In this document: piece after piece, positions 1-31,378 of the stretch | How positions within the stretch are numbered: the first letter of the stretch is position 1 | Layout: every line of letters begins with the position of its first letter | IMG/VR virus record: IMGVR_UViG_2648501787_000011 | Span: 1-31,378 of that record | Origin: a virus | Taxonomy: Duplodnaviria; Heunggongvirae; Uroviricota; Caudoviricetes | Strand: one strand, 5' to 3' | DNA length: 31,378 bases | The notes under the pieces: model-generated | Databases searched by the model: none | Seen by the model: only the letters and a program-made list of their open reading frames with translations | What the model was told of the DNA's origin: nothing | Translations under genes and position numbers: made by a program

Positions 1-567
1 CATATCACCCAGCATTAACGTGCCGGATGCACCCGATGAAAAAATATTGTCACCACTACCAATACTCACCTGAATTTTGTCAGTCCGGTCATCTGGTACA
101 TAAAACGATGTATTTCCAACTAATGAGCGGTTGCAGTACAGACTGGCTGAGACATAGCCGTTTTCGTTTCGCGTTGCGAAAATTTCATAGTAATAACTGG
201 CTGCTTCATCAGGATACGGGGTTGTAAATGAATAGCCATTAATCCTGATGTGGGATGGCGAAGATGAATATTTCTTTCCCGCACTTAATGTCAGACGAAA
301 TCCCAGCTGTACAGCTGAGGCTTTTAAGTCCGGAAGTGTGCTGTACAGTGTGACATATGAGGATGTCGTGAAAATCAGCCCCGTTCTTTCTACAGTATTT
401 ACGGCCTGAGTGCCACGACAGACGGATGTTACAGAACCGGACATATCATTGATAAGCGTGACACCGTTTTCGTTCAGTGCTGAAATAATATTTGTTGAAT
501 AATAGTTCTCGCACAATCCCTCATTCGCCGGAATTTGTCGAAAACTTTCGAGTTTAATAATATTCAA
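1..567 (-). CDS. Tail fibre / receptor-binding protein, N-terminal part (runs off window start)
   Basis: Minus-strand frame is open for 189 codons from TTG at 567..565 to position 1 (checked triplet by triplet, no stop). AAGGAG lies 7 nt upstream. Translation is S/T/N/G/Y-rich, AT-rich DNA, directly downstream of the gp48-like gene. Not in the ORF track because no in-window stop. Confidence 0.5.
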   Translation of the reverse strand, partial: MNIIKLESFRQIPANEGLCENYYSTNIISALNENGVTLINDMSGSVTSVCRGTQAVNTVERTGLIFTTSSYVTLYSTLPDLKASAVQLGFRLTLSAGKKYSSSPSHIRINGYSFTTPYPDEAASYYYEIFATRNENGYVSASLYCNRSLVGNTSFYVPDDRTDKIQVSIGSGDNIFSSGASGTLMLGDM

Positions 568-590
568 AGCGGCTCTCCTTTTATTTTATG

Positions 591-1565
591 TCATTCGGAC
601 GTGACCACAGCAAAATGCAGTCCCGGGTGATTAATCAATAACGGTTCACGGGTTCTGCTGGCTGTCTGCAACTGCATGCTGTTAACCGGTACGGGGGAGC
701 GGGTCCTGTATCCCGTCTGCAACTGTGCGCTGTTCATGGTCATGGGGTCCGTTGTCGGCAGACCTGAGTGCAATTGCGCCCTGCTGAGTACCAGTGGCTC
801 TGCCATCGGACGGGCGGCATAAAAGTTAATCCGGTTAATTGTCAGCGGCTTACCTGTCAGTGCCGGAACAAGTGCAAAATGCAGCCCTGCACGGTTAACC
901 GTTAACGGTTCTTCTGGTTTATATCCGGCCTGAATCTGTATGCGATTAACGGATAATGGCGGACCGGACACAGCCTCATCGTTACCATCGGTGTAAAAAA
1001 ACTCATACCCTGTTCCACCCATGCGGTAATTTTTCAGGAGACATTCCAGCTCGCGGGTGCGTCCGCTGATTAATGGTGTCATGACATCATCAACACAGGT
1101 AAAACGCCCGGCGTCGCTGTCCTGAACCTCCACTTTCAGCAGCCAGCGATACCGCGCCGGATGCAGCGGGTACATGCAGTCGCGCAGGCAGTGATGCGGC
1201 AGAACGGCCGTCACCTTGATGGTGAAGCCCAGCGCCGCAGCAGCGGCTTCAATCTGCCAGGTTGCCAGCCCACCCTTGCGGCGGTATTTCTCCACCACGG
1301 CACGACGGCGGGCTTCCGTTGTGGTGGCGGCAATTCCGCATTCCGGCAGCGCCAGATACTGCTCCCACTCCGGCAGCAGCTGGAGCGTGGTTTCCGGGCG
1401 CATCTCCACATGCAGACGCGAGGCGTCGTATTCAATGCGGGTTAAACGCGCTGCAAGCGCCCTTAAAAAACGGTTTAAATCCGCGTCGTTATCACGCGGC
1501 CATGCTTTACCCCGTGGCATGACCTGTTGCAGTGCGGTCAGCCATTCCGTCACGCTGTGAGCCAT
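591..1565 (-). CDS. Baseplate wedge protein, Mu gp48 / P2 gpI-like, with C-terminal tandem-repeat extension
   Basis: 324 aa, last gene of the baseplate block before the fibre ORF. Residues ~202-320 are seven repeats of ~17 aa with P-[LM]-x-[VI]-N-[RS] cores (PLSVNRIQIQAGY, PLTVNRAGLHFALV, PLTINRINFYAARP, PLVLSRAQLHSGL, PMTMNSAQLQTGY, PVPVNSMQLQTAS, PLLINHPGLHFAVV). Confidence 0.65.
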   Translation of the reverse strand: MAHSVTEWLTALQQVMPRGKAWPRDNDADLNRFLRALAARLTRIEYDASRLHVEMRPETTLQLLPEWEQYLALPECGIAATTTEARRRAVVEKYRRKGGLATWQIEAAAAALGFTIKVTAVLPHHCLRDCMYPLHPARYRWLLKVEVQDSDAGRFTCVDDVMTPLISGRTRELECLLKNYRMGGTGYEFFYTDGNDEAVSGPPLSVNRIQIQAGYKPEEPLTVNRAGLHFALVPALTGKPLTINRINFYAARPMAEPLVLSRAQLHSGLPTTDPMTMNSAQLQTGYRTRSPVPVNSMQLQTASRTREPLLINHPGLHFAVVTSE

Positions 1566-2626
1566 GTCACCTCCCCGATGGTGATAAGCTCATCCACATC
1601 ACTGGTGGTGTCTTCCCCGATGTTGAGAAAGTAATCTGTAATGCCGGATGTCATACCGATGGCCGTGCGCAGCGAGGACACCGGCAGCATCTGACCAGGG
1701 GCCAGCGTTTTCTGTAATGCGGTCAGGTTTGCCCGGACGGCGTTCCTGTTCGCCTGGCCGTCCGGTGTCAGACGGATGGACAGGTCGACTTTCTTCAGCC
1801 TGACCTGAACCGGCCAGACCTCAATGCCGCCCGGTTTGCCCACCATAACCCCAGTGGCCGGGTGTTTGTGGCAGAACAGATACTGCTCCATTGTCTTCAG
1901 GTCTTTGCGGGTCGGTACAATATCTTCACGATCATCGTAAAGCCATGCCAGTCCGACCGTGCCGGGGCCGTGCCACGCATCCCACGCCCACGCGCGGCTG
2001 ACGCCAGCCACTTCGCGAGCCCAGATGACGTAATCATGCAGAGCACCGCCCACCGGGGGATTGCGACGCACATACAGCAGACGGTCCAGCAGCTCCGCGA
2101 TGGATTCAGTGTCTGCGCCACCGGTGATGCCACCTTCAGCCACCACGCCTGCACTGGCCGTTCCGGGCAGCGGAGATAACAGGGTCAGCACGGCACCGGC
2201 AGCAAGATTACCCGCCACCCCGGCTTCTTCAGCCTGCACAATGACGGTGACCTCGCCGTCCCGTACCTCACCGGATGTGAGCACCTGGTACACCTGATTC
2301 GTGTCGGACTGCATCCGTGTTTCAGCCGGAAGGAGAGACTGACTGGTGAAGGTCACCGGCCCGCTGGCAAAGGTGGCCTGTTTGCGGATAACCCCTTCAT
2401 ACGTTGCTGTTTTGATAATGGTTTCATCATCAGACGTGGCGGACGGGATTATCTGGTCCTTAATCCAGCTCTGATGGTCGTATAAATCCCGGACCTGACT
2501 GCTGAATGACACGTTCAGCGCCTGCTCAACACTGACAGGCGGCAGCTTTTGCAGGCCGAGTTCATACGCAATATCTTTTTCGCCGTCGGCAATCAGTTTG
2601 CCCAGCGTGGGGATTTCATACGGCAT
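1550..2626 (-). CDS. Baseplate protein, Mu gp47 / P2 gpJ-like
   Basis: 358 aa; position between gp46-like and gp48-like ORFs; start overlaps upstream gene stop. Confidence 0.7.
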   Translation of the reverse strand: MPYEIPTLGKLIADGEKDIAYELGLQKLPPVSVEQALNVSFSSQVRDLYDHQSWIKDQIIPSATSDDETIIKTATYEGVIRKQATFASGPVTFTSQSLLPAETRMQSDTNQVYQVLTSGEVRDGEVTVIVQAEEAGVAGNLAAGAVLTLLSPLPGTASAGVVAEGGITGGADTESIAELLDRLLYVRRNPPVGGALHDYVIWAREVAGVSRAWAWDAWHGPGTVGLAWLYDDREDIVPTRKDLKTMEQYLFCHKHPATGVMVGKPGGIEVWPVQVRLKKVDLSIRLTPDGQANRNAVRANLTALQKTLAPGQMLPVSSLRTAIGMTSGITDYFLNIGEDTTSDVDELITIGEVTWLTA

Positions 2627-3068
2627 TAATGGTGGCCTCCCATCGACGGGTGATTTCGATTGTGAGCGTGGTTTTGTCCGGGCGGGTTAACACCACCTGA
2701 AAGGCAATACAGTCAGGGACGATGATTCTGGCCGTGACAGTGGCGTTACGGGCGTAACCGGCCCGCAGCAGCGGTTGCATGGACAGCCGTGCGTAATCTT
2801 CCACGCGCAGGCGGACATCTTCCGTCAGCTTTTCACGCTCAAGCAGCCACAGGCGGGAACCCCACGAAAAATCGCTGTATGTGTCGCCCGGCCAGCCACG
2901 CGGGTCGCCGGAACCATCAGGGATGACATCATCGTCATCAGCGCGGGCATCGGTGAAAAGGCAGATAAGAACCTGAGTGACCAGCCCCTCATCCCGTGAG
3001 AGGCCGTTATGGGTGACGGTGATGTCACCCCGTGAGAGCATGTTATTCCAGCGGATTCCTGTCGTCAT
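2616..3068 (-). CDS. Baseplate protein, Mu gp46 / P2 gpW-like
   Basis: 150 aa; position between spike and gp47-like gene; size typical of gpW/gp25 family. Confidence 0.6.
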   Translation of the reverse strand: MTTGIRWNNMLSRGDITVTHNGLSRDEGLVTQVLICLFTDARADDDDVIPDGSGDPRGWPGDTYSDFSWGSRLWLLEREKLTEDVRLRVEDYARLSMQPLLRAGYARNATVTARIIVPDCIAFQVVLTRPDKTTLTIEITRRWEATINAV

Positions 3069-3601
3069 ACGGGCGGTGATGTCTTCTCATTGTCGCCGTC
3101 CTTATGAATATGATTGCTGAAAGATTTACCGTTGATGGTGACATCTTCAGTAAATTCACAGGGACCGACGAATTTCATTTGTTTACCGATAATATTCAGC
3201 AATTCGTCGGCGGTGAGATTTACCGTTTTCCCTGAAACGTCTAATTGTTCCCCTGTTATTTCAATAACGCCGTTTTCCTTCAGGGTAATGTGTGATTTTC
3301 CGTCCCGGTGATACAGCCGGACGTCGCCGGGGGACAGGTCTTTAGGGCGACATCGCTTGTCCTCCACTGCGATGGCAACCAGCCCGTCACGCCGTCCGCC
3401 AACGGCCAGCACTATGGCTTCTGAACCTTCCGGCGGAACGGAAGTAAAACCGTAATTCTGGAAGCGTTCCACGTCGTCATCGGTGGCATCTGCCAGCGTC
3501 TGGATTTGCAGGTTCTGCCGCTCCAGACTGTCAGACACCATGCGGACAATGGCACGGTCAACCATCAGCCGCAGACGGCGGGTAATTGCGCTTAATCCCA
3601 T
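3065..3601 (-). CDS. Baseplate central spike, Mu gp45 / P2 gpV-like
   Basis: 178 aa; contains QNYGFTSVPPEGSEAIVLAVGG segment typical of gpV-type spike N-terminal domains; follows hub gene. Confidence 0.7.
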   Translation of the reverse strand: MGLSAITRRLRLMVDRAIVRMVSDSLERQNLQIQTLADATDDDVERFQNYGFTSVPPEGSEAIVLAVGGRRDGLVAIAVEDKRCRPKDLSPGDVRLYHRDGKSHITLKENGVIEITGEQLDVSGKTVNLTADELLNIIGKQMKFVGPCEFTEDVTINGKSFSNHIHKDGDNEKTSPPV

Positions 3602-4665
3602 GTGGCCACCGCTTTTGCTGATTTCTTCGTTTTCACTTTCATTTCCGGCATGTCCAGTGATTCAGGCGGAACCAGCGCCAGAACCGTTATCCGCCCCTGT
3701 GCACCATCCGTCCAGGTCACCCCGGATATCAACCAGGTGGTTTTCAGGTTCTGAATACTGTCGTCGATATCAACAAGGCGGTTGGTCTGCCACAGCGGGC
3801 CGCTGTCGCCCCGTTCGCGCCAGCCTGCCACCGTGATTTCCGTCGTGCGGGCCTCTCCCAGCATCCGGGCTTTGAACCATTCCCCGCGAATGCTGGCTCC
3901 ACCCACGGTCAGACTGTCTTCATTGACCAGAATGCGCGGGCGGTAACGGTTAATTTCCGGGTCTTCGGTGATGTACTGGCGACCGCCCACCATCGAGGCA
4001 GGCTGGCTGTCCCACAGTTTGCCACCGGCACTGGTGGTGCCCTTGATGATGTACTGACTGTTACGCTCCCGCCAGCTGAAGCGCCCACGGGCGGCGAGGA
4101 TATTTTTTCCCAGCACCAGTGAGACACCTGCGCGAACGGAAGAGGCGCGGGTGATAATCAGGTTACCCCCTCCGTCAGACGTCAGCAGAACGCCGCGCTG
4201 TTTTGCCAGCCGGTCGAGCAGTTCAAAGCCCGTTTCACCCTGTTCCAGAACGACAGACGCAAACGCCTCCCCGGTCGGGGTTTCCGTGATGACGGTTATC
4301 CCGAACGGGCGGCAGACATCAGCCGCCACCTGTTCAAGCCGCACGCCTTTCCATTTCCCGGACGAATGCACCACAGAGCAGTCCACCAGGTCACCGGTTT
4401 TGTCGCGCCCCATGACGCGAATCTCCACGTTTTCTGCGTCATAGCTGGGAATAAAATCATCGATATACCCCGTCAGCACGGTATCCGCGCCCAGCCTGAC
4501 CGTGCAGGGTTGCCCCTCACGAATCACGCGCGGTGCCGCCGCTGACCAGCGGGTTGTCACACTGAGATCAAACTCACCGGCAATCGCCTTCAGGGAACGA
4601 CTGACGGACATTTCCGTCCAGCCTTCCCACAATTTGCCGTCAACGGTAAGAATCACGGAGCCCAT
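3592..4665 (-). CDS. Baseplate hub protein, Mu gp44 (P)-like
   Basis: 357 aa; position after gp43-like gene; 1-nt start/stop overlap with upstream ORF. Confidence 0.65.
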   Translation of the reverse strand: MGSVILTVDGKLWEGWTEMSVSRSLKAIAGEFDLSVTTRWSAAAPRVIREGQPCTVRLGADTVLTGYIDDFIPSYDAENVEIRVMGRDKTGDLVDCSVVHSSGKWKGVRLEQVAADVCRPFGITVITETPTGEAFASVVLEQGETGFELLDRLAKQRGVLLTSDGGGNLIITRASSVRAGVSLVLGKNILAARGRFSWRERNSQYIIKGTTSAGGKLWDSQPASMVGGRQYITEDPEINRYRPRILVNEDSLTVGGASIRGEWFKARMLGEARTTEITVAGWRERGDSGPLWQTNRLVDIDDSIQNLKTTWLISGVTWTDGAQGRITVLALVPPESLDMPEMKVKTKKSAKAVATWD

Positions 4666-5939
4666 CAGTCGGTAATCTCCACAGGTTGCGTTGGCAGTAT
4701 GAATGACGGATGGCGCAGGCGGTTACGCTGCACGATTTCATCCCGTCGGCTGGTGTCACCATGCTCGCGCCATGCCAGCAATGCGGCAGATGTGGTTGTG
4801 GTCAGCGTCACCTGCCGGGTTTCCGGCAGACGGGCGGCACGCTCGCGGGCATCCGTAATCACGGCCTGCCGTAAATCACGCAGCGTTCGCCACAATGCCC
4901 GCTGGTTATTTTCCACCGCCGCGACCGCCTGCTCATGCAGTTCAGCCGCCAGCGCGTCACCGGCAGATAATGCCGCATCACTGGTATCGAACGTCATCGA
5001 GGCCACGGCACTGGCCTGTCCCAGCAGGGTTTCCAGCACAACCACCTGGCGGAAGTCGTCAATGTTCTTCTGCAGGCTGTCAGATACCGGCTGATAATCC
5101 GCTGACAGCCCGATGGCAAAGCCGATTTCACCGTCTGCCACGCTGCCGGGCTTCACGGTGATATCTTCCGGCAGTGCGCCAGTGGCAACCTGTCGGGCGC
5201 GTTCTCCGGCCCACTGGTTGCGTAATGTCGTGTAAACCGCCAGTGCTTCGGGTGATTCCGTCACCAGATCAACCACGCCGTCAATGAGCAAGGACAGCTC
5301 ACTGACCAGACGACCCGGCGTGGCAATAATGGTTCCGGCCATCTCCTTAAAATGGTTCAGCCTGTCCATCCACTGATTCAGTGCCGTCGGTAACGTGGGC
5401 AGGTTGGCCACAAGGTTTTCCATATCGGCCAGAAAGCTGTCGGCCATCTCACCCAGCCCGTCAGGTGCACCGAACCAGTTGCCATCGTCAATGGCCGCTT
5501 TTACCGCATCAATGCCCGTCAGCACTTCCTGCTGCGTGTTATCCGCCGCAGACGGGAACAGACGCTCGCCTGCCTCAAACACTTCAAATGTGACATACGC
5601 AATGCCGTCTTCCTCCGTGCTGAGGCGATGGGTGACCTTGCCAACCTGTACGGTCTGTATCCCGAACCACGGATGGATAAGCTCGCCGGGGCCGGGGGTA
5701 TTGAGCGCATCTAAAAGGGCGTTTAAATCAGCCTGGAAGTTGCTACCCAACAGCTTCGCGTTAATCTGCTGTTGCCCCGGAACGGCCCCGTTATCATCCG
5801 TCCAGGCGGTTTCACGCCGGGGATAAGCACGGGGAATGGCACGACGGCCACCTGTGCCTTCCGTATCCACCAGAAAAAAAGGGACACCGCGAAACGAGGC
5901 GTCGCGCAGCCCGTCCCATTTGCCTTTGCTTGTTGTCAT
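4665..5939 (-). CDS. DNA circularisation protein N, Mu gp43-like
   Basis: 424 aa; immediately downstream of tape-measure gene, as in Mu. Confidence 0.65.
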   Translation of the reverse strand: MTTSKGKWDGLRDASFRGVPFFLVDTEGTGGRRAIPRAYPRRETAWTDDNGAVPGQQQINAKLLGSNFQADLNALLDALNTPGPGELIHPWFGIQTVQVGKVTHRLSTEEDGIAYVTFEVFEAGERLFPSAADNTQQEVLTGIDAVKAAIDDGNWFGAPDGLGEMADSFLADMENLVANLPTLPTALNQWMDRLNHFKEMAGTIIATPGRLVSELSLLIDGVVDLVTESPEALAVYTTLRNQWAGERARQVATGALPEDITVKPGSVADGEIGFAIGLSADYQPVSDSLQKNIDDFRQVVVLETLLGQASAVASMTFDTSDAALSAGDALAAELHEQAVAAVENNQRALWRTLRDLRQAVITDARERAARLPETRQVTLTTTTSAALLAWREHGDTSRRDEIVQRNRLRHPSFILPTQPVEITD

Positions 5940-7795
5940 TACCCTTGCTCCACGCTGGTGACGCCAGCCTGCGCACTGAGTCTGACGCCGGGTTGATCCA
6001 CTCTGACGCTTTTCACGCGGGCGTCACCTTCCACCACCACACGGATTTCCCCCTGCAATTGCTGCGGAAGGAAAGGATAATTCTGTGTGGGTTGCATACC
6101 TGCCCACGGTCGCGGGTCGGCAATGTTCTTGTCACCCAGCGAATTGAACCAGTCTGTTACCTTACGCCAGACGGATTCCAGTGCTTTCTGGTTGTCCTGG
6201 CTTTGTTGCGCGAACTCGCGCTCCCACGGGCTGGCGTCAGTGGCACCGGCAACGGATTTAGTGAGCGTGTCAACCTCGCCCGGCAGGGCGTGTTGCGTGG
6301 TCAGAAAATCGTAAAATTCCAGACCAGCAGCAATGATGCCTGCACCTTTACCTGCCTTTCCTCCACGGTTCCCCGGACCTTGTGGATTGCTGGAGTTACG
6401 GGGATTGCGCGATGAATCCGGCGCATCCGGCAAACCACCGGTATTGCCATTCATCCCGCCGTTGCCCATGTTGACCACATAAACCGGCATCACACCGGAG
6501 CCGAAAACATCCGTAATGCCGCCGGGTATCCCTTTGCCTTTCTCTTTGGGATTCATGATGTCGTGAATGGTTTTACCGAACTGGTACGTCTTTCTGATGG
6601 CGATAATGCCACCCAGCGCGATCGCCATATACTTACCGACCTGCAACCAGTTCTGGACAGTGTTCTGGTCCACGCTGTTGAGCGCATCAGCCAGTTCCTG
6701 AACGGGCTTTGCCAGTTGTCCTTCAGCAAAACGTTGCCATTCGTTATTCAGTGATTGCATTGCAGCATTAAAGCCTTCGGCATTGGTCTGTGCGGCCTTT
6801 TGCGTGGAACCCAGATCAATCGTGCCGTAAATCATTTGTTCCATCAGTTGCCGGTTTTCAGGGTTGAGCAGCGCCTTAATCCCCTGCATCCCGGTCAGAT
6901 CAAACACATCCTGAAGTTTCAGCGGGTCGTATTTGGCCCGTTTAAGGATTTCCATCATCAGCTCATAGGGCTTTTTGATGTCTTTTGTGCCTTTGACAAA
7001 AACGTCAATGCCGTTTTTTTTCAGGAACTCAATGTTCTTTTTGTCCGACAGGGAGGCATACATGGCCTGAATACTGGTTACCGTCTCATCAATGCTGCCT
7101 TTGTTTTTGGCGAACACCTGAGCAAATGCCCCCATCTGGGCAATGGCTTCCGGTCCCTGATCCTGAATGATGGAAAACAGTTTCGGGGCAGCGCGGGCAA
7201 CATCGGCAACGCTGACAGACCCCACTGCGAACTGCGAATACAGCCTGTCCATCATGTTATTGACCGCATCAGCACCCCGAACGTTTTTTTCCCAGAACTG
7301 GGCCATCAGCCCGGCTGCAACCTGTCCGTCAACACCGAACGCCTGCATCATCAACCCCATGTTGCGGAGGTTGTCCACCACATACTGATAATCACCGGTT
7401 TTCCCCAGAAGTTCGCTGGCCCCCTGACCAAGCGCAGAGGCATCAATACGAATATCTTTCTGGTTCGATACATCCCTGATTTTGTCGTGAAGCGTCTTTA
7501 CCTGTTCAGTGGTTAACTGGGCATCCGTACCCATCCGGCGCATCTGCGCATCAAAATCGGCAACCTGTTTGATAGTAAGACTACTGCCAAGCCCGGCTAT
7601 CATTGCCGTGTAGCGGTTACCCAGCACGTCGAGGCCACGTGTGGCAGATTCCGTAGTGGCTTTAACAAGGCGCATAGCCTTCTGATGGTTCCGGGCGAAC
7701 TGCGACATGTTTGCGCCGTATTGCCGGGCTTTGGCGGTCAGGTTCCCGGCAAGGTTGATCATGATTTCCGTGCTGAGACGGTTACCTGTTGCCAT
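5939..7795 (-). CDS. Tail tape measure protein, Mu gp42-like
   Basis: 618 aa; long Gly/Asn-rich low-complexity segment; preceded by chaperone ORF pair; position between tube/chaperone and baseplate genes. Confidence 0.85.
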   Translation of the reverse strand: MATGNRLSTEIMINLAGNLTAKARQYGANMSQFARNHQKAMRLVKATTESATRGLDVLGNRYTAMIAGLGSSLTIKQVADFDAQMRRMGTDAQLTTEQVKTLHDKIRDVSNQKDIRIDASALGQGASELLGKTGDYQYVVDNLRNMGLMMQAFGVDGQVAAGLMAQFWEKNVRGADAVNNMMDRLYSQFAVGSVSVADVARAAPKLFSIIQDQGPEAIAQMGAFAQVFAKNKGSIDETVTSIQAMYASLSDKKNIEFLKKNGIDVFVKGTKDIKKPYELMMEILKRAKYDPLKLQDVFDLTGMQGIKALLNPENRQLMEQMIYGTIDLGSTQKAAQTNAEGFNAAMQSLNNEWQRFAEGQLAKPVQELADALNSVDQNTVQNWLQVGKYMAIALGGIIAIRKTYQFGKTIHDIMNPKEKGKGIPGGITDVFGSGVMPVYVVNMGNGGMNGNTGGLPDAPDSSRNPRNSSNPQGPGNRGGKAGKGAGIIAAGLEFYDFLTTQHALPGEVDTLTKSVAGATDASPWEREFAQQSQDNQKALESVWRKVTDWFNSLGDKNIADPRPWAGMQPTQNYPFLPQQLQGEIRVVVEGDARVKSVRVDQPGVRLSAQAGVTSVEQG

Positions 7796-7991
7796 GCTGT
7801 TTCTCCAGTTGCTTTATCAGGCGGAACAGCTGCCGCAGGGGCAGCTGTTCCAGGTACTGAATGCTGAATCGCGAAGACAGGTTAACCAGCAGGTTCATCA
7901 GTGCCGCCGCCAGCGGCATCAGTTCGCCCCCGCGTTGCCACCTCCTCAAGCATTTCATCCAGCGCAGCGGCTTTCGTGCTGATAAGTTCAA
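7782..7991 (-). CDS. Candidate frameshift extension of tail assembly chaperone (alternate-frame ORF)
   Basis: Open frame, +1 relative to the chaperone ORF, overlaps its 3' end and ends 14 nt inside the tape-measure start. Region contains GCGGGGGCG (minus strand; C-run at 7927-7931 on plus). Unlikely to start independently at the track Met. Confidence 0.4.
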   Translation of the reverse strand: MNLSARKPLRWMKCLRRWQRGGELMPLAAALMNLLVNLSSRFSIQYLEQLPLRQLFRLIKQLEKQHGNR

Positions 7992-8277
7992 GGTCTGCCG
8001 GGTGGAGCATTCGCAGCTGTTTCATGTCCAGCGGGCCGGGGATATTACCGATTGACGCAACCTGACGGCGCATCATCTCCAGCCCCATCAGCACTTCCGA
8101 GCAGTAAGCCACCGCCTTTCCGTTCCCGCCCATGACGACGCGTTCTGCGGCCAGTTGCGCATCAATCACGTCACTGGCGGTCAGTTCGCGCAGTTTCACG
8201 GTTTTATGCAGGGTTTCATCTGCCGTGCCTTTGCCGGTCAGAAGCCCGTGTTTCAGTTCAAATTCCATTGCGGCCAT
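7882..8277 (-). CDS. Tail assembly chaperone, Mu gp41-like
   Basis: 131 aa acidic protein between tube and tape measure, with overlapping alternate-frame ORF downstream. Confidence 0.65.
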   Translation of the reverse strand: MAAMEFELKHGLLTGKGTADETLHKTVKLRELTASDVIDAQLAAERVVMGGNGKAVAYCSEVLMGLEMMRRQVASIGNIPGPLDMKQLRMLHPADLELISTKAAALDEMLEEVATRGRTDAAGGGTDEPAG

Positions 8278-8278
8278 G

Positions 8279-8635
8279 TCACACCTTCACGCATTTTTCA
8301 CCGATAAAGTTCGCACTGATGGTGCCGGAATCCTCGTCCAGCTCCGCCGGGTTATCCGTGGCTGAACCCGTCATCATGTAGTTCAGGCCGTTGTCGCCGT
8401 AGAACATCACCGTGACGTCTTCCCAGCTGCTGATTTCAATCACGTCCATATCCGCTGCTGCCGCAATGGTCACCTTGATGGACGGCGAGGCCATCTTGCT
8501 GGAGATGCCCCAGACCTTGCCGCCGCCCATATGCTGGGTGCGGCTGAAGCCGCCCGGATTCAGTATGGATTTCCCCTCGGTTTTAATTTCGCGGCCATTC
8601 ACGCGAATGGTCGCCATGCCAAGAATTTTTGCCAT
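8279..8635 (-). CDS. Tail tube protein, Mu gp40 (M)-like
   Basis: 118 aa, directly downstream of sheath gene. Confidence 0.8.
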   Translation of the reverse strand: MAKILGMATIRVNGREIKTEGKSILNPGGFSRTQHMGGGKVWGISSKMASPSIKVTIAAAADMDVIEISSWEDVTVMFYGDNGLNYMMTGSATDNPAELDEDSGTISANFIGEKCVKV

Positions 8636-8644
8636 GCGGCCCCC

Positions 8645-10120
8645 TTAAAGTTTGAACTGAATCAGGCCTGCCAGCACACGCAGCTGGTTCACCAGATTCG
8701 GGTGGCAGATAAAGTTCAGGCGGTTTTTATCACTGCTGTCGCGTGTCACCTGAAGCGTGTCCCTGTAATCGCTGAAGTTCTCCACAAGGCCCGCCGGGAG
8801 GAGTTCGGTCTGGCAGATATCCAGCAGCTCTGCGGTGCACAGCTTCGGCGTCATCACCGGCTGCCCCGCATCCAGCGAGTCCAGCACGTCATCGTCCGCC
8901 AGCTTGTGGCGCGGATAACGGTTCGTGAAACGGTTCTTGATGATGTAACGGATACGGCCCAGCGTGGCGGGTGACTGCACATCCAGGTACGACACATCCG
9001 CATCACCGTACTGATTAACCCGGTACATGGTGATTTCACGCTCGATGCAGACGTTATCCCCGGCGTCCACCATGTGCGTGGCAATGCCGTCATGCAGCAG
9101 CAGGTTACGTTCCGGCATATCCCAGCGAACATTACGCGCAGGCGGCAGAATGCCGGTCAGAACCAGCGTCTGAAGCGGACGCGCCGGGTCAATGGCAAGG
9201 TGATACGCTGCCGTTGCGCCGTATGACGCGGCCCACATCCACGCCGGGTGCGGTGACAGGTTGGTGCCGATACAGCTAATCAGCCAGTCATTGCGGGTTT
9301 CACCAAACGTGCCGGTTTCCCCGTGCGTGCCACGAAACGCTGTCCACAGCTGCGCCTCCATCATTTTGAGCGGCCCCCAGCGATTCAGCAGTTCATCACG
9401 CAGGGTGTTCAGGCTTTTCGTGTCGGTGAACGGGGCGATGATATCGGTAAACCACTCCGGGCCGATGGCCGCAACGGCATCCGCCATTTCCGGTGTCCCG
9501 GTGCCGTCGGTAAACGCGGTTGCGGTCACCTTCACACCTGCCGGGAAGGCTTCACCGGTGTAGTAGTTCAGGCGAACGTCGGCACCGTTGCCGGTGACGC
9601 CGTGCCAGTTCACGGTCAGCTCCACGGTATCCGTGGCATCATCCTTCACCGCAGCGGCCACCTGCGTGGCAGGCTTTTTCGTCACCGCATCAGCAATGGC
9701 TTTTGCAATGTTTTCCTTCGTAGCCCCGGCGCTCACGCTCACCTGAACGGACACACCGTTAATCAGCAGTGCCACCGTTCCGGCTTCAGTCGCTGTCCCC
9801 AGCACGGTCAGCGTGGCTTTTGCGGCAGCGCCTTCAGGCGCGGCAACCGGCATTGCCCAGGTTTCCGTGTACGTGTTGGCACGGCGCAGCATTTTGAGCA
9901 TTTCAGCCAGCATCGACCCTTTGCCATAAAGCTGGTCTGCCTGGCTGTCACTGGTGATGCGGGTCAGTGACAGGGCGTCTGCGCTGCCGGACGATACCGC
10001 ATGGCCCATGACCAGAATTTTTCGGCTTTGCGCGGATGCACCATCCAGCGCCTGTGAATTGTCGATATCGATCCAGACAAGCGGGACGCGGATATCATCA
10101 GGAATTGAACCCAGCGACAT
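8645..10120 (-). CDS. Contractile tail sheath protein, Mu gp39 (L)-like
   Basis: 491 aa; position and size match Mu L; followed by tube gene. Confidence 0.85.
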   Translation of the reverse strand: MSLGSIPDDIRVPLVWIDIDNSQALDGASAQSRKILVMGHAVSSGSADALSLTRITSDSQADQLYGKGSMLAEMLKMLRRANTYTETWAMPVAAPEGAAAKATLTVLGTATEAGTVALLINGVSVQVSVSAGATKENIAKAIADAVTKKPATQVAAAVKDDATDTVELTVNWHGVTGNGADVRLNYYTGEAFPAGVKVTATAFTDGTGTPEMADAVAAIGPEWFTDIIAPFTDTKSLNTLRDELLNRWGPLKMMEAQLWTAFRGTHGETGTFGETRNDWLISCIGTNLSPHPAWMWAASYGATAAYHLAIDPARPLQTLVLTGILPPARNVRWDMPERNLLLHDGIATHMVDAGDNVCIEREITMYRVNQYGDADVSYLDVQSPATLGRIRYIIKNRFTNRYPRHKLADDDVLDSLDAGQPVMTPKLCTAELLDICQTELLPAGLVENFSDYRDTLQVTRDSSDKNRLNFICHPNLVNQLRVLAGLIQFKL

Positions 10121-10305
10121 TATTTTTTCCCTCTGGTTTTGTTGTTATTTTTCGGAAGTGTGGTTATTTCCACATCTCCCTCGGCTTCACGGCGCAGCCA
10201 GTAAGCGCAGACATCGAGACGTTCCCCTTCCGGGGATAAATGCGCGCCATCCGGTTTACGGACACGAACGCTTTCCCGCGCTGGCTTAATCAGTTTCTGT
10301 TCCAT
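10120..10305 (-). CDS. Small hypothetical protein between gp38-like gene and sheath gene
   Basis: About 61 aa from an internal Met (MEQKLIK); its stop overlaps the sheath start codon; track ORF start at 10320 overlaps the upstream gene. Confidence 0.35.
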   Translation of the reverse strand: MEQKLIKPARESVRVRKPDGAHLSPEGERLDVCAYWLRREAEGDVEITTLPKNNNKTRGKK

Positions 10306-10897
10306 CGTCACCCCGTACATGGATCACGTCGTTAATCTCAGTATGTTCACCGCTACGCAGCGTTGTCCCGAGGCGCAGGAAGTCCGGGAGCGCAGCGAGA
10401 TCAAGCTCTTCATCCAGCTGAAATTCCTGCTCCCACGTCACCGCCCACATGGTGACGCCCAGCCCGTCGAGGCTGGCGGAGTAAATGTTGTCTGCCCGCA
10501 CGTCAGCAGCCATGCGTTCAGCCCCCATGCCCGCTGTGGCATCTGACGACAGCAGACGTTTGATCACCTTCCCGGCCAGCACTTCACAGCGCACGTCGCG
10601 GGAGTACCCCCACGAATCCGTCGCCATGATGTAAGCCACCCAGGTGACCAGACCGGACAGCCCGCCGCGCGGGTTAATATCCCGGACGCGCAGGGCAGCT
10701 ACCCGGATACAGCCGGTGCGACCGGACAGATAGCGTTTCACTTCATCGGGGCTGTTGAACTGGCCGATGTGACGCTCCACCACGTCGGCCCGGTCAGGGG
10801 TGTTTCCCTGAAGCGCTATTTTCAGCCAGGCCACAATGCGCTCTGCGGCCGCAACTGTGCTCCCCGGTGTGCGCAGTTCAGGGCGTTGTTCTGTCAT
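10286..10897 (-). CDS. Hypothetical virion protein, Mu gp38-like
   Basis: 203 aa; position in head-tail joining block. Confidence 0.55.
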   Translation of the reverse strand: MTEQRPELRTPGSTVAAAERIVAWLKIALQGNTPDRADVVERHIGQFNSPDEVKRYLSGRTGCIRVAALRVRDINPRGGLSGLVTWVAYIMATDSWGYSRDVRCEVLAGKVIKRLLSSDATAGMGAERMAADVRADNIYSASLDGLGVTMWAVTWEQEFQLDEELDLAALPDFLRLGTTLRSGEHTEINDVIHVRGDDGTETD

Positions 10898-11439
10898 GGC
10901 AGAACCTCCTTCCAGAAATGACTGATAACCTGTTGCAGCTCCTGCTGGTTGGCAGAAGACAGCCCCAGAAATTCACGTTGTGGAATATTCATCATGCGGT
11001 TATGTGCGCCGACGGTCTGCCAGACCGGATATTTCAGCGCCCGCCCGAAACACTGCGAGATAAGCCGCTTGTGGGCGCTGACCGGCACACTGCCGGAAAA
11101 GCCGTCATTCATGATGCGGGCATAATCCAGCGGTGAACCGATACGCACCACGCGGTTTTCCACAATGTACTGGATACTCTCCAGTAGATGACCTTCACCG
11201 CGCAGCAGACTCTGGTTGCCGTGGCGGGTCTTTTTGTACCCGTCAGACCAGTCCGGCCAGCGTTCGCCACCCGGACTGGTTTTCTCATCGATGATGCGGC
11301 GGCGGGTCTGTGATTCCACCACCGCACCGATGCTTTCCAGCAGCTCTGCCTGCAATGAACCATCTGCCAGCTTTTCAACGGCACGGCGGATATCCTCCAG
11401 CCGCTGGTCACCGCTGACCTGTACAGAAATCCCCATCAC
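10894..11439 (-). CDS. Virion morphogenesis protein, Mu gp37 (K)-like
   Basis: 181 aa; 4-nt overlaps with neighbours; position as in Mu. Confidence 0.55.
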   Translation of the reverse strand: MMGISVQVSGDQRLEDIRRAVEKLADGSLQAELLESIGAVVESQTRRRIIDEKTSPGGERWPDWSDGYKKTRHGNQSLLRGEGHLLESIQYIVENRVVRIGSPLDYARIMNDGFSGSVPVSAHKRLISQCFGRALKYPVWQTVGAHNRMMNIPQREFLGLSSANQQELQQVISHFWKEVLP

Positions 11440-11873
11440 AGCACCCCTTTCAGGTTGTTACGGGTGAACAGCCGGGCATTGGCACCCACCACAATGATCT
11501 TCCCGTGGTCGGTTTCTGCCGGGGTGGCATACGTCGGCAGACCAAGGTCACGGGTGCCGTTCGCCATCTCACGCAGGGTTTTAATGGCGTCGTCGTAGCG
11601 TTTCTGGATCAGCTCCGTGATTTGATTGTCACGCTCTGATAACCAGTAAAACGCCAGCGATACCGCCACGCGTTGCAGCGGGCGCGGGATTTCCGTCACT
11701 CCCAGCGGCAGCGGGTAGCGGCGGGACAGAAACGAATCAATTTCCGCTTCGGCATCACTGATGGCCTGACGGATTTTGTCTTCATCCAGTTCGTTGGTTT
11801 CCCGGTTAATCGCCATGTTCCAGACAAGATTGCCGTCCGCGCGTAACAGGTCTTCCTGCGTGATATACCCCAT
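11436..11873 (-). CDS. Head completion protein, Mu gp36 (J)-like
   Basis: 145 aa; position after gp35-like ORF. Confidence 0.55.
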   Translation of the reverse strand: MGYITQEDLLRADGNLVWNMAINRETNELDEDKIRQAISDAEAEIDSFLSRRYPLPLGVTEIPRPLQRVAVSLAFYWLSERDNQITELIQKRYDDAIKTLREMANGTRDLGLPTYATPAETDHGKIIVVGANARLFTRNNLKGVL

Positions 11874-12184
11874 CAGCCTTTCTCCGCTTCCCGGACAATC
11901 AGATTCGGTTCAGCCATCAGGCGGGTGGCAACCGCAGCGGTCACCGCCACATCCTCACCGGCATGTGACCAGAAACGGCCACAGCGCCAGAACCCGTTTT
12001 CAGACACGGCCCGGACGTTCAGCCGGACAGGGGCGTCACCCTGTACAGCAGCCGGGGCTTCAGCCGGACGTGGTTCATTCGCCTGACCGTCAGCCACAAT
12101 AACGTCTGCCAGCGGTGCCGGGTTTTCCTGTGCTGCGCTGTTCTTTGCGGCTTTCGCGCCTTTGGTTCCTGCTTTTTCACTCAT
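11873..12184 (-). CDS. Hypothetical head protein, Mu gp35-like
   Basis: 103 aa, Ala/Pro-rich; sits after the major capsid gene and a palindromic intergenic element. Confidence 0.5.
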   Translation of the reverse strand: MSEKAGTKGAKAAKNSAAQENPAPLADVIVADGQANEPRPAEAPAAVQGDAPVRLNVRAVSENGFWRCGRFWSHAGEDVAVTAAVATRLMAEPNLIVREAEKG

Positions 12185-12262
12185 GACTCTGCCTTTTAAA
12201 AGGCAGTTAAAAGGGCATTCACAGCGCCTTTTAACTGCGGGTTACAGATTACGGATGACGGG

Positions 12263-13165
12263 TTATGCCGGGGTGGTGATGAACGGACTGACCACGATGT
12301 CCACATCCTTGTACCAGATGTTGGAATCGCCGCCGTTTACCAGCATGGCGTCAATGATGCGCTTCGCAGCCGCGCGATTTTTCGGCCCCACCACAAGGGT
12401 GGTCGGGCGGATGCCCAGCGGTTCACCGTTGGTAGCCTTCATACCCAGCAGCAGATTGCTGGCCTTCTCGTAGTTCTCCGCTGTCAGTGCCGCACGGGAA
12501 CCGACGGCGGTCTGCCAGAAGCCGAAGCCCGCATTGCAGCGACCGTCCACCCCGTAAAGGAACTCGTTATTCTTGAAGGTGTGCTCGCTGTTCAGATCAT
12601 CCAGGGCTTCAAACTTAAAGGCGCGTCGCGTCTGCCAGATGATGGGTTTCAGTACCTGAGAATCATCAATCAGGAACCACGGTTCTCCCTGGTCTGATGC
12701 CGGGGTGCCGACAACGTTGCTGCAGGTGCCGTCGCCCAGCGGGTGGTCTTCATCAAAGAAGTTCTGACCGTCAAAACACAGGGTGTTAAACCCGGCACAC
12801 AGCAGGGGGTAACACAGCTTGTCCGGGAACTCCGACGTCTGGCGGCCATAGCGTTCAGCGATAATGCTGTACTGACCAATCTGATCGTCTTCAATGTGTT
12901 CGCGTTTAACGCGGATCGAACTTTCCCAGGTTTTGTTCGCAAGGGTGTAACCATAACCGTCCAGCGTTGCCATCTGACGGGCGCTGACCCATTCTTTAAT
13001 CTCCGGTAAATCCTTCATCCAGCCGTAGGTGTTGGAGGCGGACGAACTCGGGATTTCAGAGGCGATACGCTGCCACTGTGGGGTGACACCACTCAGACCA
13101 CGGGTATAAGCGGCGCTCAGACAGGTGGTCAGCGCGTGAAGGACTTCGGAAGTGACTGCTCCCAT
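12263..13165 (-). CDS. Major capsid protein, Mu gp34 (T)-like
   Basis: 300 aa; directly downstream of protease/scaffold gene; size matches Mu T. Confidence 0.85.
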   Translation of the reverse strand: MGAVTSEVLHALTTCLSAAYTRGLSGVTPQWQRIASEIPSSSASNTYGWMKDLPEIKEWVSARQMATLDGYGYTLANKTWESSIRVKREHIEDDQIGQYSIIAERYGRQTSEFPDKLCYPLLCAGFNTLCFDGQNFFDEDHPLGDGTCSNVVGTPASDQGEPWFLIDDSQVLKPIIWQTRRAFKFEALDDLNSEHTFKNNEFLYGVDGRCNAGFGFWQTAVGSRAALTAENYEKASNLLLGMKATNGEPLGIRPTTLVVGPKNRAAAKRIIDAMLVNGGDSNIWYKDVDIVVSPFITTPA

Positions 13166-14127
13166 CAGTTATTCTCCTGTTTTGGTTTAGCGGCGAGGAA
13201 CTCTTCCCCGGTAATACCCATGCTGCGGCACATCGCCAGTTCGGCGTCGGTCAGTGTCTGCGCGGGTTTATCCTTGCCCTGGCTGGGCTTGTCGTTGTTC
13301 ACCAGCGGCTGTGCACCTCTGGTGTACTCCGCAAACTGTTTGCGGCCTTCTTCCGTACGGCAGGTAGCAAGGAACATGTCACGGTTTGCCGGGGCCACTT
13401 TTCCGGCTTCGATGGCCGCATCCACAAGCGCTTCTGCTTCCTTAGCTTCCAGTTGCTGAAGGCGTTGTTCTGCGGTTTCGGCACGGTTCAGTGCCAGATT
13501 GTGGGTTTCCACCGGCACAAACTTCGTCAGATCAGGTGTCTGTGCGCGGTTCAGCGCCACCTGTTCGTTCTCCTGAAGTTGTTTAATGGCGGCCACGGTA
13601 TCGTCCACCGTGGCGGATTCAGCCAGCCCAAGCAGGCCGGTGATTTGCACAGGTACTGTCATCGGGTTTTTCTCCGTATTCAGTGCAGGAAAATCCAGGT
13701 TAGGTTTGTTGGTCAGCCCGACGCTGGACAGGCGTGTCACCGCACCGTCCGCGTCAAAGAAAAACGCCGGGCTGTAATAGCGGTAGCGGCGCTCGCTCAG
13801 CATCCACCGGGCGGACTCACTCCAGACAACACGGCCTTCAATGGTGCTGCTGTCCGTCACCCGCAGTTCCTCCACCCAGCCATACGCCGGAGCATCTTCA
13901 CCCCGCGGGCCTTTAATTTCGGTGGCGTGTTCAATGTCCACCGGAATTTTGATGTCGGACGAACGGGCAACCACCTCATGTGGATTGCGGTTAATCCACG
14001 TCCGGCCATCGCGCCCGGTGAACTCACCCGCAGGGACGAGTTCAAGCCATTCCGGCAGTTGAGCGGGTGTCAGCTCAGTGATGGGTTCTGGCAGGGAAAA
14101 ACACAGCGCCAGCAGTTCCGGTTGCAT
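13165..14127 (-). CDS. Head maturation protease with nested C-terminal scaffold, Mu gp32/Z (I)-like
   Basis: 320 aa; C-terminal half is coiled-coil rich (LQQLEAKEAEALVDAAIEAG); internal Met near EKNPMTVPVQI could start a nested scaffold as in Mu. Confidence 0.75.
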   Translation of the reverse strand: MQPELLALCFSLPEPITELTPAQLPEWLELVPAGEFTGRDGRTWINRNPHEVVARSSDIKIPVDIEHATEIKGPRGEDAPAYGWVEELRVTDSSTIEGRVVWSESARWMLSERRYRYYSPAFFFDADGAVTRLSSVGLTNKPNLDFPALNTEKNPMTVPVQITGLLGLAESATVDDTVAAIKQLQENEQVALNRAQTPDLTKFVPVETHNLALNRAETAEQRLQQLEAKEAEALVDAAIEAGKVAPANRDMFLATCRTEEGRKQFAEYTRGAQPLVNNDKPSQGKDKPAQTLTDAELAMCRSMGITGEEFLAAKPKQENN

Positions 14128-14176
14128 GTCAGTCTCCGTCGTTTGGGGTTACTGACGGTCAGTATGCGGAAGGCAG

Positions 14177-14200
14177 AAAAAAAGCCGGATTTACCGGCTT
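14177..14200 (-). terminator. Rho-independent terminator (minus strand) between F and I
   Basis: Minus strand reads AAGCCGG-TAAAT-CCGGCTT followed by seven T. Identical 27-mer recurs at 21738-21761. Confidence 0.6.
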
Positions 14201-14341
14201 CACTGAAAACGGGAAGAATACCCCCTTCAAAACCCCTTCAAAAACGCCACAGCGCCTTCAAAAACGTCAGAATGCACATTCACGCCATCAGAATAAAAAA
14301 CGCGTTTCTGATGCGTTTCAGGGGGATTTATGGCGGGAGGG

Positions 14342-15106
14342 TTACTCACTGTCAAAACGGGCCTGTTTTGTCGCCAGCTGGCGCGCCAGCGCCTGCTCAC
14401 GGTTTATGCCGGGATTGTAGTTCCAGCCCGGATCAATCCCTTCCGGCACATCTTCCTCTTCGCCCGTGCGTTTGTTCACCCAGCGGACAGTTCTGATTTC
14501 CGGCGCTTCGGTGTGAATGGTGCCCTGTGCCGCCAGTTGCGCATATTCACCACGGCTGACCTGACGGATGGTGCATTTGCAGCCCCAGCCGTTAGGGGCA
14601 AAATGCGTCTGCCAGAACGGATGATCTACCGGCAGACACAGACGCGCCCATTTCACATGCTCCGCCCGGTGCTCGCGGGATGGCCCCAGCTCGTAAATCA
14701 GATACGGCATGGCCCGTTTTGTCCGCTGAATGCGTTCCCACTGGCCCGCTGCGCGGGCGGTGCGCATGTTGGTATCAAAAATCGTGCGGAGGCGGCGGTC
14801 GCTGCCCAGCTGTACGGTGCGCGTTTCTCCTGTCAGCGGATCATCCATCTCCTGTACGCCCCACCATCCGCGTTTTATCAGCAGCGGTTGCAGCGCCTCC
14901 CGGAACTCACTGAACGTCTGCCCGCTTTGCAGGGCGTCTTCCACAAGGGCTTTCACATCCGACAACAAATCCAGTTGCAGCATTTTTGCCACGGTGAAGC
15001 TGTTCCGGTGTTCTTCCCGCCACACATCCCGGTAATCAAAACCGGGGCGCAGCTTCTTCGCCTTCAGCCACGCCAGCGCCTCTTTCGGGATGAGGGTTTC
15101 ACGCAT
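14342..15106 (-). CDS. Head morphogenesis protein, Mu gp30 (F)-like
   Basis: Follows portal. Start proposed at ATG 15106 (GGGAGA 8 nt upstream, 8-nt overlap with portal stop) rather than track start 15163. Confidence 0.7.
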   Translation of the reverse strand: MRETLIPKEALAWLKAKKLRPGFDYRDVWREEHRNSFTVAKMLQLDLLSDVKALVEDALQSGQTFSEFREALQPLLIKRGWWGVQEMDDPLTGETRTVQLGSDRRLRTIFDTNMRTARAAGQWERIQRTKRAMPYLIYELGPSREHRAEHVKWARLCLPVDHPFWQTHFAPNGWGCKCTIRQVSRGEYAQLAAQGTIHTEAPEIRTVRWVNKRTGEEEDVPEGIDPGWNYNPGINREQALARQLATKQARFDSE

Positions 15107-16670
15107 GAGCAGTGTCTCCCAGTGCTCGCGCCTTAAAGCACACCTCTGCCAGTTGCAGGGCAAAGTCGTCCGCGTTCAGCGTTTCCTGAAGCTCAGGCAG
15201 GCGTTTCAGAAAGTCATCAAAACTGTCGCATTCCTGCGCCAGTGTCAGCACCGGGTTCGTGAACGCCTCGCCGGTTTTCTGCCAGTCACGCAGGGCATCA
15301 TCCACCATCTGTGCCAGTTCGTCGGGGTGTTCCCGGTTCAGGGCGACGCGCTCACGGTTCATCGCCATATCACCTGGCACCCCGGCAGACACAGGATGCA
15401 GAACTTCCGCCCCTTCATCCGGTTCAGCAAAACCGAACCGGTCCCGCAGCTCCGATTCCTGAACCCGCAGCCCCCGGTCAATCAGCGGCACGACGGCGTC
15501 TGTCAGCGCCTTCAGATCTTCTGCTTCACTGATACGCAGAACAACACGGGGGTAGTGCGCCTGTGGCCCGTAGTTGGCCTCGATGTAGGGACGTACCAGA
15601 TATTCGTTCAGCGTGTTAGCCAGCTGCCGCGCATCCCAGCGCACAATGTCCATGCGCACCTGATTGTGCACGTCCGCCTGTGAACGCGAACTGCCGTTAT
15701 CCGTGGTCATGGTCTGCCCCAGCACAGCCTTACTGATTTGCGCATCACACCATTCCGCCATTTCACGGAACAGTGCACCGCCGTTATTCCGGCTGGCGGT
15801 TTCCTGCATCTCCAGTTGCATGGACTGCGGAATGGCACACCCGGCATCCGAGGCAATGGAGGCAATCGCGTCAATCAGCACGCGGATTTGCTCCTCCGTG
15901 GCGTTGGGGCCGTATTTCCCCACCGTGACCGGAATGCCGAATTTTTCCGCAAATGCCCACCAGTCACGTACGGTAAAGGATTTCAGCATGTACATTACCG
16001 CCACCAGACGGGCCAGACCGTTACGCAGCGGCAGACCGGATTTCAGACGCGGCTGGTGAACAATGAATTTTCCCGGTGTCAGCGGTACGCCATCCACCGG
16101 CTCATCGTCAGTCAGCAGGCGGAACTGGCGCAGCGTGGGCTTTTCGGCTTTCAGAAAACGGGGATCAACCCACTCATAATCACGGGGCACCCAGTGGTTG
16201 TTGCGGGTGTTCCAGAGAATTTCACAGACCGCCACACCTTTTCCCAGCCCGTCGAGCAAATCAAACAACAGTTCGGGAATTTGCGGAGCGTCCATCAGCG
16301 CCCGGATGGCGTCCGCCAGCTGCACGTCGGCATCGTCATCACTGGCGGCAACCACCACCGGTTCGATACCGGCTACCGTCAGCTTGCGGGTGCGCAACAC
16401 CGAAGCGTAATGCAAATCGCGTTCTTCCATCTCTTCGGCAAGGATAAAAAAATCACGTGTGATACCGTCGGCAGCATTGCGCAGAATACCTGCCAGCCTG
16501 CCGGGATTCAGCCCGGAAGCGATACTGATGCCCGGCGAGGCCGAGCGCACACCCGCCTGACGCGGACGGGCCTGTACTTCATCGAGCCTCTCTTTTTTCA
16601 GCGTATCTTCCTCACCGGTTGCCGGGTTCAGCAGACGGCGAACGGCTCCGGCCAGTTGTTTCAGGTTCAC
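15099..16670 (-). CDS. Portal protein, Mu gp29 (H)-like
   Basis: 523 aa; between large terminase and F-like gene; 4-nt overlap with terminase. Confidence 0.8.
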   Translation of the reverse strand: MNLKQLAGAVRRLLNPATGEEDTLKKERLDEVQARPRQAGVRSASPGISIASGLNPGRLAGILRNAADGITRDFFILAEEMEERDLHYASVLRTRKLTVAGIEPVVVAASDDDADVQLADAIRALMDAPQIPELLFDLLDGLGKGVAVCEILWNTRNNHWVPRDYEWVDPRFLKAEKPTLRQFRLLTDDEPVDGVPLTPGKFIVHQPRLKSGLPLRNGLARLVAVMYMLKSFTVRDWWAFAEKFGIPVTVGKYGPNATEEQIRVLIDAIASIASDAGCAIPQSMQLEMQETASRNNGGALFREMAEWCDAQISKAVLGQTMTTDNGSSRSQADVHNQVRMDIVRWDARQLANTLNEYLVRPYIEANYGPQAHYPRVVLRISEAEDLKALTDAVVPLIDRGLRVQESELRDRFGFAEPDEGAEVLHPVSAGVPGDMAMNRERVALNREHPDELAQMVDDALRDWQKTGEAFTNPVLTLAQECDSFDDFLKRLPELQETLNADDFALQLAEVCFKARALGDTAHA

Positions 16671-18202
16671 AGTAAACCTCCCTCATTTTTCAGGCCGCGT
16701 GTCAGTTTCATCTGGCGGCGCGTGTTGCCTTCTTCCGGTTTCGCCGGGCGGTTCAGGCGGTGCAGCTCGTAACGGTGGCAGTCATCCTTACTGGCAAGGA
16801 AGCCCAGGAAAATGGCCACAGCGGCGTCGCCGTGACGCTTGCGGCCATCACTACCTTTAGTACGGGCATCGTCAATGCCGGGAACACCACGCAGTAACTG
16901 AATGGCCCCGAGGTCATTGATCACGTCTTCATGCTTCGGAAGGATCAGCTCATCATCTTCAAACGCTGCACGGAAACGGGGCATGTTTTCGCGGTAGAAC
17001 GCCACGGACAGCATCACCTGTTCCACCTCATCGCCGTACCGCTCCGCCGCCTGTTCTGCCAGATACTGACCATTCCCCCGTGCATCCATTTTGATACCGT
17101 CACGACGGGGCAGACGATCGCAAAGCCAGAACAGCACCTGCTCCTGCTGTTTAAACGGCACATTGCCAAGCTCAACCAGGAACGGCACCTCGCGGGTGGT
17201 GTCATCGTTCACCGTCACAGGGGCCAGTACGGTCAGGTCACCCGAACGCGCAAAGTCTTCCCCCAGACAGTGGCGCAGGTTCTTCGGGAGTTTTTCCAGC
17301 TCGGGGCGCACCACCGTTTCCAGCCATTCCCGGATATCTGCCCGGCGCTGGCTTTCCGTCAGTGCGTTAAATTCCGGTGTGCCGGTAAAGCGCAACACTT
17401 TCCCGGTGCCACGGGCCGCACGTTCACGCAGTGAGCGGGGGATATACGTGCCGCCGCCGTTTTTCGGGACGCAGTAGTATTCCTCCAGGGCGTCTTCGCG
17501 GGTGGCGGTATTTCTCAGCAGACCTTCTTTCCATTCCGCCTCGGCCTCCGGTGACCACACCATGCCGCGCACCTGACAGATACGCCGGTACAGCCCGTCA
17601 TTGCAGGCGTCATCCAGCGTGATGGTGTGAATGCGGTAATCCCGTTTTCCTGCGCGGCTTTCCTGAATCAGCTGGTTAAACAGGTTGTCCACGCCGTCAT
17701 GGGTGGAAATAAGGCGAATTTTGCCGCCCCATGTTTTCAGCGGCAGCACCGCCTTCAGCAGCTCGTCCAGTTTTTCATGGAACGCGGCCTCGTCGATGGT
17801 GACATTCCCCTGCATCCCGCGAATGTTGCTCGGGTTGCTGGACAGTGCCTTGACCTTAAAACCGCTGGCGAAGTACACGACGAACGTCAGAATGTCCTTG
17901 TCTTCGTCGGTGATCACTTCCTCGCAGATTTCTTCCGCTGCCGCATTAAACGCTTTCGCCCACATCGCCACGGCGTCGATAAATTCGCGGGCCATCTCCT
18001 TATTCGAACCGATATAAAAGTGATCGCGCCCGCCGAATTCCTTCTTCAGCGATGCCGTCAGTGCCGCATCTGCCGCCTCCGCCCAGGTTAAACCGGTACG
18101 GCGGGATTTCTCGGCAATTTTCAGGTCGGCATCATCCGCCACCCAGCGTTTCTGATACGGCAGCAGAACATCGGATTCACTGAACGTGTTCATCTGTGTC
18201 AT
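16667..18202 (-). CDS. Terminase large subunit, Mu gp28-like
   Basis: 511 aa; position between small-terminase-like and portal genes. Confidence 0.8.
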   Translation of the reverse strand: MTQMNTFSESDVLLPYQKRWVADDADLKIAEKSRRTGLTWAEAADAALTASLKKEFGGRDHFYIGSNKEMAREFIDAVAMWAKAFNAAAEEICEEVITDEDKDILTFVVYFASGFKVKALSSNPSNIRGMQGNVTIDEAAFHEKLDELLKAVLPLKTWGGKIRLISTHDGVDNLFNQLIQESRAGKRDYRIHTITLDDACNDGLYRRICQVRGMVWSPEAEAEWKEGLLRNTATREDALEEYYCVPKNGGGTYIPRSLRERAARGTGKVLRFTGTPEFNALTESQRRADIREWLETVVRPELEKLPKNLRHCLGEDFARSGDLTVLAPVTVNDDTTREVPFLVELGNVPFKQQEQVLFWLCDRLPRRDGIKMDARGNGQYLAEQAAERYGDEVEQVMLSVAFYRENMPRFRAAFEDDELILPKHEDVINDLGAIQLLRGVPGIDDARTKGSDGRKRHGDAAVAIFLGFLASKDDCHRYELHRLNRPAKPEEGNTRRQMKLTRGLKNEGGLL

Positions 18203-18780
18203 GCGCTAATCCCCAGAAGTTCACGTTTGATGGTGTCAGCCGCACCACCTGACAGACCGCCCGTTCTGACCAGTTCTTCGGTTTTCTCTGCCATCTCCTG
18301 CGCAAACGCATCGCGGATCGCTTTCTCGCGTTTATGGCTGGTCATGGCTGCCGCTTCCAGACGCTGGGCAACCAGCGCCAGTTGGCCCAGCGCCTTCGGT
18401 GCAACAGGTTTGTCGTCTTCTGCCATCGACATGGACGTTTCAAAGGCCAGCGTTTTTACAAACTCCATCAGCAGCTTGCCGACGTCTGATGTTGGCGCGG
18501 AACCCAGCTTTGCCGCCCAGACCTCGGCCATCTCGCGGGAGGCGCGGATTTTGGCCCCGACTTTTTCCATACGGCTGGCATAGCGGTTTAAGCCCGTCCG
18601 GCTTAACTGCATCTCTTCCGGCAGGTTGTGTTCGTCAATCAGGGCGTTGATGGCTTCGCGGATTTCTTCCTGCGTGTGCCGCTTTTCCCGCAGCATCTGA
18701 TGTAACTGCTCCCGGATGCTGTCCGGAAGTAAATCCACTTTGGAAAGACGGCCACGGGTGGGGCGTTGTTCATTTTCCAT
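18199..18780 (-). CDS. Probable terminase small subunit, Mu gp27-like
   Basis: 193 aa; immediately upstream of and overlapping the large terminase. Confidence 0.6.
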   Translation of the reverse strand: MENEQRPTRGRLSKVDLLPDSIREQLHQMLREKRHTQEEIREAINALIDEHNLPEEMQLSRTGLNRYASRMEKVGAKIRASREMAEVWAAKLGSAPTSDVGKLLMEFVKTLAFETSMSMAEDDKPVAPKALGQLALVAQRLEAAAMTSHKREKAIRDAFAQEMAEKTEELVRTGGLSGGAADTIKRELLGISA

Positions 18781-19057
18781 CTTCAGACCTCTGCGTTTTC
18801 AGACCGGCGTATATTTCTTCACGAACGGACTGAATATCCTTACTTAACAGCTTCCACAGCCGCGCACATGCCGGTGATGATCGCAGGGCGCGTTTCATGG
18901 GGGTATCCGGTGCATCCGGGTTCCAGGGCTTTCCTGTCTGTTTTTCGTATGCACGGACAATGGCGTTTTGCTCAATATCTGCCAGCACAAGGCAGTACGC
19001 CAGTTGCCGCACGACGGCCCGTTCTCCGCGACTTAACGGCTTCAGTTTTCGGGCCAT
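18770..19057 (-). CDS. Hypothetical protein (late region)
   Basis: 95 aa ORF tightly packed between neighbours. Confidence 0.45.
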   Translation of the reverse strand: MARKLKPLSRGERAVVRQLAYCLVLADIEQNAIVRAYEKQTGKPWNPDAPDTPMKRALRSSPACARLWKLLSKDIQSVREEIYAGLKTQRSEDGK

Positions 19058-19059
19058 GC

Positions 19060-19353
19060 TCAGTCCCTCGCACGGGGTTTTTTAACGCCCGGAACGCTGG
19101 ACAGGCCGTTTGCCACATCCTCGCCGCTGCCGGTGATTTCAGCCACGTAACAGCCGCCCACATCAGACAGACGAACCAGCCCCTGCTCGCGAAGCCATGC
19201 AAGCTGAGTGCGCACCACATCACGGGATACCTTATGACCGTAAGCCTGAAGGCAGGTCTGCAACACGGATTCATTCGCGCTGTCGCCACAGTCCAGCAGG
19301 GAACGCAGCAACACCAGACGACGGTCTTCAGTGAGGATCTCTTTCATCGCCAT
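19060..19353 (-). CDS. Hypothetical protein, possible winged-helix DNA-binding
   Basis: 97 aa; segment KVSRDVVRTQLAWLREQGLV resembles a recognition helix/wing; function unknown. Confidence 0.45.
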   Translation of the reverse strand: MAMKEILTEDRRLVLLRSLLDCGDSANESVLQTCLQAYGHKVSRDVVRTQLAWLREQGLVRLSDVGGCYVAEITGSGEDVANGLSSVPGVKKPRARD

Positions 19354-19658
19354 TAATTTTTTTCCTTTAACTCGTTCTCTAATAACAAATCGCTGATGCG
19401 GGATACCTGGCGGATGGATGGCCCCAGTTCTTTGATTTCTCCCCGCAGATTGCTGATATCCAGTTGCAGGCGGTGGAACTCATCACGGTCGGGTAAATGG
19501 TGTACCTGGCTTTCCACCACCGACACGCGGGAACGGAGTGAATCAAACTCTTCGCGTTTGACGTAGGTTTTCGCCAGAATCAACTGAAGCAGGTTTATTC
19601 CTGTCATCAGCAATGCCCACAGAATGGGCCAGTTGGCTCTGATCATTTCCCAGGACAC
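19353..19658 (-). CDS. Membrane-anchored coiled-coil protein (spanin/releasin-like candidate)
   Basis: 101 aa; N-terminal hydrophobic helix (WPILWALLMTGINLLQLIL) followed by coiled-coil; in lysis cluster. Confidence 0.5.
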   Translation of the reverse strand: MSWEMIRANWPILWALLMTGINLLQLILAKTYVKREEFDSLRSRVSVVESQVHHLPDRDEFHRLQLDISNLRGEIKELGPSIRQVSRISDLLLENELKEKN

Positions 19659-19870
19659 GTTTTCCTCCTGCGTTCCCGAATATGCTGACAGTCAATACAG
19701 GTCACCACATCCGGCAGCGCCGCAAGGCGTTGTGCCGGAATAACGTTCCCACAGTCATTGCAGCAGCCCCGACTATGGGGCGCTTCTTTTGTCCGCGTCT
19801 GCCAGGCGTTAACGACGCTCTGACGTTCGTTCATAACCACTTCACTGATGCGGTCGATTTCGTCGGTCAT
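19643..19870 (-). CDS. TraR/DksA-family C4 zinc-finger protein
   Basis: 75 aa with CCNDCGNVIP...CIDCQ (CxxC-N17-CxxC) motif characteristic of TraR/DksA-type zinc fingers. Confidence 0.6.
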   Translation of the reverse strand: MTDEIDRISEVVMNERQSVVNAWQTRTKEAPHSRGCCNDCGNVIPAQRLAALPDVVTCIDCQHIRERRRKTCPGK

Positions 19871-20475
19871 TTCGGCCCCGCAGACATTTTGTGACGGCTC
19901 GATTTGCTGTACCGGGCAAAGCCGTCCATGGTTCTTACTCCGAGATAGCCCAGCGCCGGGGTAAGCAACATCAGCGTGATATCCCAGTCCGGTGACGGCA
20001 TATGCAGTGTGATACCTCTGGCACCGGCAATGGCTCCGGCAATCTGGCCACAGGAGAGCAACAGCACATAGGTCAGACTGCTGTAACAGGAAAGACGGGC
20101 CAGCAGCGGGCGCGTCTGGCGCACATAGCTGTCCGCAGCGTTGTCACCATTGCGGATGGTTTCCTGCTGTTCGTGATGCGCGGCCTGCTCGTCAGCCAGC
20201 ACCAGCTTCTGCCGTTCCACCTCAAGCTGTTGTAACTGGACTTTCAGCGTTTCCAGTTGCATCAGTTGCTCCGGTGACAACGCCGTCAGTTGTTGTTCCA
20301 GAATGCGTTGCTGTTCGGTAACCGGCAGGCTTTCCCGGACGCTTTCCACCATACCGGCCACCGAGTCAGCGGCGGCAGATGTGCTACCACCAAACCAGCG
20401 CCCGACGGAACGAATCAGCCCCGGCCCGGCTTTCAGCAGAACAGAGGCGATGCCTGAAAGGGTTAACGGATCCAT
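19867..20475 (-). CDS. Hypothetical coiled-coil protein with C-terminal transmembrane segments (lysis-associated candidate)
   Basis: 202 aa; Q/L-rich coiled-coil centre; two hydrophobic helices near C-terminus. Confidence 0.5.
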   Translation of the reverse strand: MDPLTLSGIASVLLKAGPGLIRSVGRWFGGSTSAAADSVAGMVESVRESLPVTEQQRILEQQLTALSPEQLMQLETLKVQLQQLEVERQKLVLADEQAAHHEQQETIRNGDNAADSYVRQTRPLLARLSCYSSLTYVLLLSCGQIAGAIAGARGITLHMPSPDWDITLMLLTPALGYLGVRTMDGFARYSKSSRHKMSAGPK

Positions 20476-20873
20476 GAATCCCCCTTATGAAAACTGCGCT
20501 GATGTTTATAAAGTGCCGCGCAAAAGATACCGCCCAGCCAGAACGCCAGCTGATAAGGCTCCTTCAGATAAAGAAGGCCGAATGTCAGCATGAAAAGACC
20601 AACGGCCCAGACCACCCATGACCACACGACAATTCGAAGGGAGGCGGCCCGGAAACGCCTTTTGGGTTGCAGGCGATAAGGTACGTTGCCCAGCGGGAAA
20701 CTGTGAATCAGGCAGAGTGTCGCGCCGTATGCCAGCACCATGACCGCAAACGCCCGCCATCCGGCAAAACAGCTTGCCAGAAAAAGTACTGCCGACAGTC
20801 CCAGAAACGACCACTGGCACAACATAAAGCGGGAGTAAATAACGCGAACAAAAAGACTATTCATTCTGTGCAT
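20463..20873 (-). CDS. Polytopic membrane protein (holin-like candidate)
   Basis: About 136 aa from ATG 20873 (AAGGA 8 nt upstream) with 3-4 predicted TM helices. Track ORF extends to 21044 but that part overlaps the preceding ORF and is Arg/Trp-rich. Confidence 0.5.
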   Translation of the reverse strand: MHRMNSLFVRVIYSRFMLCQWSFLGLSAVLFLASCFAGWRAFAVMVLAYGATLCLIHSFPLGNVPYRLQPKRRFRAASLRIVVWSWVVWAVGLFMLTFGLLYLKEPYQLAFWLGGIFCAALYKHQRSFHKGDSWIR

Positions 20874-21084
20874 TGAGTTTTTCCTTGTACTTCTGGCACT
20901 GCCAGAAAATGTCCCGTGTATCCACGGAGTTCCAGCCACGCATGTAGTAGCTGGCGTGTGTACCGTCATGACCGGTATAGTCCACCGGCTCTGGCGGCGG
21001 ACCTCCGGCCATACGATGTAAAACCTCCTGACGCAGGCGGTCACGCCGCCCGGCTCTCAGCGAGGCATCCCAGCCTTTACCCAT
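20857..21084 (-). CDS. Hypothetical protein immediately downstream of endolysin
   Basis: 75 aa; start ~2 nt after the endolysin stop; no TM segment or lipobox. Confidence 0.4.
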   Translation of the reverse strand: MGKGWDASLRAGRRDRLRQEVLHRMAGGPPPEPVDYTGHDGTHASYYMRGWNSVDTRDIFWQCQKYKEKLNAQNE

Positions 21085-21085
21085 A

Positions 21086-21682
21086 TCACCCCCGCGTGGC
21101 GGACATGATGCCTAAAGGGGTATCGATGATTTCCAGACAGGCGTCGGTCAGCTTTTCCATGCGGTTAAACCAGCCGTTCAGGTATTTACCCTGGGCGGGT
21201 TTTGACTTGATGATGTCGGCATAAAAGCGGGAACGACGGACAATGCAGCGGGCCAGCAACCAGTCCGGGGTGGACAGACTCACGGCCTTACGGGTACGCG
21301 GGCCGATGATGCCGTCAGCATCCACATCAGCGGCTTCCTGCAAAATCCTGATAGCTTTTTTAACGCCATGCTGAACGGCTGCATCGAACACAAACATCGC
21401 CACGCCATCAGGCCACTGGTCACATCCGGCAGGCAGCCAGTAATCGCGCCAGTAAATCTGCGCGACCTGTTCGCGGGTTAAATCCCTGATGCGGGTATCC
21501 GGTTTACCGTCGCCGCTGACATCGGTTTTGCCGTCAATCACACCGTCGCGGCGGTCAGAAATGCCGTATTTGGTTTCGCCGCCACGGTCAGTGGGGTCAT
21601 TGACATAGACGCCTTCGATATCGGGACGCAGAATAAAATTCAGCGCATGTTCAAAGGCCGGGGAGAATTTCAGATTTTCCAT
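21086..21682 (-). CDS. Endolysin, GH108-type N-terminal domain plus peptidoglycan-binding domain
   Basis: 198 aa; N-terminal motif IEGVYVNDPTDRGGETKYGISD matches the GH108 signature EGGY-N...D-GG-T-YGI; no N-terminal hydrophobic SAR segment; AGGTG RBS 7 nt upstream. Confidence 0.75.
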   Translation of the reverse strand: MENLKFSPAFEHALNFILRPDIEGVYVNDPTDRGGETKYGISDRRDGVIDGKTDVSGDGKPDTRIRDLTREQVAQIYWRDYWLPAGCDQWPDGVAMFVFDAAVQHGVKKAIRILQEAADVDADGIIGPRTRKAVSLSTPDWLLARCIVRRSRFYADIIKSKPAQGKYLNGWFNRMEKLTDACLEIIDTPLGIMSATRG

Positions 21683-21737
21683 AAAAGCACCTGTGAAGCA
21701 GATTTAAACGTGGTCTGTTTCATGGTGCCGGAGGCAT

Positions 21738-21761
21738 AAAAAAAGCCGGATTTACCGGCTT
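21738..21761 (-). terminator. Rho-independent terminator (minus strand) between secreted-protein gene and lys
   Basis: Same AAGCCGG-TAAAT-CCGGCTT hairpin plus T7 tract as at 14177-14200 (27-nt identity). Confidence 0.6.
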
Positions 21762-21781
21762 CATTGAATTAAAAAAGATGA

Positions 21782-22261
21782 CTACTCATCACCTTTGATG
21801 GAGCAATCTATTACCATATCGTTACCCATCTTGAGAAATTTGGTTTGCATGAGAAAACCCTGTATCACATCAGTTAACCCATACCCTTCAACTTTTGTAG
21901 CTGAAACTACCATGTCAATAATTCGTTTCTGCTGTTTCTCTGTTAGTTCGCCAATTGCTGACTCCGCAACTCGCGAGCATGCCACAAAAGAAGACAACAC
22001 ACCTGAAGGATTGTTTTCATAATCCTTCACTGTCGTCGTTGAGCTGACGACTTTATTGTTGATCGTAAATACCCCGAATTTACTGTGGGCAGTTTCTGTT
22101 CCACCGTTCTTAATTGAATCGCCCCCTTTAAGAGGCTTCCAGCTATTTAGTGCAATGAGGTCTTTTTCTGTAAGACGTTTTTTGATGACATCTTCAGCTG
22201 GCAGTTTTGCCGCATTCGCGCAAAATACGCCCAGTAAAAGTATAAGAGGAAAGTATTTCAT
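21782..22261 (-). CDS. AT-rich secreted/periplasmic protein of unknown function (moron candidate)
   Basis: 159 aa with clear signal peptide MKYFPLILLLGVFCANA; lower GC than flanking phage genes; ATG overlaps the mor stop (ATGA). Confidence 0.65.
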   Translation of the reverse strand: MKYFPLILLLGVFCANAAKLPAEDVIKKRLTEKDLIALNSWKPLKGGDSIKNGGTETAHSKFGVFTINNKVVSSTTTVKDYENNPSGVLSSFVACSRVAESAIGELTEKQQKRIIDMVVSATKVEGYGLTDVIQGFLMQTKFLKMGNDMVIDCSIKGDE

Positions 22262-22659
22262 GACTCATCCTTAAATAGTTGCATTTGATATTTTTCACGC
22301 TCCAGTCGGCGCATTCTTTTGATGGCCTGATATACCGTTTTGTATGTCACTTTGTAACGCTGCACCAGCTCCGCTACGTTTTTCCCATCAAAATCATGCC
22401 AGATGCGCATGTCTCTGATAAGATTTTCCAGTATTTTCCCTTTCGGAACATATACCTGAATCCCACCGATATGATTGCAAATCGCCACTACCAGCTCAAG
22501 GGAGTGGGCAGGGTTAACTCCAAGCCTTATCAGCTCCTGTCGCAACAGAGCATTCAGCTCAGCCAGTAAAGATGGGAATCCCGATTTTTCCTGAACATCA
22601 TCAAAATATTCAAGGATACTGTCGTCCTGATAATCACCAAATAAATCTAGCTCTTTCAT
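22258..22659 (-). CDS. mor: Mor/C-family transcriptional activator (Mor by position)
   Basis: 133 aa; C-terminal HTH GKNVAELVQRYKVTYKTVYQAIKRMRR and N-terminal LFGDYQDD resemble Mu Mor; ATGA overlap with upstream gemA-like gene. Confidence 0.75.
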   Translation of the reverse strand: MKELDLFGDYQDDSILEYFDDVQEKSGFPSLLAELNALLRQELIRLGVNPAHSLELVVAICNHIGGIQVYVPKGKILENLIRDMRIWHDFDGKNVAELVQRYKVTYKTVYQAIKRMRRLEREKYQMQLFKDES

Positions 22660-23207
22660 AGAACTATTCTCCCGCTGTTTCTGGCGCGGGCATACGCACT
22701 GGTCAGTGCATCATATCCGCGCAGTTCCCGCCCGGTTTCGCTCACAGGTAAAGGCACGCCATGTCGGGCAAAGGCTTCCCGAATGCAGCGCATATGCCAC
22801 TGTTTGAGCGTTTCGAGCACAACCTGCAACGATTCCCCATGACACCAGGCAAGCGTGGAAACACCCTGACCGCCATTACGTCTGGCCGTCAGGCGTTCAA
22901 CGTATTTGTCCAGCGCGACGTCGCTGATATCGGAGACGAAACCATCAAGAAACATCTGCTGCCAGATTTTATAAATCTTCTCGCGCGGTGTGACATACCC
23001 CTTAAAGCGACGGCGGGGATGTTTTTTCTGCTTCTTAAAACCGCGCTCTTTCATGGCATTGAGCACCTGTTCCAGTTGTGTAACGGACAGCTCGCGGCAA
23101 CTGGTCTTGCCCGTGCACTGCACCAGAAAGGCGCGGTAAGTGTCATCGTCGAGGTGCAACTCCCGGCGGGCAACATGAATTAATTTAATCAGGGATGTGC
23201 GGCTCAT
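22656..23207 (-). CDS. gemA: GemA-like protein (Mu gp16)
   Basis: 183 aa; directly upstream of mor with overlapping stop/start, as gemA-mor in Mu. Confidence 0.6.
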   Translation of the reverse strand: MSRTSLIKLIHVARRELHLDDDTYRAFLVQCTGKTSCRELSVTQLEQVLNAMKERGFKKQKKHPRRRFKGYVTPREKIYKIWQQMFLDGFVSDISDVALDKYVERLTARRNGGQGVSTLAWCHGESLQVVLETLKQWHMRCIREAFARHGVPLPVSETGRELRGYDALTSAYARARNSGRIVL

Positions 23208-23520
23208 TATGTCCCCCGGATTTAAAAATTAATTCAGTGTTGAATAGCTCTTTACTCATTCGCTGTAGCACATCAAGGGCGGCAACTGCCGCCACTTTAT
23301 CCTGGCTGGCAATGATTCCCCGCAACTCTTCGATAATCCATGCAGGACTTAATGATTCAGCAATCATCATGCGCTTTTCTGAAATTAAATTTTCTCTGGC
23401 CTGCTCAAAGTGCTGGTATACAACATTATCCAGAAAATAATTTACATCTTGTTCTGACATACCACTGGAAATTAAGGTTGCAGCCATTAAATCAGCATCA
23501 GTAATCATCTGTATTTTCAT
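23185..23520 (-). CDS. AT-rich hypothetical protein (early accessory region)
   Basis: About 111 aa from ATG 23520 (GAGG 9 nt upstream); AT-rich relative to neighbouring phage genes; no recognisable motif. Confidence 0.45.
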   Translation of the reverse strand: MKIQMITDADLMAATLISSGMSEQDVNYFLDNVVYQHFEQARENLISEKRMMIAESLSPAWIIEELRGIIASQDKVAAVAALDVLQRMSKELFNTELIFKSGGHNEPHIPD

Positions 23521-23695
23521 TTCGTAATACCTCTTCGCAATAAAAGATTTCACCGGGATAACGTTTTTGTATGCGCTCCATCACCTGCATACATGCCTGC
23601 TCTGTGGGCCAGATTTTTTCTGTTACCGGGATAGCATCACAGGCATCATTCCCGCAGGTGCCAACCAGCAGGACAAAGCCAATTGACTTAATCAT
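23498..23695 (-). CDS. Small Cys-containing signal-peptide protein (possible lipoprotein / exclusion-type protein)
   Basis: About 65 aa from ATG 23695 (MIKSIGFVLLVGTCGNDACD...); hydrophobic N-terminus followed by Cys; four Cys in total. Confidence 0.4.
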   Translation of the reverse strand: MIKSIGFVLLVGTCGNDACDAIPVTEKIWPTEQACMQVMERIQKRYPGEIFYCEEVLRNENTDDY

Positions 23696-24227
23696 GCTCA
23701 CTGGCTTCCTGTGTTGCCGCCGGAACCGGTGAATAATCAAGAATGAGATAGCGCATGACGTGGTCGGTGATATTCCAGCCACTGGAGCCACAAATAAAAC
23801 GTCCCAGCCGGATATCGATATACGCCATCACAAAACGGGGCATTCCCTGTTTGCACATTTCATCGCCCACTTCTGCAACGATGTAAACCGACTCGCAGGT
23901 CAGTACGCCTGTCGCAAATTCTTTTGCCAGTGCCGGAATGGCATTGCCTTCCAGCCAGGGCAAAGAGCGGCGGAACGCACACCATTGAGCATCATCAACA
24001 GCGGGGTGCTCCGTTGTGTTTCGTCTTACCGGCGGCGTCGGGCGAGGGCGCGGAACATCATAAAACCCGTTGCATTCTGTCAGCATTCCGGCATCAACCG
24101 CATCACGCAGGAAATACACCATTGAAGAAGGTGGCATATTCATTTTTTCCGCCAGAACGCCACAGGTCAGACGTCCGTAAGCCCGTAATAATGTACTGAC
24201 ACCGTTCAGAACTTTTGCATCAACCAT
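23688..24227 (-). CDS. Hypothetical early protein
   Basis: 179 aa ORF between gam and the AT-rich ORFs; Cys-rich; no recognised domain. Confidence 0.5.
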   Translation of the reverse strand: MVDAKVLNGVSTLLRAYGRLTCGVLAEKMNMPPSSMVYFLRDAVDAGMLTECNGFYDVPRPRPTPPVRRNTTEHPAVDDAQWCAFRRSLPWLEGNAIPALAKEFATGVLTCESVYIVAEVGDEMCKQGMPRFVMAYIDIRLGRFICGSSGWNITDHVMRYLILDYSPVPAATQEASEHD

Positions 24228-24325
24228 TTTTTATTCCTGAGTAATCTGTTTCAGGCGCGAGCAATCCCCTGACGCATCGCGCCATAATTAAAAGAAAGTG
24301 AATTAATTAAATATTCGTGGTGGTA

Positions 24326-24850
24326 TTAAATACCGGCTTCCTGTTCAAACGGAATAATAGAAAAATCTTCAATGCCCGATTTAACTGTAATTCCGGCAAC
24401 ACCTGCGACCGCTTTCGGTTCCAGTAAAATCGCTTCCTTGTTGATTTCCTGTTTCGTGCGAATAAAACGTTGCAGGCCAAGACGCTCCAGCGTTTCCATC
24501 ACCGCATCCACTCCGCGAATACTTACCGATGGTGGGCGCTGACGCCATTGCACATCACCGGTAACGAGGTTAGCACTTTTCACTTTGCCGCCGTTCGTCA
24601 GCTCGTCACGGTTCGCTTCACACCATCCCTGAACGCCTTTTGAAAGGGTTTCAATACTGGTTTTAAGGGGTGCAATCTGTGAGGCGTATTTCTCCGTAAT
24701 CTCAGCGATAGCGTCATTCATTTCCGTTTCAAGTCGTGCCGCTTCGCGTTGCAGGTCACCAATCCGGCGGATATCACATACCACGGCATCGCGGGATTGC
24801 GGAACATAAGTCGCTGCGGCGTTCCTGATTCGTTTTGCTGACTTAGCCAT
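24326..24850 (-). CDS. gam: Host-nuclease inhibitor Gam (Ku-like DNA-end-binding protein)
   Basis: 174 aa, same length as Mu Gam; sequence recognised as Mu Gam-like. Confidence 0.85.
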   Translation of the reverse strand: MAKSAKRIRNAAATYVPQSRDAVVCDIRRIGDLQREAARLETEMNDAIAEITEKYASQIAPLKTSIETLSKGVQGWCEANRDELTNGGKVKSANLVTGDVQWRQRPPSVSIRGVDAVMETLERLGLQRFIRTKQEINKEAILLEPKAVAGVAGITVKSGIEDFSIIPFEQEAGI

Positions 24851-24870
24851 ATAAATAAAGCTCCTGTTAA

Positions 24871-25170
24871 TTAATATTCGCTGTATACAATACTGGATAC
24901 AGCACGATTGCTTAATTCCATCTTTTTGGCTATCACATGAATAGCCAGCCCTTCTTTATAAAGTTCACGACACAAATATTTGTCGTGCTCACTGATTCGG
25001 TATGCACACAACGATATTCCGTGCCTTCTGGCATGTGCCCGGAGGGCGGTTGTGGCAACGTTCAGTTTTTTCGCCATTTCTTCAACGGTCATTTTTCCGA
25101 CACTGGCTTCGATAAATTCCCGGTCTTCGCGTGACCAGCGTTTACGATTACACATCATTCCGGTCACCAC
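24871..25170 (-). CDS. Hypothetical early protein with helix-turn-helix-like segments
   Basis: 99 aa; segments MTVEEMAKKLNVATTALRAHARRHG and LAIHVIAKKMELSNRAVSSIVY look HTH-like. Confidence 0.45.
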   Translation of the reverse strand: MVTGMMCNRKRWSREDREFIEASVGKMTVEEMAKKLNVATTALRAHARRHGISLCAYRISEHDKYLCRELYKEGLAIHVIAKKMELSNRAVSSIVYSEY

Positions 25171-25590
25171 TCAGTACAACAGGGGTTCGCGCAGTGATGC
25201 CGGAATATGCCGCAACGATAACTGAACTGCTTTCAGGGCAAGGGAAGAATACGCCCCCTGCGTCCAGCCTTTCGCCATTTGCCGGTACTCGCGCCAGATG
25301 TTCTGCCACTGCTCCCGTGCGTCCGGGTCTGACGCGCTGATGTATTCTCGGTCCATGACGTATTCCCATAAATCCACATTGAAAGCATTGCCAAACGTAA
25401 TGGCGCGGAATACCGCCTCTCCGCAATAACGCGCACAAATGCTGTAATGGTCAAATGCAATCAGGTAAGTCTTTTCGCCATACCCCTCAACTTCGCGCGC
25501 GCAAATAAACTCGCGTAAGTCTCCGCCATTGTTATTACGCATTTTGATTCGAATTAATGCCTGGATTTCGTTTCTGATTCTGGCGTTCAT
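25171..25590 (-). CDS. Hypothetical early protein
   Basis: 139 aa ORF adjacent to the next gene start; no recognised motif. Confidence 0.45.
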   Translation of the reverse strand: MNARIRNEIQALIRIKMRNNNGGDLREFICAREVEGYGEKTYLIAFDHYSICARYCGEAVFRAITFGNAFNVDLWEYVMDREYISASDPDAREQWQNIWREYRQMAKGWTQGAYSSLALKAVQLSLRHIPASLREPLLY

Positions 25591-25604
25591 TGTCAGCGCT
25601 CCTT

Positions 25605-25868
25605 TCAGTGACGTGTTCCTTCAACTGTCGTTTTTGTGACACTGCCACCCGTGATGACGCCGTCATTTTTCAGAATTTCAATGGCCTCATGGGTTGACTC
25701 GCAAACAATATCCCGACTTTTTTCCAGAACCAGTAACGCTACCATGCCAGCGAGTGTACATTCATCGCCGTCCAGCTCTGCACTGTGTTCTACGTTAATA
25801 CTGGTACGTAAACGCTGCCCTTTAACTTCAGATGTCGCATTTTTGATTTCGATAATGACTTTTGCCAT
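25605..25868 (-). CDS. Hypothetical early protein
   Basis: About 87 aa from ATG 25868 (GAGGAA 8 nt upstream); track start 25922 overlaps the kil-like ORF. Confidence 0.45.
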   Translation of the reverse strand: MAKVIIEIKNATSEVKGQRLRTSINVEHSAELDGDECTLAGMVALLVLEKSRDIVCESTHEAIEILKNDGVITGGSVTKTTVEGTRH

Positions 25869-25900
25869 TTTGTTATTCCTCACAAATAAATAAGCCGTTA

Positions 25901-26128
25901 TTAACGCCAGATAATCTGACAACCATTAAGACGGGCCGTCCATACTGAACGGGCAACCCCTGATTTATGCTCCATAATCCTGACAGCATTCCTGACAAGC
26001 TCCGGTGGTGGGCAGGTGATTTCAAGCACCGGGCGGGCCACGCCCAGCCAGGATTCGTTGACGTGGCTGCCGCGCTCCTGTAACCAGCTCTTTACTTCCG
26101 TTGCCATTTTGATATTCCGTGACATCAT
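25901..26128 (-). CDS. kil: Kil-like small protein
   Basis: About 75 aa from ATG 26128 (AAGGAG overlapping B stop); position right after B and size match Mu kil. Confidence 0.5.
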
Positions 26129-26141
26129 AATTTCGCTCTCC

Positions 26142-27080
26142 TTACGTGCGCAGCAGGGTTGAAATATCAACGTCCAGGTCTAATTCACGGAAAGCCTGAC
26201 GCAGATAATCTTCATTAACACGTTCACCTTTACCGTGGGCGGTCATGGCAGCAAGGCGCAGCGAGTGGTTCAGGATGCGAAGCGCACCTGGCTTTTGTGC
26301 AATCTGCTGTAATAATTCCCGCTCGTTTTCGCCGGTAATTTGCCAGGCATCCGCAATGGCTTTTACATCATCAATTTTGGTTTTATTGATTGCCGTCCGT
26401 TTGGCAATACGGGAAAACAGGCGGGCAAATTCAACCGTTCTGTTACCACCGGTCATGTTTGAATAAACACGGTGATTCCCCATCAGAACAAGGCCAATAC
26501 GGGCGGACTCCTGTAACAGGCGGAGTTCTTCCAGAACCTCAGCGCCAAGATGATCAGCTTCGTCGATAATGACCAGCCCCTGGGTACCTTCAAGACGGCG
26601 TCGCAAAGCGCGGGAGAGTGGCCCCTTACGGCGTGGTGCGTCATTCATTCCCAGTTCATAAGCCAGTTCAGTCAGGCATTCCAGAACACTGGCACAGGAT
26701 GGGGTAATGGTAATCATCCAGACATTGTTATTGGTGCGACGAAATTCGCGGGCCGCTTCAGTTTTTCCCACACCTGGATTACCGCAGATAACAGAAATAC
26801 TTTCAGTCAGGCTGGCAAAACGCATACTCGTCCAGATTTGGCGTGCTGTTCTGGTTTCCACAAAACGTGGTGGTTCTGGCAGCTCTGCGGCACGGTGATA
26901 GTTCTCCAGCCAGCGTTCCAGCATCTGCGCAACACGTTCATTGTCGCCGTTGTACTTGTTATTCACGAATGCGCTTAACGTTCCTGCGGCCACGCCAGAC
27001 TCGCGTGCAATTTGTGCATAAGTCGCTTTTTCACTTTCTACAAGCGTGCGCAGTCCTGCGCGAATATCGGAAATATTCAT
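26142..27080 (-). CDS. B: Transposition target DNA activator B (AAA+ ATPase MuB)
   Basis: 312 aa; Walker A GNPGVGKT; recognised as near-identical to Mu B along its length. Confidence 0.95.
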
Positions 27081-27118
27081 CTGAATAACCTCGTAATTAA
27101 ATTTTGTTTAAACGTTAA

Positions 27119-29107
27119 TTAAATGGCTTTTTTACGTCTGTTCTGTTCCAGAATATCCAGCGAATGATTCAGATATTCATCACGATCAGTTTCATATTCA
27201 TCATCGGGTTCCTGGTATTTCACCTGCACCGTGTTACCGGAAGGCCGGAAAATACCAACAACCCTTGATTCTGGCGCTGCTGCTTCGGCTATCTGCGGCA
27301 GCAGTTCAGCAACTTCCAGCGCGTCCATTTGCTTCTGCGCCTTAATGGCTGCTTTAGTTGCAGATTTCAGTTGTTTCTGGCGGCGGCGATATTCGCGGCC
27401 TGCCGCAGCATCATTAAATGCAACAGGTGCCAGACATTCCGCTTCACAGATAAACCGACCGTCCAGGGTGTAACAATAAACCGTGCTGTGTAACTGCTGT
27501 GGATCAAACCTGACCACAACTTTTTTCACGCCGGCATTCATTAACGCCATGTTGTAATAAACGTTTTTCGCGCCTTTAAGGGAGCCGCCAACTTTAAGCG
27601 TAAACTCGCCTTTGCGTGAAACGTTCACCGCCTCGGCAGGCAGTAACAGCATCCGTTTTTGTTCTTCGGTTGGCTTACGCACAATCGTTCTGGCGTATTC
27701 ACGCTCGAAAACATCATCAAACGAGAGTTTGCCCCCGCACATTTCTGTTTCACGGCCTGTTCTGGCATTGAACATCGCAACACCTTCAGCAAGGGTTTTC
27801 AGAAACAGCTCTGCATCAACAGCACGGTCGCCATAGTTATCAGGTTTTGCCTGCGGATTTGGCCCCGTATATGCGCCAGCCAGTGCCGGATGCTTATCAA
27901 TGTATTCTTCAAGCCCACCAACACCGAAAGCGCGTTCAACAGGTTTTGCCTGGCCCCAGCCTTTACCGGCAACAACGCTTGTCCAGTGCATTTTTGCGCC
28001 CATCAGTAAAAACAGCCCCTTTGGATCGTCCTCTTTCACTTTAAAGCGGTAACGATTGGGCGCGCCCCCCGTCAGCCATTTATTCGCTGCACCACGGGTG
28101 TTATCAATGGTGATGTGAAAATCTTCCGGGATGCCGTAGCGTGTCACCACATCCATGAATGAGAGGCGAATTGAATCGATGTTCTCGCTTACATCGCAGC
28201 GCCAGCCCAGAATTTTTCGGGTTTTCACATCCTGCCAGAACCATGTTTTCGGGCGGATCACATCACCGTTAAACCAGCGTACAAAGACGTTATGCAGATA
28301 ACCGTCGCCGTTGATCCACTGCATGGCGTCCAGGTGTTCCACAGTTCGCTGCTGTGCCGGTATCAGATGCATCAGTGCATGTTCACCTTCACGGCAGGCA
28401 ACAACCATTGCCTCGTCCAGTTGTTGAATCCGGCGAAAGGCCGTGGCACGGGAGGGAATACTCCAGCCATGCTCGCGGGCTGCCAGTTCCAGACGCTCAT
28501 AACATTTGCGGAAGGCGGGTTTTTCCGGTCGCAGATAATCTGCAATCAGAAACTGCCAGGCATCCTCGTCAAATTCACTTTTGTGAACGTTGCGACGAGA
28601 TGCACCACGTCCATCAACAAGTGCAGCCGCCCAGTCAGGCTTCGCAAACTTCTGTACCTGGTAATACTTGTCCCGCAAAGTGGATGCGCTGACCTGGTAA
28701 TGGCCTGCAACGGTCGCAAATGCCGTTTTCGTTGAAATCCCCTGGTTCAGCATTTCGTCTGCAGCCTGAACCGCAGGCAACCATTTTTCAGCAAGTCTGC
28801 GCTGGGAATCGCTGGCGTTATCCCATTTGCTCCACAGTGCCTCACGATCATAATCATGGGCTTCCAGCGTGGGGCGGGCGATTTCAAAACGGCCCTGGCT
28901 TGTTTCAATTCTCCCTTGTTGCAACAGAATTTCAGCACGTAATGTGACAGGAAATGATTTGATATTGAATTCAAATGATACACCTTTAGTTCCTGCAACC
29001 TGCCTGAACTCCCAGCCTTCTCTTTGTGCCTTACGTGTAATGTTAGTGGCTTGCTTTGGTAAACCTGCCAAACCGAGCAACTCTTTTGCTGTATACCATT
29101 CTTTCAT
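27119..29107 (-). CDS. A: DDE transposase A (MuA), D108-type N-terminal domain
   Basis: 662 aa; from about residue 70 onward recognised as Mu A; first ~65 aa differ from Mu and resemble the c repressor N-terminus in this window. Confidence 0.95.
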
Positions 29108-29114
29108 AGCGCAC

Positions 29115-29336
29115 CTAGTATCGAGACGGCCAAATATCTTGCGGTGTCATTCCCAGTGCATCTGCAATGATTTTCTCCGCTTTCGGATATCTCTTATCCA
29201 AAGCATTTTTTAATGTTGAAGACGAAAGATGATTAGATCTTCCCAATTCAGCTAGTGACATATTGCGTTTTCGTAGCGCTGCAACGATGTCAGCTCTGTG
29301 CCAATCTTGGCTGTTAGTTCTTTTATTCATATGCAT
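29115..29336 (-). CDS. ner: Ner DNA-binding regulator
   Basis: 73 aa (D108 Ner length as I recall it; Mu Ner is 75 aa); conserved DWHRADI..A.L...ELGR and IWPSRY C-terminus; first early gene upstream of A. Confidence 0.9.
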
Positions 29337-29521
29337 TTCATGTAATCCTTTCAGATTCCCCCGTGAGCTACGCTATAAAGTAGCTCACGGCATATCGTGC
29401 AATGTAGTGTGGAATCACTTTCAAATCAATAGTGATTTGAGAGGATTTACCGCAATTTTGCATAACGGCATGATTTTTATATGAATTTATTTTATCTCTA
29501 TTGAAATCACTAGGATTTTAA
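29337..29521. promoter_or_regulatory. Immunity/operator region between ner and c (divergent promoters, Ner and repressor sites)
   Basis: Perfect inverted repeat CCGTGAGCTAC-N8-GTAGCTCACGG at 29361-29390; palindrome TCAAATCA-ATAG-TGATTTGA at 29421-29440; repeated (G)AAATCACT 9-mers at 29411-29419 and 29504-29512; AT-rich stretch at 29470-29500. Confidence 0.7.
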
Positions 29522-30046
29522 ATGATGTCTTTTGAAATCAAAGAATGGTTTAATGCGAAAGAGCTGGAAGGGATGCCTGGTGTACCAAAGTTGGCGACTA
29601 ACATTACCAGGAAAGCTGTGGCGGAAGATTGGGTAAAACGTCAGCGTCACGGTGGGAAAGGTGTCGCTTATGAGTATCACATCAACAGTCTGCCAGAAGA
29701 AACACGCAGGGCCATTAAAGGAGCCTCACTTTCTGATAAACCAGTGCATACATCAATCGCCCATACAGTTGATGAGAGGCTAATTTATGCAATGAGCTTC
29801 TTAACACCAGATGAGCAGGCCGCAGCTGTGGAGATCATTCGTGTAGCAGGGATTAAAGGTCTTATGCCTACAATTGTCAGTAAAGATAAGGCATTAGAGG
29901 CATTAGGGATTACTGTGGAGCAACAGAAAACCCTGCAAACTCTTCAGGCATTACCACCGGAAAAAGTGAGAGAGATTTTGTCTCAGTATGAAGGCAAAGA
30001 ACATAATTTCCCTGTAAGAGAAAACGATGTAAAGAAGGCTGTATAA
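29522..30046 (+). CDS. c: Repressor c (Mu/D108 immunity repressor)
   Basis: 174 aa on opposite strand to early operon, between operator and attL; N-terminus shares a DNA-binding domain with A ([26 protein letters not shown]); C-terminus LPPEKVREILSQYEG...KKAV resembles Mu c. Confidence 0.85.
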   Translation: MMSFEIKEWFNAKELEGMPGVPKLATNITRKAVAEDWVKRQRHGGKGVAYEYHINSLPEETRRAIKGASLSDKPVHTSIAHTVDERLIYAMSFLTPDEQAAAVEIIRVAGIKGLMPTIVSKDKALEALGITVEQQKTLQTLQALPPEKVREILSQYEGKEHNFPVRENDVKKAV

Positions 30047-30179
30047 CAACCAGGTAATGGCTAAGACATAAACTTCACTCCAGGTTATTACATATGTAAG
30101 ATACCCAAACAGTGATGATTGTTTTTGATACACAGCACTTGCTGAAAGCCTGGTTGTTACCGTTTTTGAAGCATTTTTG

Positions 30180-30385
30180 AAGCTGTACTTGAAATGATGC
30201 GTGAAGTAATTGCTTTTCGTGTCTTTAATGAATCAAAAGCTGTTTCCAACAATCTTTCGCGTTTCAAGATGTAACGGCTAAAATCTATCCTACAGGCTTG
30301 CAAGCCCCGCTAAATCTAATCCCGCCAAATCCCGAATAATCCAATGTCCTCCCGGTTTTTTTCGTACTTCACGTGAATCAATACA
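30180..30385 (-). repeat. Mu-type left end (attL) with MuA-binding sites
   Basis: Reverse complement starts TGTATTGATTCACGTGAAGTACGAAAA (L1-like); second site around 30258-30275 contains TGAAACGCGAAAG (L2-like); further CGAAAA repeat inward. Confidence 0.8.
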
Positions 30386-30397
30386 ATGTTCAATTCC

Positions 30398-31378
30398 TTA
30401 CTTACTGATAAGACGGTCAAGGGCGACAGCCGCGATAATTAATCCGCCCATCACCACCAGTTGGTAATAGGTTTGTACCTGCAAAATATTCAGACCGTTG
30501 TTGATGGTGCCGATGATCAACCCGCCAATCACCACAGAGAAAATGCGCCCCTTGCCGCCGAAGAAACTGGTGCCGCCAATGATGGCGCTGGCAATGGCAT
30601 AGGTTTCAAAACCCATACCGGCAAGCGGTTCTGCGGCACCGAGTCGTGCAGTTGAGACGACGCCTGCCAGACCTGCACAAACACCGGAGATGATAAACAC
30701 CACCAGGATGTGGAATTTCACGTCAATCCCGGAATAGAACGCCGAGTTTTTGTTGCCGCCCAGTGCGTAGATGTTGCGCCCGAGCCGCATACGCGTTGTC
30801 AGAAACCAAAGGATGAGCGCGACAATTAGCGAGAAGATAACGGGGACAGGTATCCCAATTACGCTGGCGGCAAAGAAGTTCACGAAGTCAAATGAGAAGC
30901 CGTATACCGAGTTGGCATCGGAGATCACCAGCGTGATCCCACGGAAAATAGCGTTGGTGCCAAGGGTGATAATGAACGGGTGTAGTCCCGTCCAGTTGAC
31001 CAGGCAGCCGTTGATCGCCCCCAGTGCGCCGCCAACCAGTACACCGCCAATCAGCGCCGCGAGAAACGGATCAATACCTGCCAACATCAGTTTAGCGGTC
31101 ACCATACCGGAAAGCGCCAGAATCGCGCCAACCGAAAGGTCGATACCAGCGACCAGGATAGCGAAAAACTCGCCCATGCCGATCAATACCGTCACGGAGC
31201 TTTGCACAAAAATCTGGGTAATATTATTGGTGGTCAGAAAATATTCTGACGACAGCGAACCAAAAATGGCGACGATGATTGCCAGGATAAAAAAGGTGCC
31301 GTATTTATCCCAGAACAGCGCAAAGTTGAACGGTTTCTTCTCGCTCGCTTCGCTTTTTACTCTTGTGGTAAAGCCCAT
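30398..31378 (-). CDS. Host sugar ABC transporter permease (RbsC/AlsC family)
   Basis: 326 aa polytopic membrane protein; start codon is the last 3 nt of the window. Length and family fit a D-allose/ribose-type permease, but the gene name is not verifiable here. Confidence 0.85.
   Translation of the reverse strand: MGFTTRVKSEASEKKPFNFALFWDKYGTFFILAIIVAIFGSLSSEYFLTTNNITQIFVQSSVTVLIGMGEFFAILVAGIDLSVGAILALSGMVTAKLMLAGIDPFLAALIGGVLVGGALGAINGCLVNWTGLHPFIITLGTNAIFRGITLVISDANSVYGFSFDFVNFFAASVIGIPVPVIFSLIVALILWFLTTRMRLGRNIYALGGNKNSAFYSGIDVKFHILVVFIISGVCAGLAGVVSTARLGAAEPLAGMGFETYAIASAIIGGTSFFGGKGRIFSVVIGGLIIGTINNGLNILQVQTYYQLVVMGGLIIAAVALDRLISK

Follow-up and report, generated by a model that had tools for sequence, protein, structure and literature searches.

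How is a host-binding protein held at the baseplate of a tailed phage? In phage Mu, each wedge contains one copy of gp48, and a cryo-EM structure places the N-terminal part of gp49 (S) on a loop of gp48 (PMC11915804). Wedge stoichiometries of (gp6)2(gp7)1 and (TssF)2(TssG)1 have also been described (PMC6300606). In the TssG-TssK pair of the T6SS and the gp48 loop-gp49 pair of Mu, a once-per-wedge protein of the gp7/gpI class acts as an adaptor for host-binding proteins, and the contacts are made between internal loops and trimeric partners (PMC6300606, PMC11915804). Here, we describe a locus in which the protein of this class instead carries a C-terminal arm of tandem repeats; its likeness to these two pairs is one of functional analogy, not homology.

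The window is the whole analysed stretch of 31,378 nt (positions 1 to 31,378 of the Caudoviricetes virus record IMGVR_UViG_2648501787_000011). Its wedge protein resembles Mu gp48, P2 gpI and E. coli YmfQ in the N-terminal ~196 aa and in the position of its gene directly after the Baseplate_J gene (gp47), within a gp44-45-46-47-48 operon; an S-like-fibre gene also comes next, here only after an insert. Unlike Mu gp48, it has 130 extra C-terminal residues, made of a repeat that is absent from Mu and D108. The same 17-aa module and its lectin-like partner are found after the N-terminal halves of lambda Stf-type side tail fibres of E. coli prophages (a PF08400 N-terminal domain plus PF03406 repeats), whereas the anchor in the window is the wedge protein itself and not a fibre N-terminus. 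Literature searches that covered extensions of YmfQ/DUF2313/gp48 as well as receptor-binding proteins with a ConA-like fold gave no description of such a cassette.

Results

An extended wedge protein

The ORF at 591-1565 (-) encodes a protein of 324 aa, residues 11-191 of which match Pfam PF10076 (Phage_Mu_Gp48) with 104 bits (cut-off 37.4). The protein also matches phrog_203 (baseplate wedge subunit; E 1.6e-61), and its residues 4-196 align with Mu gp48 (180 aa) at 31% identity, the alignment ending at ...YTDGND of the window protein. The fibre-docking-loop region aligns with that of Mu, but a 15-aa indel lies nearby and the AF2 model is poor there. A preliminary description, made from the sequence alone, had considered this gp48-like ORF unusually long and had proposed an HMM search of it. 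The length is indeed exceptional, in that nearly all of the 116 homologues returned have 178-200 aa and the single-domain size of the wedge family is about 175-200 aa; the search placed PF10076 in the N-terminal part and nothing on aa 193-324. The objection, raised at the same time, that Mu or D108 homologues might have the same length and repeats was half right: gp48 homologues of this kind exist, although not in Mu or D108, and the architecture is therefore recurrent, not unique. A sequencing error or frameshift, also considered as the source of the fusion, is contradicted by 23 complete E. coli genomes that have the same in-frame ORF with an identity of at least 99%, and by variants elsewhere.

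A T7 run lies near the fusion point (Table 1), and one extra T or a -1 shift in it would give a 194-aa product ending in ...FFLHRW*. The run is kept in one other locus (L029) and is absent from lineages B, C and D and from the canonical sibling. We therefore rejected a conserved slippery site as a general feature of the fusion point, because the run is confined to lineage A.

Table 1. Positions of the described features in the window
Feature	Position	Strand	Basis
gp47 / Baseplate_J wedge protein (context)	1550..2626	(-)	Pfam PF04865, E 5e-58
gp48/YmfQ baseplate wedge (BW3) domain, aa 1-~196	977..1565	(-)	PF10076, phrog_203, Mu gp48 alignment, sibling identity
T7 run, codons F189-F190-Y191	995..1001	(-)	
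Upstream boundary of the 1,521-bp cassette	988..989	.	blastn of L001 against L012; junction sequences
Short linker EAVSGP, wedge domain to first unit	960..976	(-)	translation; alignment to the Mu gp48 end
Seven tandem units, aa 203-324	594..959	(-)	translation, periodicity, unit inventory, dN/dS
Unit 1	909..959	(-)	
Unit 2, PLTVNRAGLHFALVPALTGK, 20 aa, also of 'terminal type'	849..908	(-)	unit inventory across loci
Unit 3	798..848	(-)	
Unit 4	747..797	(-)	
Unit 5	696..746	(-)	
Unit 6	645..695	(-)	
Unit 7 (terminal), PLLINHPGLHFAVVTSE, with L-x-F-A-V motif	594..644	(-)	unit inventory across loci
TGA stop of the gp48-repeat ORF	591..593	(-)	
Shine-Dalgarno AAGGAG (574-579) and TTG start (565-567) of the lectin-like gene	565..579	(-)	other loci also have a TTG start here
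Lectin-like gene (phrog_8291), codons 1-189 of 352, the rest outside the window	1..567	(-)	

An insertion between gene 48 and the fibre gene

Comparison with a near-identical sibling prophage (L012) revealed a 1,521-bp in-frame insertion in the interval between gene 48 and the S-like fibre gene, bounded exactly by gp48 codon ~192 on one side and by the fibre ATG on the other. The nucleotide sequence is 93% identical to the canonical 194-aa gp48 of the sibling down to window position 989, where the homology to L012 ends, and the cassette extends from 988 past window position 1 to about -532. The genes of the sibling are arranged in the order gp48 (194 aa), 269-aa fibre, Tfa, StfN fibre, DUF4376, com and mom; the full locus of the window prophage consists of gp48 with the repeats, the lectin-like gene, fibre, Tfa, an StfN remnant, com and mom, all on a single strand. 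Extension of the contig past position 1, as the preliminary description had advised, thus recovered the Mu S-like fibre (269 aa) and the Tfa chaperone directly downstream, outside the window. What had been proposed as a swapped host-range module is an insertion, by comparison with L012, and the S-like fibre and Tfa are retained. The first ~75 aa of this fibre are common to Mu S/gp49 and correspond to the part that docks on the gp48 loop in the Mu structure (PMC11915804). The second fibre locus of the window prophage has lost 1.65 kb, leaving the StfN remnant (truncated PF08400). The full locus contains no gin-type invertible segment (an invertase gene plus an inverted alternative set of fibre and chaperone genes), which had been anticipated beyond position 1; in having no invertase and all of its genes on one strand, it differs from the G-segment host-range switch of Mu.

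The repeat module

The module downstream of the wedge domain consists of units with the consensus P-L-x-[IV]-N-[RS]-x-x-L-Q-x-G-x-x-x-x-E and lengths, in order, of 17, 20, 17, 17, 17, 17 and 17 aa. Seven repeats of 17 aa at about 606-965 had been read earlier from the DNA: the number of units stands, one unit is longer, and the array measured here lies slightly to the left of that interval. A lag-17 periodicity is evident (z = 16.8, a value reached by 0 of 5000 shuffles), and the repeat is visible at the protein level only, Tandem Repeats Finder having reported no repeat in the DNA. The repeats are under purifying selection: dN/dS is 0.25-0.31 in the coding frame versus 0.86-1.64 in the other two frames. 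Nearly all such modules retain the L-x-F-A-V motif at their C-terminus, and the lone exception (L010) is paired with the only lectin-like protein that has no N-terminal strand; the terminal unit is a candidate docking strand for the lectin-like protein, whose own N-terminal strand reads MNIIKLE. Because unit 2 is also of the 'terminal type', the seven-unit module suggests an origin by the joining of a two-unit module to a five-unit module. The number of units ranges from 4 to 8 across loci and varies between close relatives.

Searches of Pfam, PHROG and PDB with the repeat module gave no match, and profile searches of 177,635 PDB sequences, for which both the complete module and a two-unit profile were used, gave chance-level hits only. 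When the module by itself served as the query of a word-indexed homologue search, one partial match was returned, and we traced the module across loci by full-length and context searches. For the 324-aa protein, AF2 gave a poor monomer model (pLDDT 49, with the repeats below 50), which is of no use for the repeat region.

The downstream lectin-like gene

The next ORF and gp48 are read in different frames. As already described from the sequence, this ORF has an AAGGAG and a TTG start of its own, is AT-rich and S/T/N/Y-rich, and runs off the window; its GC content is 42.7%, with 59.4% in the gp48 domain, and S, T, N or Y account for 37% of its residues. The full-length protein, read in locus L001, has 352 aa. 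Its sole PHROG match is phrog_8291 (E 4.5e-242), a family annotated as being of unknown function; it has no Pfam match at E≤1, and sequence-profile matches of its family to PDB entries were at chance level and gave no relative there. The AF2 model is a compact all-beta structure that is confident as a monomer (pLDDT 90.3, pTM 0.89) and superposes on beta-jelly-roll lectins, CBMs and lyases at sequence identities of 4-15%. As modelled, the protein is globular and made of concanavalin-A-like jelly-roll domains, a generic fold class that does not separate lectins from lyases and is no proof of sugar binding. The predicted fold also matches, over the full length, two-jelly-roll proteins of siphophages (JS26, AchV4, Kokobel1, Motura and JC01; BFVD models; TM 0.56-0.70, E down to 5e-14), one of which is named as a virion structural protein; identity to the 352-aa protein is 10-16%, and they are not known to have a repeat connector. 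Direct reading of the N-terminal sequence revealed no signal peptide.

The preliminary description had taken this ORF for a separately acquired fibre protein for receptor binding. We rejected a tail fibre of the Mu S, P2 H or lambda Stf type, because the ORF has no fibre-family match and the confidently modelled fold is compact, not elongated; that the gene was acquired holds, although together with the repeat module. Readthrough or frameshifting that would join the gp48-repeat and lectin-like ORFs was also rejected, since their relative frame varies between loci and every lectin-like gene has a ribosome-binding site and a start of its own.

Recurrence on other anchors

Escherichia prophages have the repeats and the lectin-like protein as a recurrent pair, on at least six different anchors: the PF10076 gp48 proteins of four lineages, all of which retain the full wedge domain, PF08400 lambda Stf-type N-termini, and a PF12571 P2 H-type N-terminus. 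The Stf-type cases are lambdoid prophages (in the order J, lom, StfN with repeats, lectin-like gene) and a P2-like Raoultella prophage. The earlier suspicion that gp48 bears a foreign C-terminal module is thus borne out, in that the module elsewhere caps the C-terminal end of tail-fibre N-terminal halves. Among the 32 analysed loci with a readable upstream flank of the lectin-like gene, the repeat-bearing ORF ends 12-30 nt upstream of that gene in 29. Two others (L020 and L022) have gp48 as the carrier of the repeats, with the lectin-like gene located after the fibre and Tfa genes; only one locus (L006) has no clear repeats upstream, and its lectin homologue is distant (39% identity). A reverse scan that started from the repeat module led to the same contigs as the lectin-based scan.

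Among 5,426 complete E. coli genomes, 55 have the ORFs intact; PGAP wrongly annotates such intact genes as truncated pseudogenes. A set of 50,697 phage records, searched at both the nucleotide and the protein level, gave no match to the cassette, the repeats or the lectin-like gene, so that no isolated phage in that set has either part. Species-representative genomes scanned with the repeat patterns gave no hit, and the scan with the lectin-like sequence hit E. albertii only. No repeat-lectin fusion of the Rosetta-stone kind occurs among 1.84 billion representatives, and all 17 representatives of the family have at most 368 aa. A characterised relative was found for neither the connector nor the lectin-like protein.

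Discussion

What might this cassette do for the virus? We consider that a mobile two-part cassette of 1.5 kb, with its upstream two-thirds inside the window, has been inserted in frame at the 3′ end of gene 48 of a Mu-like E. coli prophage, and that it encodes a portable connector and an accessory carbohydrate-binding adhesin, the connector here being fused to a once-per-wedge protein; we assign this explanation as a whole a probability of roughly 60%. The reading of the repeats as a portable adaptor follows from the presence of the same connector-lectin pair on other anchors in Escherichia prophages. The first part is the putative connector of ~130 aa, formed by the linker and the seven units and ending in a hydrophobic L-x-F-A-V strand; it is covalently attached to gp48, a protein present once per wedge (six per virion). 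The second part is the separately translated 352-aa protein of predicted ConA-like jelly-roll domains. In our model, the gp48 domain would assemble into the wedge and still dock the primary S-like fibre, while the connector would project from each wedge and recruit the lectin-like protein, probably through its terminal unit. We infer that the two proteins bind each other, that they are present in the virion, and that the lectin-like protein may bind sugars and affect host range; the phage would thereby gain a second, carbohydrate-directed device, and a second means of gripping the host is most likely what the cassette gives the virus. Counting against this explanation are the poor model of the connector, the absence of repeat-lectin fusions among the representatives searched, the L006 locus, the generic nature of the partner's fold class, and the failure to find either part in the 50,697 phage records.

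The repeats might instead form a homotrimeric fibre shaft of the triple beta-spiral type found in adenovirus and reovirus, with the 352-aa protein as a trimeric knob. A P-L-x-V-x-x-x-x-L-x-phi pattern with a period of 15-20 aa resembles the adenovirus shaft motif, and the period and the proline-hydrophobic pattern of our units are similar to those of the shafts of the adenovirus fibre and reovirus sigma1. The module also occurs on Stf-type and P2 H-type N-termini, which are parts of trimeric fibres, and an unfolded AF2 monomer is what an obligate oligomer would be expected to give. However, Mu has one gp48 per wedge (PMC11915804), so gp48 would not be expected to form a homotrimeric shaft in the usual way, and yet four independent gp48 lineages carry the module; for this reason, the earlier idea of a 'shaft' fused to the baseplate protein is also doubtful. 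Moreover, no shaft protein was found at E≤10 with either profile in the PDB set, the partner is not a covalent knob, and it is modelled with confidence as a monomer. We regard such a shaft as unlikely.

It is similarly improbable that the 352-aa protein is a non-virion product, either cargo (a lysogenic-conversion or exclusion factor) or a chaperone of the connector, with the repeats alone acting as a functional appendage. Its gene does occupy the distal part of the late operon, a usual location of cargo genes, with no further prophage gene after it in the lambdoid loci, and is of low GC content with no annotated function. Against this, the linkage of the gene to the repeats is tight on five or more anchor types and in three tail architectures, usually with a gap of 12-30 nt and a ribosome-binding site of its own, and in the lambdoid loci it replaces the receptor-binding half of Stf together with Tfa; the lack of a signal peptide and the full-length fold match to phage proteins, including the named virion structural protein, also argue for a place in the virion. 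That the fusion arose by accident, through prophage decay or in assembly, leaving a long gp48 with no function, seems highly improbable to us, even though 1.65 kb is missing from the second fibre locus of the window prophage, PGAP flags the lineage-B copies as incomplete, and truly degraded copies exist (E94 and P0043). The in-frame ORF is intact in the 55 complete genomes and in many IMG/VR contigs, the four gp48 lineages each preserve a full wedge domain, dN/dS is ~0.3 in frame versus ~1 or more out of frame, and the remainder of the prophage looks complete.

Returning to the accessory adhesin, we can speculate further, and quite tentatively, that the 17-aa array is a new docking module independent of oligomeric state, by which one lectin could be fitted to single-copy wedge proteins and trimeric fibres alike. 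More than one unit might hold a lectin (units 2 and 7 both have L-x-F-A-V), producing a multivalent 'bottle-brush' on every wedge, and the T7 run of lineage A might yield both short and long gp48 by slippage or phase variation.

Modular receptor-binding parts determine which hosts a tailed phage can infect, and phage and tailocin engineering relies on exchanging them. Here, a self-contained cassette of 1.5 kb has been grafted naturally onto different anchors, including a once-per-wedge protein, and this raises the structural question of how one adaptor serves both one-chain and three-chain anchors. Our results also indicate that phrog_8291 and the unnamed 17-aa repeat belong together. If the connector and the lectin-like protein bind each other, the cassette would be a transferable second specificity for Mu-, P2- and lambda-type tails that leaves the primary fibre untouched.

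Origin of the extended gp48 protein

The genes upstream of the 324-aa ORF encode Baseplate_J, GP46 and Mu Gp45 (Pfam), so the ORF occupies the place of gene 48 in a baseplate operon of the Mu type. The preliminary description had considered the protein unusually long for a gp48, and this argument holds: Mu gp48 has 180 aa, and almost all of the 116 homologues returned have 178-200 aa. An HMM search placed PF10076 (Phage_Mu_Gp48, Pfam) on aa 11-191 (104 bits; cut-off 37.4), so that the N-terminal part is the gp48 wedge domain. The PHROGs family phrog_203 (baseplate wedge subunit) covers aa 1-199, and Mu gp48 aligns with aa 4-196 at 31% identity, its C-terminal end ...HDGDN standing opposite ...YTDGND. 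The fibre-repeat profile anticipated for the C-terminus was not recovered, as the last 132 aa match nothing in PHROGs or, even at E<=1, in Pfam.

The C-terminus consists of head-to-tail repeats (Table). Seven tandem units are present, as first described, but only six have the stated length of 17 aa, the other having 20 aa. At lag 17, the substitution score exceeds that of shuffled sequences by 16.8 standard deviations, and none of 5000 shuffles matched it; a DNA-level tandem repeat search over the region found nothing, because the units have diverged too far. Among copies compared at dS 0.24-0.90, the module has a dN/dS of 0.25-0.31 in the gp48 frame against 0.86-1.64 in the other two frames, which indicates that the extension is maintained coding sequence rather than debris.

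Features of the gp48-lectin region in the window and in the loci compared
Feature	Location	Strand	Details
gp48+repeat ORF	window 591-1565	-	324 aa
Repeat module	window 594-959		residues 203-324
Repeat unit 1			PLSVNRIQIQAGYKPEE
Repeat unit 2			PLTVNRAGLHFALVPALTGK
Repeat unit 3			PLTINRINFYAARPMAE
Repeat unit 4			PLVLSRAQLHSGLPTTD
Repeat unit 5			PMTMNSAQLQTGYRTRS
Repeat unit 6			PVPVNSMQLQTASRTRE
Repeat unit 7			PLLINHPGLHFAVVTSE
T7 run	window 995-1001	-	gp48 codons F189-F190-Y191; cassette boundary 6 nt downstream
AAGGAG of next ORF	window 574-579
TTG start of next ORF	window 565-567
Mu-type left end	window ~30355-30397	-	...TGTATTGATTCACGTGAAGTACGAAAAAAACC...
Host gene	window 30398-31378	-	ABC sugar-permease-like
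NZ_CP086627.1 gene 1			gp48+repeats, annotated 'YmfQ family protein'
NZ_CP086627.1 gene 2			352-aa hypothetical protein
NZ_CP086627.1 gene 3			269-aa tail protein
NZ_CP086627.1 gene 4			tail fibre assembly protein
NZ_CP086627.1 gene 5	L001 9655-10167		'prophage tail fiber N-terminal' pseudogene, truncated; PF08400, 170 aa
NZ_CP086627.1 gene 6			com
NZ_CP086627.1 gene 7			mom
NZ_CP086627.1 8			prophage end
gp48 lineage A	window; L029		L029, 6 units
gp48 lineage B	L003, L013, many IMG/VR contigs		319-321 aa; ETEC and others
gp48 lineage C	L031-33		extra Ig-like domain; unit number varies between close relatives
gp48 lineage D	L020, L022		order gp48+7 units, fibre, Tfa, lectin
PF08400 Stf-type N-termini	L002, L008, L010, L025, L038-41
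PF12571 P2 H-type N-terminus	L026 and E. albertii
Divergent lectin locus	L006 5002-7357		257-aa PF08400 protein without repeats, 64-aa ORF, lectin homologue, 88-aa ORF
Intact gp48+repeat ORF	L013 5385-6344		E. coli ETEC6; 319 aa

A -1 shift or one extra T in the T7 run near the cassette boundary would yield a 194-aa protein ending ...FFLHRW-stop, the canonical gp48 length. The divergent copy L029 shares both this run and a -1 stop at that codon; neither occurs in the three remaining fused gp48 lineages or in the canonical sibling. The run could permit slippage or phase variation, or be a product of chance.

How did the extension arise? Window positions 1-2000 match 23 complete E. coli chromosomes at 99.5% identity, of which NZ_CP086627.1 (locus L001) carries the locus beyond position 1, all on one strand. 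From gp48 to the prophage end it contains no invertase and no gin-type invertible segment, for which the preliminary description had proposed to look; a chaperone, also to be looked for, is present as the tail fibre assembly protein (Tfa) after the 269-aa tail protein. Beyond this locus, the element looks like a complete transposable prophage of the Mu kind. In a sibling prophage lacking the cassette (L012), a canonical gp48 (P0003; 194 aa, 92% identical) is followed by the same 269-aa fibre, Tfa, a 464-aa PF08400 fibre, a DUF4376 protein, com and mom. A blastn comparison of the two forms revealed a 1,521-bp insertion that fits precisely into the interval from gp48 codon ~192 to the fibre ATG, two points that in the sibling are separated by only a few codons, the stop and 3 nt. 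The junction is clean (sibling ...YYYTGE-stop, window ...FFYTDGNDEAVSGPPLSVN...), and the other difference is a 1.65-kb deletion truncating the second fibre. Over its first ~75 residues, the 269-aa fibre shows clear homology to the N-terminus of Mu S/gp49; in the 2025 cryo-EM structure of Mu, this part of the gp49 trimer docks on a loop of gp48 (PMC11915804). Because this Mu S-like fibre is retained with its gp49-like N-terminus, gene content indicates that the primary fibre system is intact and that the cassette is an addition, not the swapped host-range module originally proposed.

The truncated PF08400 ORF downstream of Tfa in L001 is a remnant of the second fibre locus, to which the 464-aa fibre and DUF4376 protein of L012 correspond, so the second fibre was lost while the prophage carried the cassette. 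Elsewhere, the cassette sits on an N-terminus of this same PF08400 type. At the other end of the window, the stop of the host gene lies within about 7 nt of the Mu-type left end, and the 99.5%-identical NZ_CP086627.1 prophage lies between yehR and yehQ; the flanking genes thus differ, and the same element occupies different positions in the chromosome, in keeping with a transposable phage.

The co-inherited lectin-like protein

The next ORF, as the preliminary description stated, has its own AAGGAG/TTG start, in a frame different from that of gp48, is AT-rich (42.7% GC against 59.4% in the gp48 domain) and rich in S, T, N or Y (37% of residues), and leaves the window. The complete 352-aa protein belongs to no Pfam family, its sole PHROGs match is phrog_8291 (unknown function), and no sequence relatives were found in the PDB. 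Its family comprises 27 clusters at 90% identity, nearly all from E. coli; a set of 1.84 billion proteins contains 17 representatives at the 50% level, none exceeding 368 aa, and one of 185,579 species representatives, E. albertii, has a homologue. An AF2 model built on a 24-sequence alignment is confident and all-beta (pLDDT 90.3, pTM 0.89), Foldseek against the PDB agrees with it, and over its full length the fold best matches (TM 0.56-0.70) siphophage proteins of ~320-370 aa that are uncharacterised, among them those of JS26, AchV4 (named 'virion structural protein'), Kokobel1 and Motura. From the model and these matches, the protein is predicted to be compact and lectin-shaped, and not the fibre first envisaged.

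Recurrence of the cassette on other anchors

The ORF preceding the lectin gene was examined across 32 loci, which were gathered by contig look-ups and taken from the E. coli genome collection and from IMG/VR. A repeat-bearing ORF with 4-8 terminal units, ending 12-30 nt upstream of the lectin gene, was found in 29, on anchors of several types (Table), the E. albertii layout being that of L026. Among the 32, clear repeats were absent only at L006, whose lectin is the most divergent homologue (39% identity) and whose layout may rely on a different connector. A reverse scan from the repeat module recovered the same contigs or contig ends. The cassette is present in 55 of 5,426 complete E. coli genomes (about 1%).

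In lineage C (L031, L032 and L033, from IMG/VR), an additional Ig-like/CarboxypepD_reg-like domain as well as an acidic linker precede near-identical units, and because otherwise very similar contigs have either 4 or 5 of them, the array is still expanding and contracting. The intact lineage B ORF of L013 is labelled 'YmfQ family protein, incomplete, missing C-terminus' by NCBI, whose pipeline left the repeat region unannotated; this label is an annotation artefact that masks the gp48+repeat architecture in about 30 complete genomes. In a single record (P0043, a 324-aa protein from a Logan contig), ~270 N-terminal residues of lineage-B Baseplate_J are joined directly to the linker and repeats, the whole gp48 domain being deleted; it probably represents a degraded prophage or an assembly chimera.

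Possible role of the arm and the lectin

Do the repeats form a fibre shaft fused to the baseplate protein, as initially suggested? Their unit pattern is reminiscent of the adenovirus triple beta-spiral, which would favour a homotrimeric shaft. Profile searches with the repeat module found no shaft proteins, and the AF2 monomer model of the gp48+repeat protein was uninformative for the arm. The Mu wedge contains one gp46, two gp47 and one gp48 (PMC11915804), and the wedges of T4 and the T6SS follow the same 2:1 logic, with the gp48-class protein in single copy (PMC6300606). Because gp48 is single-copy, and yet the arm is present on four gp48 lineages, a homotrimeric shaft is hard to reconcile with these observations. 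We consider it more economical that the arm is an adaptor able to function as a single chain and, on trimeric fibres, in three copies. The TssG-TssK and gp48 loop-gp49 contacts show that one chain of a gp48-class protein is able to hold host-binding proteins.

The wedge domain with its foreign repeat arm, the co-inherited lectin-fold gene and the retained primary fibre are established. We propose that the arm would project from each of the six wedges and hold the lectin-like protein, the two together forming a second, sugar-directed attachment device. In the modules compared, the terminal unit ends in L-x-F-A-V (GLHFAVVTSE, VLQFAVLSAA, WLNFAVTNE, GLSFAFVTPLQ), except in L010, which pairs with the sole lectin lacking the conserved N-terminal strand MNIIxLEGF; this single case hints at strand-to-strand docking of the terminal unit and the lectin. 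The terminal signature recurs in unit 2 of the 7-unit modules, so that an arm may have two docking sites.

Pfam has no entry for the repeat or for the lectin family, no isolated phage with either was found in 50,697 phage records, and literature searches returned no description of the combined cassette. That receptor-binding parts are exchanged as modules is well known, and the cassette is therefore a new variant of this rather than a new category; what is surprising is that fusion to a wedge protein present in single copy has recurred.

Follow-up and report, generated by a model that had tools for sequence, protein, structure and literature searches.

The question raised by this locus is whether a reading frame that overlaps the 3' end of a tail chaperone gene is joined to that gene by a programmed ribosomal frameshift and, if so, in which direction the ribosome would slip.

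The prophage and its tail genes

The window (by which we mean the whole stretch of DNA analysed, 31,378 nucleotides) is a Mu-like transposable prophage of E. coli, encoding MuA, MuB, a c-like repressor and the gpT head protein. A megablast search of the phage collection with the region gave zero matches, so the window is neither Mu nor a close relative of any deposited phage, and its relatives were found through protein-level and distant searches instead. Pfam and PHROGs matches give the gene order sheath, tube, chaperone, tape measure, as in a contractile-tail module (Table 1); the Gp41_Mu match to the chaperone spans the full profile, and in near-identical prophages the tape-measure gene is labelled 'phage tail tape measure protein' by PGAP, the NCBI annotation pipeline. 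A scan for promoters and terminators between the genes found none, which fits co-transcription and leaves a separate transcript unsupported.

Table 1. Features of the tail chaperone region, in positions of the window
Feature	Position	Strand	Basis and remarks
Tape measure protein gene	5939..7795	-	phrog_973, tail length tape measure protein, E=1e-136
Alternate-frame ORF	7782..7991	-	ORF listing; 69 aa, TTG start
'T' extension after the predicted shift, GGC GAA CUG ... AGG UAA	7782..7928	-	translation; phrog_38797, E=1e-34
Whole open stretch of the +1/−2 frame	7782..8021	-	from upstream TGA 8024..8022 to TAA 7784..7782
Tail assembly chaperone, Mu gp41 homologue ('G' product), zero frame	7882..8277	-	131 aa; Pfam PF23746 Gp41_Mu, E=1.2e-37; PF10109 Phage_TAC_7, E=2e-07; phrog_508
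TGA closing the −1 frame	7919..7921	-	three codons past the slip site; direct reading of the sequence
Putative slip site CGG GGG CGA	7924..7932	-	9-mer and phase identical to Mu; G5 run 7931..7927
Internal Shine-Dalgarno-like element GAGGAGGUG	7939..7947	-	candidate 5' stimulator
Tail tube gene	8279..8635	-	Pfam Tail_tube, E=5e-37; phrog_185, tail tube protein; directly upstream of the chaperone

The overlapping frame and its extension

The preliminary description had placed over the G5 run an ORF in the +1 (or −2) frame relative to a gp41-like chaperone, ending just inside the tape-measure gene in a G/GT-type arrangement, with the −1 frame closed by a TGA within three codons. All of this is borne out: the ORF's coordinates agree exactly with the ORF listing, the chaperone is a Gp41_Mu protein (E=1e-37), and the suggested search for an upstream stop in the alternate frame locates one that leaves 79 sense codons open, overlapping the chaperone gene by 140 nt. 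The ORF crosses the G5 run and terminates 14 nt inside the tape-measure gene, whose ATG is at 7795..7793. The −1 frame reads GGG GCG AAC TGA, and a −1 frameshift of the lambda G/GT type was accordingly rejected for the window, the site also lacking an X XXY YYZ heptamer in phase with the zero frame.

The T extension has 48 codons and would give a predicted fusion protein of 165 aa (~18.2 kDa), the zero-frame tail past the site being 13 codons long. Past the chaperone stop, nucleotide diversity at positions 1, 2 and 3 of the +1-frame codons is 0.153, 0.049 and 0.232, a pattern that is the signature of a coding extension, and purifying selection is visible in both frames. In an alignment of 42 lineages the extension of the window is collinear with that of Mu and of the 40 others, with a common pattern GG[DE]...LPLR.L.R; the pairwise BLASTP match between the T extensions of the window and Mu is weak (E=0.007). 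Judging by this alignment, all members of the family, Mu included, have homologous T extensions. The fusion protein found nothing in a PDB sequence search or in NCBIfam.

The putative slip site and its conservation

At the site the zero frame reads ACG CGG GGG CGA ACT (ACU in the message), as compared with GAA CGG GGG CGA GUG in Mu. The comparison with other Mu-like phages that had been proposed drew on about 190 related loci, from Enterobacterales, Vibrio, Shewanella, Aeromonas, Pasteurella and others, and at all but about six of them the 8-mer GGGGGCGA is found in the same phase, with the +1 frame reaching the tape-measure gene. The 8-mer and the arrangement are invariant in 172 of the 176 loci of the first survey, and the same arrangement recurs in 14 of 15 further contigs. 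Wherever the motif is present, it is always the +1 frame that extends, over 100–145 nt, to the tape-measure gene. Such recurrence is, on the loci compared, far beyond chance. The +1 frame is open across the motif in every case, opening only 2 codons before it in some, and the positions of stop codons in the +1 and zero frames confine the shift to between −6 and +11 nt of the run's first G.

Codon choice at the site was followed in 42 representative lineages of less than 85% identity. The codon preceding GGG is CGG in 41 and AGG in one; elsewhere in these genes CGG and AGG together make up only 17% of Arg codons and CGA 13%, while GGG makes up 16% of Gly codons. The fixed synonymous choices NGG-GGG-CGA would favour a backward (−2) slip, since backward re-pairing needs the fixed third-position G and a +1 slip does not.

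An error in the length of the G run had been raised as a possible source of the arrangement, and the comparison argues against it: all the close relatives retrieved have an identical G5 run, and of 47 near-identical copies from complete E. coli genomes, 45 are gap-free over the 561-nt query. On this evidence, the length of the run is no artefact of sequencing. Two variants bear on the site itself. Locus L253 reads GAG GGG CGA UAG, with four G's and the T extension still in the +1 frame, and at such a site (A GGGG CGA UAG) the −2 re-pairing would be imperfect; in L177, a single Marinomonas genome, a G4 run fuses both frames. Some relatives also have indels elsewhere in the gene.

Sequences flanking the site

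The Shine-Dalgarno-like element GAGGAGGUG lies upstream of the G5 run, separated from it by 7 nt and from the GGG codon presumed to occupy the P site by 9 nt. Its predicted duplex with the 3' end of 16S rRNA (−14.9 kcal/mol) is the strongest among the 42 representative lineages; a duplex of −6 kcal/mol or better is predicted at this position in 35 of the 42, as against 16.5% of background spans. Most lineages have such an element at a distance of 7–11 nt upstream from the run, Mu (−1.5 kcal/mol) being without one. Reported Shine-Dalgarno spacings are 9–14 nt for backward shifts and 3 nt for +1 shifts (PMC5009743), so a spacing of 7–11 nt fits a backward shift and not a +1 shift. E. coli dnaX likewise has an internal Shine-Dalgarno-like element, placed some 9–14 nt on the 5' side of the site of a backward slip (PMC5009743), although that slip is −1, on A AAA AAG, and is accompanied by a 3' stem-loop of which the window has no conserved counterpart. 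We offer only as a tentative suggestion that the element may boost the −2 shift in the majority of Mu-like lineages, Mu itself excepted, with the window as the strongest example.

On the 3' side, the 67 nt downstream of the site fold no better than shuffled sequence (z=0.06 for the window and −0.13 for Mu), RNAalifold predicted no downstream pairs from 19 lineages, and Rfam has no relevant family. A local 7-bp hairpin of the window was rejected as a conserved element, its pairing across lineages being 67%, compared with 65% when the partner was slid by 3 columns. By these predictions, conserved downstream RNA structure is absent.

Comparison with Mu and other tail-gene systems

A programmed −2 ribosomal frameshift of Mu gp41/gp41-T (Mu_41/Mu_56) was reportedly described by Xu, Hendrix and Duda in 2004. 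Our own use of the −2 direction for Mu draws on the GenBank note to Mu_56 in record AF083977.1, which reads 'verified -2 translational frameshift in PMID 15469818', and on two citing papers, which in their passages on Mu treat gpGT as a natural case of −2 frameshifting (PMC3498833; PMC5009743). By these sources the direction, flagged in the preliminary description as unusual and worth confirming, is a known hallmark of Mu-like phages. The efficiency of the Mu gpGT shift is given as about 2.2% (PMC3498833), and the Mu 10-mer alone gave about 14% shifting in a cell-free system (bioRxiv 10.1101/2025.10.02.679949).

The window and Mu have in common a Gp41_Mu chaperone encoded between the tail tube and tape-measure genes, the slip 9-mer in the same phase, and a +1/−2 extension of about 50 aa with the motif LPLxRxFxR. 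In contrast, the chaperones are only 49% identical (tblastn), with no megablast match at the DNA level; the strong GAGGAGGUG element has no counterpart in Mu; the zero-frame tail of Mu past the site is 6 codons, as compared with 13 in the window; and the Mu T frame ends 14 nt before the tape-measure start instead of overlapping it by 14 nt. Mu is also the sole family member to have been tested experimentally, whereas the site of the window is known from sequence.

The gpG/gpGT pair of lambda and the E/E+E' pair of P2 have the same gene position, the same two-product logic and the same need for a low fusion/chaperone ratio in tail assembly (PMC5009743). P2 E belongs, with gp41, to the Pfam family Phage_TAC_7, which the window chaperone matches weakly; lambda G has no detectable sequence similarity to it. 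Both shift by −1 on an X XXY YYZ heptamer, unlike the window, where the −1 frame runs into a stop three codons on. In Listeria phages and SPP1, tail genes reach the same relative +1 frame as the window to extend a tail-assembly or tail protein (PMC3498833), but these shifts are +1 by protein sequencing, do not take place on a G5 run and are unrelated to gp41.

Proposed mechanism

We consider it probable, at roughly 85%, that the locus is the programmed ribosomal (−2) frameshift site of a Mu-like prophage tail chaperone, homologous to the gp41/gp41-T (G/GT-like) site of Mu. The homology, slip motif, phase, conservation and coding signature come from the comparisons made here, and the −2 direction from the Mu literature; what the tRNAs do, what part the Shine-Dalgarno-like element plays and which partners are bound are matters that we infer. 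Most ribosomes would read the zero frame through to the 131-aa chaperone. A minority would stall when the P site contains tRNA-Gly paired to GGG (7929..7927) and the A site presents CGA, a codon that is poorly decoded; the tRNA would slip back two bases onto GGG (7931..7929), and reading would resume at GGC GAA CUG in the −2/+1 frame as far as UAA 7784..7782, with the junction ...ATRG-GELMPL... in the resulting fusion protein. By analogy with lambda gpG/gpGT, the N-terminal part common to both products would form a coat on the tape-measure protein, recruitment of the tail tube protein would fall to the 48-residue T part, and what would count for tail assembly is a fixed, low ratio of fusion to chaperone.

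The same fusion could be made by a +1 slip, in which the tRNA-Gly in the P site would step forward from GGG onto GGC during slow decoding of CGA, giving 164 aa and the junction ...ATRG-ELMPL.... The ORF layout fits such a slip, +1 and −2 being one frame, and sequence alone cannot tell the two shifts apart; the −2 direction is carried over from Mu. Shifts by +1 are documented in the tail chaperone genes of Listeria phage and SPP1 (PMC3498833), and in L253 the run of only four G's, together with the stop codon that directly follows CGA, is reminiscent of a classic +1 'hungry codon' site. The homologous site of Mu, however, is annotated and cited as a verified −2; the synonymous G before GGG, fixed in 42 of 42 lineages, is not required by a +1 slip; and the Shine-Dalgarno-like element is 7–11 nt upstream, not at the 3 nt typical of +1 stimulators. 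We regard a +1 slip as unlikely. The two products would differ by one Gly, the predicted junction peptides being GGELMPLAAALMNLLVNLSSR for −2 (monoisotopic mass 2169.165) and GELMPLAAALMNLLVNLSSR for +1 (2112.144).

It is also very unlikely that no recoding takes place and that the downstream ORF is translated independently as a 45-aa protein from the AUG at 7919..7917, with the G5 run as its ribosome-binding site. In the window's lineage the AUG does lie 4 codons past the run, and GGGGG precedes it by 7 nt; exactly this ORF is annotated by PGAP in some genomes, and the 45-aa sequence is widespread in public protein sets (more than 1000 contigs). The AUG is nevertheless unconserved: 27 of 172 loci are without any AUG in the extension, and neither Mu nor the Vibrio group has one near the site. 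Moreover, a ribosome-binding site would require no constant phase with the preceding gene and no invariant CGA. No stop interrupts the +1 frame within the motif at any of the loci compared, and Mu makes the fusion protein. An origin at the level of nucleic acid, whether by RNA polymerase slippage on the G5 run (with one G lost or two added), by homopolymer error in sequencing or assembly, or by decay of a pseudogene, seems to us extremely improbable. Homopolymer runs are classic sites for all three, the Marinomonas G4 run fuses the frames, and there are the indels elsewhere in the gene in some relatives; but the run keeps its length and phase at 172 of the 176 loci, which come from many sequencing projects, gaps are absent from 45 of the 47 E. 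coli copies, and purifying selection acts in both frames. The run, of only 5 G's, is also well below the ~9 A or T of bacterial transcriptional slippage (PMC5009743).

Significance for Mu-like phages

The biology itself is already known, in that Mu-like phages make a G/GT-type chaperone pair by a −2 shift, and the window adds a member to the family and no new mechanism. What it reveals is an annotation gap, the fusion of a widespread prophage lineage of E. coli, Shigella and Salmonella having been missed by genome annotation: the 165-aa fusion protein is absent from a public collection of 15 billion protein sequences, and its C-terminal part is filed, on those more than 1000 contigs, as a 45-aa 'hypothetical protein'. 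The invariant, phase-locked 8-mer GGGGGCGA would let pipelines call the fusion automatically. Should the Shine-Dalgarno-like element act as tentatively suggested, bacterial −2 frameshifting would be Shine-Dalgarno-stimulated, as the dnaX −1 shift is, and the rate of fusion protein in the prophage might far exceed the ~2.2% reported for Mu. The ~190 loci, with their fixed G5-CGA core, frequent upstream Shine-Dalgarno-like element and lack of predicted conserved 3' structure, make up a natural data set on the determinants of a rare recoding event.

Gene order and the overlapping reading frame

A MuA transposase, MuB, a repressor that contains a Mu DNA-binding domain and a major head protein of the gpT type are all encoded in the window, which marks it as a Mu-like transposable prophage; its early region lies at the high-coordinate end. 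The tail genes of interest lie on the minus strand (see table). The predicted chaperone product (131 aa, 13.9 kDa) is 49% identical to Mu gp41 at the protein level and matches Gp41_Mu over its full length, which bears out the gp41-like assignment of the preliminary description; Phage_TAC_7 is a second, weaker Pfam match. Of 5426 complete E. coli genomes, about 46–51 contain near-identical copies of the region. A DNA-level search of the phage collection found no deposited phage close to it; the best match, with an identity of about 70%, was a Klebsiella phage whose record is unannotated.

Some hosts carry more than one copy. E. coli 06-00048 has a 97%-identical copy on a 136-kb plasmid (NZ_CP012497.1, 115400..115960) and another on the chromosome. 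Klebsiella sp. WOUb02 has at least six chaperone-locus copies (surveyed loci L147, L148, L150, L153, L157 and L158), located partly on the chromosome and partly on several replicons labelled as plasmids; their number, with multiple indels in two of them, points to active Mu-like transposition or else to noise in the assembly.

Features of the chaperone region and early region of the prophage
Feature	Coordinates	Strand	Details
MuA transposase, MuB, repressor with Mu DNA-binding domain	26142..30046		MuA 662 aa; MuB 312 aa; repressor divergently oriented
Tail sheath gene	8645..10120	minus	
Tail tube gene	8279..8635	minus	
Chaperone ORF	7882..8277	minus	131 aa; Pfam Gp41_Mu, E=1.2e-37
Alternate frame, open	8021..7782	minus	from TGA 8024..8022 to TAA 7784..7782
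TTG-start ORF	7782..7991	minus	within the open alternate frame
Shine-Dalgarno-like element	7947..7939	minus	ends 7 nt before the run
Slip site CGG GGG CGA	7932..7924	minus	
G5 run	7931..7927	minus	
Post-AUG part of the extension	7782..7919	minus	682..819 in the surveyed locus L004
Tape-measure ORF	5939..7795	minus	618 aa; ATG at 7795; PHROGs tape-measure family, E=1e-136

The overlap ORF originally noted, a mechanical TTG-start call within a longer open frame, was recovered in every detail from the minus-strand ORF listing and from reading the sequence. The search for an upstream stop in the alternate frame located a TGA, and from there the frame overlaps the chaperone gene over its final 140 nt, spans the G5 run and ends 14 nt within the tape-measure gene, just inside its start as described. 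The zero frame reads ACG CGG GGG CGA ACU at the run; relative to it the alternate frame is +1 or, equivalently, −2, as had been proposed, while the −1 frame (GGG GCG AAC UGA) closes after three codons, again in line with the preliminary description. The predicted fusion protein, consisting of the chaperone plus the part read after the shift (the T extension), would have 165 aa (18.2 kDa) after a −2 shift or 164 aa after a +1 shift.

Comparison with phage Mu

Both the observation and its interpretation hold. The direction had been flagged for confirmation, and +1/−2 is already known as a signature of Mu-like phages. The Mu record AF083977.1 has two coding sequences at the homologous position, Mu_41 and the joined Mu_56, and its note on the latter reads 'verified -2 translational frameshift in PMID 15469818; tail assembly chaperone frameshift product'. 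The same direction is given for Mu in the review by Atkins et al. (PMC5009743), in agreement with Firth et al. (PMC3498833). The Mu site is ACA CAA GAA CGG GGG CGA GUG, and the 9-mer CGG GGG CGA is identical in the window, codon phase included; a 2025 preprint (bioRxiv 10.1101/2025.10.02.679949) measured, with a purified cell-free system, a shift rate of about 14% on the Mu 10-mer by itself. The T extensions of the two phages show weak pairwise similarity (E=0.007).

Conservation of the site and of the T extension

Related loci were collected from the phage collection, complete E. coli genomes, IMG/VR viral contigs and one genome per GTDB species, with hosts including Escherichia, Klebsiella, Serratia, Brenneria, Raoultella, Kluyvera and Pluralibacter, as well as Shewanella, Aeromonas, Rheinheimera, Marinomonas, Vibrio, Photobacterium, Plesiomonas and Pasteurella. 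In 172 of 176 loci the chaperone gene has a single GGGGGCGA in its final 250 nt, always in the phase xGG GGG CGA, and in all 172 the frame that reaches the tape-measure start is +1, by 100–145 nt; 14 of 15 further distinct contigs have the same motif and frame layout. Exceptions are three loci with an intact motif and indels elsewhere in the chaperone gene, two of them copies in one indel-rich Klebsiella assembly. The third, L005 (E. coli ETEC1732, NZ_CP122823.1), has a 1-nt deletion upstream of the slip motif that truncates the chaperone at codon 87, and the gene is flagged 'frameshifted' by PGAP; the same deletion is noted for ETEC1734. L177 (Marinomonas rhodophyticola KJ51-3, NZ_JAPEUL010000004.1, about 1125..1145) has only four G's in the run (CAG CGG GGC GAU CUG), so chaperone and T extension lie in one frame and the short product would not arise; either the prophage is defective and has mutated here, or the homopolymer could have been misassembled.

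Among 42 representative lineages (<85% identity), 41 have CGG and one has AGG as the Arg codon preceding GGG, and GGG and the following CGA are present in all 42. Elsewhere in the same genes CGG and CGA make up 15% and 13% of Arg codons and GGG 16% of Gly codons, and the codons flanking the motif vary freely; the site is conserved as a nucleotide sequence. Since the +1 frame opens as late as 6 nt 5' of the run in some lineages and the zero-frame stop comes as early as 11 nt past its first G in others, the shift must fall, family-wide, inside a stretch of about 17–20 nt with the motif at its centre.

The T extension is, by its sequence, genuinely coding. Past the chaperone stop, the first, second and third codon positions of the +1 frame have nucleotide diversities of 0.153, 0.049 and 0.232 (35 unique sequences); the peptide matches phrog_38797 (E=1e-34), and it is collinear in the alignment of all 42 lineages, Mu included, with the pattern GG[DE]...L...LPLR.L.R. 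Neither version of the fusion protein is present in a public collection of 15 billion proteins. The post-AUG part is annotated by PGAP, in some genomes only, as a 45-aa 'hypothetical protein', and more than 1000 E. coli, Shigella and Salmonella contigs carry exactly that sequence.

Alternative explanations and direction of the shift

In this lineage, translation could instead start separately at an AUG that lies four codons past the run, which matches what annotators call, but this AUG is missing in many lineages, with none in 27 of the 172 loci, and such initiation leaves the phase-locked motif unexplained. Transcriptional slippage, sequencing error or gene decay is unlikely, given that the run is short and invariant over many independent assemblies and that 45 of the 47 E. 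coli copies align with no gap. The only serious rival to a −2 shift is a +1 shift, which would yield the same protein minus one Gly. At L253, a further exception to the common motif (viral contig IMGVR_UViG_2636416088_000003, about 1130..1150; GAC GAG GGG CGA UAG), a substitution leaves four G's with the phase unchanged, a zero-frame stop directly after CGA and the T extension still in the +1 frame; because −2 re-pairing would be imperfect at this locus alone, the shift there may be +1.

Two features favour a backward slip, as indications from sequence rather than proof of direction. One is the synonymous third base of the codon before GGG, which is G in 42 of 42 lineages. After a −2 move it would occupy the middle position, and after a −1 move the first position, of the codon re-paired by the P-site tRNA-Gly, and it would go unused in a +1 slip. 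The other is Shine-Dalgarno-like pairing with the 16S 3' end at −6 kcal/mol or better, found in 35 of 42 lineages in windows beginning 20–10 nt 5' of the run, vs 16.5% of spans of equal size from other parts of these genes. The strongest such element is that of the window, GAGGAGGUG (predicted −14.9 kcal/mol). According to the review (PMC5009743), stimulatory Shine-Dalgarno elements are spaced 9–14 nt away when the shift is −1 and 3 nt when it is +1. The third-position G that completes the element is kept despite variation in the encoded amino acid. Mu, in contrast, lacks the element, which is therefore not essential and whose functional role is putative.

Slow decoding in the A site would be consistent with the invariant CGA, the I·A wobble pair being inefficient; CGA is, however, constrained in part by dual coding, since its bases are read for Arg in the zero frame but for Gly-Asp/Glu in the +1 frame. 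Downstream, no conserved 3' stimulator emerged: in the window and Mu alike, the 67 nt 3' of the site gave folds no better than those of shuffled sequence, RNAalifold predicted no common pairs over 19 lineages, and Rfam gave no match. A 7-bp local hairpin in the window was rejected as a conserved element, its conservation being no better than that of a slid control. No promoter-like or terminator-like sites were found between the genes.

As the −2/+1 direction is already known for Mu-like phages, the site in the window adds a member to the family and nothing novel in kind. Two by-products are perhaps useful: a fusion protein missing from the public proteins, and the upstream Shine-Dalgarno-like element as a testable candidate stimulator of −2 frameshifting.

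What the first reader, a model, noticed from the sequence alone, without database searches (positions are those of the whole stretch)
14128..14341. Identical terminator cassette duplicated in front of the lys and I late operons; no gene between F and I
The 27-mer AAAAAAAGCCGGATTTACCGGCTTCA occurs at 14177-14203 and 21738-21764. On the minus strand each is a GC hairpin plus T7 tract, and each sits about 55 nt upstream of a late operon start (I at 14127, lys at 21682). The sequences just downstream share a loose motif (ATGCCTCCGGCA.. and CTGCCTTCCGCA..), and the I leader carries the palindrome ACTGACCGTCAGT. This looks like a duplicated terminator/late-promoter unit. Separately, the 215-bp F-I gap has no ORF where Mu carries gene G.
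Basis: partly seen in the sequence, partly recalled or inferred. Interest (0 to 1): 0.5.

Follow-up and report, generated by a model that had tools for sequence, protein, structure and literature searches.

The report
Mu middle-promoter/terminator unit reused for late operons
The repeated "terminator" is this Mu-like prophage's version of phage Mu's Mor-activated middle promoter (which overlaps a terminator hairpin), placed before the lysis and head operons because the phage has Mor but no second activator C.

Summary
An exact 26-mer (a 43-nt repeat at 91%) lies upstream of lys and of I, and the 214-bp F-I gap has no credible gene.

On the coding (minus) strand the element matches phage Mu's middle promoter Pm at 25-26 of 28 positions from -51 to -24. 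That stretch covers the 16-bp Mor-binding site plus the rest of a hairpin and a T7 run. A -10-like hexamer follows at Mu's spacing.

The window encodes one Mor ortholog (64% identity) and no C protein. The best reading is a two-tier cascade: the hairpin and U7 run end the upstream transcript, and Mor restarts transcription just downstream.

In relatives, the hairpin and T run are invariant after the early operon (79 of 79 loci). In front of I they are degraded in 10 of 17 lineages, while the Mor site and the hexamer persist. A third, hairpin-less Mor box lies inside a baseplate gene.

The rest of the F-I gap aligns with Mu's central strong gyrase site. The Mu G homolog lies downstream of T.

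An unexpected extra: promoter DNA upstream of the predicted start co-varies with the ribosome-binding site of the first gene, suggesting a translational lock on read-through RNA.

None of this is tested experimentally.

The parts
21750..21765 (-). Mor-binding site of the lys unit: AATGAAGCCGGTAAAT, predicted positions -51 to -36
   Evidence: 13 of 16 identical to the Mu Pm Mor site AGTAAAGCCGGTTAAT, aligned in register. The Mu site position comes from PMC4287176 and my placement of +1.
21738..21762 (-). Hairpin GAAGCCGG/TAAAT/CCGGCTTT plus T run: predicted intrinsic terminator of the early operon, overlapping the Mor site
   Evidence: The homologous Mu hairpin is annotated as a TransTermHP terminator. 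Hairpin and at least 7 T are intact in 79 of 79 untruncated loci chosen by Mor protein.
21722..21727 (-). -10-like hexamer CACCAT, 22 nt after the Mor site; predicted transcription start near 21714
   Evidence: Same register as Mu Pm TATCCT. A hexamer with A at position 2 and T at position 6 sits at this spacing in 65 unique post-Mor units.
21685..21729 (-). Long hairpin: GGCACC (21729-21724, promoter spacer/-10) pairs with GGTGCT (21691-21686, ribosome-binding site of lys), with an inner stem 21721-21714 / 21702-21695
   Evidence: Folding z-score -3.55. Native 5' and 3' halves fold at -20.8 kcal/mol against -11.8 for chimeras across 18 leader families; 0 of 5000 permutations did as well.
14189..14204 (-). 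Mor-binding site of the I unit: AGTGAAGCCGGTAAAT, predicted positions -51 to -36
   Evidence: 14 of 16 identical to the Mu Pm Mor site, and 26 of 28 over -51 to -24. Found (within 4 mismatches of the 16-mer) in front of I in all 17 relative lineages examined.
14177..14201 (-). Hairpin plus T7: predicted terminator of the lys-to-F transcript
   Evidence: At this position the hairpin and U run are intact in only 6 of 17 lineages, so it is optional here.
14161..14166 (-). -10-like hexamer CATACT; predicted transcription start near 14153
   Evidence: In register with Mu Pm TATCCT. It also aligns with the Mu PI hexamer CAAACT. CAYACT, CATGCT or GACACT sits 22-23 nt after the Mor site in all relatives.
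14128..14163 (-). I leader. CCGTC (14158-14154) pairs with GACGG (14140-14136), which overlaps the ribosome-binding site GGAG.
   Evidence: The hairpin is kept by different stem sequences in relatives and in Mu PI (CCGTC, CTGCATG, CCATACG, ACTGCTCA). Native halves fold at -13.9 kcal/mol against -10.6 for chimeras; 0 of 5000 permutations did as well.
14224..14264 (-). Three phased direct repeats TTTT(T)GAAGG, start spacing 20 and 11 nt: homolog of the right arm of the Mu strong gyrase site
   Evidence: Aligns with the Mu repeats TTTTTTAAAACG / TTTTTAAACC / TATTTAACGG just downstream of the annotated gyrase cut site. The same three repeats lie in the G-I gap of a Mu-type prophage of E. coli SE11. 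In L001 the homologous repeats lie 47.5% of the prophage length from the left end.
14265..14341 (-). Remainder of the F-I gap. It aligns with the Mu region around the gyrase cut site and holds a weak hairpin (CGCATCAGAA...TTCTGATGGCG) followed by a T run.
   Evidence: The alignment here is poor and the function is not established.
22258..22659 (-). mor: the only Mor/C-family activator gene in the window
   Evidence: PF08765, E = 2e-30. 64% identical to Mu Mor and 31% to Mu C. tblastn finds no second copy.
21782..22261 (-). 159-aa cargo ORF between mor and the terminator/promoter unit, probably the last gene of the early operon
   Evidence: No Pfam hit; matches phrog_38744, function unknown. 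In relatives the box lies 8, about 58, about 350 or about 500-546 nt after mor.
3189..3233 (-). Candidate third Mor-dependent promoter inside the baseplate-V gene: AGGGAAAACGGTAAAT (3233-3218), 23 nt, TATTAT (3194-3189); no hairpin
   Evidence: One search found it with 3 mismatches; 0.33 matches are expected per window. The same site occurs in the same gene in the 66%-diverged prophage L229 and in roughly five further sequence types. The TAAAT/TTAAT variant matches that genome's other boxes in 6 of 6 contigs checked.
10894..11439 (-). Homolog of Mu G (virion morphogenesis family), located downstream of T instead of between F and I
   Evidence: PF05069, E = 4.8e-15. RefSeq annotates 'phage virion morphogenesis protein' at the same place in L001 and L229.
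30161..30182 (+). Two copies of TTTTTGAAG about 205-220 nt inside the prophage left end (30385), inverted relative to the central repeats
   Evidence: (I10). Homologous to Mu left-end nt 203-225. Function unknown.

Best explanation
Each copy is a compact 'stop and restart' unit homologous to phage Mu's middle promoter Pm.

What the sequence shows:
- The 5' arm and loop of the hairpin form a 16-bp Mor-binding site.
- The whole hairpin plus the T7 run has the form of an intrinsic terminator.
- A -10-like hexamer lies 22 nt after the Mor site, exactly as in Mu Pm.
- The prophage encodes a Mor ortholog but no C protein.

What I infer:
1. Early transcription runs through A, B, gemA, mor and a cargo ORF and stops at the hairpin and U7 run at 21762-21738.
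2. Mor then binds the same DNA at -51 to -36. It recruits sigma-70 RNA polymerase, as shown for Mu Pm, to the -10 hexamer.
3. Transcription of the lysis and head operon starts near 21714.
4. The second copy ends that transcript after F and restarts it near 14153, driving protease/scaffold I and major head protein T.
5. A third Mor box without a hairpin, inside the baseplate-V gene, probably drives the baseplate and tail-fibre genes.

On this reading the phage runs a two-tier cascade (early, then Mor-dependent), where Mu runs three tiers (early, Mor, C). The rest of the F-I gap is the counterpart of Mu's central strong gyrase site.
For: Match to Mu Pm:
- The element matches Mu Pm at 26 of 28 (I) and 25 of 28 (lys) positions from -51 to -24, with hexamers in register.
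- Mu Pm is annotated at that place as the Mor-activated promoter, together with a predicted terminator.
- The Mor site at -51 to -36, centred at -43.5, is taken from PMC4390567 and PMC4287176.
- The published permanganate pattern fits only one Mu start, AF083977 9224.

The activator and gene order:
- There is a single Mor ortholog and no C gene.
- Gene order is GemA-Mor-(cargo)-box-lys-E18 homolog, as around Mu Pm.

Comparative evidence:
- 79 of 80 loci chosen by Mor protein carry the box downstream of mor; the 80th is truncated.
- In front of I, the Mor site and hexamer are kept in all 17 lineages even where the 3' arm and T run are gone.
- Box variants track Mor helix-turn-helix residues in 66 unique proteins. 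The TAAAT loop occurs only with K (33 of 33). R occurs only with TTAAT (26). The left base A occurs only with F at the first variable residue of the 'VT..T' helix-turn-helix motif (12 of 12).
- A third box lies at a conserved place in a baseplate gene.
- The element is present only in carriers of such prophages.
Against: - There are no transcript, footprint or genetic data for this prophage. Both transcription starts are predicted by analogy with Mu Pm.
- The hexamers are weak: CACCAT matches the consensus at 3 of 6 positions.
- The box-versus-protein covariation is not corrected for shared ancestry.
- The pattern-based collection of loci was biased towards intact boxes. Only the protein-chosen set and the I-anchored set are free of this bias.
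- In the close relative L001 the com/mom promoter region shows no recognisable Mor box. Either one late promoter works differently or another factor exists.
- In Mu the bases just downstream of the activator site matter for activation (PMC2582627). Conservation of CCGGC and the T run could therefore partly reflect promoter function rather than termination.
Confidence: 0.8

Rival explanations
1. The copies are only intrinsic terminators. Late transcription starts elsewhere and is not activated at these sites.
For: Both copies have a canonical hairpin plus U7. They sit at operon boundaries. The Mu equivalent is called a terminator by TransTermHP.
Against: - In front of I, 10 of 17 lineages have a damaged or lost hairpin or U run, yet all keep the 5' half, the loop and a -10 hexamer at fixed spacing.
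- The conserved half is the experimentally defined Mor site of Mu Pm.
- The loop and flank, which are irrelevant to termination, are invariant or co-vary with Mor residues.
- A hairpin-less third copy exists.
Confidence: 0.05
2. The copies are only Mor-dependent promoters. The hairpin potential and T run are promoter features, such as bases next to the activator site or a bendable spacer, and do not terminate transcription.
For: Published work on Mu says the bases immediately downstream of the Mor/C site are critical for activation (PMC2582627). The I-type promoters of many relatives lack the hairpin.
Against: - The same relatives show that a Mor-box promoter does not need CCGGC plus T7.
- At the end of the early operon the full hairpin and at least 7 T are kept in 79 of 79 loci, although Mor proteins have diverged to about 60% identity.
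- One I-type lineage keeps the stem through a double change, GGCGG/CCGCC.
- A 5-GC-pair stem followed by U7 is a strong terminator form.
Confidence: 0.12
3. The two copies are C-type late promoters like Mu Plys and PI, each preceded by an unrelated terminator, and a C-like activator lies elsewhere.
For: The positions correspond to Mu Plys and PI, which are also preceded by predicted terminators. The I -10 hexamer and leader align with Mu PI.
Against: - There is no C ortholog in the window or in the annotated complete relatives L001 and L229.
- The activator-site region matches Mu Pm, not the C-site regions of Mu Plys or PI.
- Mu-type prophages that do have G and a C-type PI (SE11) lack the box in front of I.
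Confidence: 0.02
4. The identity of the copies reflects recent duplication or gene conversion of a neutral or mobile repeat.
For: The copies share 26 of 26 identical bases within one genome.
Against: - The same box occurs at the same two places in lineages whose flanks and proteins have diverged to 52-67% (I protein; Mor 57-74%).
- It is absent from E. coli genomes without the prophage.
- The flanks beyond 43 nt are unrelated.
Confidence: 0.01

Closest known systems
Phage Mu middle promoter Pm with its activator Mor (AF083977 9163-9233)
   Same: - Near-identical DNA from -51 to -24.
- The same 22-nt distance to a -10 hexamer, and no -35 element.
- An A/T-rich stretch just upstream.
- An overlapping terminator-like hairpin at the end of the early operon.
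- An activator gene 64% identical, in the same gene order after gemA.
   Different: - Here the unit drives the lysis/head operon directly, rather than a small middle operon ending in C.
- It occurs again in front of I and, without the hairpin, inside a baseplate gene.
- A cargo ORF lies between mor and the unit.
- The loop reads TAAAT instead of TTAAT, and position -48 is G instead of A.
Phage Mu C-dependent late promoters Plys and PI, each preceded by a predicted terminator
   Same: - The same genomic positions (before lys and before I).
- The same logic of terminator followed by an activator-dependent promoter.
- The I -10 hexamer and the leader hairpin are homologous to those of Mu PI.
   Different: - The activator site is Mor-type, not C-type, and no C gene is present.
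- In Mu the terminator and the C site are adjacent but separate. Here they share the same bases.
Phage Mu central strong gyrase site (SGS) in the G-I intergenic region
   Same: - Central position, directly upstream of the I promoter.
- Three phased T-tract repeats collinear with those of the Mu right arm.
- Identical repeats lie in the G-I gap of a Mu-type E. coli prophage (SE11).
   Different: - The repeats read TTTTTGAAGG rather than TTTTTAAAC.
- The stretch aligned with the Mu cleavage site is not similar.
- No G gene lies on the left side.
- Gyrase binding is untested.
Fold-back inhibition in IS10/IS50, recalled from memory and not checked in the literature here: transcripts entering from outside fold so that the transposase ribosome-binding site is hidden
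   Same: The 5' arm of a conserved hairpin lies upstream of the element's own transcription start, and the 3' arm covers the ribosome-binding site. Only read-through RNA can form the hairpin.
   Different: The context is a phage activator-dependent promoter placed behind a terminator. The mechanism is not demonstrated here.

Membership tests
Mor-dependent Pm-type promoter (Mor/C family activator, sigma-70) | 16-bp imperfect dyad (5-bp repeats, G/C-rich 6-bp spacer) centred at -43.5 | tested here: met
   The sites are AGTGAAGCCGGTAAAT (I) and AATGAAGCCGGTAAAT (lys), against Mu AGTAAAGCCGGTTAAT: 14 of 16 and 13 of 16 identical. The definition comes from PMC4390567 and PMC4287176.
Mor-dependent Pm-type promoter (Mor/C family activator, sigma-70) | Recognisable -10 hexamer at Pm spacing and no -35 hexamer | tested here: met
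   CATACT and CACCAT lie 22 nt after the site, in register with Mu TATCCT. The sigma-70 scan, which needs both hexamers, finds no promoter there.
Mor-dependent Pm-type promoter (Mor/C family activator, sigma-70) | Cognate Mor protein encoded by the early operon | tested here: met
   The gene at 22258-22659 matches PF08765, is 64% identical to Mu Mor and follows gemA.
Mor-dependent Pm-type promoter (Mor/C family activator, sigma-70) | Transcription start and promoter activity depend on Mor | not testable with these tools
   This needs 5'-end mapping, reporter fusions or footprinting.
Intrinsic (Rho-independent) terminator | G+C-rich stem-loop immediately followed by a U run | tested here: met
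   The stem has 8 pairs (5 G-C), the loop 5 nt, and a U7 run follows; folding energy is about -12.6 kcal/mol.
Intrinsic (Rho-independent) terminator | Stem kept by selection (conservation or compensatory change) at the site | tested here: inconclusive
   After mor the stem is invariant in 79 of 79 loci, so there is no variation from which to see compensation. In front of I it is intact in 6 of 17 lineages, shows one compensatory variant, and is otherwise degraded.
Intrinsic (Rho-independent) terminator | RNA 3' ends at the U run | not testable with these tools
   This needs Term-seq or in vitro termination assays.
C-dependent late promoter of Mu (Plys/PI type) | C activator gene present | tested here: not met
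   The only tblastn hit of Mu C in the window is the mor gene itself, at 31% identity. The annotated relatives also have a single Mor-family gene.
C-dependent late promoter of Mu (Plys/PI type) | C-type binding site at -52 to -34 | tested here: not met
   The region matches Pm, not Mu Plys or PI.
Mu strong gyrase site | Central location in the phage genome, upstream of I | tested here: met
   The repeats lie 47.5% of the prophage length from the left end in the complete relative L001, which spans 969-34656. In the window they lie about 16.1 kb from the left end at 30385.
Mu strong gyrase site | Right arm with an extended set of phased bending signals, homologous to Mu | tested here: met
   Three T-tract repeats with 20- and 11-nt spacing are collinear with those of Mu. 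They are identical to those of a Mu-type SE11 prophage. The role of the right arm is taken from PMC10052514.
Mu strong gyrase site | Strong quinolone-induced gyrase cleavage and stimulation of replication | not testable with these tools
   The stretch aligned with the Mu cut site is not conserved. An experiment is needed.
Host intergenic repeat (REP/ERIC-like) | Many copies scattered in the host chromosome | tested here: not met
   The element is found in 46 of 5426 genomes, with a minimum and median of 2 and a maximum of 6 places per genome.

The most novel reading that the evidence does not exclude
Mor/C-dependent promoters of the Mu family, including Mu Pm and PI, carry a built-in translational lock. 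The DNA between the activator site and the transcription start (spacer, -10, discriminator) is complementary to the ribosome-binding site and start codon of the first gene. RNA that reads through the upstream terminator therefore folds and cannot be translated. RNA started at the promoter lacks the 5' arm and is open. This would shield the endolysin and head genes from early-operon read-through. A second, weaker novelty is that the central gyrase-site repeats share a 10-11-mer with a site near the left end, and the shared sequence differs between this prophage and L229. That hints at a sequence-specific link between centre and left end.
Probability: 0.4. Interest if true: 0.6.

Novelty: new variant of a known kind. 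Interest (0 to 1): 0.5.

Why it matters
It explains the layout of a common family of Mu-like prophages. At least 119 viral contigs carry the element, as do about 1% of complete E. coli genomes. These phages appear to run their whole late programme from the Mor-type promoter that Mu uses only for its middle operon.

That gives a natural comparison for how the Mor/C paralogs and their promoter sets split. It also offers matched natural variants in which the terminator half and the promoter half of one overlapping element are separated. The box variants that track Mor residues are also direct candidates for specificity determinants.

The conserved pairing between promoter DNA and the ribosome-binding site is a testable idea for how phages keep lysis genes silent despite terminator read-through.

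Tried and rejected
- Megablast of 9.5 kb against the phage collection gave only a partial Klebsiella phage hit, which was no help.
- The papers on Mu-like prophage gyrase sites (PMC438558, PMC1347280) are not held. A search for the Mu early terminator name 't9.2' found nothing. That Mu's early transcript ends at this hairpin therefore rests on my memory and on the TransTermHP annotation.
- RNAalifold on a MAFFT alignment of the lys leaders predicted no pairs, because the alignment is not structural. I replaced it with a native-versus-chimera folding test.
- The 14-base scan for the third box gave mostly chance hits: 92 of 124 had no Mu context. Only hits inside baseplate-V or upstream of I were used.
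- Other 3-mismatch matches to the Mor site in the window (824, 19031, 25193) were set aside. They are on the wrong strand or have no -10 hexamer at the right spacing.
- The readings as a host repeat, a C-type promoter and a hidden gene in the gap were each tested and rejected.

Full report
**Setting**

The window is a Mu-like prophage of E. coli, and its genes are on the minus strand.
- The left end, TGTATTGATTCACGTGAAGTACGAAAA, is at 30385.
- Pfam confirms GemA, Mor, a GH108 endolysin, portal, F, protease I and major head T. A member of the Mu G family (PF05069) lies at 10894-11439, downstream of T.
- Close relatives (95-99% identity) occur in about 50 of 5426 complete E. coli genomes.
- One relative, L001, gives the whole 33,688-bp prophage and its RefSeq annotation.

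**The observation**

- The quoted string has 26 letters. It occurs exactly twice, at 14177-14202 and 21738-21763, with none expected by chance.
- The repeat extends to 43 nt at 91% identity.
- On the coding strand each copy reads GAAGCCGG TAAAT CCGGCTTT TTTT. Both are scored as terminator-like, and the hairpin folds at about -12.6 kcal/mol.
- The 214-bp F-I gap has no credible ORF.
- The element is confined to carriers of the prophage, with a minimum and median of two places per genome (maximum six). It is not a host repeat.

**What it is**

The GenBank record of phage Mu annotates the sequence AAAGCCGGTTAATCCGGCTTTTTTT directly after mor. It carries two labels there: 'middle promoter, activated by Mor' and a TransTermHP terminator. 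This is the window element with one change in the loop and one in the flank.

Published work places the Mor site at -51 to -36 of Pm. It is a 16-bp dyad with a G/C-rich spacer, centred at -43.5 (PMC4390567 and PMC4287176). The published permanganate-sensitive positions (-12, -4, -1, +1, +3, +4) fit the Mu sequence at only one place. That fixes:
- +1 at AF083977 9224;
- the hexamer TATCCT at -13 to -8;
- the Mor site as AGTAAAGCCGGTTAAT.

Aligned to this, the window copies match at 26 of 28 (I) and 25 of 28 (lys) positions from -51 to -24. Their hexamers CATACT and CACCAT lie in exactly the Pm register. By analogy the transcription starts are near 14153 and 21714. These positions are inferred, not measured.

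**The activator**

The window has one Mor/C-family gene. It is 64% identical to Mu Mor and 31% to Mu C. tblastn finds no second copy, and the annotated complete relatives also have only one.

The gene order is GemA, Mor, a 159-aa cargo ORF, the box, lys, then a 70%-identical homolog of Mu E18, which is the first gene behind Mu Pm. The lys unit is therefore the positional counterpart of Pm. Mu's middle operon (E18-E19-E20-C) and its C-dependent promoters have no counterpart here. I infer a two-tier cascade in which Mor switches on the late operons directly.

**Comparative evidence**

- *Spread.* An exact-pattern scan of viral contigs found at least 119 stretches with the element. They lie either between GemA/Mor and lys (or the Mu C operon), or between F and I.
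- *After mor.* In a set chosen by Mor protein rather than by DNA, 79 of 80 loci have the box downstream of mor; the 80th is truncated. Hairpin and at least seven T are intact in all 79. The flanks are unrelated, and Mor identity falls to about 60%.
- *In front of I.* I anchored on the I protein. All 17 lineages keep the 16-mer and a CAYACT, CATGCT or GACACT hexamer 22-23 nt downstream. The 3' arm and T run are intact in only 6. The stem is kept but the U run is weak in 1 lineage, which carries the compensatory pair GGCGG/CCGCC. The stem has one mismatch in 3 and is lost in 7.
- *Reading.* The constant function in front of I is the Mor-box promoter. The full hairpin and U run are held tightly only where the early operon ends. 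This is what a working terminator there would predict. A promoter role for those bases cannot be excluded (PMC2582627).
- *Protein-DNA covariation.* Among 66 unique Mor sequences, the loop TAAAT occurs only with K in 'AIKRMR' (33 of 33). R occurs only with TTAAT (26). The left-flank base A occurs only with F at the first variable residue of the 'VT..T' helix-turn-helix motif (12 of 12). This fits protein-DNA co-adaptation but is not corrected for shared ancestry.

**A third copy**

A 3-mismatch search for the Mor 16-mer found AGGGAAAACGGTAAAT at 3233-3218, inside the baseplate-V gene. It is followed after 23 nt by TATTAT.
- The same site occurs in the same gene in the 66%-diverged prophage L229 and in roughly five further sequence types.
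- Each has an A/T-rich hexamer at 23-24 nt.
- The TAAAT/TTAAT variant matches that genome's other boxes in 6 of 6 contigs checked.

This looks like the counterpart of Mu's PP, without a terminator. Confidence is moderate, because coding constraints also act on this sequence.

**The rest of the gap**

The F-I gap aligns along its length with Mu's G-I intergenic region. Three phased repeats TTTT(T)GAAGG (14264-14224, spacing 20 and 11 nt) correspond to Mu's TTTTTTAAAACG / TTTTTAAACC / TATTTAACGG. Those lie just downstream of the annotated gyrase cut site.

A Mu-type prophage in E. coli SE11 has G, a C-type PI and a Mu-like cut-site region. It carries the very same three TTTTTGAAGG repeats. In L001 the repeats sit at 47.5% of the prophage length. 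The right arm of the Mu strong gyrase site, with its repeated bending motifs, is the part required for function (PMC10052514).

I conclude that the gap holds the homolog of that site. Gyrase action is untested, and the stretch aligned with the cut site itself is not conserved.

**An unexpected feature**

In the lys-type units, the segment between the T run and the predicted start is complementary to the ribosome-binding site and start codon of the first gene, with an inner hairpin between them. The pairing is kept by different sequences in different lineages:
- GGCACC / GGTGCT here;
- GCCTGYCAC / GTGCAGGC;
- CCGGAA / TTCCGG;
- TCGGCA / TGCCGA.

Native 5' and 3' halves fold at -20.8 kcal/mol on average, against -11.8 for chimeras between families. 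None of 5000 permutations did as well. The I-type units and Mu PI behave alike: -13.9 against -10.6, and 0 of 5000. In Mu Pm itself, CCTGTGATGA, just upstream of the mapped start, pairs with TCATCATGGG at the E18 start codon.

Because the 5' arm lies upstream of the start, only read-through RNA could form this structure. I propose that it blocks translation of RNA that escapes the terminator. This is an inference from covariation and predicted starts. The palindrome is not conserved in its exact form: most close relatives read ACCGTCGGT.

**Verdict**

The finding is real and its interpretation was essentially right. The element is a new deployment of a well-studied unit, Mu Pm with Mor, rather than a new kind of element. 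It is used two or three times as the late-promoter set of a C-less Mu-like phage lineage.

All functional statements rest on homology, spacing and comparative patterns. No transcript or binding data exist for this prophage.

Noticed in passing
window 21782-22261 (-); relatives L133-L212: A variable cargo slot lies between mor and the terminator/promoter unit. In relatives the box lies 8, about 58, about 350 or about 500-546 nt after the mor stop. Here the slot holds a 159-aa ORF with no Pfam hit (phrog_38744, function unknown).
   Followed up: partly
window 14224-14264 (-) and 30161-30182 (+); L229 about 20900-20950 and 36470-36500; L213 203-225; L348 about 3700-3722: The central repeats share a motif with a site about 200 nt inside the left end, in inverted orientation. 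In the window the shared motif is CTTCAAAAACG (11-mer). In L229 it is GCGTTTAACG (10-mer). In SE11 it is CTTCAAAAA. Mu itself shows only a near match. TTTTTGAAG occurs only at these places in the 37-kb locus L001, against 0.37 expected. The function is unknown.
   Followed up: partly
window 21685-21737 and 14128-14166 (-); Mu L002 715-752: Conserved, co-varying hairpins join the promoter spacer/-10/discriminator region to the ribosome-binding site of the first gene. The 5' arm lies upstream of the predicted or mapped start, which suggests a lock on read-through transcripts.
   Followed up: yes
L001 1915-2060 (-): In the close relative, the com/mom upstream region has clustered GATC sites like Mu Pmom but no recognisable Mor box. 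It is unclear how mom would be activated without C. The window ends before this region.
   Followed up: partly
window 20857-21084 (-): A 75-aa ORF directly after lys is 70% identical to Mu E18, the first gene behind Mu Pm. This supports positional equivalence of the lys unit and Pm.
   Followed up: partly
window 29028-29107 and 29537-29616: An 80-nt inverted repeat (73% complementary) joins the 5' end of the transposase gene and the 5' end of the divergent repressor gene. It probably reflects the homologous N-terminal DNA-binding domains of Mu repressor and transposase. That explanation is from memory and was not tested.
   Followed up: no
L229 (E. coli ECONIH4, NZ_CP026399.1 562797-604153): A complete, 66%-diverged relative is inserted in a tail gene of a lambdoid prophage. 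It carries an IS66 element in its own tail-fibre region. Its I promoter keeps the Mor site but has lost the hairpin and T run.
   Followed up: partly
window 14211-14225 (-): A small hairpin, GGGGGTATTCTTCCC followed by GTTTTC, lies just upstream of the I Mor box. It aligns with the 3' part of the terminator predicted before Mu PI, so it may be a second, weak terminator.
   Followed up: no

What the first reader, a model, noticed from the sequence alone, without database searches (positions are those of the whole stretch)
19353..21084. Lysis cluster with a soluble GH108-type endolysin, two membrane proteins, a membrane-anchored coiled-coil protein and a TraR/DksA zinc finger
The endolysin has no N-terminal hydrophobic SAR segment, unlike the Mu endolysin as I recall it, so a holin-type partner is expected. 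Candidates are the 136-aa polytopic membrane protein, the 202-aa coiled-coil protein with C-terminal TM helices, and the 101-aa N-anchored coiled-coil protein. No lipoprotein o-spanin is evident. The 75-aa C4 zinc-finger gene embedded here may modulate host transcription.
Basis: partly seen in the sequence, partly recalled or inferred. Interest (0 to 1): 0.4.

Follow-up and report, generated by a model that had tools for sequence, protein, structure and literature searches.

The report
Mu-like prophage lysis operon, TeaA-type holin
This is the ordinary cell-bursting gene cluster of a Mu-like prophage of E. coli: a soluble wall-cutting enzyme most likely let out by a 202-aa membrane protein of the same family as the tested holin of cholera phage ICP1, with Mu-type accessory genes and no recognisable outer-membrane spanin.

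Summary

The 202-aa protein is the best holin candidate. It falls in the same PHROG as ICP1 TeaA, an experimentally tested holin. It is related to Pfam GTA_holin_3TM, and its relatives follow endolysins of five enzyme types in unrelated phages.

The 101-aa protein belongs to the Mu gp25 "releasin" family. The 75-aa protein is a Mu gp18 homologue. The 136-aa protein is an enterobacterial add-on in the position of Mu gp19, absent from Vibrio and Shewanella relatives, so it is at most a modulator.

No lipoprotein spanin exists; the same scan recovers Mu gp23.1. Pairing of DUF2730 with soluble GH108 endolysins was already reported (Chamblee 2022), and near-identical prophages sit in about 1% of complete E. 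coli genomes. It is a new member of a known kind, of modest interest. Two questions stay open: what DUF2730 does here, and how the outer membrane is breached.

The parts
21742..21762 (-). GC-rich hairpin followed by a T-run (terminator-like), lying between the upstream 159-aa gene and the endolysin. It is nearly identical to the element in Mu's mor-gene 18 intergenic region, which holds the middle promoter Pm.
   Evidence: Terminator scan. Alignment with Mu and Klebsiella phage Kp4866-3 shows AAGCCGGTNAATCCGGCTTTTTTTA conserved. No sigma-70 consensus promoter is found in 18600-22800, as expected for an activator-dependent promoter. That it marks a Mor-dependent promoter is inferred.
21086..21682 (-). 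Soluble endolysin, 198 aa: GH108 muramidase domain plus PG_binding_3. It has no membrane or SAR segment.
   Evidence: Pfam and PHROG endolysin hits. No hydrophobic window. The ORF cannot be extended upstream. Closest solved structure is NMB1012 (2IKB), E=4.7e-20, with the EG(G/V)Y glutamate aligned.
20857..21084 (-). 75-aa soluble protein, homologue of Mu gp18 (E18, Pfam Phage_Mu_gp18). Function unknown.
   Evidence: 69.6% identical to Mu E18 by tblastn. Precomputed PF26867, which is named Phage_Mu_gp18. Matches the N-terminal part of phrog_2121. Homologues sit between endolysin and holin in Vibrio, Shewanella and Pseudoalteromonas Mu-like phages.
20463..20873 (-). 136-aa membrane protein with four helices, predicted N-in/C-in, a basic C-terminal tail and an MHRM start. 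It is a lineage-restricted accessory gene, possibly a holin modulator.
   Evidence: Hydropathy. phrog_12596. Only 13 clusters, almost all from E. coli. The Kp4866-3 counterpart at the same position is 29.7% identical. Absent from Vibrio and Shewanella relatives. The LASC lipobox is not conserved. The AF2 model is low confidence, pLDDT 58.9.
19867..20475 (-). 202-aa TeaA / GTA_holin_3TM-type holin candidate. Amphipathic N-terminal helix, cytoplasmic coiled-coil domain with the conserved motif ETIRNGDNAxDxYVRQTRP, a hairpin of two C-terminal membrane helices, and a basic tail.
   Evidence: phrog_1544 E=1.7e-58, the PHROG that ICP1 TeaA also matches (E=1.7e-53). The family profile finds TeaA as the only hit in 45 kb of ICP1, E=7e-7. 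34 of 79 family representatives hit PF11351. AF2 pLDDT 91, and the top BFVD hit is 'Holin of 3TMs', E=1.1e-7. Relatives lie next to endolysins.
19643..19870 (-). 75-aa TraR-family C4 zinc finger. Probably binds the RNA polymerase secondary channel.
   Evidence: PF01258 E=1.9e-10. TIGR02419 at 61.8 bits, above the 59.7 cutoff. Residues 2-70 align with residues 2-70 of TraR in PDB 5W1S chain M, E=2.1e-6, including the N-terminal D-E-x-D.
19353..19658 (-). 101-aa DUF2730 protein of the Mu gp25 'releasin' family. N-terminal membrane helix and cytoplasmic coiled coil.
   Evidence: PF10805 at 104.5 bits, full length. 26% identical to Mu gp25 over 94 residues, E=2e-11. Hydropathy and flanking charges.
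19060..19353 (-). 97-aa homologue of Mu gp26 (VpaChn25_0724 family, winged-helix-like). It is part of the conserved block between the lysis genes and the small terminase.
   Evidence: 61% identical to Mu gp26, E=2e-42. NF050184 at 122 bits.
18770..19057 (-). 95-aa basic protein of unknown function (phrog_8988). Absent from Mu and the Vibrio relatives.
   Evidence: PHROG hit. A counterpart exists in Kp4866-3. A homologue in Pseudoalteromonas phage HS6 lies inside its lysis cassette.
18199..18780 (-). Mu gp27-type small terminase subunit. It marks the downstream boundary of the cluster.
   Evidence: PF11985 E=4.5e-54.

Best explanation
This is the late lysis operon of a Mu-like, transposable prophage.

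Proposed mechanism:
1. The operon is transcribed from an activator-dependent promoter downstream of a hairpin/T-run element shared with Mu's Pm region (inferred).
2. The GH108 muramidase accumulates folded in the cytoplasm. The absence of any export signal is shown.
3. The 202-aa TeaA / GTA-holin-type protein sits in the inner membrane through its C-terminal two-helix hairpin, with its large coiled-coil domain in the cytoplasm. [quoted passage not shown] Family membership is shown; the activity is inferred from the tested relatives ICP1 TeaA and RcGTA rcc00556.
4. The DUF2730 protein, the gp18 homologue and the 136-aa membrane protein are accessory. They probably tune the timing or triggering of the holin. 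By position, the 136-aa protein matches ICP1's antiholin ArrA, which is encoded right next to teaA. All of this is inferred.
5. The TraR-like protein binds the RNA polymerase secondary channel and reprograms host transcription late in infection. This is inferred from homology to F TraR.
6. There is no canonical spanin. The outer membrane is breached by an unidentified component, or by mechanical failure once the wall is gone.
For: Endolysin domains and lack of any hydrophobic segment or possible upstream start.

cc202 and ICP1 TeaA both match phrog_1544 over their full length (E=1.7e-58 and E=1.7e-53). A profile of 79 representatives hits TeaA alone among 432 ICP1 ORFs (E=7e-7). 34 of the 79 hit PF11351, best E=8.4e-9. 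The AF2 model has pLDDT 91, and its best match among viral structures is annotated 'Holin of 3TMs' (E=1.1e-7, all 202 columns aligned).

TeaA collapses the PMF and is triggered by DNP (PMC7182436). rcc00556 is required for RcGTA release (PMC5026251).

Family members lie directly after, or one small gene after, endolysins of five enzyme types: GH108, DUF5675, LD-endopeptidase, Amidase_2 and Peptidase_M15_3.

In the minimal Mu-like version (Mor, GH108, cc protein, TraR, DUF2730), the cc protein is the only multi-helix membrane protein next to a soluble endolysin.

DUF2730, gp18, gp26 and gp27 homologies to Mu. TraR alignment.
Against: The window protein scores 19.5 bits on PF11351, below the gathering score of 24.8. 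TeaA itself does not hit PF11351 by hmmscan, so the link to the Pfam family runs through intermediates.

No functional test was possible. In Janthinobacterium phage Donnerlittchen a separate annotated holin precedes the endolysin and the cc homologue follows it, which is the usual spanin position. The family need not therefore be the sole or primary holin everywhere.

The roles of DUF2730, gp18 and the 136-aa protein are guesses. The prophage may be inactive in this host.
Confidence: 0.68

Rival explanations
1. The 136-aa polytopic protein is the real holin, and the 202-aa protein is its regulator or antiholin.
For: It is small, has four helices with a positive-inside N-in/C-in layout and a charged C-terminal tail. 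It has an M-H-R-M start that recalls the dual-start motifs of the lambda and phage 21 holins. It is translationally coupled just upstream of the 202-aa gene. It evolves fast, as holins do: 29.7% identity to the Klebsiella counterpart against 68% for its neighbour.
Against: It is absent from Vibrio, Shewanella and metagenomic relatives that also have soluble endolysins. It matches no holin family. It is frameshifted or fused in some E. coli prophages. Mu gp19, its positional analogue, was tested and is neither a holin nor needed for lysis (PMC9239132). The dual-start resemblance is recalled from memory and is not conserved in Kp4866-3.
Confidence: 0.12
2. The DUF2730 protein is the component that lets the endolysin out, for example by forming or nucleating a hydrophilic channel, and the 202-aa protein has another role.
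For: Full-length DUF2730 match with 26% identity to the Mu releasin gp25. The gene lies five genes downstream of the endolysin, as in all phage cases surveyed by Chamblee et al., who list channel formation among their models.
Against: The releasin was defined by release of a membrane-tethered SAR endolysin that depends on basic residues at its N-terminus, and this endolysin has no such anchor. The protein has a single membrane helix. Among the loci examined here, DUF2730 tracks the Mu-like backbone rather than the endolysin or holin type: it is present in Mu-like loci and absent where TeaA-like genes occur in non-Mu phages.
Confidence: 0.08
3. The 202-aa protein replaces the missing spanin, or otherwise acts on the outer membrane after the wall is degraded.
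For: No spanin is present. In Donnerlittchen the gene order is holin, endolysin, cc homologue, which is the usual spanin slot. The protein has a long coiled coil and a strongly amphipathic N-terminal helix.
Against: Arginines before the first membrane helix and a basic tail after the second place both ends of the hairpin, and so the coiled-coil domain, in the cytoplasm. That is the wrong side for spanning the periplasm. The tested relative TeaA acts on the inner membrane by collapsing the PMF.
Confidence: 0.06

Closest known systems
Vibrio cholerae phage ICP1 TeaA holin, with the adjacent ArrA antiholin (Hays and Seed 2020, PMC7182436)
   Same: The 202-aa protein and TeaA match the same PHROG (phrog_1544) over their full length. 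They share the same architecture: an N-terminal helix ending in WFGG, a coiled region and two C-terminal membrane helices. In both phages a polytopic membrane protein is encoded immediately upstream.
   Different: ICP1 is a large lytic myovirus and the gene is not in a Mu-type operon. The 136-aa protein shows no sequence similarity to ArrA. ICP1 has no DUF2730 homologue; ORF139 only resembles one in layout. Lysis inhibition has not been shown here.
RcGTA holin rcc00556 and Pfam PF11351 GTA_holin_3TM
   Same: 34 of 79 family representatives hit PF11351. The best structural match among viral models carries this annotation. The gene is paired with an endolysin.
   Different: The window protein itself scores below the Pfam gathering threshold (19.5 against 24.8 bits). 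It belongs to a divergent branch with its own conserved ETIRxGDN...YVRxTRP motif.
Phage Mu lysis region: gp22 SAR endolysin, gp23/23.1 spanins, gp24, gp25 releasin (Chamblee et al. 2022, PMC9239132)
   Same: Same backbone and gene order: mor, gp18 homologue (70% identical), a membrane protein after gp18, a C4 zinc-finger gene, DUF2730 (26%), gp26 (61%), gp27. The hairpin/T-run upstream is also shared.
   Different: The endolysin is a soluble GH108 enzyme, not a SAR T4-lysozyme type. A TeaA-type holin is present where Mu is holin-less. There is no spanin pair and no C gene between mor and lys. gp18 and its membrane partner lie downstream of the endolysin rather than in a separate middle operon.
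Mu-like phages of Vibrio (1.028.O group, Martha 12B12, vB-Vv-ZX4290), Shewanella MuM16-2 and Klebsiella Kp4866-3
   Same: Same module: endolysin, gp18-like, TeaA-like, TraR, DUF2730, gp26-like, small terminase. The pairing of DUF2730 with GH108 is already tabulated in Chamblee Table S1.
   Different: The marine phages lack the 136-aa and 95-aa genes. Kp4866-3 has both, but its membrane protein is only 30% identical. Some of these phages use a DUF5675 endolysin instead.
F-plasmid TraR (PDB 5W1S, 6N57)
   Same: Same length, the same C-X2-C-X17-C-X2-C finger and the same acidic N-terminus. The alignment covers residues 2-70 of both proteins. It passes TIGR02419.
   Different: It is phage-borne and embedded in a lysis operon. 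Binding to RNA polymerase has not been tested.

Membership tests
TeaA / GTA_holin_3TM holins (phrog_1544, PF11351) | Significant match to the family profile | tested here: met
   phrog_1544 E=1.7e-58 over positions 1-192 of 200, and TeaA matches the same PHROG at E=1.7e-53. The Pfam PF11351 score is only 19.5 bits, below the GA of 24.8, but 34 of 79 homologues match it, best E=8.4e-9.
TeaA / GTA_holin_3TM holins (phrog_1544, PF11351) | Architecture: N-terminal helix, long hydrophilic helical region, two C-terminal membrane helices | tested here: met
   Hydropathy. AF2 model with pLDDT 91, helices at 3-28, 30-45, 68-111, 116-152 and 164-178. Full-length structural match to a 'Holin of 3TMs' model.
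TeaA / GTA_holin_3TM holins (phrog_1544, PF11351) | Encoded next to an endolysin | tested here: met
   In the window it lies three genes downstream. In 10 other loci it is adjacent to an endolysin or separated only by a gp18-like gene.
TeaA / GTA_holin_3TM holins (phrog_1544, PF11351) | Collapses the PMF, is triggered by energy poisons and releases the endolysin | not testable with these tools
   Known only for ICP1 TeaA and RcGTA rcc00556.
DUF2730 / Mu gp25 releasin | Full-length PF10805 match above the gathering score | tested here: met
   104.5 bits against 24.9, profile positions 1-102 of 102. 26% identity to Mu gp25.
DUF2730 / Mu gp25 releasin | N-terminal membrane helix, N-out/C-in, with the gene within five genes downstream of the endolysin | tested here: met
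   Helix at about residues 9-31, followed by K30, K34 and R35. It is the fifth gene after the endolysin.
DUF2730 / Mu gp25 releasin | Acts on a cognate SAR endolysin held in the membrane by N-terminal basic residues | tested here: not met
   The endolysin has no hydrophobic N-terminal segment and cannot be extended. It is a family member by sequence, but the releasin mechanism as defined for Mu cannot apply.
SAR endolysin | Weakly hydrophobic N-terminal signal-anchor-release domain | tested here: not met
Two-component or unimolecular spanin | A lipoprotein with a lipobox (o-spanin or u-spanin), paired with or fused to an inner-membrane-anchored periplasmic coiled-coil protein | tested here: not met
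   No lipobox ORF on the coding strand of the whole window. The only in-gene match (LASC in the 136-aa protein) is not conserved. The scan recovers Mu gp23.1 as a control.
TraR subfamily of DksA/TraR zinc fingers | TIGR02419 above its cutoff, four Cys in C-X2-C-X17-C-X2-C, and an acidic N-terminus | tested here: met
   61.8 bits against 59.7. The cysteine spacing was read from the sequence. The alignment to TraR in 5W1S includes D3, E4 and D6. RNA polymerase binding is not testable.
GH108 muramidase endolysin | PF05838 plus PF09374 above gathering scores, and the catalytic glutamate of the EGGY motif | tested here: met
   84.1 and 63.1 bits. E23 aligns with the EGGY glutamate of NMB1012. That this glutamate is catalytic rests on my recollection of the GH108 literature.
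Mu gp19 family (phrog_4975) | Sequence match of the 136-aa protein | tested here: not met
   BLASTP E=0.18, and the two proteins fall in different PHROGs. It is only a positional analogue.

The most novel reading that the evidence does not exclude
In this widespread branch of Mu-like phages the DUF2730 'releasin' works with a TeaA-type holin and a soluble endolysin. If so, the family would be a general trigger or regulator of inner-membrane lesion formation rather than a device specific to SAR endolysins. The conserved set (gp18-like, TeaA-like, TraR, DUF2730) would then achieve complete lysis of a Gram-negative cell without any spanin. One of the uncharacterised small proteins (gp18 homologue, 95-aa basic protein, 136-aa protein) might supply a new outer-membrane-disrupting or lysis-timing function.
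Probability: 0.2. Interest if true: 0.55.

Novelty: new member of a known kind. Interest (0 to 1): 0.3.

Why it matters
The cluster itself is ordinary. Still, it is a convenient E. coli-resident example of a question the Mu lysis paper left open: what a releasin-family protein does when the endolysin is soluble.

It also links the poorly annotated 'coil containing protein' genes of Mu-like phages to the tested ICP1 holin TeaA. PGAP labels the E. coli copy TatA/TatE, which my scans do not support. Correcting this would improve annotation in hundreds of enterobacterial and Vibrio prophages.

The lack of any spanin in this whole branch makes it a candidate place to look for an alternative way of breaching the outer membrane.

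Tried and rejected
1. The 75-aa gp18 homologue as an RMF/CrpP-like protein. This was a resemblance recalled from memory (MKRQK..., GW motif). Profile searches of PDB and Pfam gave nothing, so I dropped it.

2. The 136-aa protein as an ArrA homologue: BLASTP E=9.2. As a Mu gp19 homologue: E=0.18 and different PHROGs. As a lipoprotein: the LASC lipobox is not conserved.

3. Structure of the 136-aa protein. AF2 with 6 sequences gave pLDDT 58.9, too poor for a fold search, so none was run.

4. ICP1 ORF139 (membrane helix plus coiled coil) as a hidden DUF2730 protein. Neither Pfam nor a local DUF2730 profile matches it.

5. Mu gp24 as a TraR homologue. It has the same Cys spacing and the same position, but no BLAST or Pfam support. 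I left this as a note.

6. The PGAP label 'TatA/TatE family' for the 202-aa protein. It was not reproduced by NCBIfam or Pfam at E<=0.1.

7. A natural gp18-TeaA fusion, which the composite profile phrog_2121 implies. None appeared among 130 family representatives; the longest is 230 aa. The only fused ORF seen was a p75-m136 read-through in one E. coli (P0131).

8. Mapping the Mor-binding dyad onto the upstream region. The papers held give positions but not the sequence, so this is unresolved.

9. No megablast match in the phage collection. Relatives were found only at protein level.
Full report
**What is in the sequence**

The window is a Mu-like prophage read on the minus strand. Going downstream the genes are:
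- gp16/GemA and Mor (22258-22659).
- A low-GC 159-aa gene with a signal peptide (21782-22261).
- A hairpin followed by a T-run (21742-21762).
- A run of translationally coupled genes, each with a Shine-Dalgarno sequence: a 198-aa endolysin (21086-21682), a 75-aa soluble protein (20857-21084), a 136-aa membrane protein (20463-20873), a 202-aa protein (19867-20475), a 75-aa zinc finger (19643-19870), a 101-aa protein (19353-19658), a 97-aa protein (19060-19353) and a 95-aa protein (18770-19057).
- The Mu gp27-type small terminase (18199-18780) and the large terminase.

The stated range stops one base short of the endolysin.

**The endolysin**

It carries Glyco_hydro_108 (E=1e-23) and PG_binding_3 (E=2.9e-17) and matches the PHROG endolysin family. 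Its closest solved relative is NMB1012 (2IKB, E=4.7e-20), with the glutamate of the EGGY motif aligned. No 19-residue window is hydrophobic. The listed ORF already begins at the first start codon after the upstream stop, so moving the start cannot create a SAR domain or signal peptide. The enzyme is therefore cytoplasmic until something opens the inner membrane. The Mu endolysin gp22, by contrast, is a SAR enzyme (PMC9239132).

**The 202-aa protein**

This is the key result.
- It matches phrog_1544 at E=1.7e-58 over essentially the whole profile. ORF137 of Vibrio phage ICP1, which I take to be the holin TeaA from its ORF number and its match to this holin-like family, matches the same PHROG at E=1.7e-53.
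- An exhaustive search of 1.8 billion representative proteins gave 130 relatives, mostly 170-215 aa.
- A profile of 79 of them finds TeaA as the only hit among the 432 ORFs of a 45-kb stretch of ICP1 (E=7e-7).
- 34 of the 79 hit Pfam PF11351 GTA_holin_3TM (best E=8.4e-9). The window protein itself scores 19.5 bits, below the gathering score of 24.8.
- AlphaFold gives a confident all-helical model (pLDDT 91). Its best match among predicted viral structures is a protein annotated 'Holin of 3TMs, for gene-transfer release' (E=1.1e-7, all 202 columns aligned).

Two members of this superfamily have been tested. [quoted passage not shown]

Gene context agrees. Family members lie directly after endolysins, or one small gene after them, and these endolysins are of five enzyme types:
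- GH108: the window, Vibrio 1.028.O, Shewanella MuM16-2, Klebsiella Kp4866-3, Vibrio LP.1 and two metagenomic Mu-like contigs.
- DUF5675: vB-Vv-ZX4290.
- LD-endopeptidase: Janthinobacterium phage Donnerlittchen.
- Amidase_2: Vibrio 431E45.1.
- Peptidase_M15_3: a P22-like contig.

Topology: three arginines precede the first C-terminal membrane helix and a basic tail follows the second, with a short loop between them. Both ends of the hairpin, and so the coiled-coil domain, should be cytoplasmic. The N-terminal helix is strongly amphipathic rather than plainly membrane-spanning. A cytoplasmic coiled coil argues against a spanin-like role.

**The Mu-type accessory genes**

- The 101-aa protein is a full-length DUF2730 protein (104.5 bits), 26% identical to the Mu releasin gp25.
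- The 97-aa protein is 61% identical to Mu gp26.
- The unmentioned 75-aa protein is 69.6% identical to Mu gp18/E18 and carries the Pfam family Phage_Mu_gp18.
- The zinc finger passes the TraR subfamily model TIGR02419. Its residues 2-70 align with residues 2-70 of F-plasmid TraR from an RNA polymerase complex structure, including the acidic N-terminus.
- Mu gp24, in the same position, has the same C-X2-C-X17-C-X2-C spacing but no detectable sequence match.

**The 136-aa protein**

It has four predicted helices with a positive-inside N-in/C-in layout, a basic tail and a conserved MHRM start. It belongs to phrog_12596 and is found almost only in E. coli, in 13 clusters. A 29.7%-identical counterpart sits at the same position in Klebsiella phage Kp4866-3.

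It is absent from the Vibrio, Shewanella and metagenomic versions of the module. The smallest of these is Mor, GH108, TeaA-like, TraR, DUF2730, gp26, gp27. Some E. coli copies are frameshifted or fused.

It follows the gp18 homologue just as Mu gp19 follows gp18, but the two are not detectably related. Mu gp19 and gp20 were proposed as a holin-antiholin pair. [quoted passage not shown]

It also mirrors the position of ICP1's antiholin ArrA beside teaA, again without sequence similarity. I treat it as an accessory protein, possibly a holin modulator, and not as the core holin.

**Spanins**

A six-frame scan for a start codon, a basic and hydrophobic leader and a lipobox cysteine finds nothing on the coding strand anywhere in the window. 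The one exception is a non-conserved LASC inside the first helix of the 136-aa protein. The same scan recovers the Mu o-spanin gp23.1. It finds nothing between endolysin and terminase in the related Mu-like loci. This whole branch lacks a recognisable spanin.

**Regulation**

The hairpin/T-run upstream of the endolysin is nearly identical to the element between mor and gene 18 in Mu, and to the one in Kp4866-3. In Mu that interval contains the Mor-dependent middle promoter. No sigma-70 consensus promoter is present, and no second Mor/C-type gene lies between mor and the endolysin. I infer a Mor-dependent promoter that drives the lysis operon directly. I could not map the Mor site because the papers held do not print the sequence.

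**Mechanism**

1. The soluble muramidase accumulates in the cytoplasm (shown).
2. The TeaA-type protein forms the lethal membrane lesion that releases it. Family membership is shown; the activity is inferred.
3. DUF2730, the gp18 homologue and the 136-aa protein adjust timing (inferred).
4. TraR retunes host transcription (inferred from homology).
5. How the outer membrane is breached is unexplained.

I give the main model 0.68. The rivals are weaker for the reasons listed with each: the 136-aa protein as holin (0.12), DUF2730 as the permeabiliser (0.08), and the 202-aa protein as a spanin substitute (0.06).

**Novelty**

Prophages about 96.7% identical occur in 38 to 53 of 5426 complete E. 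coli genomes. The same module is in sequenced Vibrio, Shewanella, Pseudoalteromonas and Klebsiella phages. The pairing of DUF2730 with soluble GH108 endolysins is tabulated and discussed in Chamblee et al. 2022.

What I did not find stated in the papers read is that the 'coil containing protein' of these Mu-like phages belongs to the TeaA holin family. RefSeq calls the E. coli copy a TatA/TatE subunit, which my scans do not reproduce.

This is a new member of a known kind, with interest of about 0.3. The open points are the role of a releasin-family protein beside a soluble endolysin and the missing spanin.

Noticed in passing
window 21782-22261 (-): A 159-aa protein with a cleavable-looking signal peptide (MKYFPLILLLGVFCANA) in a low-GC stretch (about 47% against 56%) between mor and the endolysin. 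It matches phrog_38744 over its full length. The same slot in relatives holds unrelated secreted proteins or lipoproteins: Vibrio 1.028.O p19, Shewanella p19, a lipoprotein in L017, and a membrane protein in Kp4866-3. It looks like a moron hot spot. A role in exclusion or in the envelope is possible.
   Followed up: partly
window 21742-21762 (-); L010 about 675-700; L006 about 1735-1760: The hairpin plus T-run upstream of the endolysin (AAGCCGGTAAATCCGGCTTTTTTTA) is almost identical to the element between mor and gene 18 of Mu, the region holding the Mor-dependent promoter Pm. There is no C-type second activator between mor and lys. The lysis operon may therefore be driven directly by Mor, giving a two-tier rather than a three-tier cascade.
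   Followed up: partly
window 18770-19057 (-); L011 2754-3035: The 95-aa basic protein between the gp26 and gp27 homologues has a homologue in Pseudoalteromonas phage HS6. There it sits inside the lysis cassette, between the gp18-like gene and the annotated holin. Its N-terminus is a cationic amphipathic segment (hydrophobic moment 0.67, net charge +5).
   Followed up: partly
L010 3025-3219 (Mu gp24): Mu gp24, just upstream of the releasin gene, has the same C-X2-C-X17-C-X2-C spacing as the TraR-like protein in the same position here. BLAST and Pfam do not connect them. It may be a degenerate TraR-type finger.
   Followed up: partly
L001 3868-4476 (RefSeq WP_032239570.1): PGAP names the E. coli homologue of the 202-aa protein 'twin-arginine translocase TatA/TatE family subunit'. 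Neither NCBIfam nor Pfam gives such a hit at E<=0.1. This is probably a misannotation that has spread to many genomes.
   Followed up: yes
phrog_2121; proteins P0129, P0131: PHROG 2121 is a 284-position composite whose N-terminal part matches gp18-like proteins and whose C-terminal part matches TeaA-like proteins, which implies a fused or mis-merged member. I found no natural gp18-TeaA fusion. Some E. coli prophages carry frameshifted or read-through versions that join the gp18 homologue to the 136-aa protein.
   Followed up: partly
L007 19753-20097 (-) (ICP1 ORF139): The ICP1 lysis locus has the same three-part layout as this window: a protein with an N-terminal membrane helix and a cytoplasmic coiled coil, then a polytopic membrane protein, then TeaA. 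ORF139, however, shows no sequence relation to DUF2730.
   Followed up: yes
L005 2208-3462 (Janthinobacterium phage Donnerlittchen): Here a TeaA-family gene follows a class III holin and an LD-endopeptidase, in the slot normally taken by spanins. The family may not have the same role in every phage.
   Followed up: no

Follow-up and report, generated by a model that had tools for sequence, protein, structure and literature searches.

The window analysed here, a stretch of DNA of 31,378 nucleotides, contains a Mu-like prophage on the minus strand, in an E. coli host whose flanking sequence matches 3437 records. Its left end, of Mu type (TGTATTGATTCACGTGAAGTACG), lies at 30363-30385, next to the stop codon of an ABC-permease gene belonging to the host. 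After the repressor gene, the order of the minus-strand genes is ner, A and B, then the semi-essential region, which includes gam, and finally gemA and mor; the late genes run to position 591, and the window end cuts the gene that follows a YmfQ-like gene, the prophage right end being outside the window. Prophages in several complete genomes match its late region at 98% identity. The interval 21086-22659 comprises three minus-strand genes, namely a mor-type gene, an ORF of 159 aa and an endolysin gene, which are given below together with other genes that enter the argument.

29522-30046, plus strand: repressor gene
22656-23207, minus strand: gemA homologue (Pfam PF06252 GemA, E 2.1e-31)
22258-22659, minus strand: Mor/C-family gene, 133 aa (PF08765)
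21782-22261, minus strand: 159-aa ORF with the signal-peptide-like N-terminus MKYFPLILLLGVFCANA
21086-21682, minus strand: endolysin gene lys, GH108 and PG_binding_3 (Pfam), first gene downstream of candidate Mor site 1
20857-21084, minus strand: homologue of Mu gp18 (E18), 70% identity, E 4e-37, directly after lys
19643-19870: TraR/DksA-type zinc-finger protein, inside the late operon
19060-19353: gp26 homologue, 97 aa, winged-helix-like, 61% identical to Mu gp26
13165-14127, minus strand: head protease gene at the position of Mu I ('phage protease' annotation in relatives), first gene downstream of candidate Mor site 2

The gemA stop overlaps the mor start (22659), and Mu shows an identical overlap. 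The 159-aa ORF, which gave no Pfam match and corresponds to phrog_38744, a family with no function assigned there, is the gene upstream of lys that an earlier sequence-only reading of this DNA described as one for a secreted protein. With it the early operon ends, and the place that it takes, between mor and a terminator/promoter module, is a slot for variable cargo; in relatives this slot holds an exported-type protein of 160-170 aa or a membrane protein of ~106 aa, or is empty. The operon that begins at the first Mor site has lys as its first gene and continues into the packaging genes, with homologues of gp25 (DUF2730), gp26 and gp27 farther along, and contains no C.

The 133-aa protein is a Mor orthologue both by sequence and by position. 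It matches PF08765 with 105.4 bits (cut-off 24.9; E 2e-30) over profile positions 3-107 of 107, and is assigned to PHROG 532, 'late transcriptional activator'. Its identity to Mu Mor is 63% as against 31.5% to Mu C (phmmer E 1.9e-52 versus 1.3e-15), its PDB matches are to Mor (1rr7, E 4e-50) and to C (E 5e-13), and the recognition-helix stretch, VTYKTVYQAIKRMRRL, is of the Mor type, the corresponding sequences being VTFNTVYKAIRRMRRL in Mu Mor and LSQPQIYQIIARQRKL in Mu C. The conserved glycine-containing beta-strand linker GG.Q.Y.P.G, which joins the dimerisation domain to the DNA-binding domain, is also present, with G64, G65, Q67, Y69, P71 and G73 invariant in an alignment of 15 sequences including Mu Mor. 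Proteins of this family are small (~100-150 aa), with an acidic N-half, a basic C-half and a C-terminal helix-turn-helix (PMC2582627); the 133-aa protein carries 12 D+E and 4 K+R in its N-half, 9 D+E and 15 K+R in its C-half, and weak HTH_28 and HTH_23 matches at residues 91-118. Like mor in Mu, its gene lies at the early operon end directly after gemA. Given the Mor-type sequence, the structure match and this position, the protein is not a C with a divergent Mor hidden upstream, an assignment that the sequence-only reading had left room for. The C-terminus, QMQLF, resembles the C-terminal QPDLF of MuC; as a marker of single-Mor phages this clamp-like Q..LF motif was discarded, since it occurs in 31/57 contigs with a single Mor and in 4/23 with Mor and C, and so does not separate them cleanly.

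The presence of only one Mor/C-family gene, and the absence of C, had also been noted previously, and both are upheld by the searches. Cut from stop to stop in six frames, the window yields 722 segments of at least 25 aa; among these, phmmer --max gave one match (next best E > 0.3) for the window Mor and the Mor and C proteins of Mu as queries, and profile HMMs of 15 Mor orthologues, whether Mu C was added or left out, likewise gave one (next best E > 1), while PF08765 found no other match among the early- or lysis-region proteins. In a positive control the Mor-only profile detects Mu C in Mu with E 8e-19, such that a similarly diverged paralogue would have been detected. Because the window does not include the prophage right end, the same searches were applied to two complete related E. 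coli prophages, L003, which is 98% identical over window positions 1-25000 and carries com and mom, and L001; each has one Mor/C gene and no second. These results bear directly on the idea that a C-like activator has escaped notice, whether because it is encoded outside the window or at another place in the host genome, or because it has diverged too far for recognition. It is true that the window ends before the right end of the prophage, but the complete relatives, right end with com and mom included, hold a single family member, and the sensitivity of the Mor-only profile argues against a paralogue lost to divergence; the promoter sequences considered below bear on the same question.

The Mu arrangement is as the sequence-only reading stated it: C (9963-10385) is immediately upstream of lys (10480-10995) and is a paralogue of Mor, with 37% identity. 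Mu Mor switches on the middle operon that encodes C, a role without an object in the prophage, which has no C gene. One question then is where the single Mor might act. The Mor site of Mu comprises 16 bp, in which a G/C-rich hexanucleotide spacer stands between two inverted repeats of 5 bp, and extends from -51 to -36 (PMC4390567). Primer JM1 (Ma and Howe 2015, PMC4390567), which covers -87 to -48 and is degenerate at -57 and -52, begins with GAAATACC, which starts at Mu 9137 and hence places +1 at Mu 9224; from these coordinates the Mor site AGTAAAGCCGGTTAAT (AGTAA-AGCCGG-TTAAT) is at Mu 9173-9188 and the -10 hexamer TATCCT at 9211-9216. The hairpin that follows Mu mor overlaps the right two-thirds of this site. 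A Pm-type promoter was accordingly defined by a distance of ~30.5 bp from the site centre to the downstream -10 hexamer, counted to its first base, and by the lack of a -35 element. We also considered, and rejected, the hairpin GCCGG-N5-CCGGC itself as the Mor dyad: the -10-like hexamer would then be 7 bp too close, and the site starts 6 nt upstream of the stem (PMC4390567). By position weight matrix (PWM), Mu contains a single strong site, the one at Pm (22.7 bits).

In the prophage, sequences of this type occur in front of both lys and the head protease gene, with the following components.

21750-21765, minus strand: candidate Mor site 1, AATGA-AGCCGG-TAAAT, 68 nt upstream of lys in a gap of 99 nt
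21738-21762, minus strand: hairpin and T7 run overlapping site 1 (terminator scan; fold -12.6 kcal/mol, z -4.3)
21722-21727, minus strand: -10-like hexamer CACCAT, 22 nt after site 1, predicted start ~21714
14189-14204, minus strand: candidate Mor site 2, AGTGA-AGCCGG-TAAAT, 62 nt upstream of the head protease gene in a gap of 214 nt
14177-14201, minus strand: hairpin and T7 run overlapping site 2 (terminator scan; fold -12.6 kcal/mol)
14161-14166, minus strand: -10-like hexamer CATACT, 22 nt after site 2, predicted start ~14153

The predicted starts are 32 nt before the lys start codon and 26 nt before that of the protease gene. Sites 1 and 2 share an identical string of 26 nt, TGAAGCCGGTAAATCCGGCTTTTTTT, which occurs nowhere else in the window and for which 0 occurrences are expected by chance; the Mu sequence after mor matches this string except for TTAAT in place of TAAAT. 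The register is that of Mu Pm, with the AGCCGG spacer, then CCGGCT and T6, 10 nt, and a hexamer with A at its second and T at its sixth position, and the distance of 22 nt between site and hexamer equals that of Mu when these sequences are aligned with Mu Pm (TATCCT) and a further 20 sites. At 15-19 nt spacing neither promoter has a -35 element, there being at most 2/6 matches to TTGACA. Allowing up to 3 mismatches, the 16-mer pattern occurs 9 times in the window as against 1.15 expected, the two exact sites being the top matches; likewise, a PWM scan of the window ranks sites 1 and 2 first, with 25.4 and 25.1 bits. Weaker PWM matches at 824, 6479, 19031, 19583, 24328 and 25193 were set aside for want of a -10 at the right spacing. 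The half-sites do differ from those of Mu, being AATGA or AGTGA with TAAAT rather than AGTAA with TTAAT, and their inverted repeat is weaker (3/5 versus 4/5 in Mu). The -10 hexamer before lys is poor in this prophage (CACCAT), relatives having CACTAT, CAAAAT or CAATAT at this place.

The distribution of these sites was followed in 10 long genome loci from Pluralibacter, Raoultella, Klebsiella, Serratia, Kluyvera and Brenneria by an alignment-based scan, and in 80 related IMG/VR contigs. In all 10 long loci, whose Mor orthologues are 62-70% identical, there is a single Mor/C gene and a Mor site ~75-85 nt upstream of the endolysin start, and in 4 of them (L005, L006, L011 and L012) a second site precedes the protease gene. 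The contigs have one Mor/C gene in 57 cases and two in 23. A lone Mor/C gene is thus the majority state among the Mu-like prophages sampled (57/80 contigs, 10/10 loci), and not the peculiarity that the sequence-only reading had implied. The distal Mor site before the protease gene is present in 50/50 single-Mor loci that reach at least 9.3 kb past mor and in 0/16 loci with Mor and C, a split in which lineages weigh unevenly and which does not count independent events, since the sample of relatives is redundant and exclusively enterobacterial. In many of the distal sites the T-run and the right arm of the hairpin are gone, but the 16-bp site persists, as does its spacing to a hexamer CATACT, CACACT or GACACT.

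The same comparison speaks to the suggestion, also raised in the sequence-only reading, that the prophage is defective in its regulation and cannot express its late genes. The absence of C by itself would be the reason to think so, and against this stand a full set of late ORFs, intact and syntenic with relatives, the preserved Mu-type left end, and the recurrence of the same intact C-less architecture in several enterobacterial genera and in IMG/VR viral contigs. We found nothing in favour of this suggestion and regard it as extremely unlikely.

The overlap of each candidate Mor site with a hairpin raises the question of which of the two is the conserved element. The hairpin and T7 run at site 1 are likely an intrinsic terminator of the early operon, and those at site 2 likely terminate the operon that leads from lys to the head morphogenesis genes. 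In principle, then, the 26-nt boxes could be terminators or insulators only, late activation being left to the gp26-like protein, to the TraR/DksA-type protein or to a host factor; both boxes do score as terminators with a fold of -12.6 kcal/mol, and the zinc-finger protein is without a counterpart at the Mu gp24 position. But the conserved unit takes in the loop as well as 6 nt on the 5' side of the stem, neither of which a terminator constrains, and the stem is nearly invariant across genera. Moreover, the distal sites that retain the 16-bp site and the hexamer spacing after loss of the right arm and the T-run indicate that the conserved and selected unit is the Mor site and not the terminator, and the presence of the sites tracks the absence of C. 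The proposed alternative activators fare no better. The 97-aa ORF, put forward in the sequence-only reading as a possible substitute, is a homologue of Mu gp26, and since Mu has gp26 together with C, it is not a replacement for C; the TraR/DksA-like ORF, considered as a late activator and rejected, shows no similarity to Mu gp24 and has no sites pointing to it. Both are encoded inside the operon that they would switch on. A role of the boxes confined to termination or insulation is for these reasons, in our judgement, quite improbable.

Other kinds of promoter signal were sought in the same regions. The C-dependent late promoters have a -10 but lack a -35, and their activator site is centred near -43.5 (PMC2582627); the consensus C box is TTAT-N5-6-ATAA (PMC12867686). 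At the heads of the late operons, upstream of lys and of the protease gene, no such box was found; the only match in the window, at 25965-25977, is in the early region and has a Mu equivalent at 4463. Similarly, a scan of the phage strand for canonical sigma-70 promoters between 13000 and 22900 predicted none except one match inside gemA. The lack of C-type boxes at the late operon heads, which are already accounted for by boxes of Pm type, adds to the evidence against an unseen C-like activator, and we therefore hold such a protein to be very unlikely. Upstream of com in the complete relative L003 no convincing box of either the Mor or the C type was found; this prophage keeps com-mom without a recognisable box, and at least one late function is consequently not explained by control through Mor sites.

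A third candidate lies within a coding sequence.

3218-3233, minus strand: candidate Mor site 3, AGGGA-AAACGG-TAAAT, inside a gp45-like baseplate gene
3189-3194, minus strand: -10-like hexamer TATTAT, 23 nt after candidate site 3

With 18.0 bits it is the third best PWM match in the window, and AGGGAAAACGGTTAAT, the same variant, constitutes the site before the protease gene in phage L095. Across the candidate the third codon positions are conserved at 0.86-1.0 among homologues down to 57% protein identity, as against ~0.55 at nearby codons for invariant residues, part of which conservation could be driven by the protein, since the site is inside coding sequence. At the homologous codons of Mu both half-sites are absent. 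We regard this element as a probable, though not an established, Mor site.

Taken together, the Pm-type sites before lys and I, with the split between C-less and C-containing relatives, lend support to direct control of the late genes by Mor, which the sequence-only reading had listed among its possibilities. We consider it highly probable that the prophage uses a cascade of two tiers, in which the single Mor turns on the late genes directly. Mor would be produced from the early operon, ner-A-B...gemA-mor-orf159, and would bind the 16-bp sites of Pm type whose centres lie ~43.5 bp before the starts predicted for the lysis/packaging and head operons, and probably also the internal site of the baseplate cluster at 3218-3233. 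At each of these it would recruit the sigma-70 RNA polymerase to a promoter with a -10-like hexamer and no -35. Because at sites 1 and 2 the Mor site overlaps the terminator hairpin of the upstream operon, each module would end the transcription unit before it and, given Mor, open the one that follows, as at the Mu mor/Pm junction. Under such a scheme the C protein would not be needed, since Mor boxes stand in the prophage at promoters that in Mu rely on C boxes; in Mu itself, Mor and C do not activate each other's promoters (PMC4287176). The open-access literature that we searched yielded no binding, transcript or reporter data on this prophage or its close relatives and no description of a Mor-only wiring, of which subscription papers (on FluMu, B3, BcepMu and others) may contain one.

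The early-middle-late cascade of Mu is the textbook model for transposable phages, and most of the relatives in our sample lack its third tier. The candidate Mor sites located here amount to a concrete and testable map of late transcription units in a common E. coli prophage family, and they show how an activator family can acquire new wiring when box sequences are exchanged while the promoters keep their positions. They also provide a natural comparison for what the C tier adds in Mu, for example in timing or in the control of the toxic mom function. As to the origin of the difference, it is conceivable, albeit somewhat short of an even chance, that the Mor-only cascade is ancestral in enterobacterial Mu-like phages and the three-tier cascade of Mu derived, a diverged copy of mor having been inserted as C into a single Mor-driven lys operon, together with a Plys of its own, a new endolysin and new box sequences at PI and PP. 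The modules of Mor site and terminator would then be reusable units with the meaning 'stop, restart only with Mor', and the single Mor would serve in the roles of both Mor and C, perhaps including the coupling to replication through the beta-clamp that has been reported for MuC, a possibility suggested by the likeness of the QMQLF end of the window Mor to the QPDLF of MuC. Insertion of C into an ancestral lys operon would explain why gp18, a 'middle' gene in Mu, is found inside the lys operon in the prophage.

Compared with known systems, the absence of C from this prophage is real but ordinary, and what it represents is a variant of a known system and no new kind of regulator. The likeness to Mu Mor and Pm extends to the AGCCGG spacer, the CCGGCT with its T-run, the 22 nt to the -10, the lack of a -35 and the overlap with a hairpin. 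The deployment of the element is different: Mu has one Mor site, heading the short middle operon gp18-gp19-gp20-C, whereas the prophage has two exact copies, at the start of the lysis/packaging and head operons, and one candidate, which probably stands before part of the baseplate cluster. Where Mu has two operons in succession, Pm-gp18-gp19-gp20-C and Plys-lys, the prophage has one operon with a Mor site that starts with lys, and gp18, the first gene of the Mu middle operon, is placed after lys. The prophage sites occupy the same genomic places as late promoters of the group Plys, PI, PP and Pmom in Mu, namely before lys, before the head protease gene I and in the tail/baseplate cluster. For the last of these Margolin and colleagues, in 1989, reportedly placed the internal Mu promoter PP within N, upstream of P; the candidate in the prophage is instead in the gp45-like gene. 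Among transposable phages at large, the hallmark proteins named in two studies are Mor, GemA, the portal protein and the transposase, C not being among them (PMC9239132; PMC7761591), and in KS10 the single Mor gene listed immediately precedes head genes (PMC2628397). In the portions of these accounts that deal with Mor-only phages (PMC9239132, PMC7761591, PMC2628397), the gene is annotated without target sites, whereas in the prophage described here and its relatives candidate sites have been located and found to covary with the absence of C.

The window's genome is a mosaic, in that its early region (21000-31378) has a G+C content of about 47-52% and includes stretches that are 84-90% identical to Mu and D108, and its late region (1-21000) has a G+C content of about 56-60% and no nucleotide match to Mu. 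Since, in addition, the early region differs among relatives sharing the window's late region, as in L001, a complete related E. coli prophage with a 695-aa transposase, the pattern implies recombination near gemA/mor.

The slot between mor and the Mor site/terminator is variable in content, both in the window (21782-22261) and in the related loci and contigs L005-L015 and L064-L143. It can hold a protein of 160-170 aa with a signal-peptide-like N-terminus, the version to which the window's orf159 belongs, or a membrane protein of about 106 aa, or it can be empty, with the Mor site 5-6 nt past mor. The slot looks like a cargo ('moron') position, the content of which would be co-expressed with the early operon.

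Further elements lie in the gaps of the late region and, upstream, in gam:

7823-7851 and 12203-12238, strong inverted repeats that lack T-runs, in the late region's two other small gaps
14128-14156, inverted repeat with arms GTCAGT...ACTGAC, between the predicted transcription start and the protease start codon
14224-14265 and 14286-14313, three direct repeats, GTTTT(T)GAAGG, and a separate hairpin with an 8-bp stem, CATCAGAA...TTCTGATG, in the 214-nt gap 5' of the protease gene
24328-24343, weak Mor-like 16-mer, CAGGAAGCCGGTATTT, at the 3' end of gam

The repeat preceding the protease gene, in which inner arms CCGTC...GACGG are nested, has a folding energy of -9.3 kcal/mol (z -2.7), and a longer form, CTGTCCGTC...GACGGACAG, occupies the same location in relatives from several genera; one possibility is a 5' UTR structure acting on translation or RNA stability. 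The strong gyrase site of Mu is located in the G-I gap, the counterpart of the window's 214-nt gap. The T-run-less repeats, one of which precedes the tape-measure gene while the other follows the major head gene, may act as signals for RNA processing or attenuation. The 16-mer in gam exactly matches Mu 6308-6323, which probably reflects coding conservation, because no -10 follows it at the correct spacing.

The mechanically called 193-aa ORF at 20463-21044 has its start placed too far upstream; the annotation of relatives here shows a membrane protein of 136 aa (20463-20873), whose gene has a 17-nt overlap with the gp18 homologue. Its position is that of gp19 in Mu, and its similarity to Mu gp19 is not significant.

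L003 (NZ_CP086627), a complete relative that is C-less, still has com and mom, accompanied by GATC sites that are clustered like those of Mu. Neither a TTAT-N6-ATAA C box nor a Mor-type site is present 5' of com (L003 9514-9786), an interval containing short matches to the Mu mom promoter region in inverted orientation.

The window's Mor carries ELDLF close to its N-terminus (22642-22656) and QMQLF close to its C-terminus (22258-22275). The C-terminal motif gives no clean split, being present in 31 of 57 single Mor proteins versus 4 of 23 from Mor+C phages. In sequence, the two elements resemble the beta-clamp-binding motifs reported for MuC, N-terminal Qx[D/E][L/M]F and C-terminal QPDLF (PMC12867686). 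Mu Mor ends in QPSLL.

Follow-up and report, generated by a model that had tools for sequence, protein, structure and literature searches.

A Gene for a Predicted Periplasmic Protein Occupies a Swappable Slot 3′ of mor in an Escherichia coli Mu-like Prophage

The 31,378-nucleotide stretch of DNA analyzed here (the window) represents an E. coli Mu-like prophage whose early operon ends in an accessory gene for a predicted exported protein. This gene, the type A cargo (21782..22261, minus strand; an open reading frame with an ATG start, encoding a 159-aa precursor), occupies a slot bounded by the mor stop codon on one side and by a hairpin of the phage backbone on the other. Closely related prophages carry in the same slot this gene, a gene for a different exported protein or nothing. 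The protein family, its fold and the exact hot-spot, from the mor stop to the Pm-type hairpin, appear to be undescribed in the libraries and literature searched. What the protein does is a matter for a tentative proposal, which is developed below together with its alternatives.

Read along the minus strand, the gene order of the prophage is repressor, transposase A, B, gam, gemA, mor, target, lys, and morphogenesis genes. From about position 30386 (in the piece 30250-31378) onward, the window matches alsC/alsA/alsE of E. coli with 100% identity, which indicates that the prophage is inserted in the D-allose operon of the chromosome. A repressor gene (29522-30046, plus strand) lies at the als-junction end. 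Just upstream of gemA, a second strongly AT-rich early ORF of 122 aa (23185-23553, minus strand; GC 0.396) gave no significant family match. The corresponding stretch differs in the prophage of strain UMNF18, and the early operon may have a further site for cargo here.

The original prediction of a 159-aa reading frame was confirmed on the minus strand, and the plus strand of the same interval holds just two short ORFs, neither of them supported. The predicted overlap with the mor stop was likewise read directly from the sequence: the ATG of the target gene (22261..22259) and the TGA of mor (22260..22258) together form ATGA, which appears on the plus strand at 22258-22261 as tcat. A Shine-Dalgarno sequence, AAGGA (22272..22268, minus strand), is located within the 3′ end of mor, 6 nt 5′ of the ATG. 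The GC content of the target gene is 0.415 as compared to 0.542 for the window, at the third percentile of 480-bp windows. The gene had been described as much more AT-rich than its flanking genes, which holds against lys (0.556) but not against its upstream neighbor mor, which is also low (0.43). The low-GC block is mor plus target, not the target gene alone.

Low GC and the lack of a known domain would also be expected of a spurious or nonfunctional ORF in AT-rich spacer DNA, but the pattern of conservation effectively refutes this reading, whose probability we regard as negligible. Against the UMNF18 allele (98% aa identity) the dN/dS of the target gene is 0.03, and against the TD225-C4 allele (79% aa and 81% nt identity) it is 0.13, with a dS of 0.8. 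Overall, type A genes give values of 0.03-0.14 with dS reaching 0.8, indicative of purifying selection. Full-length homologs with 19%–32% identity occupy the same slot, the AlphaFold2 (AF2) model is confident and the Shine-Dalgarno sequence is good, all of which argue against a spurious frame. The 81% nucleotide identity between type A alleles might suggest a fast-evolving arms-race gene. This candidate was rejected because the high dS, together with a dN/dS of 0.13, points to the exchange of diverged alleles and not to positive selection.

The flanking genes identify the position of the slot. Upstream, mor (22258..22659, minus strand; PF08765, E 2e-30) is the only Mor/C-family activator in the window. 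It matches Mu Mor with a phmmer E value of 3.7e-53 and Mu C with 2.6e-16, and phmmer searches with Mu Mor and C found no second Mor/C homolog and no C gene in the 31-kb window. Downstream, lys (21086..21682, minus strand) encodes an endolysin with a GH108 muramidase domain (PF05838, E 1e-23) and a PG_binding_3 domain (PF09374, E 2.9e-17), assigned to phrog_315, endolysin. A homolog of Mu gp18 is found at 20857-21084 (minus strand; phmmer 6.8e-34), after the endolysin gene. In Mu, gp18 is the first middle gene, ahead of C and lys, so the gene order around lys is rearranged here relative to Mu.

Immediately 3′ of the target gene, a terminator scan detected a hairpin, GAAGCCGGTAAATCCGGCTTT, with a T-run, an intrinsic terminator (21735..21765, minus strand) that is near-identical in relatives and in Mu. 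Its arms, GAAGCCGG and CCGGCTTT, enclose TAAAT and are followed by TTTTAT (21762..21742, minus strand). The scan found 7 terminators where 2.9 were expected, which taken alone is weak evidence, and the intergenic RNA folds with a z score of −3.99. When the intergenic regions of 11 loci were aligned, the hairpin GAAGCCGGTAAATCCGGCTTTTTTTAT proved to be essentially invariant in prophages with type A, type B, or an empty slot, and it matches TAAAGCCGGTTAATCCGGCTTTTTTTAC of Mu. The Mu record annotates the matching hairpin both as a terminator (9179-9200) and within the Mor-activated promoter Pm (9163-9233), directly after mor. Its presence in empty-slot prophages and in Mu makes it an element of the backbone and not part of the cassette. 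The terminator that had been predicted to follow the gene immediately is thus present as a hairpin and T-run, but it is not the gene's own. In genome contigs, the hairpin pattern picked up mainly generic terminators of no relation to this phage, from Bacteroidota and other groups; Mu-like loci numbered only about 14, in Enterobacterales.

Across the stop codon of the target gene lies another hairpin, which is AT-rich and followed by UUUUUU (21774..21796, minus strand; RNA fold of 21683-21800). It is specific to the cassette and, with the backbone hairpin, gives two tandem terminator-like structures. Its significance is doubtful, and its sequence is altered in UMNF18.

The backbone hairpin also overlaps a putative activator site. 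The dyad bound by Mor is 16 bp long, with two 5-bp repeats around a G/C-rich hexamer, and lies at −51 to −36 of Pm (PMC4287176; PMC4390567). From the GenBank annotation of Mu and this published geometry, the Mu dyad would be AGTAA-AGCCGG-TTAAT and its counterpart in the window AATGA-AGCCGG-TAAAT (21765..21750, minus strand), which overlaps the backbone hairpin. A candidate −10 element, CACCAT (21722..21727, minus strand), would drive lys, the first gene 3′ of this Pm-like promoter. The clade consensus in the alignment of 11 loci, cAcnAT, is conserved at the spacing from the dyad where the presumed −10 of Mu Pm falls. A σ70 scan did not detect CACCAT, as expected for an activator-dependent promoter. 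The downstream promoter is therefore likely to depend on Mor, judging from its sequence elements.

This arrangement alters the assignment of the gene. It had been placed in the middle-operon slot; however, it lies upstream of the Pm-type hairpin, and the gp18 homolog is located elsewhere, at 20857-21084. The position of the target gene makes it the last early gene. We read the architecture as an early operon ending in gemA-mor-cargo, followed by the terminator and Mor-dependent promoter and then by lys and the late genes. The co-expression with mor that had been proposed for an accessory gene with a predicted exported product is supported.

The window and Mu share the same landmark. In Mu, mor is followed by the hairpin AAAGCCGGTTAATCCGGCTTTTTTT inside the Mor-activated Pm with nothing between them, whereas here the cargo has been inserted at this point, upstream of the promoter. 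Unlike Mu, the window phage lacks a C gene, and its Pm-like promoter lies immediately next to lys. The single Mor/C gene and the position of the Pm-like promoter suggest a two-tier, early-to-late cascade instead of the early-middle-late cascade of Mu; the window phage would be a Mu relative apparently without the Mor-to-C step. The target is not a homolog of Mu gp18-20, and phmmer searches with Mu gp18, C, and Mor gave no match to it. Mu also places nonessential membrane proteins between mor and lys (PMC9239132).

The slot is polymorphic among closely related prophages. Type A was found between mor and lys in 24 complete E. coli genomes and type B, a 165-aa exported protein, in nine; in about 13 others the slot is empty, and mor is followed by 85 bp and then by lys. 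The flanks are 90%–97% identical across these states. The mor and lys genes of the window are closest to those of a type B prophage (97.5% and 96% nt identity, respectively), which indicates that the cassettes are exchanged on one backbone. The original prediction had proposed presence or absence in related Mu-like prophages as a check, and the outcome is positive. Mu itself has no such gene at this position, and the target was absent from all 50,697 phage records of the "phages" collection (blastn distant mode, tblastn).

Every family locus that was read for synteny (P0011, P0014, and P0009; the type-A-like loci of Raoultella, Serratia, and Brenneria; and two more) lies between a Mor gene and a GH108 + PG_binding_3 endolysin gene in a Mu-like prophage; the family is restricted to this slot. 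Type B members of Citrobacter and of metagenomes are found in the same slot. The BLASTP likeness between type B (WP_032084919-like, 165 aa) and type A is confined to the signal peptide. Profile alignment with hhalign covered 145 columns at a probability of 79.5% and an E value of 1.5e-5 and placed W41, C95, and C153 in register. Type B shares with type A the signal peptide and a W...C...C pattern. Type B is possibly related to type A. A third kind of cargo, type C, is a protein of 103-110 aa with three predicted transmembrane (TM) helices, encoded between mor and the hairpin in prophages of Klebsiella, Raoultella, Kluyvera, Brenneria, and Serratia (L021, L042, L060, L073, L078, and L084). It belongs to no recognized family, corresponds to phrog_36430, of unknown function, and has a GC content of 0.32-0.36 in the three loci measured; complete E. 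coli genomes gave no instance of it. Cargo of each of the three types is AT-rich (GC 0.32-0.41, as compared to 0.52-0.58 for lys).

The unit of exchange seems to include mor. In two empty-slot E. coli prophages (L004 and L005), mor encodes 149 aa, more than in the window, shares only 71% identity with the window's mor and has a normal GC content (0.51), while gemA and lys are still 94%–97% identical. Such recombination may explain why mor is AT-rich in the cargo-bearing prophages. The tail fibers are far more mosaic than the remainder of these prophages. The tail-fiber region of the UMNF18 prophage (L098, record 3113464-3117936), which is followed by com/mom homologs, is unique in its distal parts among 5,426 E. 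coli genomes. No usable link between cargo type and tail fiber emerged: the UMNF18 fiber is mosaic, with its nearest relatives in empty-slot and type B prophages, and the window has no fiber genes. The polymorphism of the slot strongly implies that the target protein is dispensable for the phage and interchangeable with other envelope proteins.

The gene had been described as carrying the signature of a moron. Its distribution among close phages (24 type A, 9 type B, and about 13 empty) and its foreign composition (0.415 as compared to 0.542, although mor is at 0.43) agree with that description; however, no promoter of its own was found, and the hairpin belongs to the backbone. Like the morons of Hendrix and Juhala, the target gene is patchy in near-identical genomes, low in GC and not part of the core life cycle, and its product is directed to the envelope. 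Unlike them, it is coupled to the preceding regulatory gene mor and uses the early terminator of the backbone. Lacking a promoter and terminator of its own, it is better called operon-embedded cargo. An accessory envelope protein in a mosaic hot-spot is a well-known kind of thing, and accessory cargo at operon ends is familiar in temperate phages, so that the finding is no conceptual surprise.

A classical moron acting in lysogenic conversion, expressed from a promoter within mor and of benefit to the host, for instance in envelope stress, by serum or lysozyme resistance or by excluding phages constitutively, would account for the AT-rich foreign composition, the presence/absence polymorphism and the predicted export of the product. 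The Mu record annotates a "semi-early" promoter upstream of gemA, so transcription from other than the main early promoter is conceivable. Against this, no σ70-like promoter was found from the start of mor to the target gene by a consensus-match scan, which could miss a weak promoter, and since the target start overlaps or abuts mor in all relatives, there is no room for one. The only σ70-like match on the minus strand of 21000-23400 lies within gemA (22966-22994). With fewer matches than the shuffle expectation, this one is probably due to chance; no other candidate exists, however, for transcribing mor and the cargo independently of the main early promoter. As the terminator is not part of the cassette and the protein has no match to the lysozyme inhibitors Ivy, MliC/PliC, or PliG, we consider lysogenic conversion quite unlikely.

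The N terminus of the target protein has the layout of a Sec signal peptide cleaved by signal peptidase I, as had been predicted. The n-h-c arrangement and A-x-A motif were judged by rule and inspection. MK is followed by a core of 12 hydrophobic residues, YFPLILLLGVFC, and by ANA|AKLP, with small residues at −3 and −1. The predicted signal peptide comprises codons 1-17, MKYFPLILLLGVFCANA (22211..22261, minus strand), ahead of AKLP. Hydropathy on the Kyte-Doolittle scale peaks at 2.46 across residues 6-16, and the confidence of the AF2 model is low at residues 1-20. The same layout is found in nearly all of the 19 type-A-like proteins; those of L041, L052, and L094 have a hydrophobic N terminus with no clear A-x-A site. 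The protein is thus predicted to be exported by Sec and cleaved after ANA, and the exactly two conserved cysteines in every mature family protein count toward this prediction. A lipoprotein was considered and rejected: the residues around Cys14 are G-V-F-C and not an L-[AS]-[GA]-C lipobox, and Cys14 is not conserved, being serine in P0004 and P0005 and missing from many family members.

The family is small. A word-indexed search of 5.8 billion proteins returned six clusters, all at least 73% identical, and an exhaustive profile search of 1.84 billion representatives gave just 11 matches. The distant homologs are 150-170 aa long, have 19%–32% identity, and each carry an N-terminal signal sequence. 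P21, W41, C95, and C153 are invariant in the family alignment, and the mature proteins have exactly two cysteines each, 58-63 residues apart. That no family had been recognized at first agrees with the database searches: Pfam, NCBIfam, and PADLOC gave no match to the target protein, and the sole PHROGs match was phrog_38744, of unknown function. A PDB sequence search returned only noise (E 0.24), and single-protein scans of IMG/VR with P0007 and P0012 found no match.

The first AF2 model, built from a shallow alignment of seven sequences, reached a pLDDT of only 53. With the distant members from the exhaustive HMM search added, this rose to 84.8, and the predicted fold is a small α/β domain with the two invariant cysteines, C95 and C153. 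The comparison class for this predicted fold is the PAS-like, or periplasmic sensor (PDC-type), α/β domains. The mature protein would be a compact, possibly PAS-like α/β domain of roughly 15 kDa, in which C95 and C153 probably form one disulfide. The family alignment has no catalytic-looking conserved residues, implying a noncatalytic protein that most likely acts by binding something in the envelope.

The endolysin is the next gene in all of the at least 10 contexts examined, and the target protein is predicted to reside in the periplasm, where the endolysin acts. A lysis-associated protein that tunes lysis timing by regulating or inhibiting the GH108 endolysin encoded next door, or the holin/releasin system, would fit this neighborhood, and a lysis-related role is possible from synteny alone. 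The synteny, however, may just reflect the shared ancestry of the phage clade, and several observations make such a role very improbable. The terminator and promoter that separate early from lysis genes place the target gene on the early side; closely related prophages have an empty slot; and a 3-TM type C protein fills it elsewhere. Nor does the endolysin vary with the cargo: its amino acid sequence is 97.5%–99% identical in prophages with type A′, with type B, or with no cargo. Furthermore, the endolysin of the window has no signal or SAR sequence and would be retained in the cytoplasm anyway. The suggestion of a lysozyme or endolysin inhibitor is therefore not borne out. Neither by sequence nor by fold is the target a member of the periplasmic lysozyme inhibitors Ivy, MliC/PliC, or PliG/PliI, and endolysins that are about 99% identical occur with A′, B, or no cargo. 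Further along the minus strand, the window encodes a 202-aa protein with a weak match to a 3-TM holin (19867-20475) and a homolog of the DUF2730 "releasin" (19353-19658; E 3.6e-30). A releasin paired with a cytoplasmic GH108 endolysin matches the unexplained situation, a releasin without a SAR endolysin, noted in PMC9239132.

The profile of the target fits a factor that interferes at the level of the envelope. The protein is probably a nonessential accessory factor of the envelope, outside both the lysis and the regulatory machinery. Its gene would be transcribed as the last of the early operon, from a swappable slot between the mor stop and the early terminator and Mor-dependent promoter of this E. 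coli Mu-like prophage, and translated by coupling to mor. As the last early gene, coupled to mor, it would be expressed soon after infection or induction, before the lysis and structural genes. The precursor would be exported by Sec and cut after ANA, and the mature protein of about 15 kDa would fold in the periplasm as a possibly PAS-like α/β domain, probably with one C95-C153 disulfide. There it would bind some envelope component and, during phage production, keep superinfecting or competing phages from penetrating the envelope or delivering their DNA. That the target is a periplasmic binding protein made early to exclude other phages is our favored guess, held with less than even confidence. 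Of the roles suggested originally, superinfection exclusion is the most plausible.

The best-understood analogy is with phage T4. Spackle is a small periplasmic protein with a cleavable signal peptide that is made early and blocks superinfecting phage (PMC7677548). The target resembles Spackle in its size, signal peptide, early expression, and periplasmic location, as predicted for it here, and Spackle is the functional model that we favor. The target differs in its predicted α/β fold with a putative disulfide and in that no tail lysozyme target is known in this phage. Spackle was absent from the PDB sequence and fold matches of the target, and we know of no sequence or fold similarity between the two. 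T4 Imm and P1 Sim are presumably further examples of exclusion akin to the proposed role. A search by tblastn in 50,697 phage records, PDB sequence and fold comparison, and PADLOC revealed no homology to T4 Sp or Imm, P1 Sim, P22 SieA, Cor, or Llp. These negatives lower the case that the target is a member of such a family, not that it works like one.

Exclusion genes also have precedents in the early operons of transposable phages, as in gene 10 of the Pseudomonas phage Fc02 (PMC9936078). Fc02, D3112, and DMS3 offer a likeness to the phage of the window in that these Mu-like phages carry, embedded in their early lytic operon, accessory genes that block superinfection. D3112 Tip and DMS3 Aqs1, which we take to be further early-operon exclusion genes of Pseudomonas transposable phages, presumably act in the cytoplasm on pilus assembly. 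The target, unlike Tip and Aqs1, is predicted to be exported; it is unrelated in sequence to these exclusion genes and lies at the distal end of its operon.

Further points weigh against exclusion or restrict it. Exclusion proteins often show the signature of an arms race, whereas type A is under strong purifying selection; the swapping of cassettes could, however, stand in for such a race. Because the early operon is repressed in the lysogen, only induced or infected cells would benefit from exclusion, barring an undetected promoter. The same data are compatible with a role in host takeover or counter-defense, in which the target would neutralize a host envelope component in lytic growth to the benefit of the phage's own development and not to exclude others. 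Candidates would be a peptidoglycan-remodeling enzyme, a periplasmic protease, or an envelope-sensing or DNA-entry-blocking defense system. The early timing with mor and the predicted binder-like fold without catalytic residues agree with such a role, and dispensability and cassette diversity are as expected of host-strain-specific counter-measures. The mor-lys interval of Mu also encodes nonessential membrane proteins, gp19 and gp20 (PMC9239132). However, the target bears no likeness to known anti-defense proteins, and the present data fit the exclusion model just as well. We consider a takeover or counter-defense role unlikely.

For Enterobacterales, the mor stop, cargo, and AGCCGG-N5-CCGGCT hairpin provide a precise and easily recognized landmark for mining such genes in Mu-like prophages. 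In its most general form, and more doubtfully, GH108-type Mu-like phages may use the junction between mor and the Mor promoter as a hot-spot dedicated to "envelope cargo." At least three unrelated or barely related proteins (A and B periplasmic, C with 3 TM helices) would rotate through it, with type A founding a new periplasmic family whose new, disulfide-stabilized fold prevents the entry of phage DNA or disables a defense of the envelope during the lytic cycle. To our knowledge, few envelope-level proteins of phage-phage interference are understood mechanistically, and the list is short. If exclusion or counter-defense is indeed their role, a new periplasmic family and two sister cargos would join it.

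Follow-up and report, generated by a model that had tools for sequence, protein, structure and literature searches.

Does a short AT-rich stretch in the early operon of a Mu-like prophage encode a lipoprotein that excludes superinfecting phages, together with a partner protein, or does it hold cargo of another kind? This question is raised by positions 23185-23695 of a 31,378-nucleotide stretch of viral DNA that was analyzed here over its full length (the window). A first description made without database searches, referred to below as the sequence-only reading, had proposed an accessory gene pair, with one member specifying a small lipoprotein- or exclusion-like protein.

Gene content and expression of the AT-rich stretch

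The window is an E. coli Mu-like prophage in reverse orientation. Small early genes are situated between B and Gam on the minus strand, on which Gam is followed by the gp11-like gene, ORF65, ORF111, GemA and Mor. The features of relevance are:

27119-29107, minus strand: transposase A
26142-27080, minus strand: B
24326-24850, minus strand: Gam
23688-24227, minus strand: gp11-like gene, left anchor of the island discussed below (Pfam PF25754, Gp11_C, E 9.7e-38; about 85% DNA identity to Mu/D108)
23688-23695, minus strand: overlap of 8 nt between the stop of the gp11-like gene and the start of ORF65 (ATGATTAA), a putative translational-coupling junction read from sequence
23498-23695, minus strand: ORF65, 65 aa (phrog_16556; 67-sequence alignment; AlphaFold2 model; dN/dS 0.12)
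23498-23527, minus strand: ORF65/ORF111 junction with a 23-nt overlap and a hybrid SD+ATG repeat of about 20 bp, GAAGAGGTATTACGAAATGA (window compared with locus L003)
23185-23520, minus strand: ORF111, 111 aa, ATG at 23520 with GAAGAGG 9 nt upstream (phrog_1988; dN/dS 0.26)
23185-23207, minus strand: overlap of 23 nt between the end of ORF111 and the beginning of gemA, encoding the ORF111 tail GHNEPHIPD
22656-23207, minus strand: gemA, right anchor of the island (Pfam PF06252, E 2.1e-31; 84.6% DNA identity to Mu gemA)
22258-22659, minus strand: Mor

With a G+C content of 42.3%, compared to 54.2% window-wide, the stretch is indeed AT-richer than its neighbors in the early region, as had been remarked at the outset. 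The individual values are 54.2% for gemA, 52.0% for the gp11-like gene, 43.9% for ORF65 and 40.2% for ORF111, and just 4.4% of all 511-bp windows have a G+C content this low. Other patches of equally low G+C are present at 21587-22673, 28877-30572 and 57-607. The limits of the stretch coincide exactly with the outer ends of the two minus-strand ORFs, 23695 marking the ATG of the 65-aa ORF and 23185 being the final stop-codon base of the 111-aa ORF, and the overlap between them that had been pointed out comprises 23 nt (23498-23520). RNA families in Rfam are absent across the whole window.

Judged by conservation and annotation, ORF65 and ORF111 are real genes and more than chance ORFs. Both have full-length matches among the PHROG families, ORF65 with phrog_16556 (E 1e-28, profile positions 2-55 of 55) and ORF111 with phrog_1988 (E 7.4e-42, profile positions 1-106 of 106), both of which are families of unknown function. 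Among Mu-like loci the two genes are under purifying selection, with dN/dS values of 0.12 and 0.26, respectively. Proteins identical to ORF65 are encoded on 168 E. coli contigs and proteins identical to ORF111 on 159, always under the name 'hypothetical protein', and in E. coli ETEC1732 both coding sequences are annotated by RefSeq/PGAP.

A crude consensus promoter scan of 23185-23695 detected neither sigma-70-like nor terminator-like sites on the minus strand, and the first terminator-like hairpin on this strand is found at 21762-21742, past the gene that follows mor. Taken together, gene overlaps of 8 or 23 nt and the lack of internal promoter- or terminator-like sites point to coupled translation from a long early transcript. 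ORF65 and ORF111 would then be made along with Gam, gp11 and GemA from the Pe-driven early operon upon induction or infection, and would not be produced by the repressed prophage.

A mosaic island between gp11 and gemA

While the flanks of the stretch share about 85% DNA identity with Mu, D108 and SfMu, the sequence between them is unmatched. In the interval between gp11 and gemA Mu carries gp12, gp13 (a Cys-rich zinc ribbon), gp14 and, on the reverse strand, gp15. A presence/absence comparison with Mu and D108 had been suggested as a check on the accessory character of the two genes, and it came out in favor of this character: ORF65 and ORF111 are missing in both phages, as judged from tblastn searches of 50,697 phage records. 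Homology of ORF65 with Mu gp13 and of ORF111 with Mu gp14 was considered and rejected on the basis of hhalign probabilities of 0.4% and 0.6%, respectively. Because Mu and D108 manage without either gene, ORF65 and ORF111 must be regarded as dispensable.

The variability of the interval was assessed in 45 loci from E. coli genomes, IMG/VR, Mu, SfMu and the window, all of which contain both the gp11-like and the gemA anchor. The distance from anchor to anchor ranges from 63 to 2076 bp and 19 different architectures occur. The gp11-gemA interval is a hypervariable accessory island, a diversity hotspot between conserved anchors. About eleven families have been found in it: gp12, the gp13 zinc ribbon, ORF65, ORF111, gp14, reverse gp15, a 120-aa protein, a 129-aa protein and three further genes on the reverse strand. 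The cassettes have a G+C content of 0.42-0.49, in all cases below that of the anchor genes. An insertion of the IS3 family is present in one of the 45 loci. The arrangement in the window, common to four of the 45 loci, is the shortest version with both ORF65 and ORF111 (484 bp). ORF65 is present in 21 loci, ORF111 in 25 and the gp13 zinc ribbon in 22; ORF65 and the zinc ribbon never co-occur (Fisher p 7e-11, calculated without phylogenetic correction). With 19 arrangements in 45 loci and two ORFs that have no homologue in Mu or D108, the description of the stretch as accessory, variable cargo of the early operon is borne out.

A clue to how this variability arises is provided by E. coli UMNF18, in which the 120-aa cassette is inserted between ORF65 and ORF111 and bounded by imperfect 20-bp direct repeats, GAAGAGGTATTACGAAATGA and GAAAAGGTATTAAGAGATGA. 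The repeat consists of the Shine-Dalgarno sequence and the start codon of the gene that follows, and a single hybrid copy of it is retained in the window. The window's ORF65 has 65 residues as opposed to 60 in the other version, the extra end NTDDY being derived from the junction, and the same NTDDY terminates the 120-aa protein (...VLRDENTDDY). Similarly, the tail GHNEPHIPD is common to ORF111 and the unrelated 129-aa cassette that occurs at the same position. An hhalign comparison of these two proteins yielded a value of 55% with identities that largely reside in this shared, junction-encoded tail; for ORF111 and the 120-aa cassette the probability was 20%. As a comparison of these junctions shows, cassettes are gained and lost by recombination at short repeated SD+ATG sequences, and this mode of exchange explains both their low G+C content and the junction-encoded C-terminal tails NTDDY and GHNEPHIPD.

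The ORF65 and ORF111 families and competing explanations

ORF65 is small and acidic, with a net charge of -5, and contains four cysteines, C14, C19, C35 and C53, that are invariant throughout the family. Profile searches retrieved 178 relatives with the consensus MLIGFVLLVSACGxDACDALPV...C...C, and in an alignment of 67 sequences (A5) residues G6, F7, L10, V11, C14, C19, A21, P23, C35 and C53 are all invariant. Inspection of 80 loci from representative species revealed that the family is mostly chromosomal and syntenic in Erwiniaceae and chromosomal in Yersinia as well. In Erwiniaceae the homologues are flanked by conserved genes for proteins of 66 and 77 aa, neither of which belongs to a Pfam family. 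In Mu-like prophages of Escherichia and Salmonella, copies follow gp11 or gp12, and a further homologue is present in a transposable prophage of Klebsiella. In Serratia prophages and in Aeromonas phage pAEv1818 the homologue overlaps the stop of recT by 4-7 nt in the order RecE-RecT-ORF65-Xis-Int, and in Yersinia phage vB_YenM it is part of the early-left accessory region. On the evidence of these homologues the ORF65 family is not Mu-specific.

Some of these neighborhoods could be taken to indicate a role of ORF65 in DNA-end or recombination biology, in which it would act in conjunction with Gam or RecET to modulate host nucleases or recombination, or to shield against them. The overlap with the recT stop in the Serratia prophages and pAEv1818 is compatible with such a role, as are the position of ORF65 in the window, where it is the second gene after gam, and that of the vB_YenM homologue within an SSB/Lar/theta region. 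However, no recombination genes adjoin the chromosomal homologues of Yersinia, Mixta, Tatumella and Pantoea, unrelated accessory genes are just as typical of early-left operons, and neither fold nor sequence ties ORF65 to DNA-binding or nuclease-inhibitor families. We therefore consider a function in recombination unlikely.

Among named protein families there is a weak resemblance to DUF1482/YebW (PF07358). Members are similar to ORF65 in size, have a hydrophobic start, contain four cysteines in similar order and spacing (positions 9, 15, 29 and 43 in YebW versus 14, 19, 35 and 53 in ORF65) and share the motif (V/I)(Y/W).TEQ.C. On the other hand, ORF65 attains just 15.5 bits (E 0.017) where the gathering score is 25, only four of the 67 family members match DUF1482, all weakly, and hhalign against YebW gives a probability of 5%. 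By these measures the two families would be linked by a distant superfamily relation at most. The sole report on DUF1482 is a dominant positive screen in which yebW contributed to resistance against ceftriaxone, gentamicin and levofloxacin (PMC9676061). It is suggestive that yebW adjoins pphA and yebY, which is the integration neighborhood of the Serratia prophage that bears an ORF65 homologue. Further sub-threshold matches in Pfam, NCBIfam and PADLOC, DUF6308 with 16.9 bits, GpsB with 21 (compared to a cut-off of 91) and PDC-S06 with 11, are, like the DUF1482 match, noise or leads at most.

In contrast to ORF65, ORF111 has a very restricted distribution. Among 1.84 billion representative proteins, which were searched exhaustively, only six clusters were recovered, and all contexts that could be retrieved are Mu-like phages with the gene upstream of gemA; relatives also occur in Mu-like phages of Yersinia pestis. 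The conserved core reads AE(S/T)LS..WII..LR.I...DK.AAVAAL..L (alignment A6). AlphaFold2 predicts an all-helical protein with four helices at low global confidence (pLDDT 67.8, pTM 0.34), and fold matches obtained with this poor model were discarded as generic helical matches. The original statement that the 111-aa protein has no recognizable motif still holds. No family, structure or paper yields a function for it. Profile searches of PDB sequences gave no matches for ORF65 or ORF111, and neither ORF matches a family of known function in Pfam, NCBIfam, PADLOC or among the PDB sequences. A literature search on DUF1482, the two PHROG identifiers and Mu gp11-gp14 returned nothing on these proteins, the single relevant item being a remark on ORF14 of phage SfMu, to which we return below.

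The constant association of ORF111 relatives with the region upstream of gemA in Mu-like phages, together with the overlap of ORF111 with the gemA start in nine of 25 loci, might imply that ORF111 is not free cargo but a gemA-linked factor, either a part or a regulator of the 'gem' function. This is decidedly unlikely, since ORF111 is missing from 20 of the 45 gemA-bearing loci, including Mu and D108, and since in 16 of the 25 loci in which it occurs other genes, gp14-like or on the reverse strand, intervene before gemA.

The proposal that had drawn attention to the locus, in which ORF65 would be exported as a lipoprotein or a small envelope protein and would act by preventing superinfection or covering a receptor, starts from a correct observation. 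At its N-terminus, MIKSIGFVLLVGTC, the protein does have the hydrophobic run and subsequent cysteine described in the sequence-only reading, and a bare lipobox pattern, chiefly VSAC, is present in 45 of the 67 family members. The four invariant cysteines in so small a protein would, moreover, fit periplasmic disulfides and provide a counterpoint to a cytoplasmic location. When the criteria for signal peptidase II substrates (a rule of the PROSITE PS51257 type) were applied to the 67-sequence alignment, however, little was left of this proposal. The window's own ORF65 reads V-G-T-C, with T at position -1, and does not conform to [LVI][ASTVI][GAS]-C; across the family the -1 residue is A in 41, T in 13, P in nine and S in four members, so that T or P occupies this position in 22. 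The first cysteine is residue 14 in the window and residue 12 in 46 of 67 sequences, outside the required range of 15-35, no K or R precedes it in 61 of 67, and the h-region is short (about eight residues). Pattern, position and charge are jointly in agreement with the rule in a single one of the 67 proteins. The sequence-only reading had itself named the lack of a predicted export signal as an outcome that would refute it, and this is the outcome obtained for ORF65. An example of a textbook Sec signal in the same phage is, by contrast, offered by the 159-aa gene after mor (MKYFPLILLLGVFCANA/A, with a 16-residue h-region and an AXA site).

The predicted structure leads to the same assessment. 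Residues 5-14 form the most conserved block of ORF65 (mean entropy 0.27 versus 1.43 for residues 31-58), which is the opposite of what is seen for signal peptides. AlphaFold2, run on the family alignment, gave a model with a pLDDT of 83.4 and strands at residues 2-14, 19-29 and 50-59 plus a helix at 32-45, that is, a predicted beta-hairpin, helix and third strand (beta-beta-alpha-beta). Residues 2-14 are placed within the sheet (pLDDT 86/71; pLDDT 86 for residues 1-10), and the N-terminus of ORF65 is therefore predicted to be a core strand. Fold searches with the model did not return an informative relative. Lipoprotein processing would furthermore leave three cysteines, an odd number, and a promoter-like site from which the prophage could express ORF65 was not found. 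The claim of a lipoprotein- or exclusion-like protein thus did not withstand closer scrutiny: with the signal rule failed by all but one of 67 relatives and a conserved N-terminus that is a predicted core strand, export to the envelope is very unlikely, and family alignment and model indicate that ORF65 is most likely cytoplasmic.

Finally, the notion of a two-gene module, for example a toxin-antitoxin system or a two-component inhibitor, is scarcely credible: ORF65 and ORF111 are adjacent in the window with a 23-nt overlap and low G+C content in both, and the same arrangement recurs in ETEC1732 and two IMG/VR contigs, yet ORF111 shares 10 loci with ORF65 and 15 with the gp13 zinc ribbon, ORF65 is found without ORF111 in 11 loci, direct adjacency is limited to six of 45, and the ORF65 family is widespread beyond Mu-like phages without a relative of ORF111, which itself comprises six representative clusters overall. 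The earlier designation as a 'pair' has to be given up, as ORF111 is present in merely 10 of the 21 ORF65 loci and adjacent in six; the two genes assort independently and are consequently not a unit.

Probable role and comparison with known systems

ORF65 and ORF111 are new and uncharacterized, and a mosaic accessory island in the early operon of a temperate phage is a feature of known type. Very probably both are cytoplasmic early accessory genes, neither of them encoding a lipoprotein. We tentatively suggest that the two proteins may bind components of the host cytoplasm early in the lytic cycle and serve host takeover or counter-defense; this role is a possibility with somewhat less than even chances. 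As a phage copy of a small chromosomal protein of Erwiniaceae and Yersinia, ORF65 probably interacts with the conserved partner to which that protein binds, and it would occupy the same slot as the zinc ribbon gp13 of Mu. The abundance of chromosomal homologues could also mean that ORF65 has a housekeeping-type role instead of one in host takeover. A more detailed version, in which the four-Cys proteins of the ORF65 family and gp13 alternate in a single slot, ORF65 acts as a mimic or decoy that seizes the host partner, and ORF111 and the other cassettes provide counter-defense matched to the host, appears rather unlikely as a whole. PADLOC, which covers defense systems, gave no match, a known anti-defense gene was not identified in the island, and the literature searched holds no report on an anti-defense or host-takeover role of its cargo. 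On balance, the account that we favor is that of two independent cytoplasmic early accessory genes whose products bind host components for takeover or counter-defense.

One consequence is that a false lead has been removed, ORF65 very probably being neither a lipoprotein nor an exclusion gene. In Mu-like prophages of Escherichia and Salmonella the gp11-gemA interval constitutes a compact and easily surveyed hotspot, in which about eleven small families are swapped at SD+ATG junctions, and the island would be a sensible target of screens for anti-defense or host-takeover genes of Mu-like coliphages. The ORF65 family is tractable, with its four invariant cysteines, the extreme conservation of its N-terminal strand and members encoded by phages and chromosomes alike, and its host partner can be searched for. 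The practical value of these findings is modest and phage specialists would find nothing surprising in them.

Cor/Llp-type prophage lipoproteins exclude superinfecting phages. ORF65 resembles them in being small and prophage-encoded and in its N-terminal hydrophobic run followed by cysteine. It differs in that it breaks the signal-peptide rules, in that its N-terminus is a predicted strand and in that a promoter for expression in the lysogen was not found. For ORF111 the nearest counterpart is ORF14 of Shigella phage SfMu (YP_009152200), which is encoded in the same island, shares about 39% identity over 92% of the length and, as reported in PMC4406740, is without homologues in Mu and D108. 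Unlike ORF111 in the window, SfMu ORF14 has a gp13-like gene on one side and a gp14-like gene on the other and is not contiguous with gemA; like ORF111, it is uncharacterized.

The semi-essential early region of Mu (gp11-gp15) is alike in operon, position and flanking genes (about 85% DNA identity), and its genes are likewise small, overlapping, dispensable and uncharacterized; the difference is that gp12-gp15 are non-homologous to ORF65 and ORF111. Similarity to the exo-xis region of lambda does not extend to the individual genes, as orf60a, orf61, orf63, ea8.5 and ea22 are unrelated to ORF65 (all at most 2.8 bits in an hmmsearch with the A5 profile at maximum sensitivity). The likeness is one of organization, which the island has in common with lambda exo-xis and with the accessory hotspots of Mu-like phages of Pseudomonas: a fixed slot, alternative small cassettes, low G+C content and early expression. 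In the case of exo-xis it also includes location, since some ORF65 homologues reside exactly between recT and xis.

Alternative occupants of the gp11-gemA interval

The same slot is used by ORF65, a four-Cys protein of 65 aa, and by the zinc ribbon of Mu gp13 in a mutually exclusive manner: across 45 gp11-gemA loci (the window and the comparison loci L001-L005, L012, L017 and L019-L061) the former occurs in 21 and the latter in 22, and no locus holds both. Each is small and Cys-rich, and homology between the two is not detectable. A 252-aa ORF in L038, L039, L055 and L056 fuses, within a single reading frame, a domain resembling the 129-aa cassette to the zinc ribbon of Mu gp13.

A visible footprint of the gain or loss of a cassette, that is a swappable small gene, is provided by E. 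coli UMNF18 (L003), in which an imperfect direct repeat of 20 bp flanks the 120-aa cassette and includes the SD and the start ATG of the gene that follows; the window contains a single hybrid copy of this repeat.

L003, about 2290-2262 and 1935-1910, minus strand: direct repeat flanking the 120-aa cassette

In L029 (IMGVR_UViG_2529293240_000020) an IS3-family element, whose orfA and orfB are encoded on the reverse strand, lies within the island, with the 120-aa cassette on one side and ORF111, encoding a protein predicted to be helical, on the other.

ORF65 homologues and the yebW-pphA neighbourhood

The chromosomal ORF65 homologue of Erwiniaceae (L090, L101-L163) is part of a conserved trio of small genes, preceded by a 66-aa gene on the opposite strand and followed by a 77/78-aa gene; no Pfam family was found for either neighbour. 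In Serratia (L085) a homologue resides in a prophage of the order RecE-RecT-ORF65 homologue-Xis-Int, the integration of which adjoins yebY-copD-copC. Since yebV-yebW(DUF1482)-pphA of E. coli K-12 (L018, 1921780-1924969) adjoins yebY-yebZ-yobA and thus shares the yebY neighbourhood, yebW and pphA may be the remnant of a prophage at the same site.

AT-rich patches and genes beyond mor

Two further AT-rich patches of the window, 28877-30572 and 57-607, are as low in G+C as the stretch 23185-23695 that holds ORF65 and ORF111. The first spans a 174-aa ORF that probably encodes the repressor, together with the transposase gene's 5' end.

29522-30046, plus strand: 174-aa ORF, divergent from the transposase gene

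A 159-aa ORF after mor makes a better candidate than ORF65 for an exported prophage moron. It has a G+C content of 41.5%, carries a signal peptide of textbook Sec type (MKYFPLILLLGVFCANA|AK) and matches phrog_38744, with no family in Pfam.

21782-22261, minus strand: 159-aa ORF, immediately downstream of mor
21762-21742, minus strand: terminator-like hairpin downstream of this ORF
21086-21682, minus strand: glycoside hydrolase family 108-type lysozyme gene, as annotated in E. coli relatives

The lysozyme gene is placed after the early operon of the window, in a position where phage Mu lacks a gene.

Follow-up and report, generated by a model that had tools for sequence, protein, structure and literature searches.

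The region described here is closely related to those of the Escherichia phages D108 and Mu, with PhiR68_1 of Escherichia and SfMu of Shigella as further relatives. According to PMC3145075, the E element of Mu overlaps O1–O3 and is located about 1 kb from its L end. In Mu both repressor and transposase begin with a winged-helix domain, an arrangement that also occurs in D108. SfMu belongs to the Mu group and has D108-like immunity (c identical at 157 of 174 residues), while PhiR68_1 represents a third immunity type. The boundary between Mu and D108 was reportedly published by Mizuuchi, Weisberg and Mizuuchi in 1986 (NAR 14:3813), and Harshey et al. (1985) also belongs to the literature on this control region.

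The stretch of DNA analysed (the window) is 31,378 nucleotides in length and its features are listed in Table 1. The region near its end is very probably the module that controls immunity and transposition in a transposable Mu-family prophage of the D108 immunity type, inserted where alsE begins on an E. coli chromosome. The flanking host DNA exhibits 100% identity to E. coli alsC/alsE, with the alsE start at locus position 302 and the flank match beginning at position 301. The left end of the prophage shows 96–100% identity to the D108 left end compared with 72–91% to that of Mu. The consensus RAARYRCGAAAR is matched at three predicted transposase-binding cores, L1 (30359–30370), L2 (30254–30265) and L3 (30214–30225), and the D108 annotation places binding sites at the homologous positions. 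The module follows about 1 kb from this end as leftward c, the operator region and rightward ner-A-B, with all four genes found where the preliminary description had placed them. Mu-type elements insert essentially at random and duplicate 5 bp of the target; the right end of the prophage lies beyond the window. The same prophage lineage is present in about 38–45 complete E. coli genomes, where related prophages occupy different loci; the copy in RIVM_C036569 is bordered by ACGAG on both sides.

Table 1. Features of the control module and its surroundings, in window coordinates.
Feature	Position	Strand	Description
Host flank	30386–31378	-	Insertion site; alsC (30398–31378) plus nt 1–2 of the alsE start codon
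Left end (attL)	30214–30385	-	Terminal sequence 5'-TGTATTGATTCACGTGAAGTACGAAAA; three predicted transposase-binding cores
c repressor gene	29522–30046	+	174 aa, begins MMSFEIKEW...; D108 immunity type
c codons 6–65	29537–29716	+	Winged-helix DNA-binding segment resembling the transposase N-terminus
c-ner intergenic control region	29337–29521	.	Predicted operator and transpositional enhancer, by homology with Mu
Perfect inverted repeat	29361–29390	.	CCGTGAGCTAC-N8-GTAGCTCACGG; 11 bp arms, 8 bp spacer; just upstream of ner
ner gene	29115–29336	-	73 aa, D108 type
Transposase A gene	27119–29107	-	662 aa
A codons 1–60	28928–29107	-	I-alpha domain (enhancer-binding, by homology), D108 type; partner of the c N-terminal segment
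Mu-homology boundary	28900–28919	-	A codons 63–70, I-alpha/I-beta linker
A codons ~610–649	27161–27280	-	C-terminal stretch specific to this prophage lineage
120-bp island	27041–27160	-	Last ~14 codons of A, intergenic spacer, B codons 1–13
B gene	26142–27080	-	312 aa, AAA+ target-capture ATPase (by homology); lineage-specific variant from codon 14

The immunity region

The c product is identical to D108 c at 172 of 174 residues (98.9%) and shows 33% identity to Mu c. A PF02316 domain was identified by Pfam at residues 13–147 (E 3e-51), and the winged-helix segment matches two PDB entries, 1TNS for MuA I-alpha (E 7e-8) and 1G4D for the DNA-binding domain of the Mu repressor (E 6e-4). Ner, which contains PF13693 (Pfam, E 8e-29), is identical to D108 Ner at 71 of 73 residues (97.3%) compared with 49% for Mu Ner. 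The same pattern is found in the first 62 residues of the transposase, where 61 are identical to D108 (98.4%) and 25 to Mu (40%). The assignment of ner, c and the A N-terminus to the D108 type is thus borne out, as is the Mu/D108 arrangement of paralogous winged-helix heads on repressor and transposase, since PF02316 is found in both proteins and 1TNS and 1G4D are matched. The operator DNA is also of the D108 type, with a Ner repeat identical to that of D108, conserved operator blocks and polymorphism confined to a spacer. Judged from the sequences of c, ner, the I-alpha segment of A and the operator, the prophage is predicted to have D108 immunity and to be heteroimmune with Mu. PGAP labels such genes as "MerR family regulator", "helix-turn-helix protein" and "transposase domain protein"; they are in fact D108-type c, ner and A, and the practical worth of the finding is in the annotation of these prophage genes.

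The intergenic region between c and ner is 864–1048 bp away from the left end. Within 29337–29545, a stretch that includes this region, the hexamer AAATCA/TGATTT is enriched, with five copies against an expectation of about 0.24, and five copies are reached in 15 of 1000 shuffles. The 11-8-11 inverted repeat is the sole match to this pattern in the whole window, where none is expected by chance, and D108, Mu_3F6, SfMu and three E. coli prophages all carry its arms unchanged. We take this repeat upstream of ner to be the D108-type Ner operator known from the work of the DuBow laboratory. A dip in identity to D108 at 29400–29545 was considered as a sign of an altered operator; this idea was dropped because six relatives show a polymorphic spacer between conserved blocks, placed at ~29440–29470 in the alignment of seven D108-type sequences. 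A search for the IHF consensus WATCARNNNNTTR found no match in the operator region, the only three matches of the window lying elsewhere at chance level, and a simple sigma-70 scan of 29050–30400 did not report the early promoter Pe. The sequence TTGATT-N17-TACATT at 29401–29429 is a promoter candidate and a weak guess, as just 8 of 12 positions match.

Transposase A, B and the recombination joints

The A product carries PF02316 (I-alpha/I-beta), PF09039 (I-gamma), PF02914 (DDE core) and PF09299 (domain III), with Pfam E values from 3e-41 to 5e-136, and matches PDB entries 4FCY (residues 76–604), 1BCM, 2EZK, 2EZH and 1TNS. It is identical to D108 A at 650 of 662 residues and to Mu A at 613 of 662. 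In megablast and blastn searches the matches to Mu begin at window position 28919, which is A codon 63, and identity is full from codon 67, in good agreement with the breakpoint near codons 65–70 proposed in the preliminary description. That description had also called the rest of A and B almost identical to Mu. For A this holds over codons 77–574 (~100% amino acid identity). For B it was an overstatement, with 89.7% amino acid identity and 84–88% DNA identity to Mu, and a DNA identity to isolated phages of 72.9% over codons 14–93 and 88.5% over codons 94–312. The B product contains the MuB C-terminal domain (PF09077, E 3e-33) and an AAA+ domain (PF13401, E 3e-21).

The boundary at codon 63 might reflect a fresh recombination that joined the immunity cassette of D108 to a Mu genome by a crossover in A codons 65–70. 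Besides the start of Mu homology at this codon, such an event would account for the window having the Mu base at 31 of the 35 sites between 27860 and 27224 at which D108 and Mu differ, so that A in its 3' part resembles Mu (97.9%) more than D108 (93.8%). However, the four-way alignment places the same boundary at codon ~63 in D108 itself, SfMu and PhiR68_1, and the joint is therefore not peculiar to this element. The window is also colinear with D108 across the joint at 96–100% identity, and downstream of B codon 14 nothing is Mu-grade: B falls to 73–88%, the genes from kil to gp11 to ~85%, and the late proteins to 28–50% at the amino acid level. Since the DNA from attL through A (30385–27007) aligns to a single reference, D108, as one megablast piece with 96.3% identity, which is the outcome that the preliminary description had named as speaking against its reading, the joint represents no new graft. 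The fresh recombinant is largely refuted and we consider it very unlikely. The joint at A codon ~63 is the classic Mu/D108 heteroimmunity boundary and is not new; it was inherited from the D108 lineage.

The recombination joints of this prophage are at the 3' end of A (codon ~610, ~27280) and the 5' end of B (codon ~14, ~27040). Between them, the DNA of A codons ~610–649 is 83–87% identical to Mu, D108, SfMu and PhiR68_1 (83% for D108) and 97.5–100% identical to the E. coli prophages of STEC719, RIVM_C036569 and PEC422. The adjoining 120-bp island exhibits zero mismatches to Mu and 100% identity to D108, Mu, Mu_3F6 and PhiR68_1. A maximum chi-square breakpoint test located a break at window position 27034, with a divergence of 3.2% towards A and of 15.6% towards B. 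A third joint, relative to a sister prophage, is found at 26128.

Likeness of the repressor and transposase N-termini

Residues 6–65 of c align without gaps to residues 1–60 of A, with 33 of 60 identical (55%), 41 of 60 positive and an E value of 6e-18. The similarity is real, although the earlier wording "near-identical" overstated it. It is far beyond chance, as the Smith-Waterman score of 164 compares with 23 ± 4.3 (maximum 45) in 2000 shuffles (z = 32). The corresponding identities are 33/60 in D108, 26/64 in Mu and 39/58 in PhiR68_1. A repressor that shares its head with the transposase accompanies 34 of 65 MuA homologues in GTDB genomes, counted among those with an intact N-terminus. The score is 169 for cognate c/A pairs and 106 for non-cognate ones, and none of 10000 permutations reaches the observed sum, a comparison that still includes shared ancestry. 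The cognate specificity is not absolute; the c of the window scores 189 against the A N-terminus of PhiR68_1 and 164 against its own A, which ranks fifth of 27 for this repressor. The KKA[V/I] C-terminus common to c and A is not a general feature of distant c/A pairs. The small phage matrix leaves out Vibrio phage martha and Mannheimia phage 3927AP2; each has two tblastn places, and the annotation of their repressors is LexA-type or plain helix-turn-helix regulator. Repressors that carry a transposase-like head occur commonly throughout Gammaproteobacteria, some of them fused to a LexA-like S24 domain. Their spread is perhaps of modest use for the study of transposable-phage evolution.

In many lineages cognate pairs resemble each other more than non-cognate ones do, and repeated conversion would lead to the same pattern; this speaks for recent duplication or gene conversion in place of old paralogy selected for a common DNA target. 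Against this, the codon-aligned DNA of c and A is just 58% identical, with 26 of 60 third codon positions matching (43%), and the longest nucleotide match is 71 nt at 74.6%. The identical 33/60 in D108 and in the window further argues that the c/A pair has not changed since the two diverged. A recent origin of the likeness is therefore most improbable, and old paralogy selected for a common target is preferred.

The c gene and the ner-A-B operon diverge from the operator region of ~185 bp, and c and A each start with a paralogous winged-helix domain (I-alpha in MuA). By homology with Mu and D108, the two proteins are proposed to recognise one operator/enhancer DNA, located ~0.9–1.0 kb from the left end. 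The repressor, once bound, would thus both shut the early promoter and keep the enhancer from the transposase; DNA binding by the two proteins and competition between them are predicted by analogy with these phages. The variable "immunity cassette" comprises the operators together with c, ner and the part of A that encodes I-alpha, and hence ends at the I-alpha/I-beta linker (codon ~63). The control region is known Mu/D108 biology. Because its recognition here rediscovers textbook knowledge, it leaves the field unchanged.

Possible exchange of the transposition apparatus and comparison with known phages

The first 3.4 kb of the prophage is 96.3% identical to D108, but the idea that the element is simply D108 (or Mu) itself as a non-mosaic prophage is ruled out for all practical purposes by the 72.9% DNA identity of B codons 14–93, by the absence of megablast matches to isolated phages across most of window 1–23000, and by late proteins just 28–50% identical to those of Mu. 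Nor does the nucleotide similarity across the genome place the prophage in the same species as Mu/D108 (Muvirus mu), as there are only scattered patches of 70–75% beyond window 23700, and the coverage of window 1–24000 by any isolated phage is at most 14%. The "Mu-like backbone" of the preliminary description is hence accurate for gene order and not for the late proteins; the late genes belong to a different, distantly Mu-like lineage.

Close relatives were found among E. coli prophages. Uncharacterised prophages of the same lineage, such as those of STEC719, RIVM_C036569 and PEC422, exhibit 96.5–98.5% identity to the window in the early region and 94–98.7% in the late region. The E. coli relatives are each at a different chromosomal site, none at alsE, and differ from the window by small polymorphisms only. 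The prophage of E. coli TD225-C4 (NZ_CP035860) has a kil-to-mom body 95–99% identical to the window lineage, whereas both of its ends are swapped together with c, ner, A and B. Its attL and attR are different (TTTGATAC-type repeats), its repressor is of the CI type (PF07022) without an I-alpha-like head, and its A and B are 25% and 40% identical to those of the window. There are thus two prophage sets with a 95–99% identical kil-to-mom body, one with a Mu/D108-type apparatus and the other with an unrelated one, and the swap joints coincide exactly with the B/kil spacer on one side and directly follow mom on the other. It is about as likely as not that in this E. coli prophage lineage the whole transposition apparatus, with both genome ends as well as the repressor, ner, A and B, is exchanged as a single unit. 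The lineage-specific C-terminus of A (codons ~610–649) travels with the B of its own lineage, which suggests a co-adapted A-B interface. If general, such exchange would supply naturally occurring chimeras that could show where MuA, MuB and the ends have to be matched to one another, and the double-ended swap of the transposition module is perhaps of modest use for transposable-phage evolution and for work on the MuA-MuB interface.

Among isolated phages, D108 is closest in the early region, where the attL-c-ner-A-B order and the Ner-operator repeat are identical to those of the window and the position of the Mu joint and the c/A likeness are shared. The differences are ~10 positions in the operator spacer of ~30 bp, A codons 416–609, which are closer to Mu than to D108 in the window, and the divergent A codons 610–649 and B from codon 14. 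Homologues of gp6 and gp12–15 are absent or replaced, and the late region is unrelated to D108 at the DNA level. Mu (NC_000929) shares the architecture, including an enhancer/operator ~1 kb from the left end, and 96.6–97.9% DNA identity over A codons 64–609; its immunity differs, with a c of 196 aa. D108 corresponds to NC_013594 / GQ357916. SfMu and PhiR68_1 have the cassette boundary within A as in the window, and differ from it in having Mu-grade B genes and late regions.

Prophage layout and the shared N-terminal segment

The left terminus of the Mu-like prophage is located at position 30385, from which the minus-strand sequence begins 5'-TGTATTGATTCACGTGAAGTACGAAAA. The insertion point lies after the second base of the alsE start codon, immediately past alsC, and the prophage cuts alsE off from the remaining allose operon. 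Several E. coli genomes match the host flank (30386–31378) at 100% identity.

Features of the prophage and its host flank (window positions)
Feature	Position	Strand	Comment
Mu-like prophage, left ~30.4 kb	1–30385		minus-strand reading
Transposase-binding cores (n=3)	30359–30370, 30254–30265, 30214–30225		
c (repressor)	29522–30046	+	
Control region, 185 bp	29337–29521		between c and ner
ner	29115–29336	-	rightward gene
A (transposase)	27119–29107	-	rightward gene
B (target-capture ATPase)	26142–27080	-	rightward gene
E. coli alsC, intact	30398–31378		host flank adjoining prophage

An ungapped alignment of c residues 6–65 with A residues 1–60 contains 33/60 identical positions (E-value 6e-18), with a local alignment score 32 standard deviations over 2000 shuffles. 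Both products match PF02316, the Pfam "Mu DNA-binding domain" (E-values 3e-51 for c and 3e-41 for A). The N-terminus of c also matches the solved I-alpha domain of MuA (1TNS, E-value 7e-8) and the DNA-binding domain of the Mu repressor (1G4D, E-value 6e-4), and A matches all solved MuA fragments. The alignment statistics, the common Pfam domain and the matches to solved domains together indicate that the similarity is real and due to homology. The preliminary observation is confirmed in substance, and the Mu/D108-type arrangement that it describes is supported, but at 55% identity the segment is not near-identical as proposed. In DNA, the c and A segments share 58% identity, falling to 43% at third codon positions; the pair is an old paralogy and not a recent copy. 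Both proteins also end in a basic KKA[V/I] tail (c, ...NDVKKAV, 30023–30043; A, ...NRRKKAI, 27122–27142), reminiscent of the ClpX recognition signals of MuA and the Mu repressor; this tail is not conserved among the distant c/A pairs compared.

Immunity type and mosaic structure

The immunity region is of the D108 type, as first described. Identity to D108 is 172/174 residues for c, 71/73 for ner and 650/662 for A, against 33% (c), 49% (ner) and 40% (A residues 1–62) to Mu, while A residues 77–574 are essentially identical to both phages. By megablast, window positions 30385–27007 align to D108 in one piece (96.3%), whereas the Mu alignment starts only from 28919 onward. In a four-way alignment, similarity to Mu resumes at A codon 63 and identity is complete from codon 67 on, in agreement with the predicted joint near codons 65–70. 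The same joint is found in D108, SfMu and PhiR68_1, the last of which carries a third immunity type. It is therefore inherited and not new, and a graft of D108 immunity in this element is not supported. The joint is the classic limit of the heteroimmunity region of Mu and D108, published in 1986 (Mizuuchi, Weisberg & Mizuuchi, NAR 14:3813). Homology between c and A was reportedly described for Mu by Harshey et al. (1985, PNAS 82:7676); both papers are cited in PMC3820752. The biology of the arrangement and of the immunity boundary has been known since 1985–86; the element is a member of the Mu/D108 kind without earlier characterisation.

Mosaic structure was mapped by sliding comparison, a breakpoint test and a segment table covering eight relatives. 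DNA of D108 grade (97–100% identity) extends from attL to A codon 63, and A codons 64–609 are shared by all of the Mu group (94–99%); at 27860–27224 the window has the Mu base at 31/35 sites that differ between D108 and Mu. A codons ~610–649 (27161–27280) share 83–87% DNA identity with every isolated phage and 97.5–100% with E. coli prophages. The description of the rest of A as almost identical to Mu holds for residues 77–574. The same claim is overstated for B, where codons 14–93 are 72.9% and the remainder 88.5% identical to isolated phages. A 120-bp island (27041–27160), which runs from the final codons of A across the spacer and through B codons 1–13, matches Mu and D108 perfectly (100%). 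It is flanked by two stretches strongly diverged from isolated Mu-group phages, A codons 610–649 and B codons 14–93 (26801–27040), both conserved among E. coli prophages. The A C-terminus and B N-terminus may be co-adapted.

The segment from kil to gp11 is ~85% identical to Mu. A Mu gp6 homologue is missing (25874–25901), and one 122-aa ORF (phrog_1988, 23185–23700) takes the place of Mu gp12–gp15. Past ~23700 no useful similarity to Mu remains at the DNA level, and the late proteins are 28–50% identical, which does not fit a Mu-like backbone; Mu gene order is nevertheless kept across 1–23700. Among the isolated phages in the collection, coverage of window positions 1–24000 does not exceed 14%, leaving this region without a close relative among them; the top match, Klebsiella phage Kp4866-3, covers 14% of the query at 72% identity.

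Control region and repressor–transposase pairing

In Mu, the enhancer is reportedly bound both by the I-alpha domain of MuA and by the homologous domain of the repressor (Mizuuchi & Mizuuchi 1989; Leung et al. 1989; Clubb et al. 1994; Wojciak et al. 2001). By analogy, binding of c and A to the same enhancer/operator DNA, and competition between them for it, are inferred for this element, and bound repressor would thereby silence the early promoter and also block transpososome assembly.

The Mu transpositional enhancer (E, or IAS) is described as overlapping operators O1–O3, ~1 kb from the left end (PMC3145075). The control region of the window lies 864–1048 bp from the prophage end. Five copies of the hexamer AAATCA/TGATTT fall within 29337–29545, ~20-fold over the window average. 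Also in the control region is a perfect inverted repeat with an 11-8-11 layout, CCGTGAGCTAC-N8-GTAGCTCACGG (29361–29390), which is the sole copy in the window, is invariant across all D108-type relatives compared and corresponds to the D108 Ner operator. A ~30-bp spacer in the operator region (29440–29470) is polymorphic across all D108-type prophages between conserved flanking blocks, which accounts for a local dip to 88–91% identity with D108.

The c/A pairing was surveyed at 80 genomic loci encoding MuA relatives (one genome per species), 65 of which have an intact A N-terminus. A divergent upstream gene whose product starts with a segment like its own transposase is present at 34/65 loci. 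Among 27 non-redundant pairs the mean score was 169 for cognate and 106 for non-cognate combinations, and the own transposase ranked first for nine repressors (one expected by chance). The observed sum was never reached in 10000 permutations, a result to which shared ancestry contributes. Because of this contribution, and because the window's c scores slightly higher against the A of PhiR68_1 than against its own, cognate matching appears to be a tendency and not a strict specificity.

In some surveyed repressors the transposase-like head is combined with a Peptidase_S24 domain of the LexA type. Examples are the upstream ORFs of Vibrio europaeus (locus L027, 346–1174, minus strand) and Mannheimia haemolytica (locus L052, 441–1119, minus strand), each with the head at the N-terminus and the peptidase domain at the C-terminus. 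Judging by this architecture, the Mu-type repressors of these distant Mu-like prophages may be SOS-cleavable.

Distribution and comparison with a sister prophage

The early region is present in 38 complete E. coli genomes (96.5–98.5% identity) and the late region in ~45 (94–98.7%). Each inspected copy occupies a different chromosomal site, as expected of a phage that transposes.

The sister prophage of E. coli TD225-C4 (NZ_CP035860; loci L003, 1–11001, and L094, 4300–4480) is 98.7% identical to the window in the late region and 95% from kil onward, with the joint at 26128 in the B/kil spacer. Beyond it, the TD225-C4 prophage carries a CI-type repressor, a different ner, and A and B that are only 25% and 40% identical to those of the window. 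Its attL and attR are both unlike those of the window's lineage, and its right end carries TTTGATAC-type repeats matching its own left end. The RIVM_C036569 prophage (loci L093, 4340–4470, and L010, 1190–1400), which is closely related to the window, is 99.3% identical to that of TD225-C4 as far as the end of mom and divergent beyond; its right end is of the Mu type, with a 5-bp target duplication, ACGAG, as its flank. As the body from kil to mom is 95–99% identical while c, ner, A, B and both ends differ, these comparisons indicate that exchange on this backbone took in the entire transposition apparatus together with both ends, and not just the immunity cassette.
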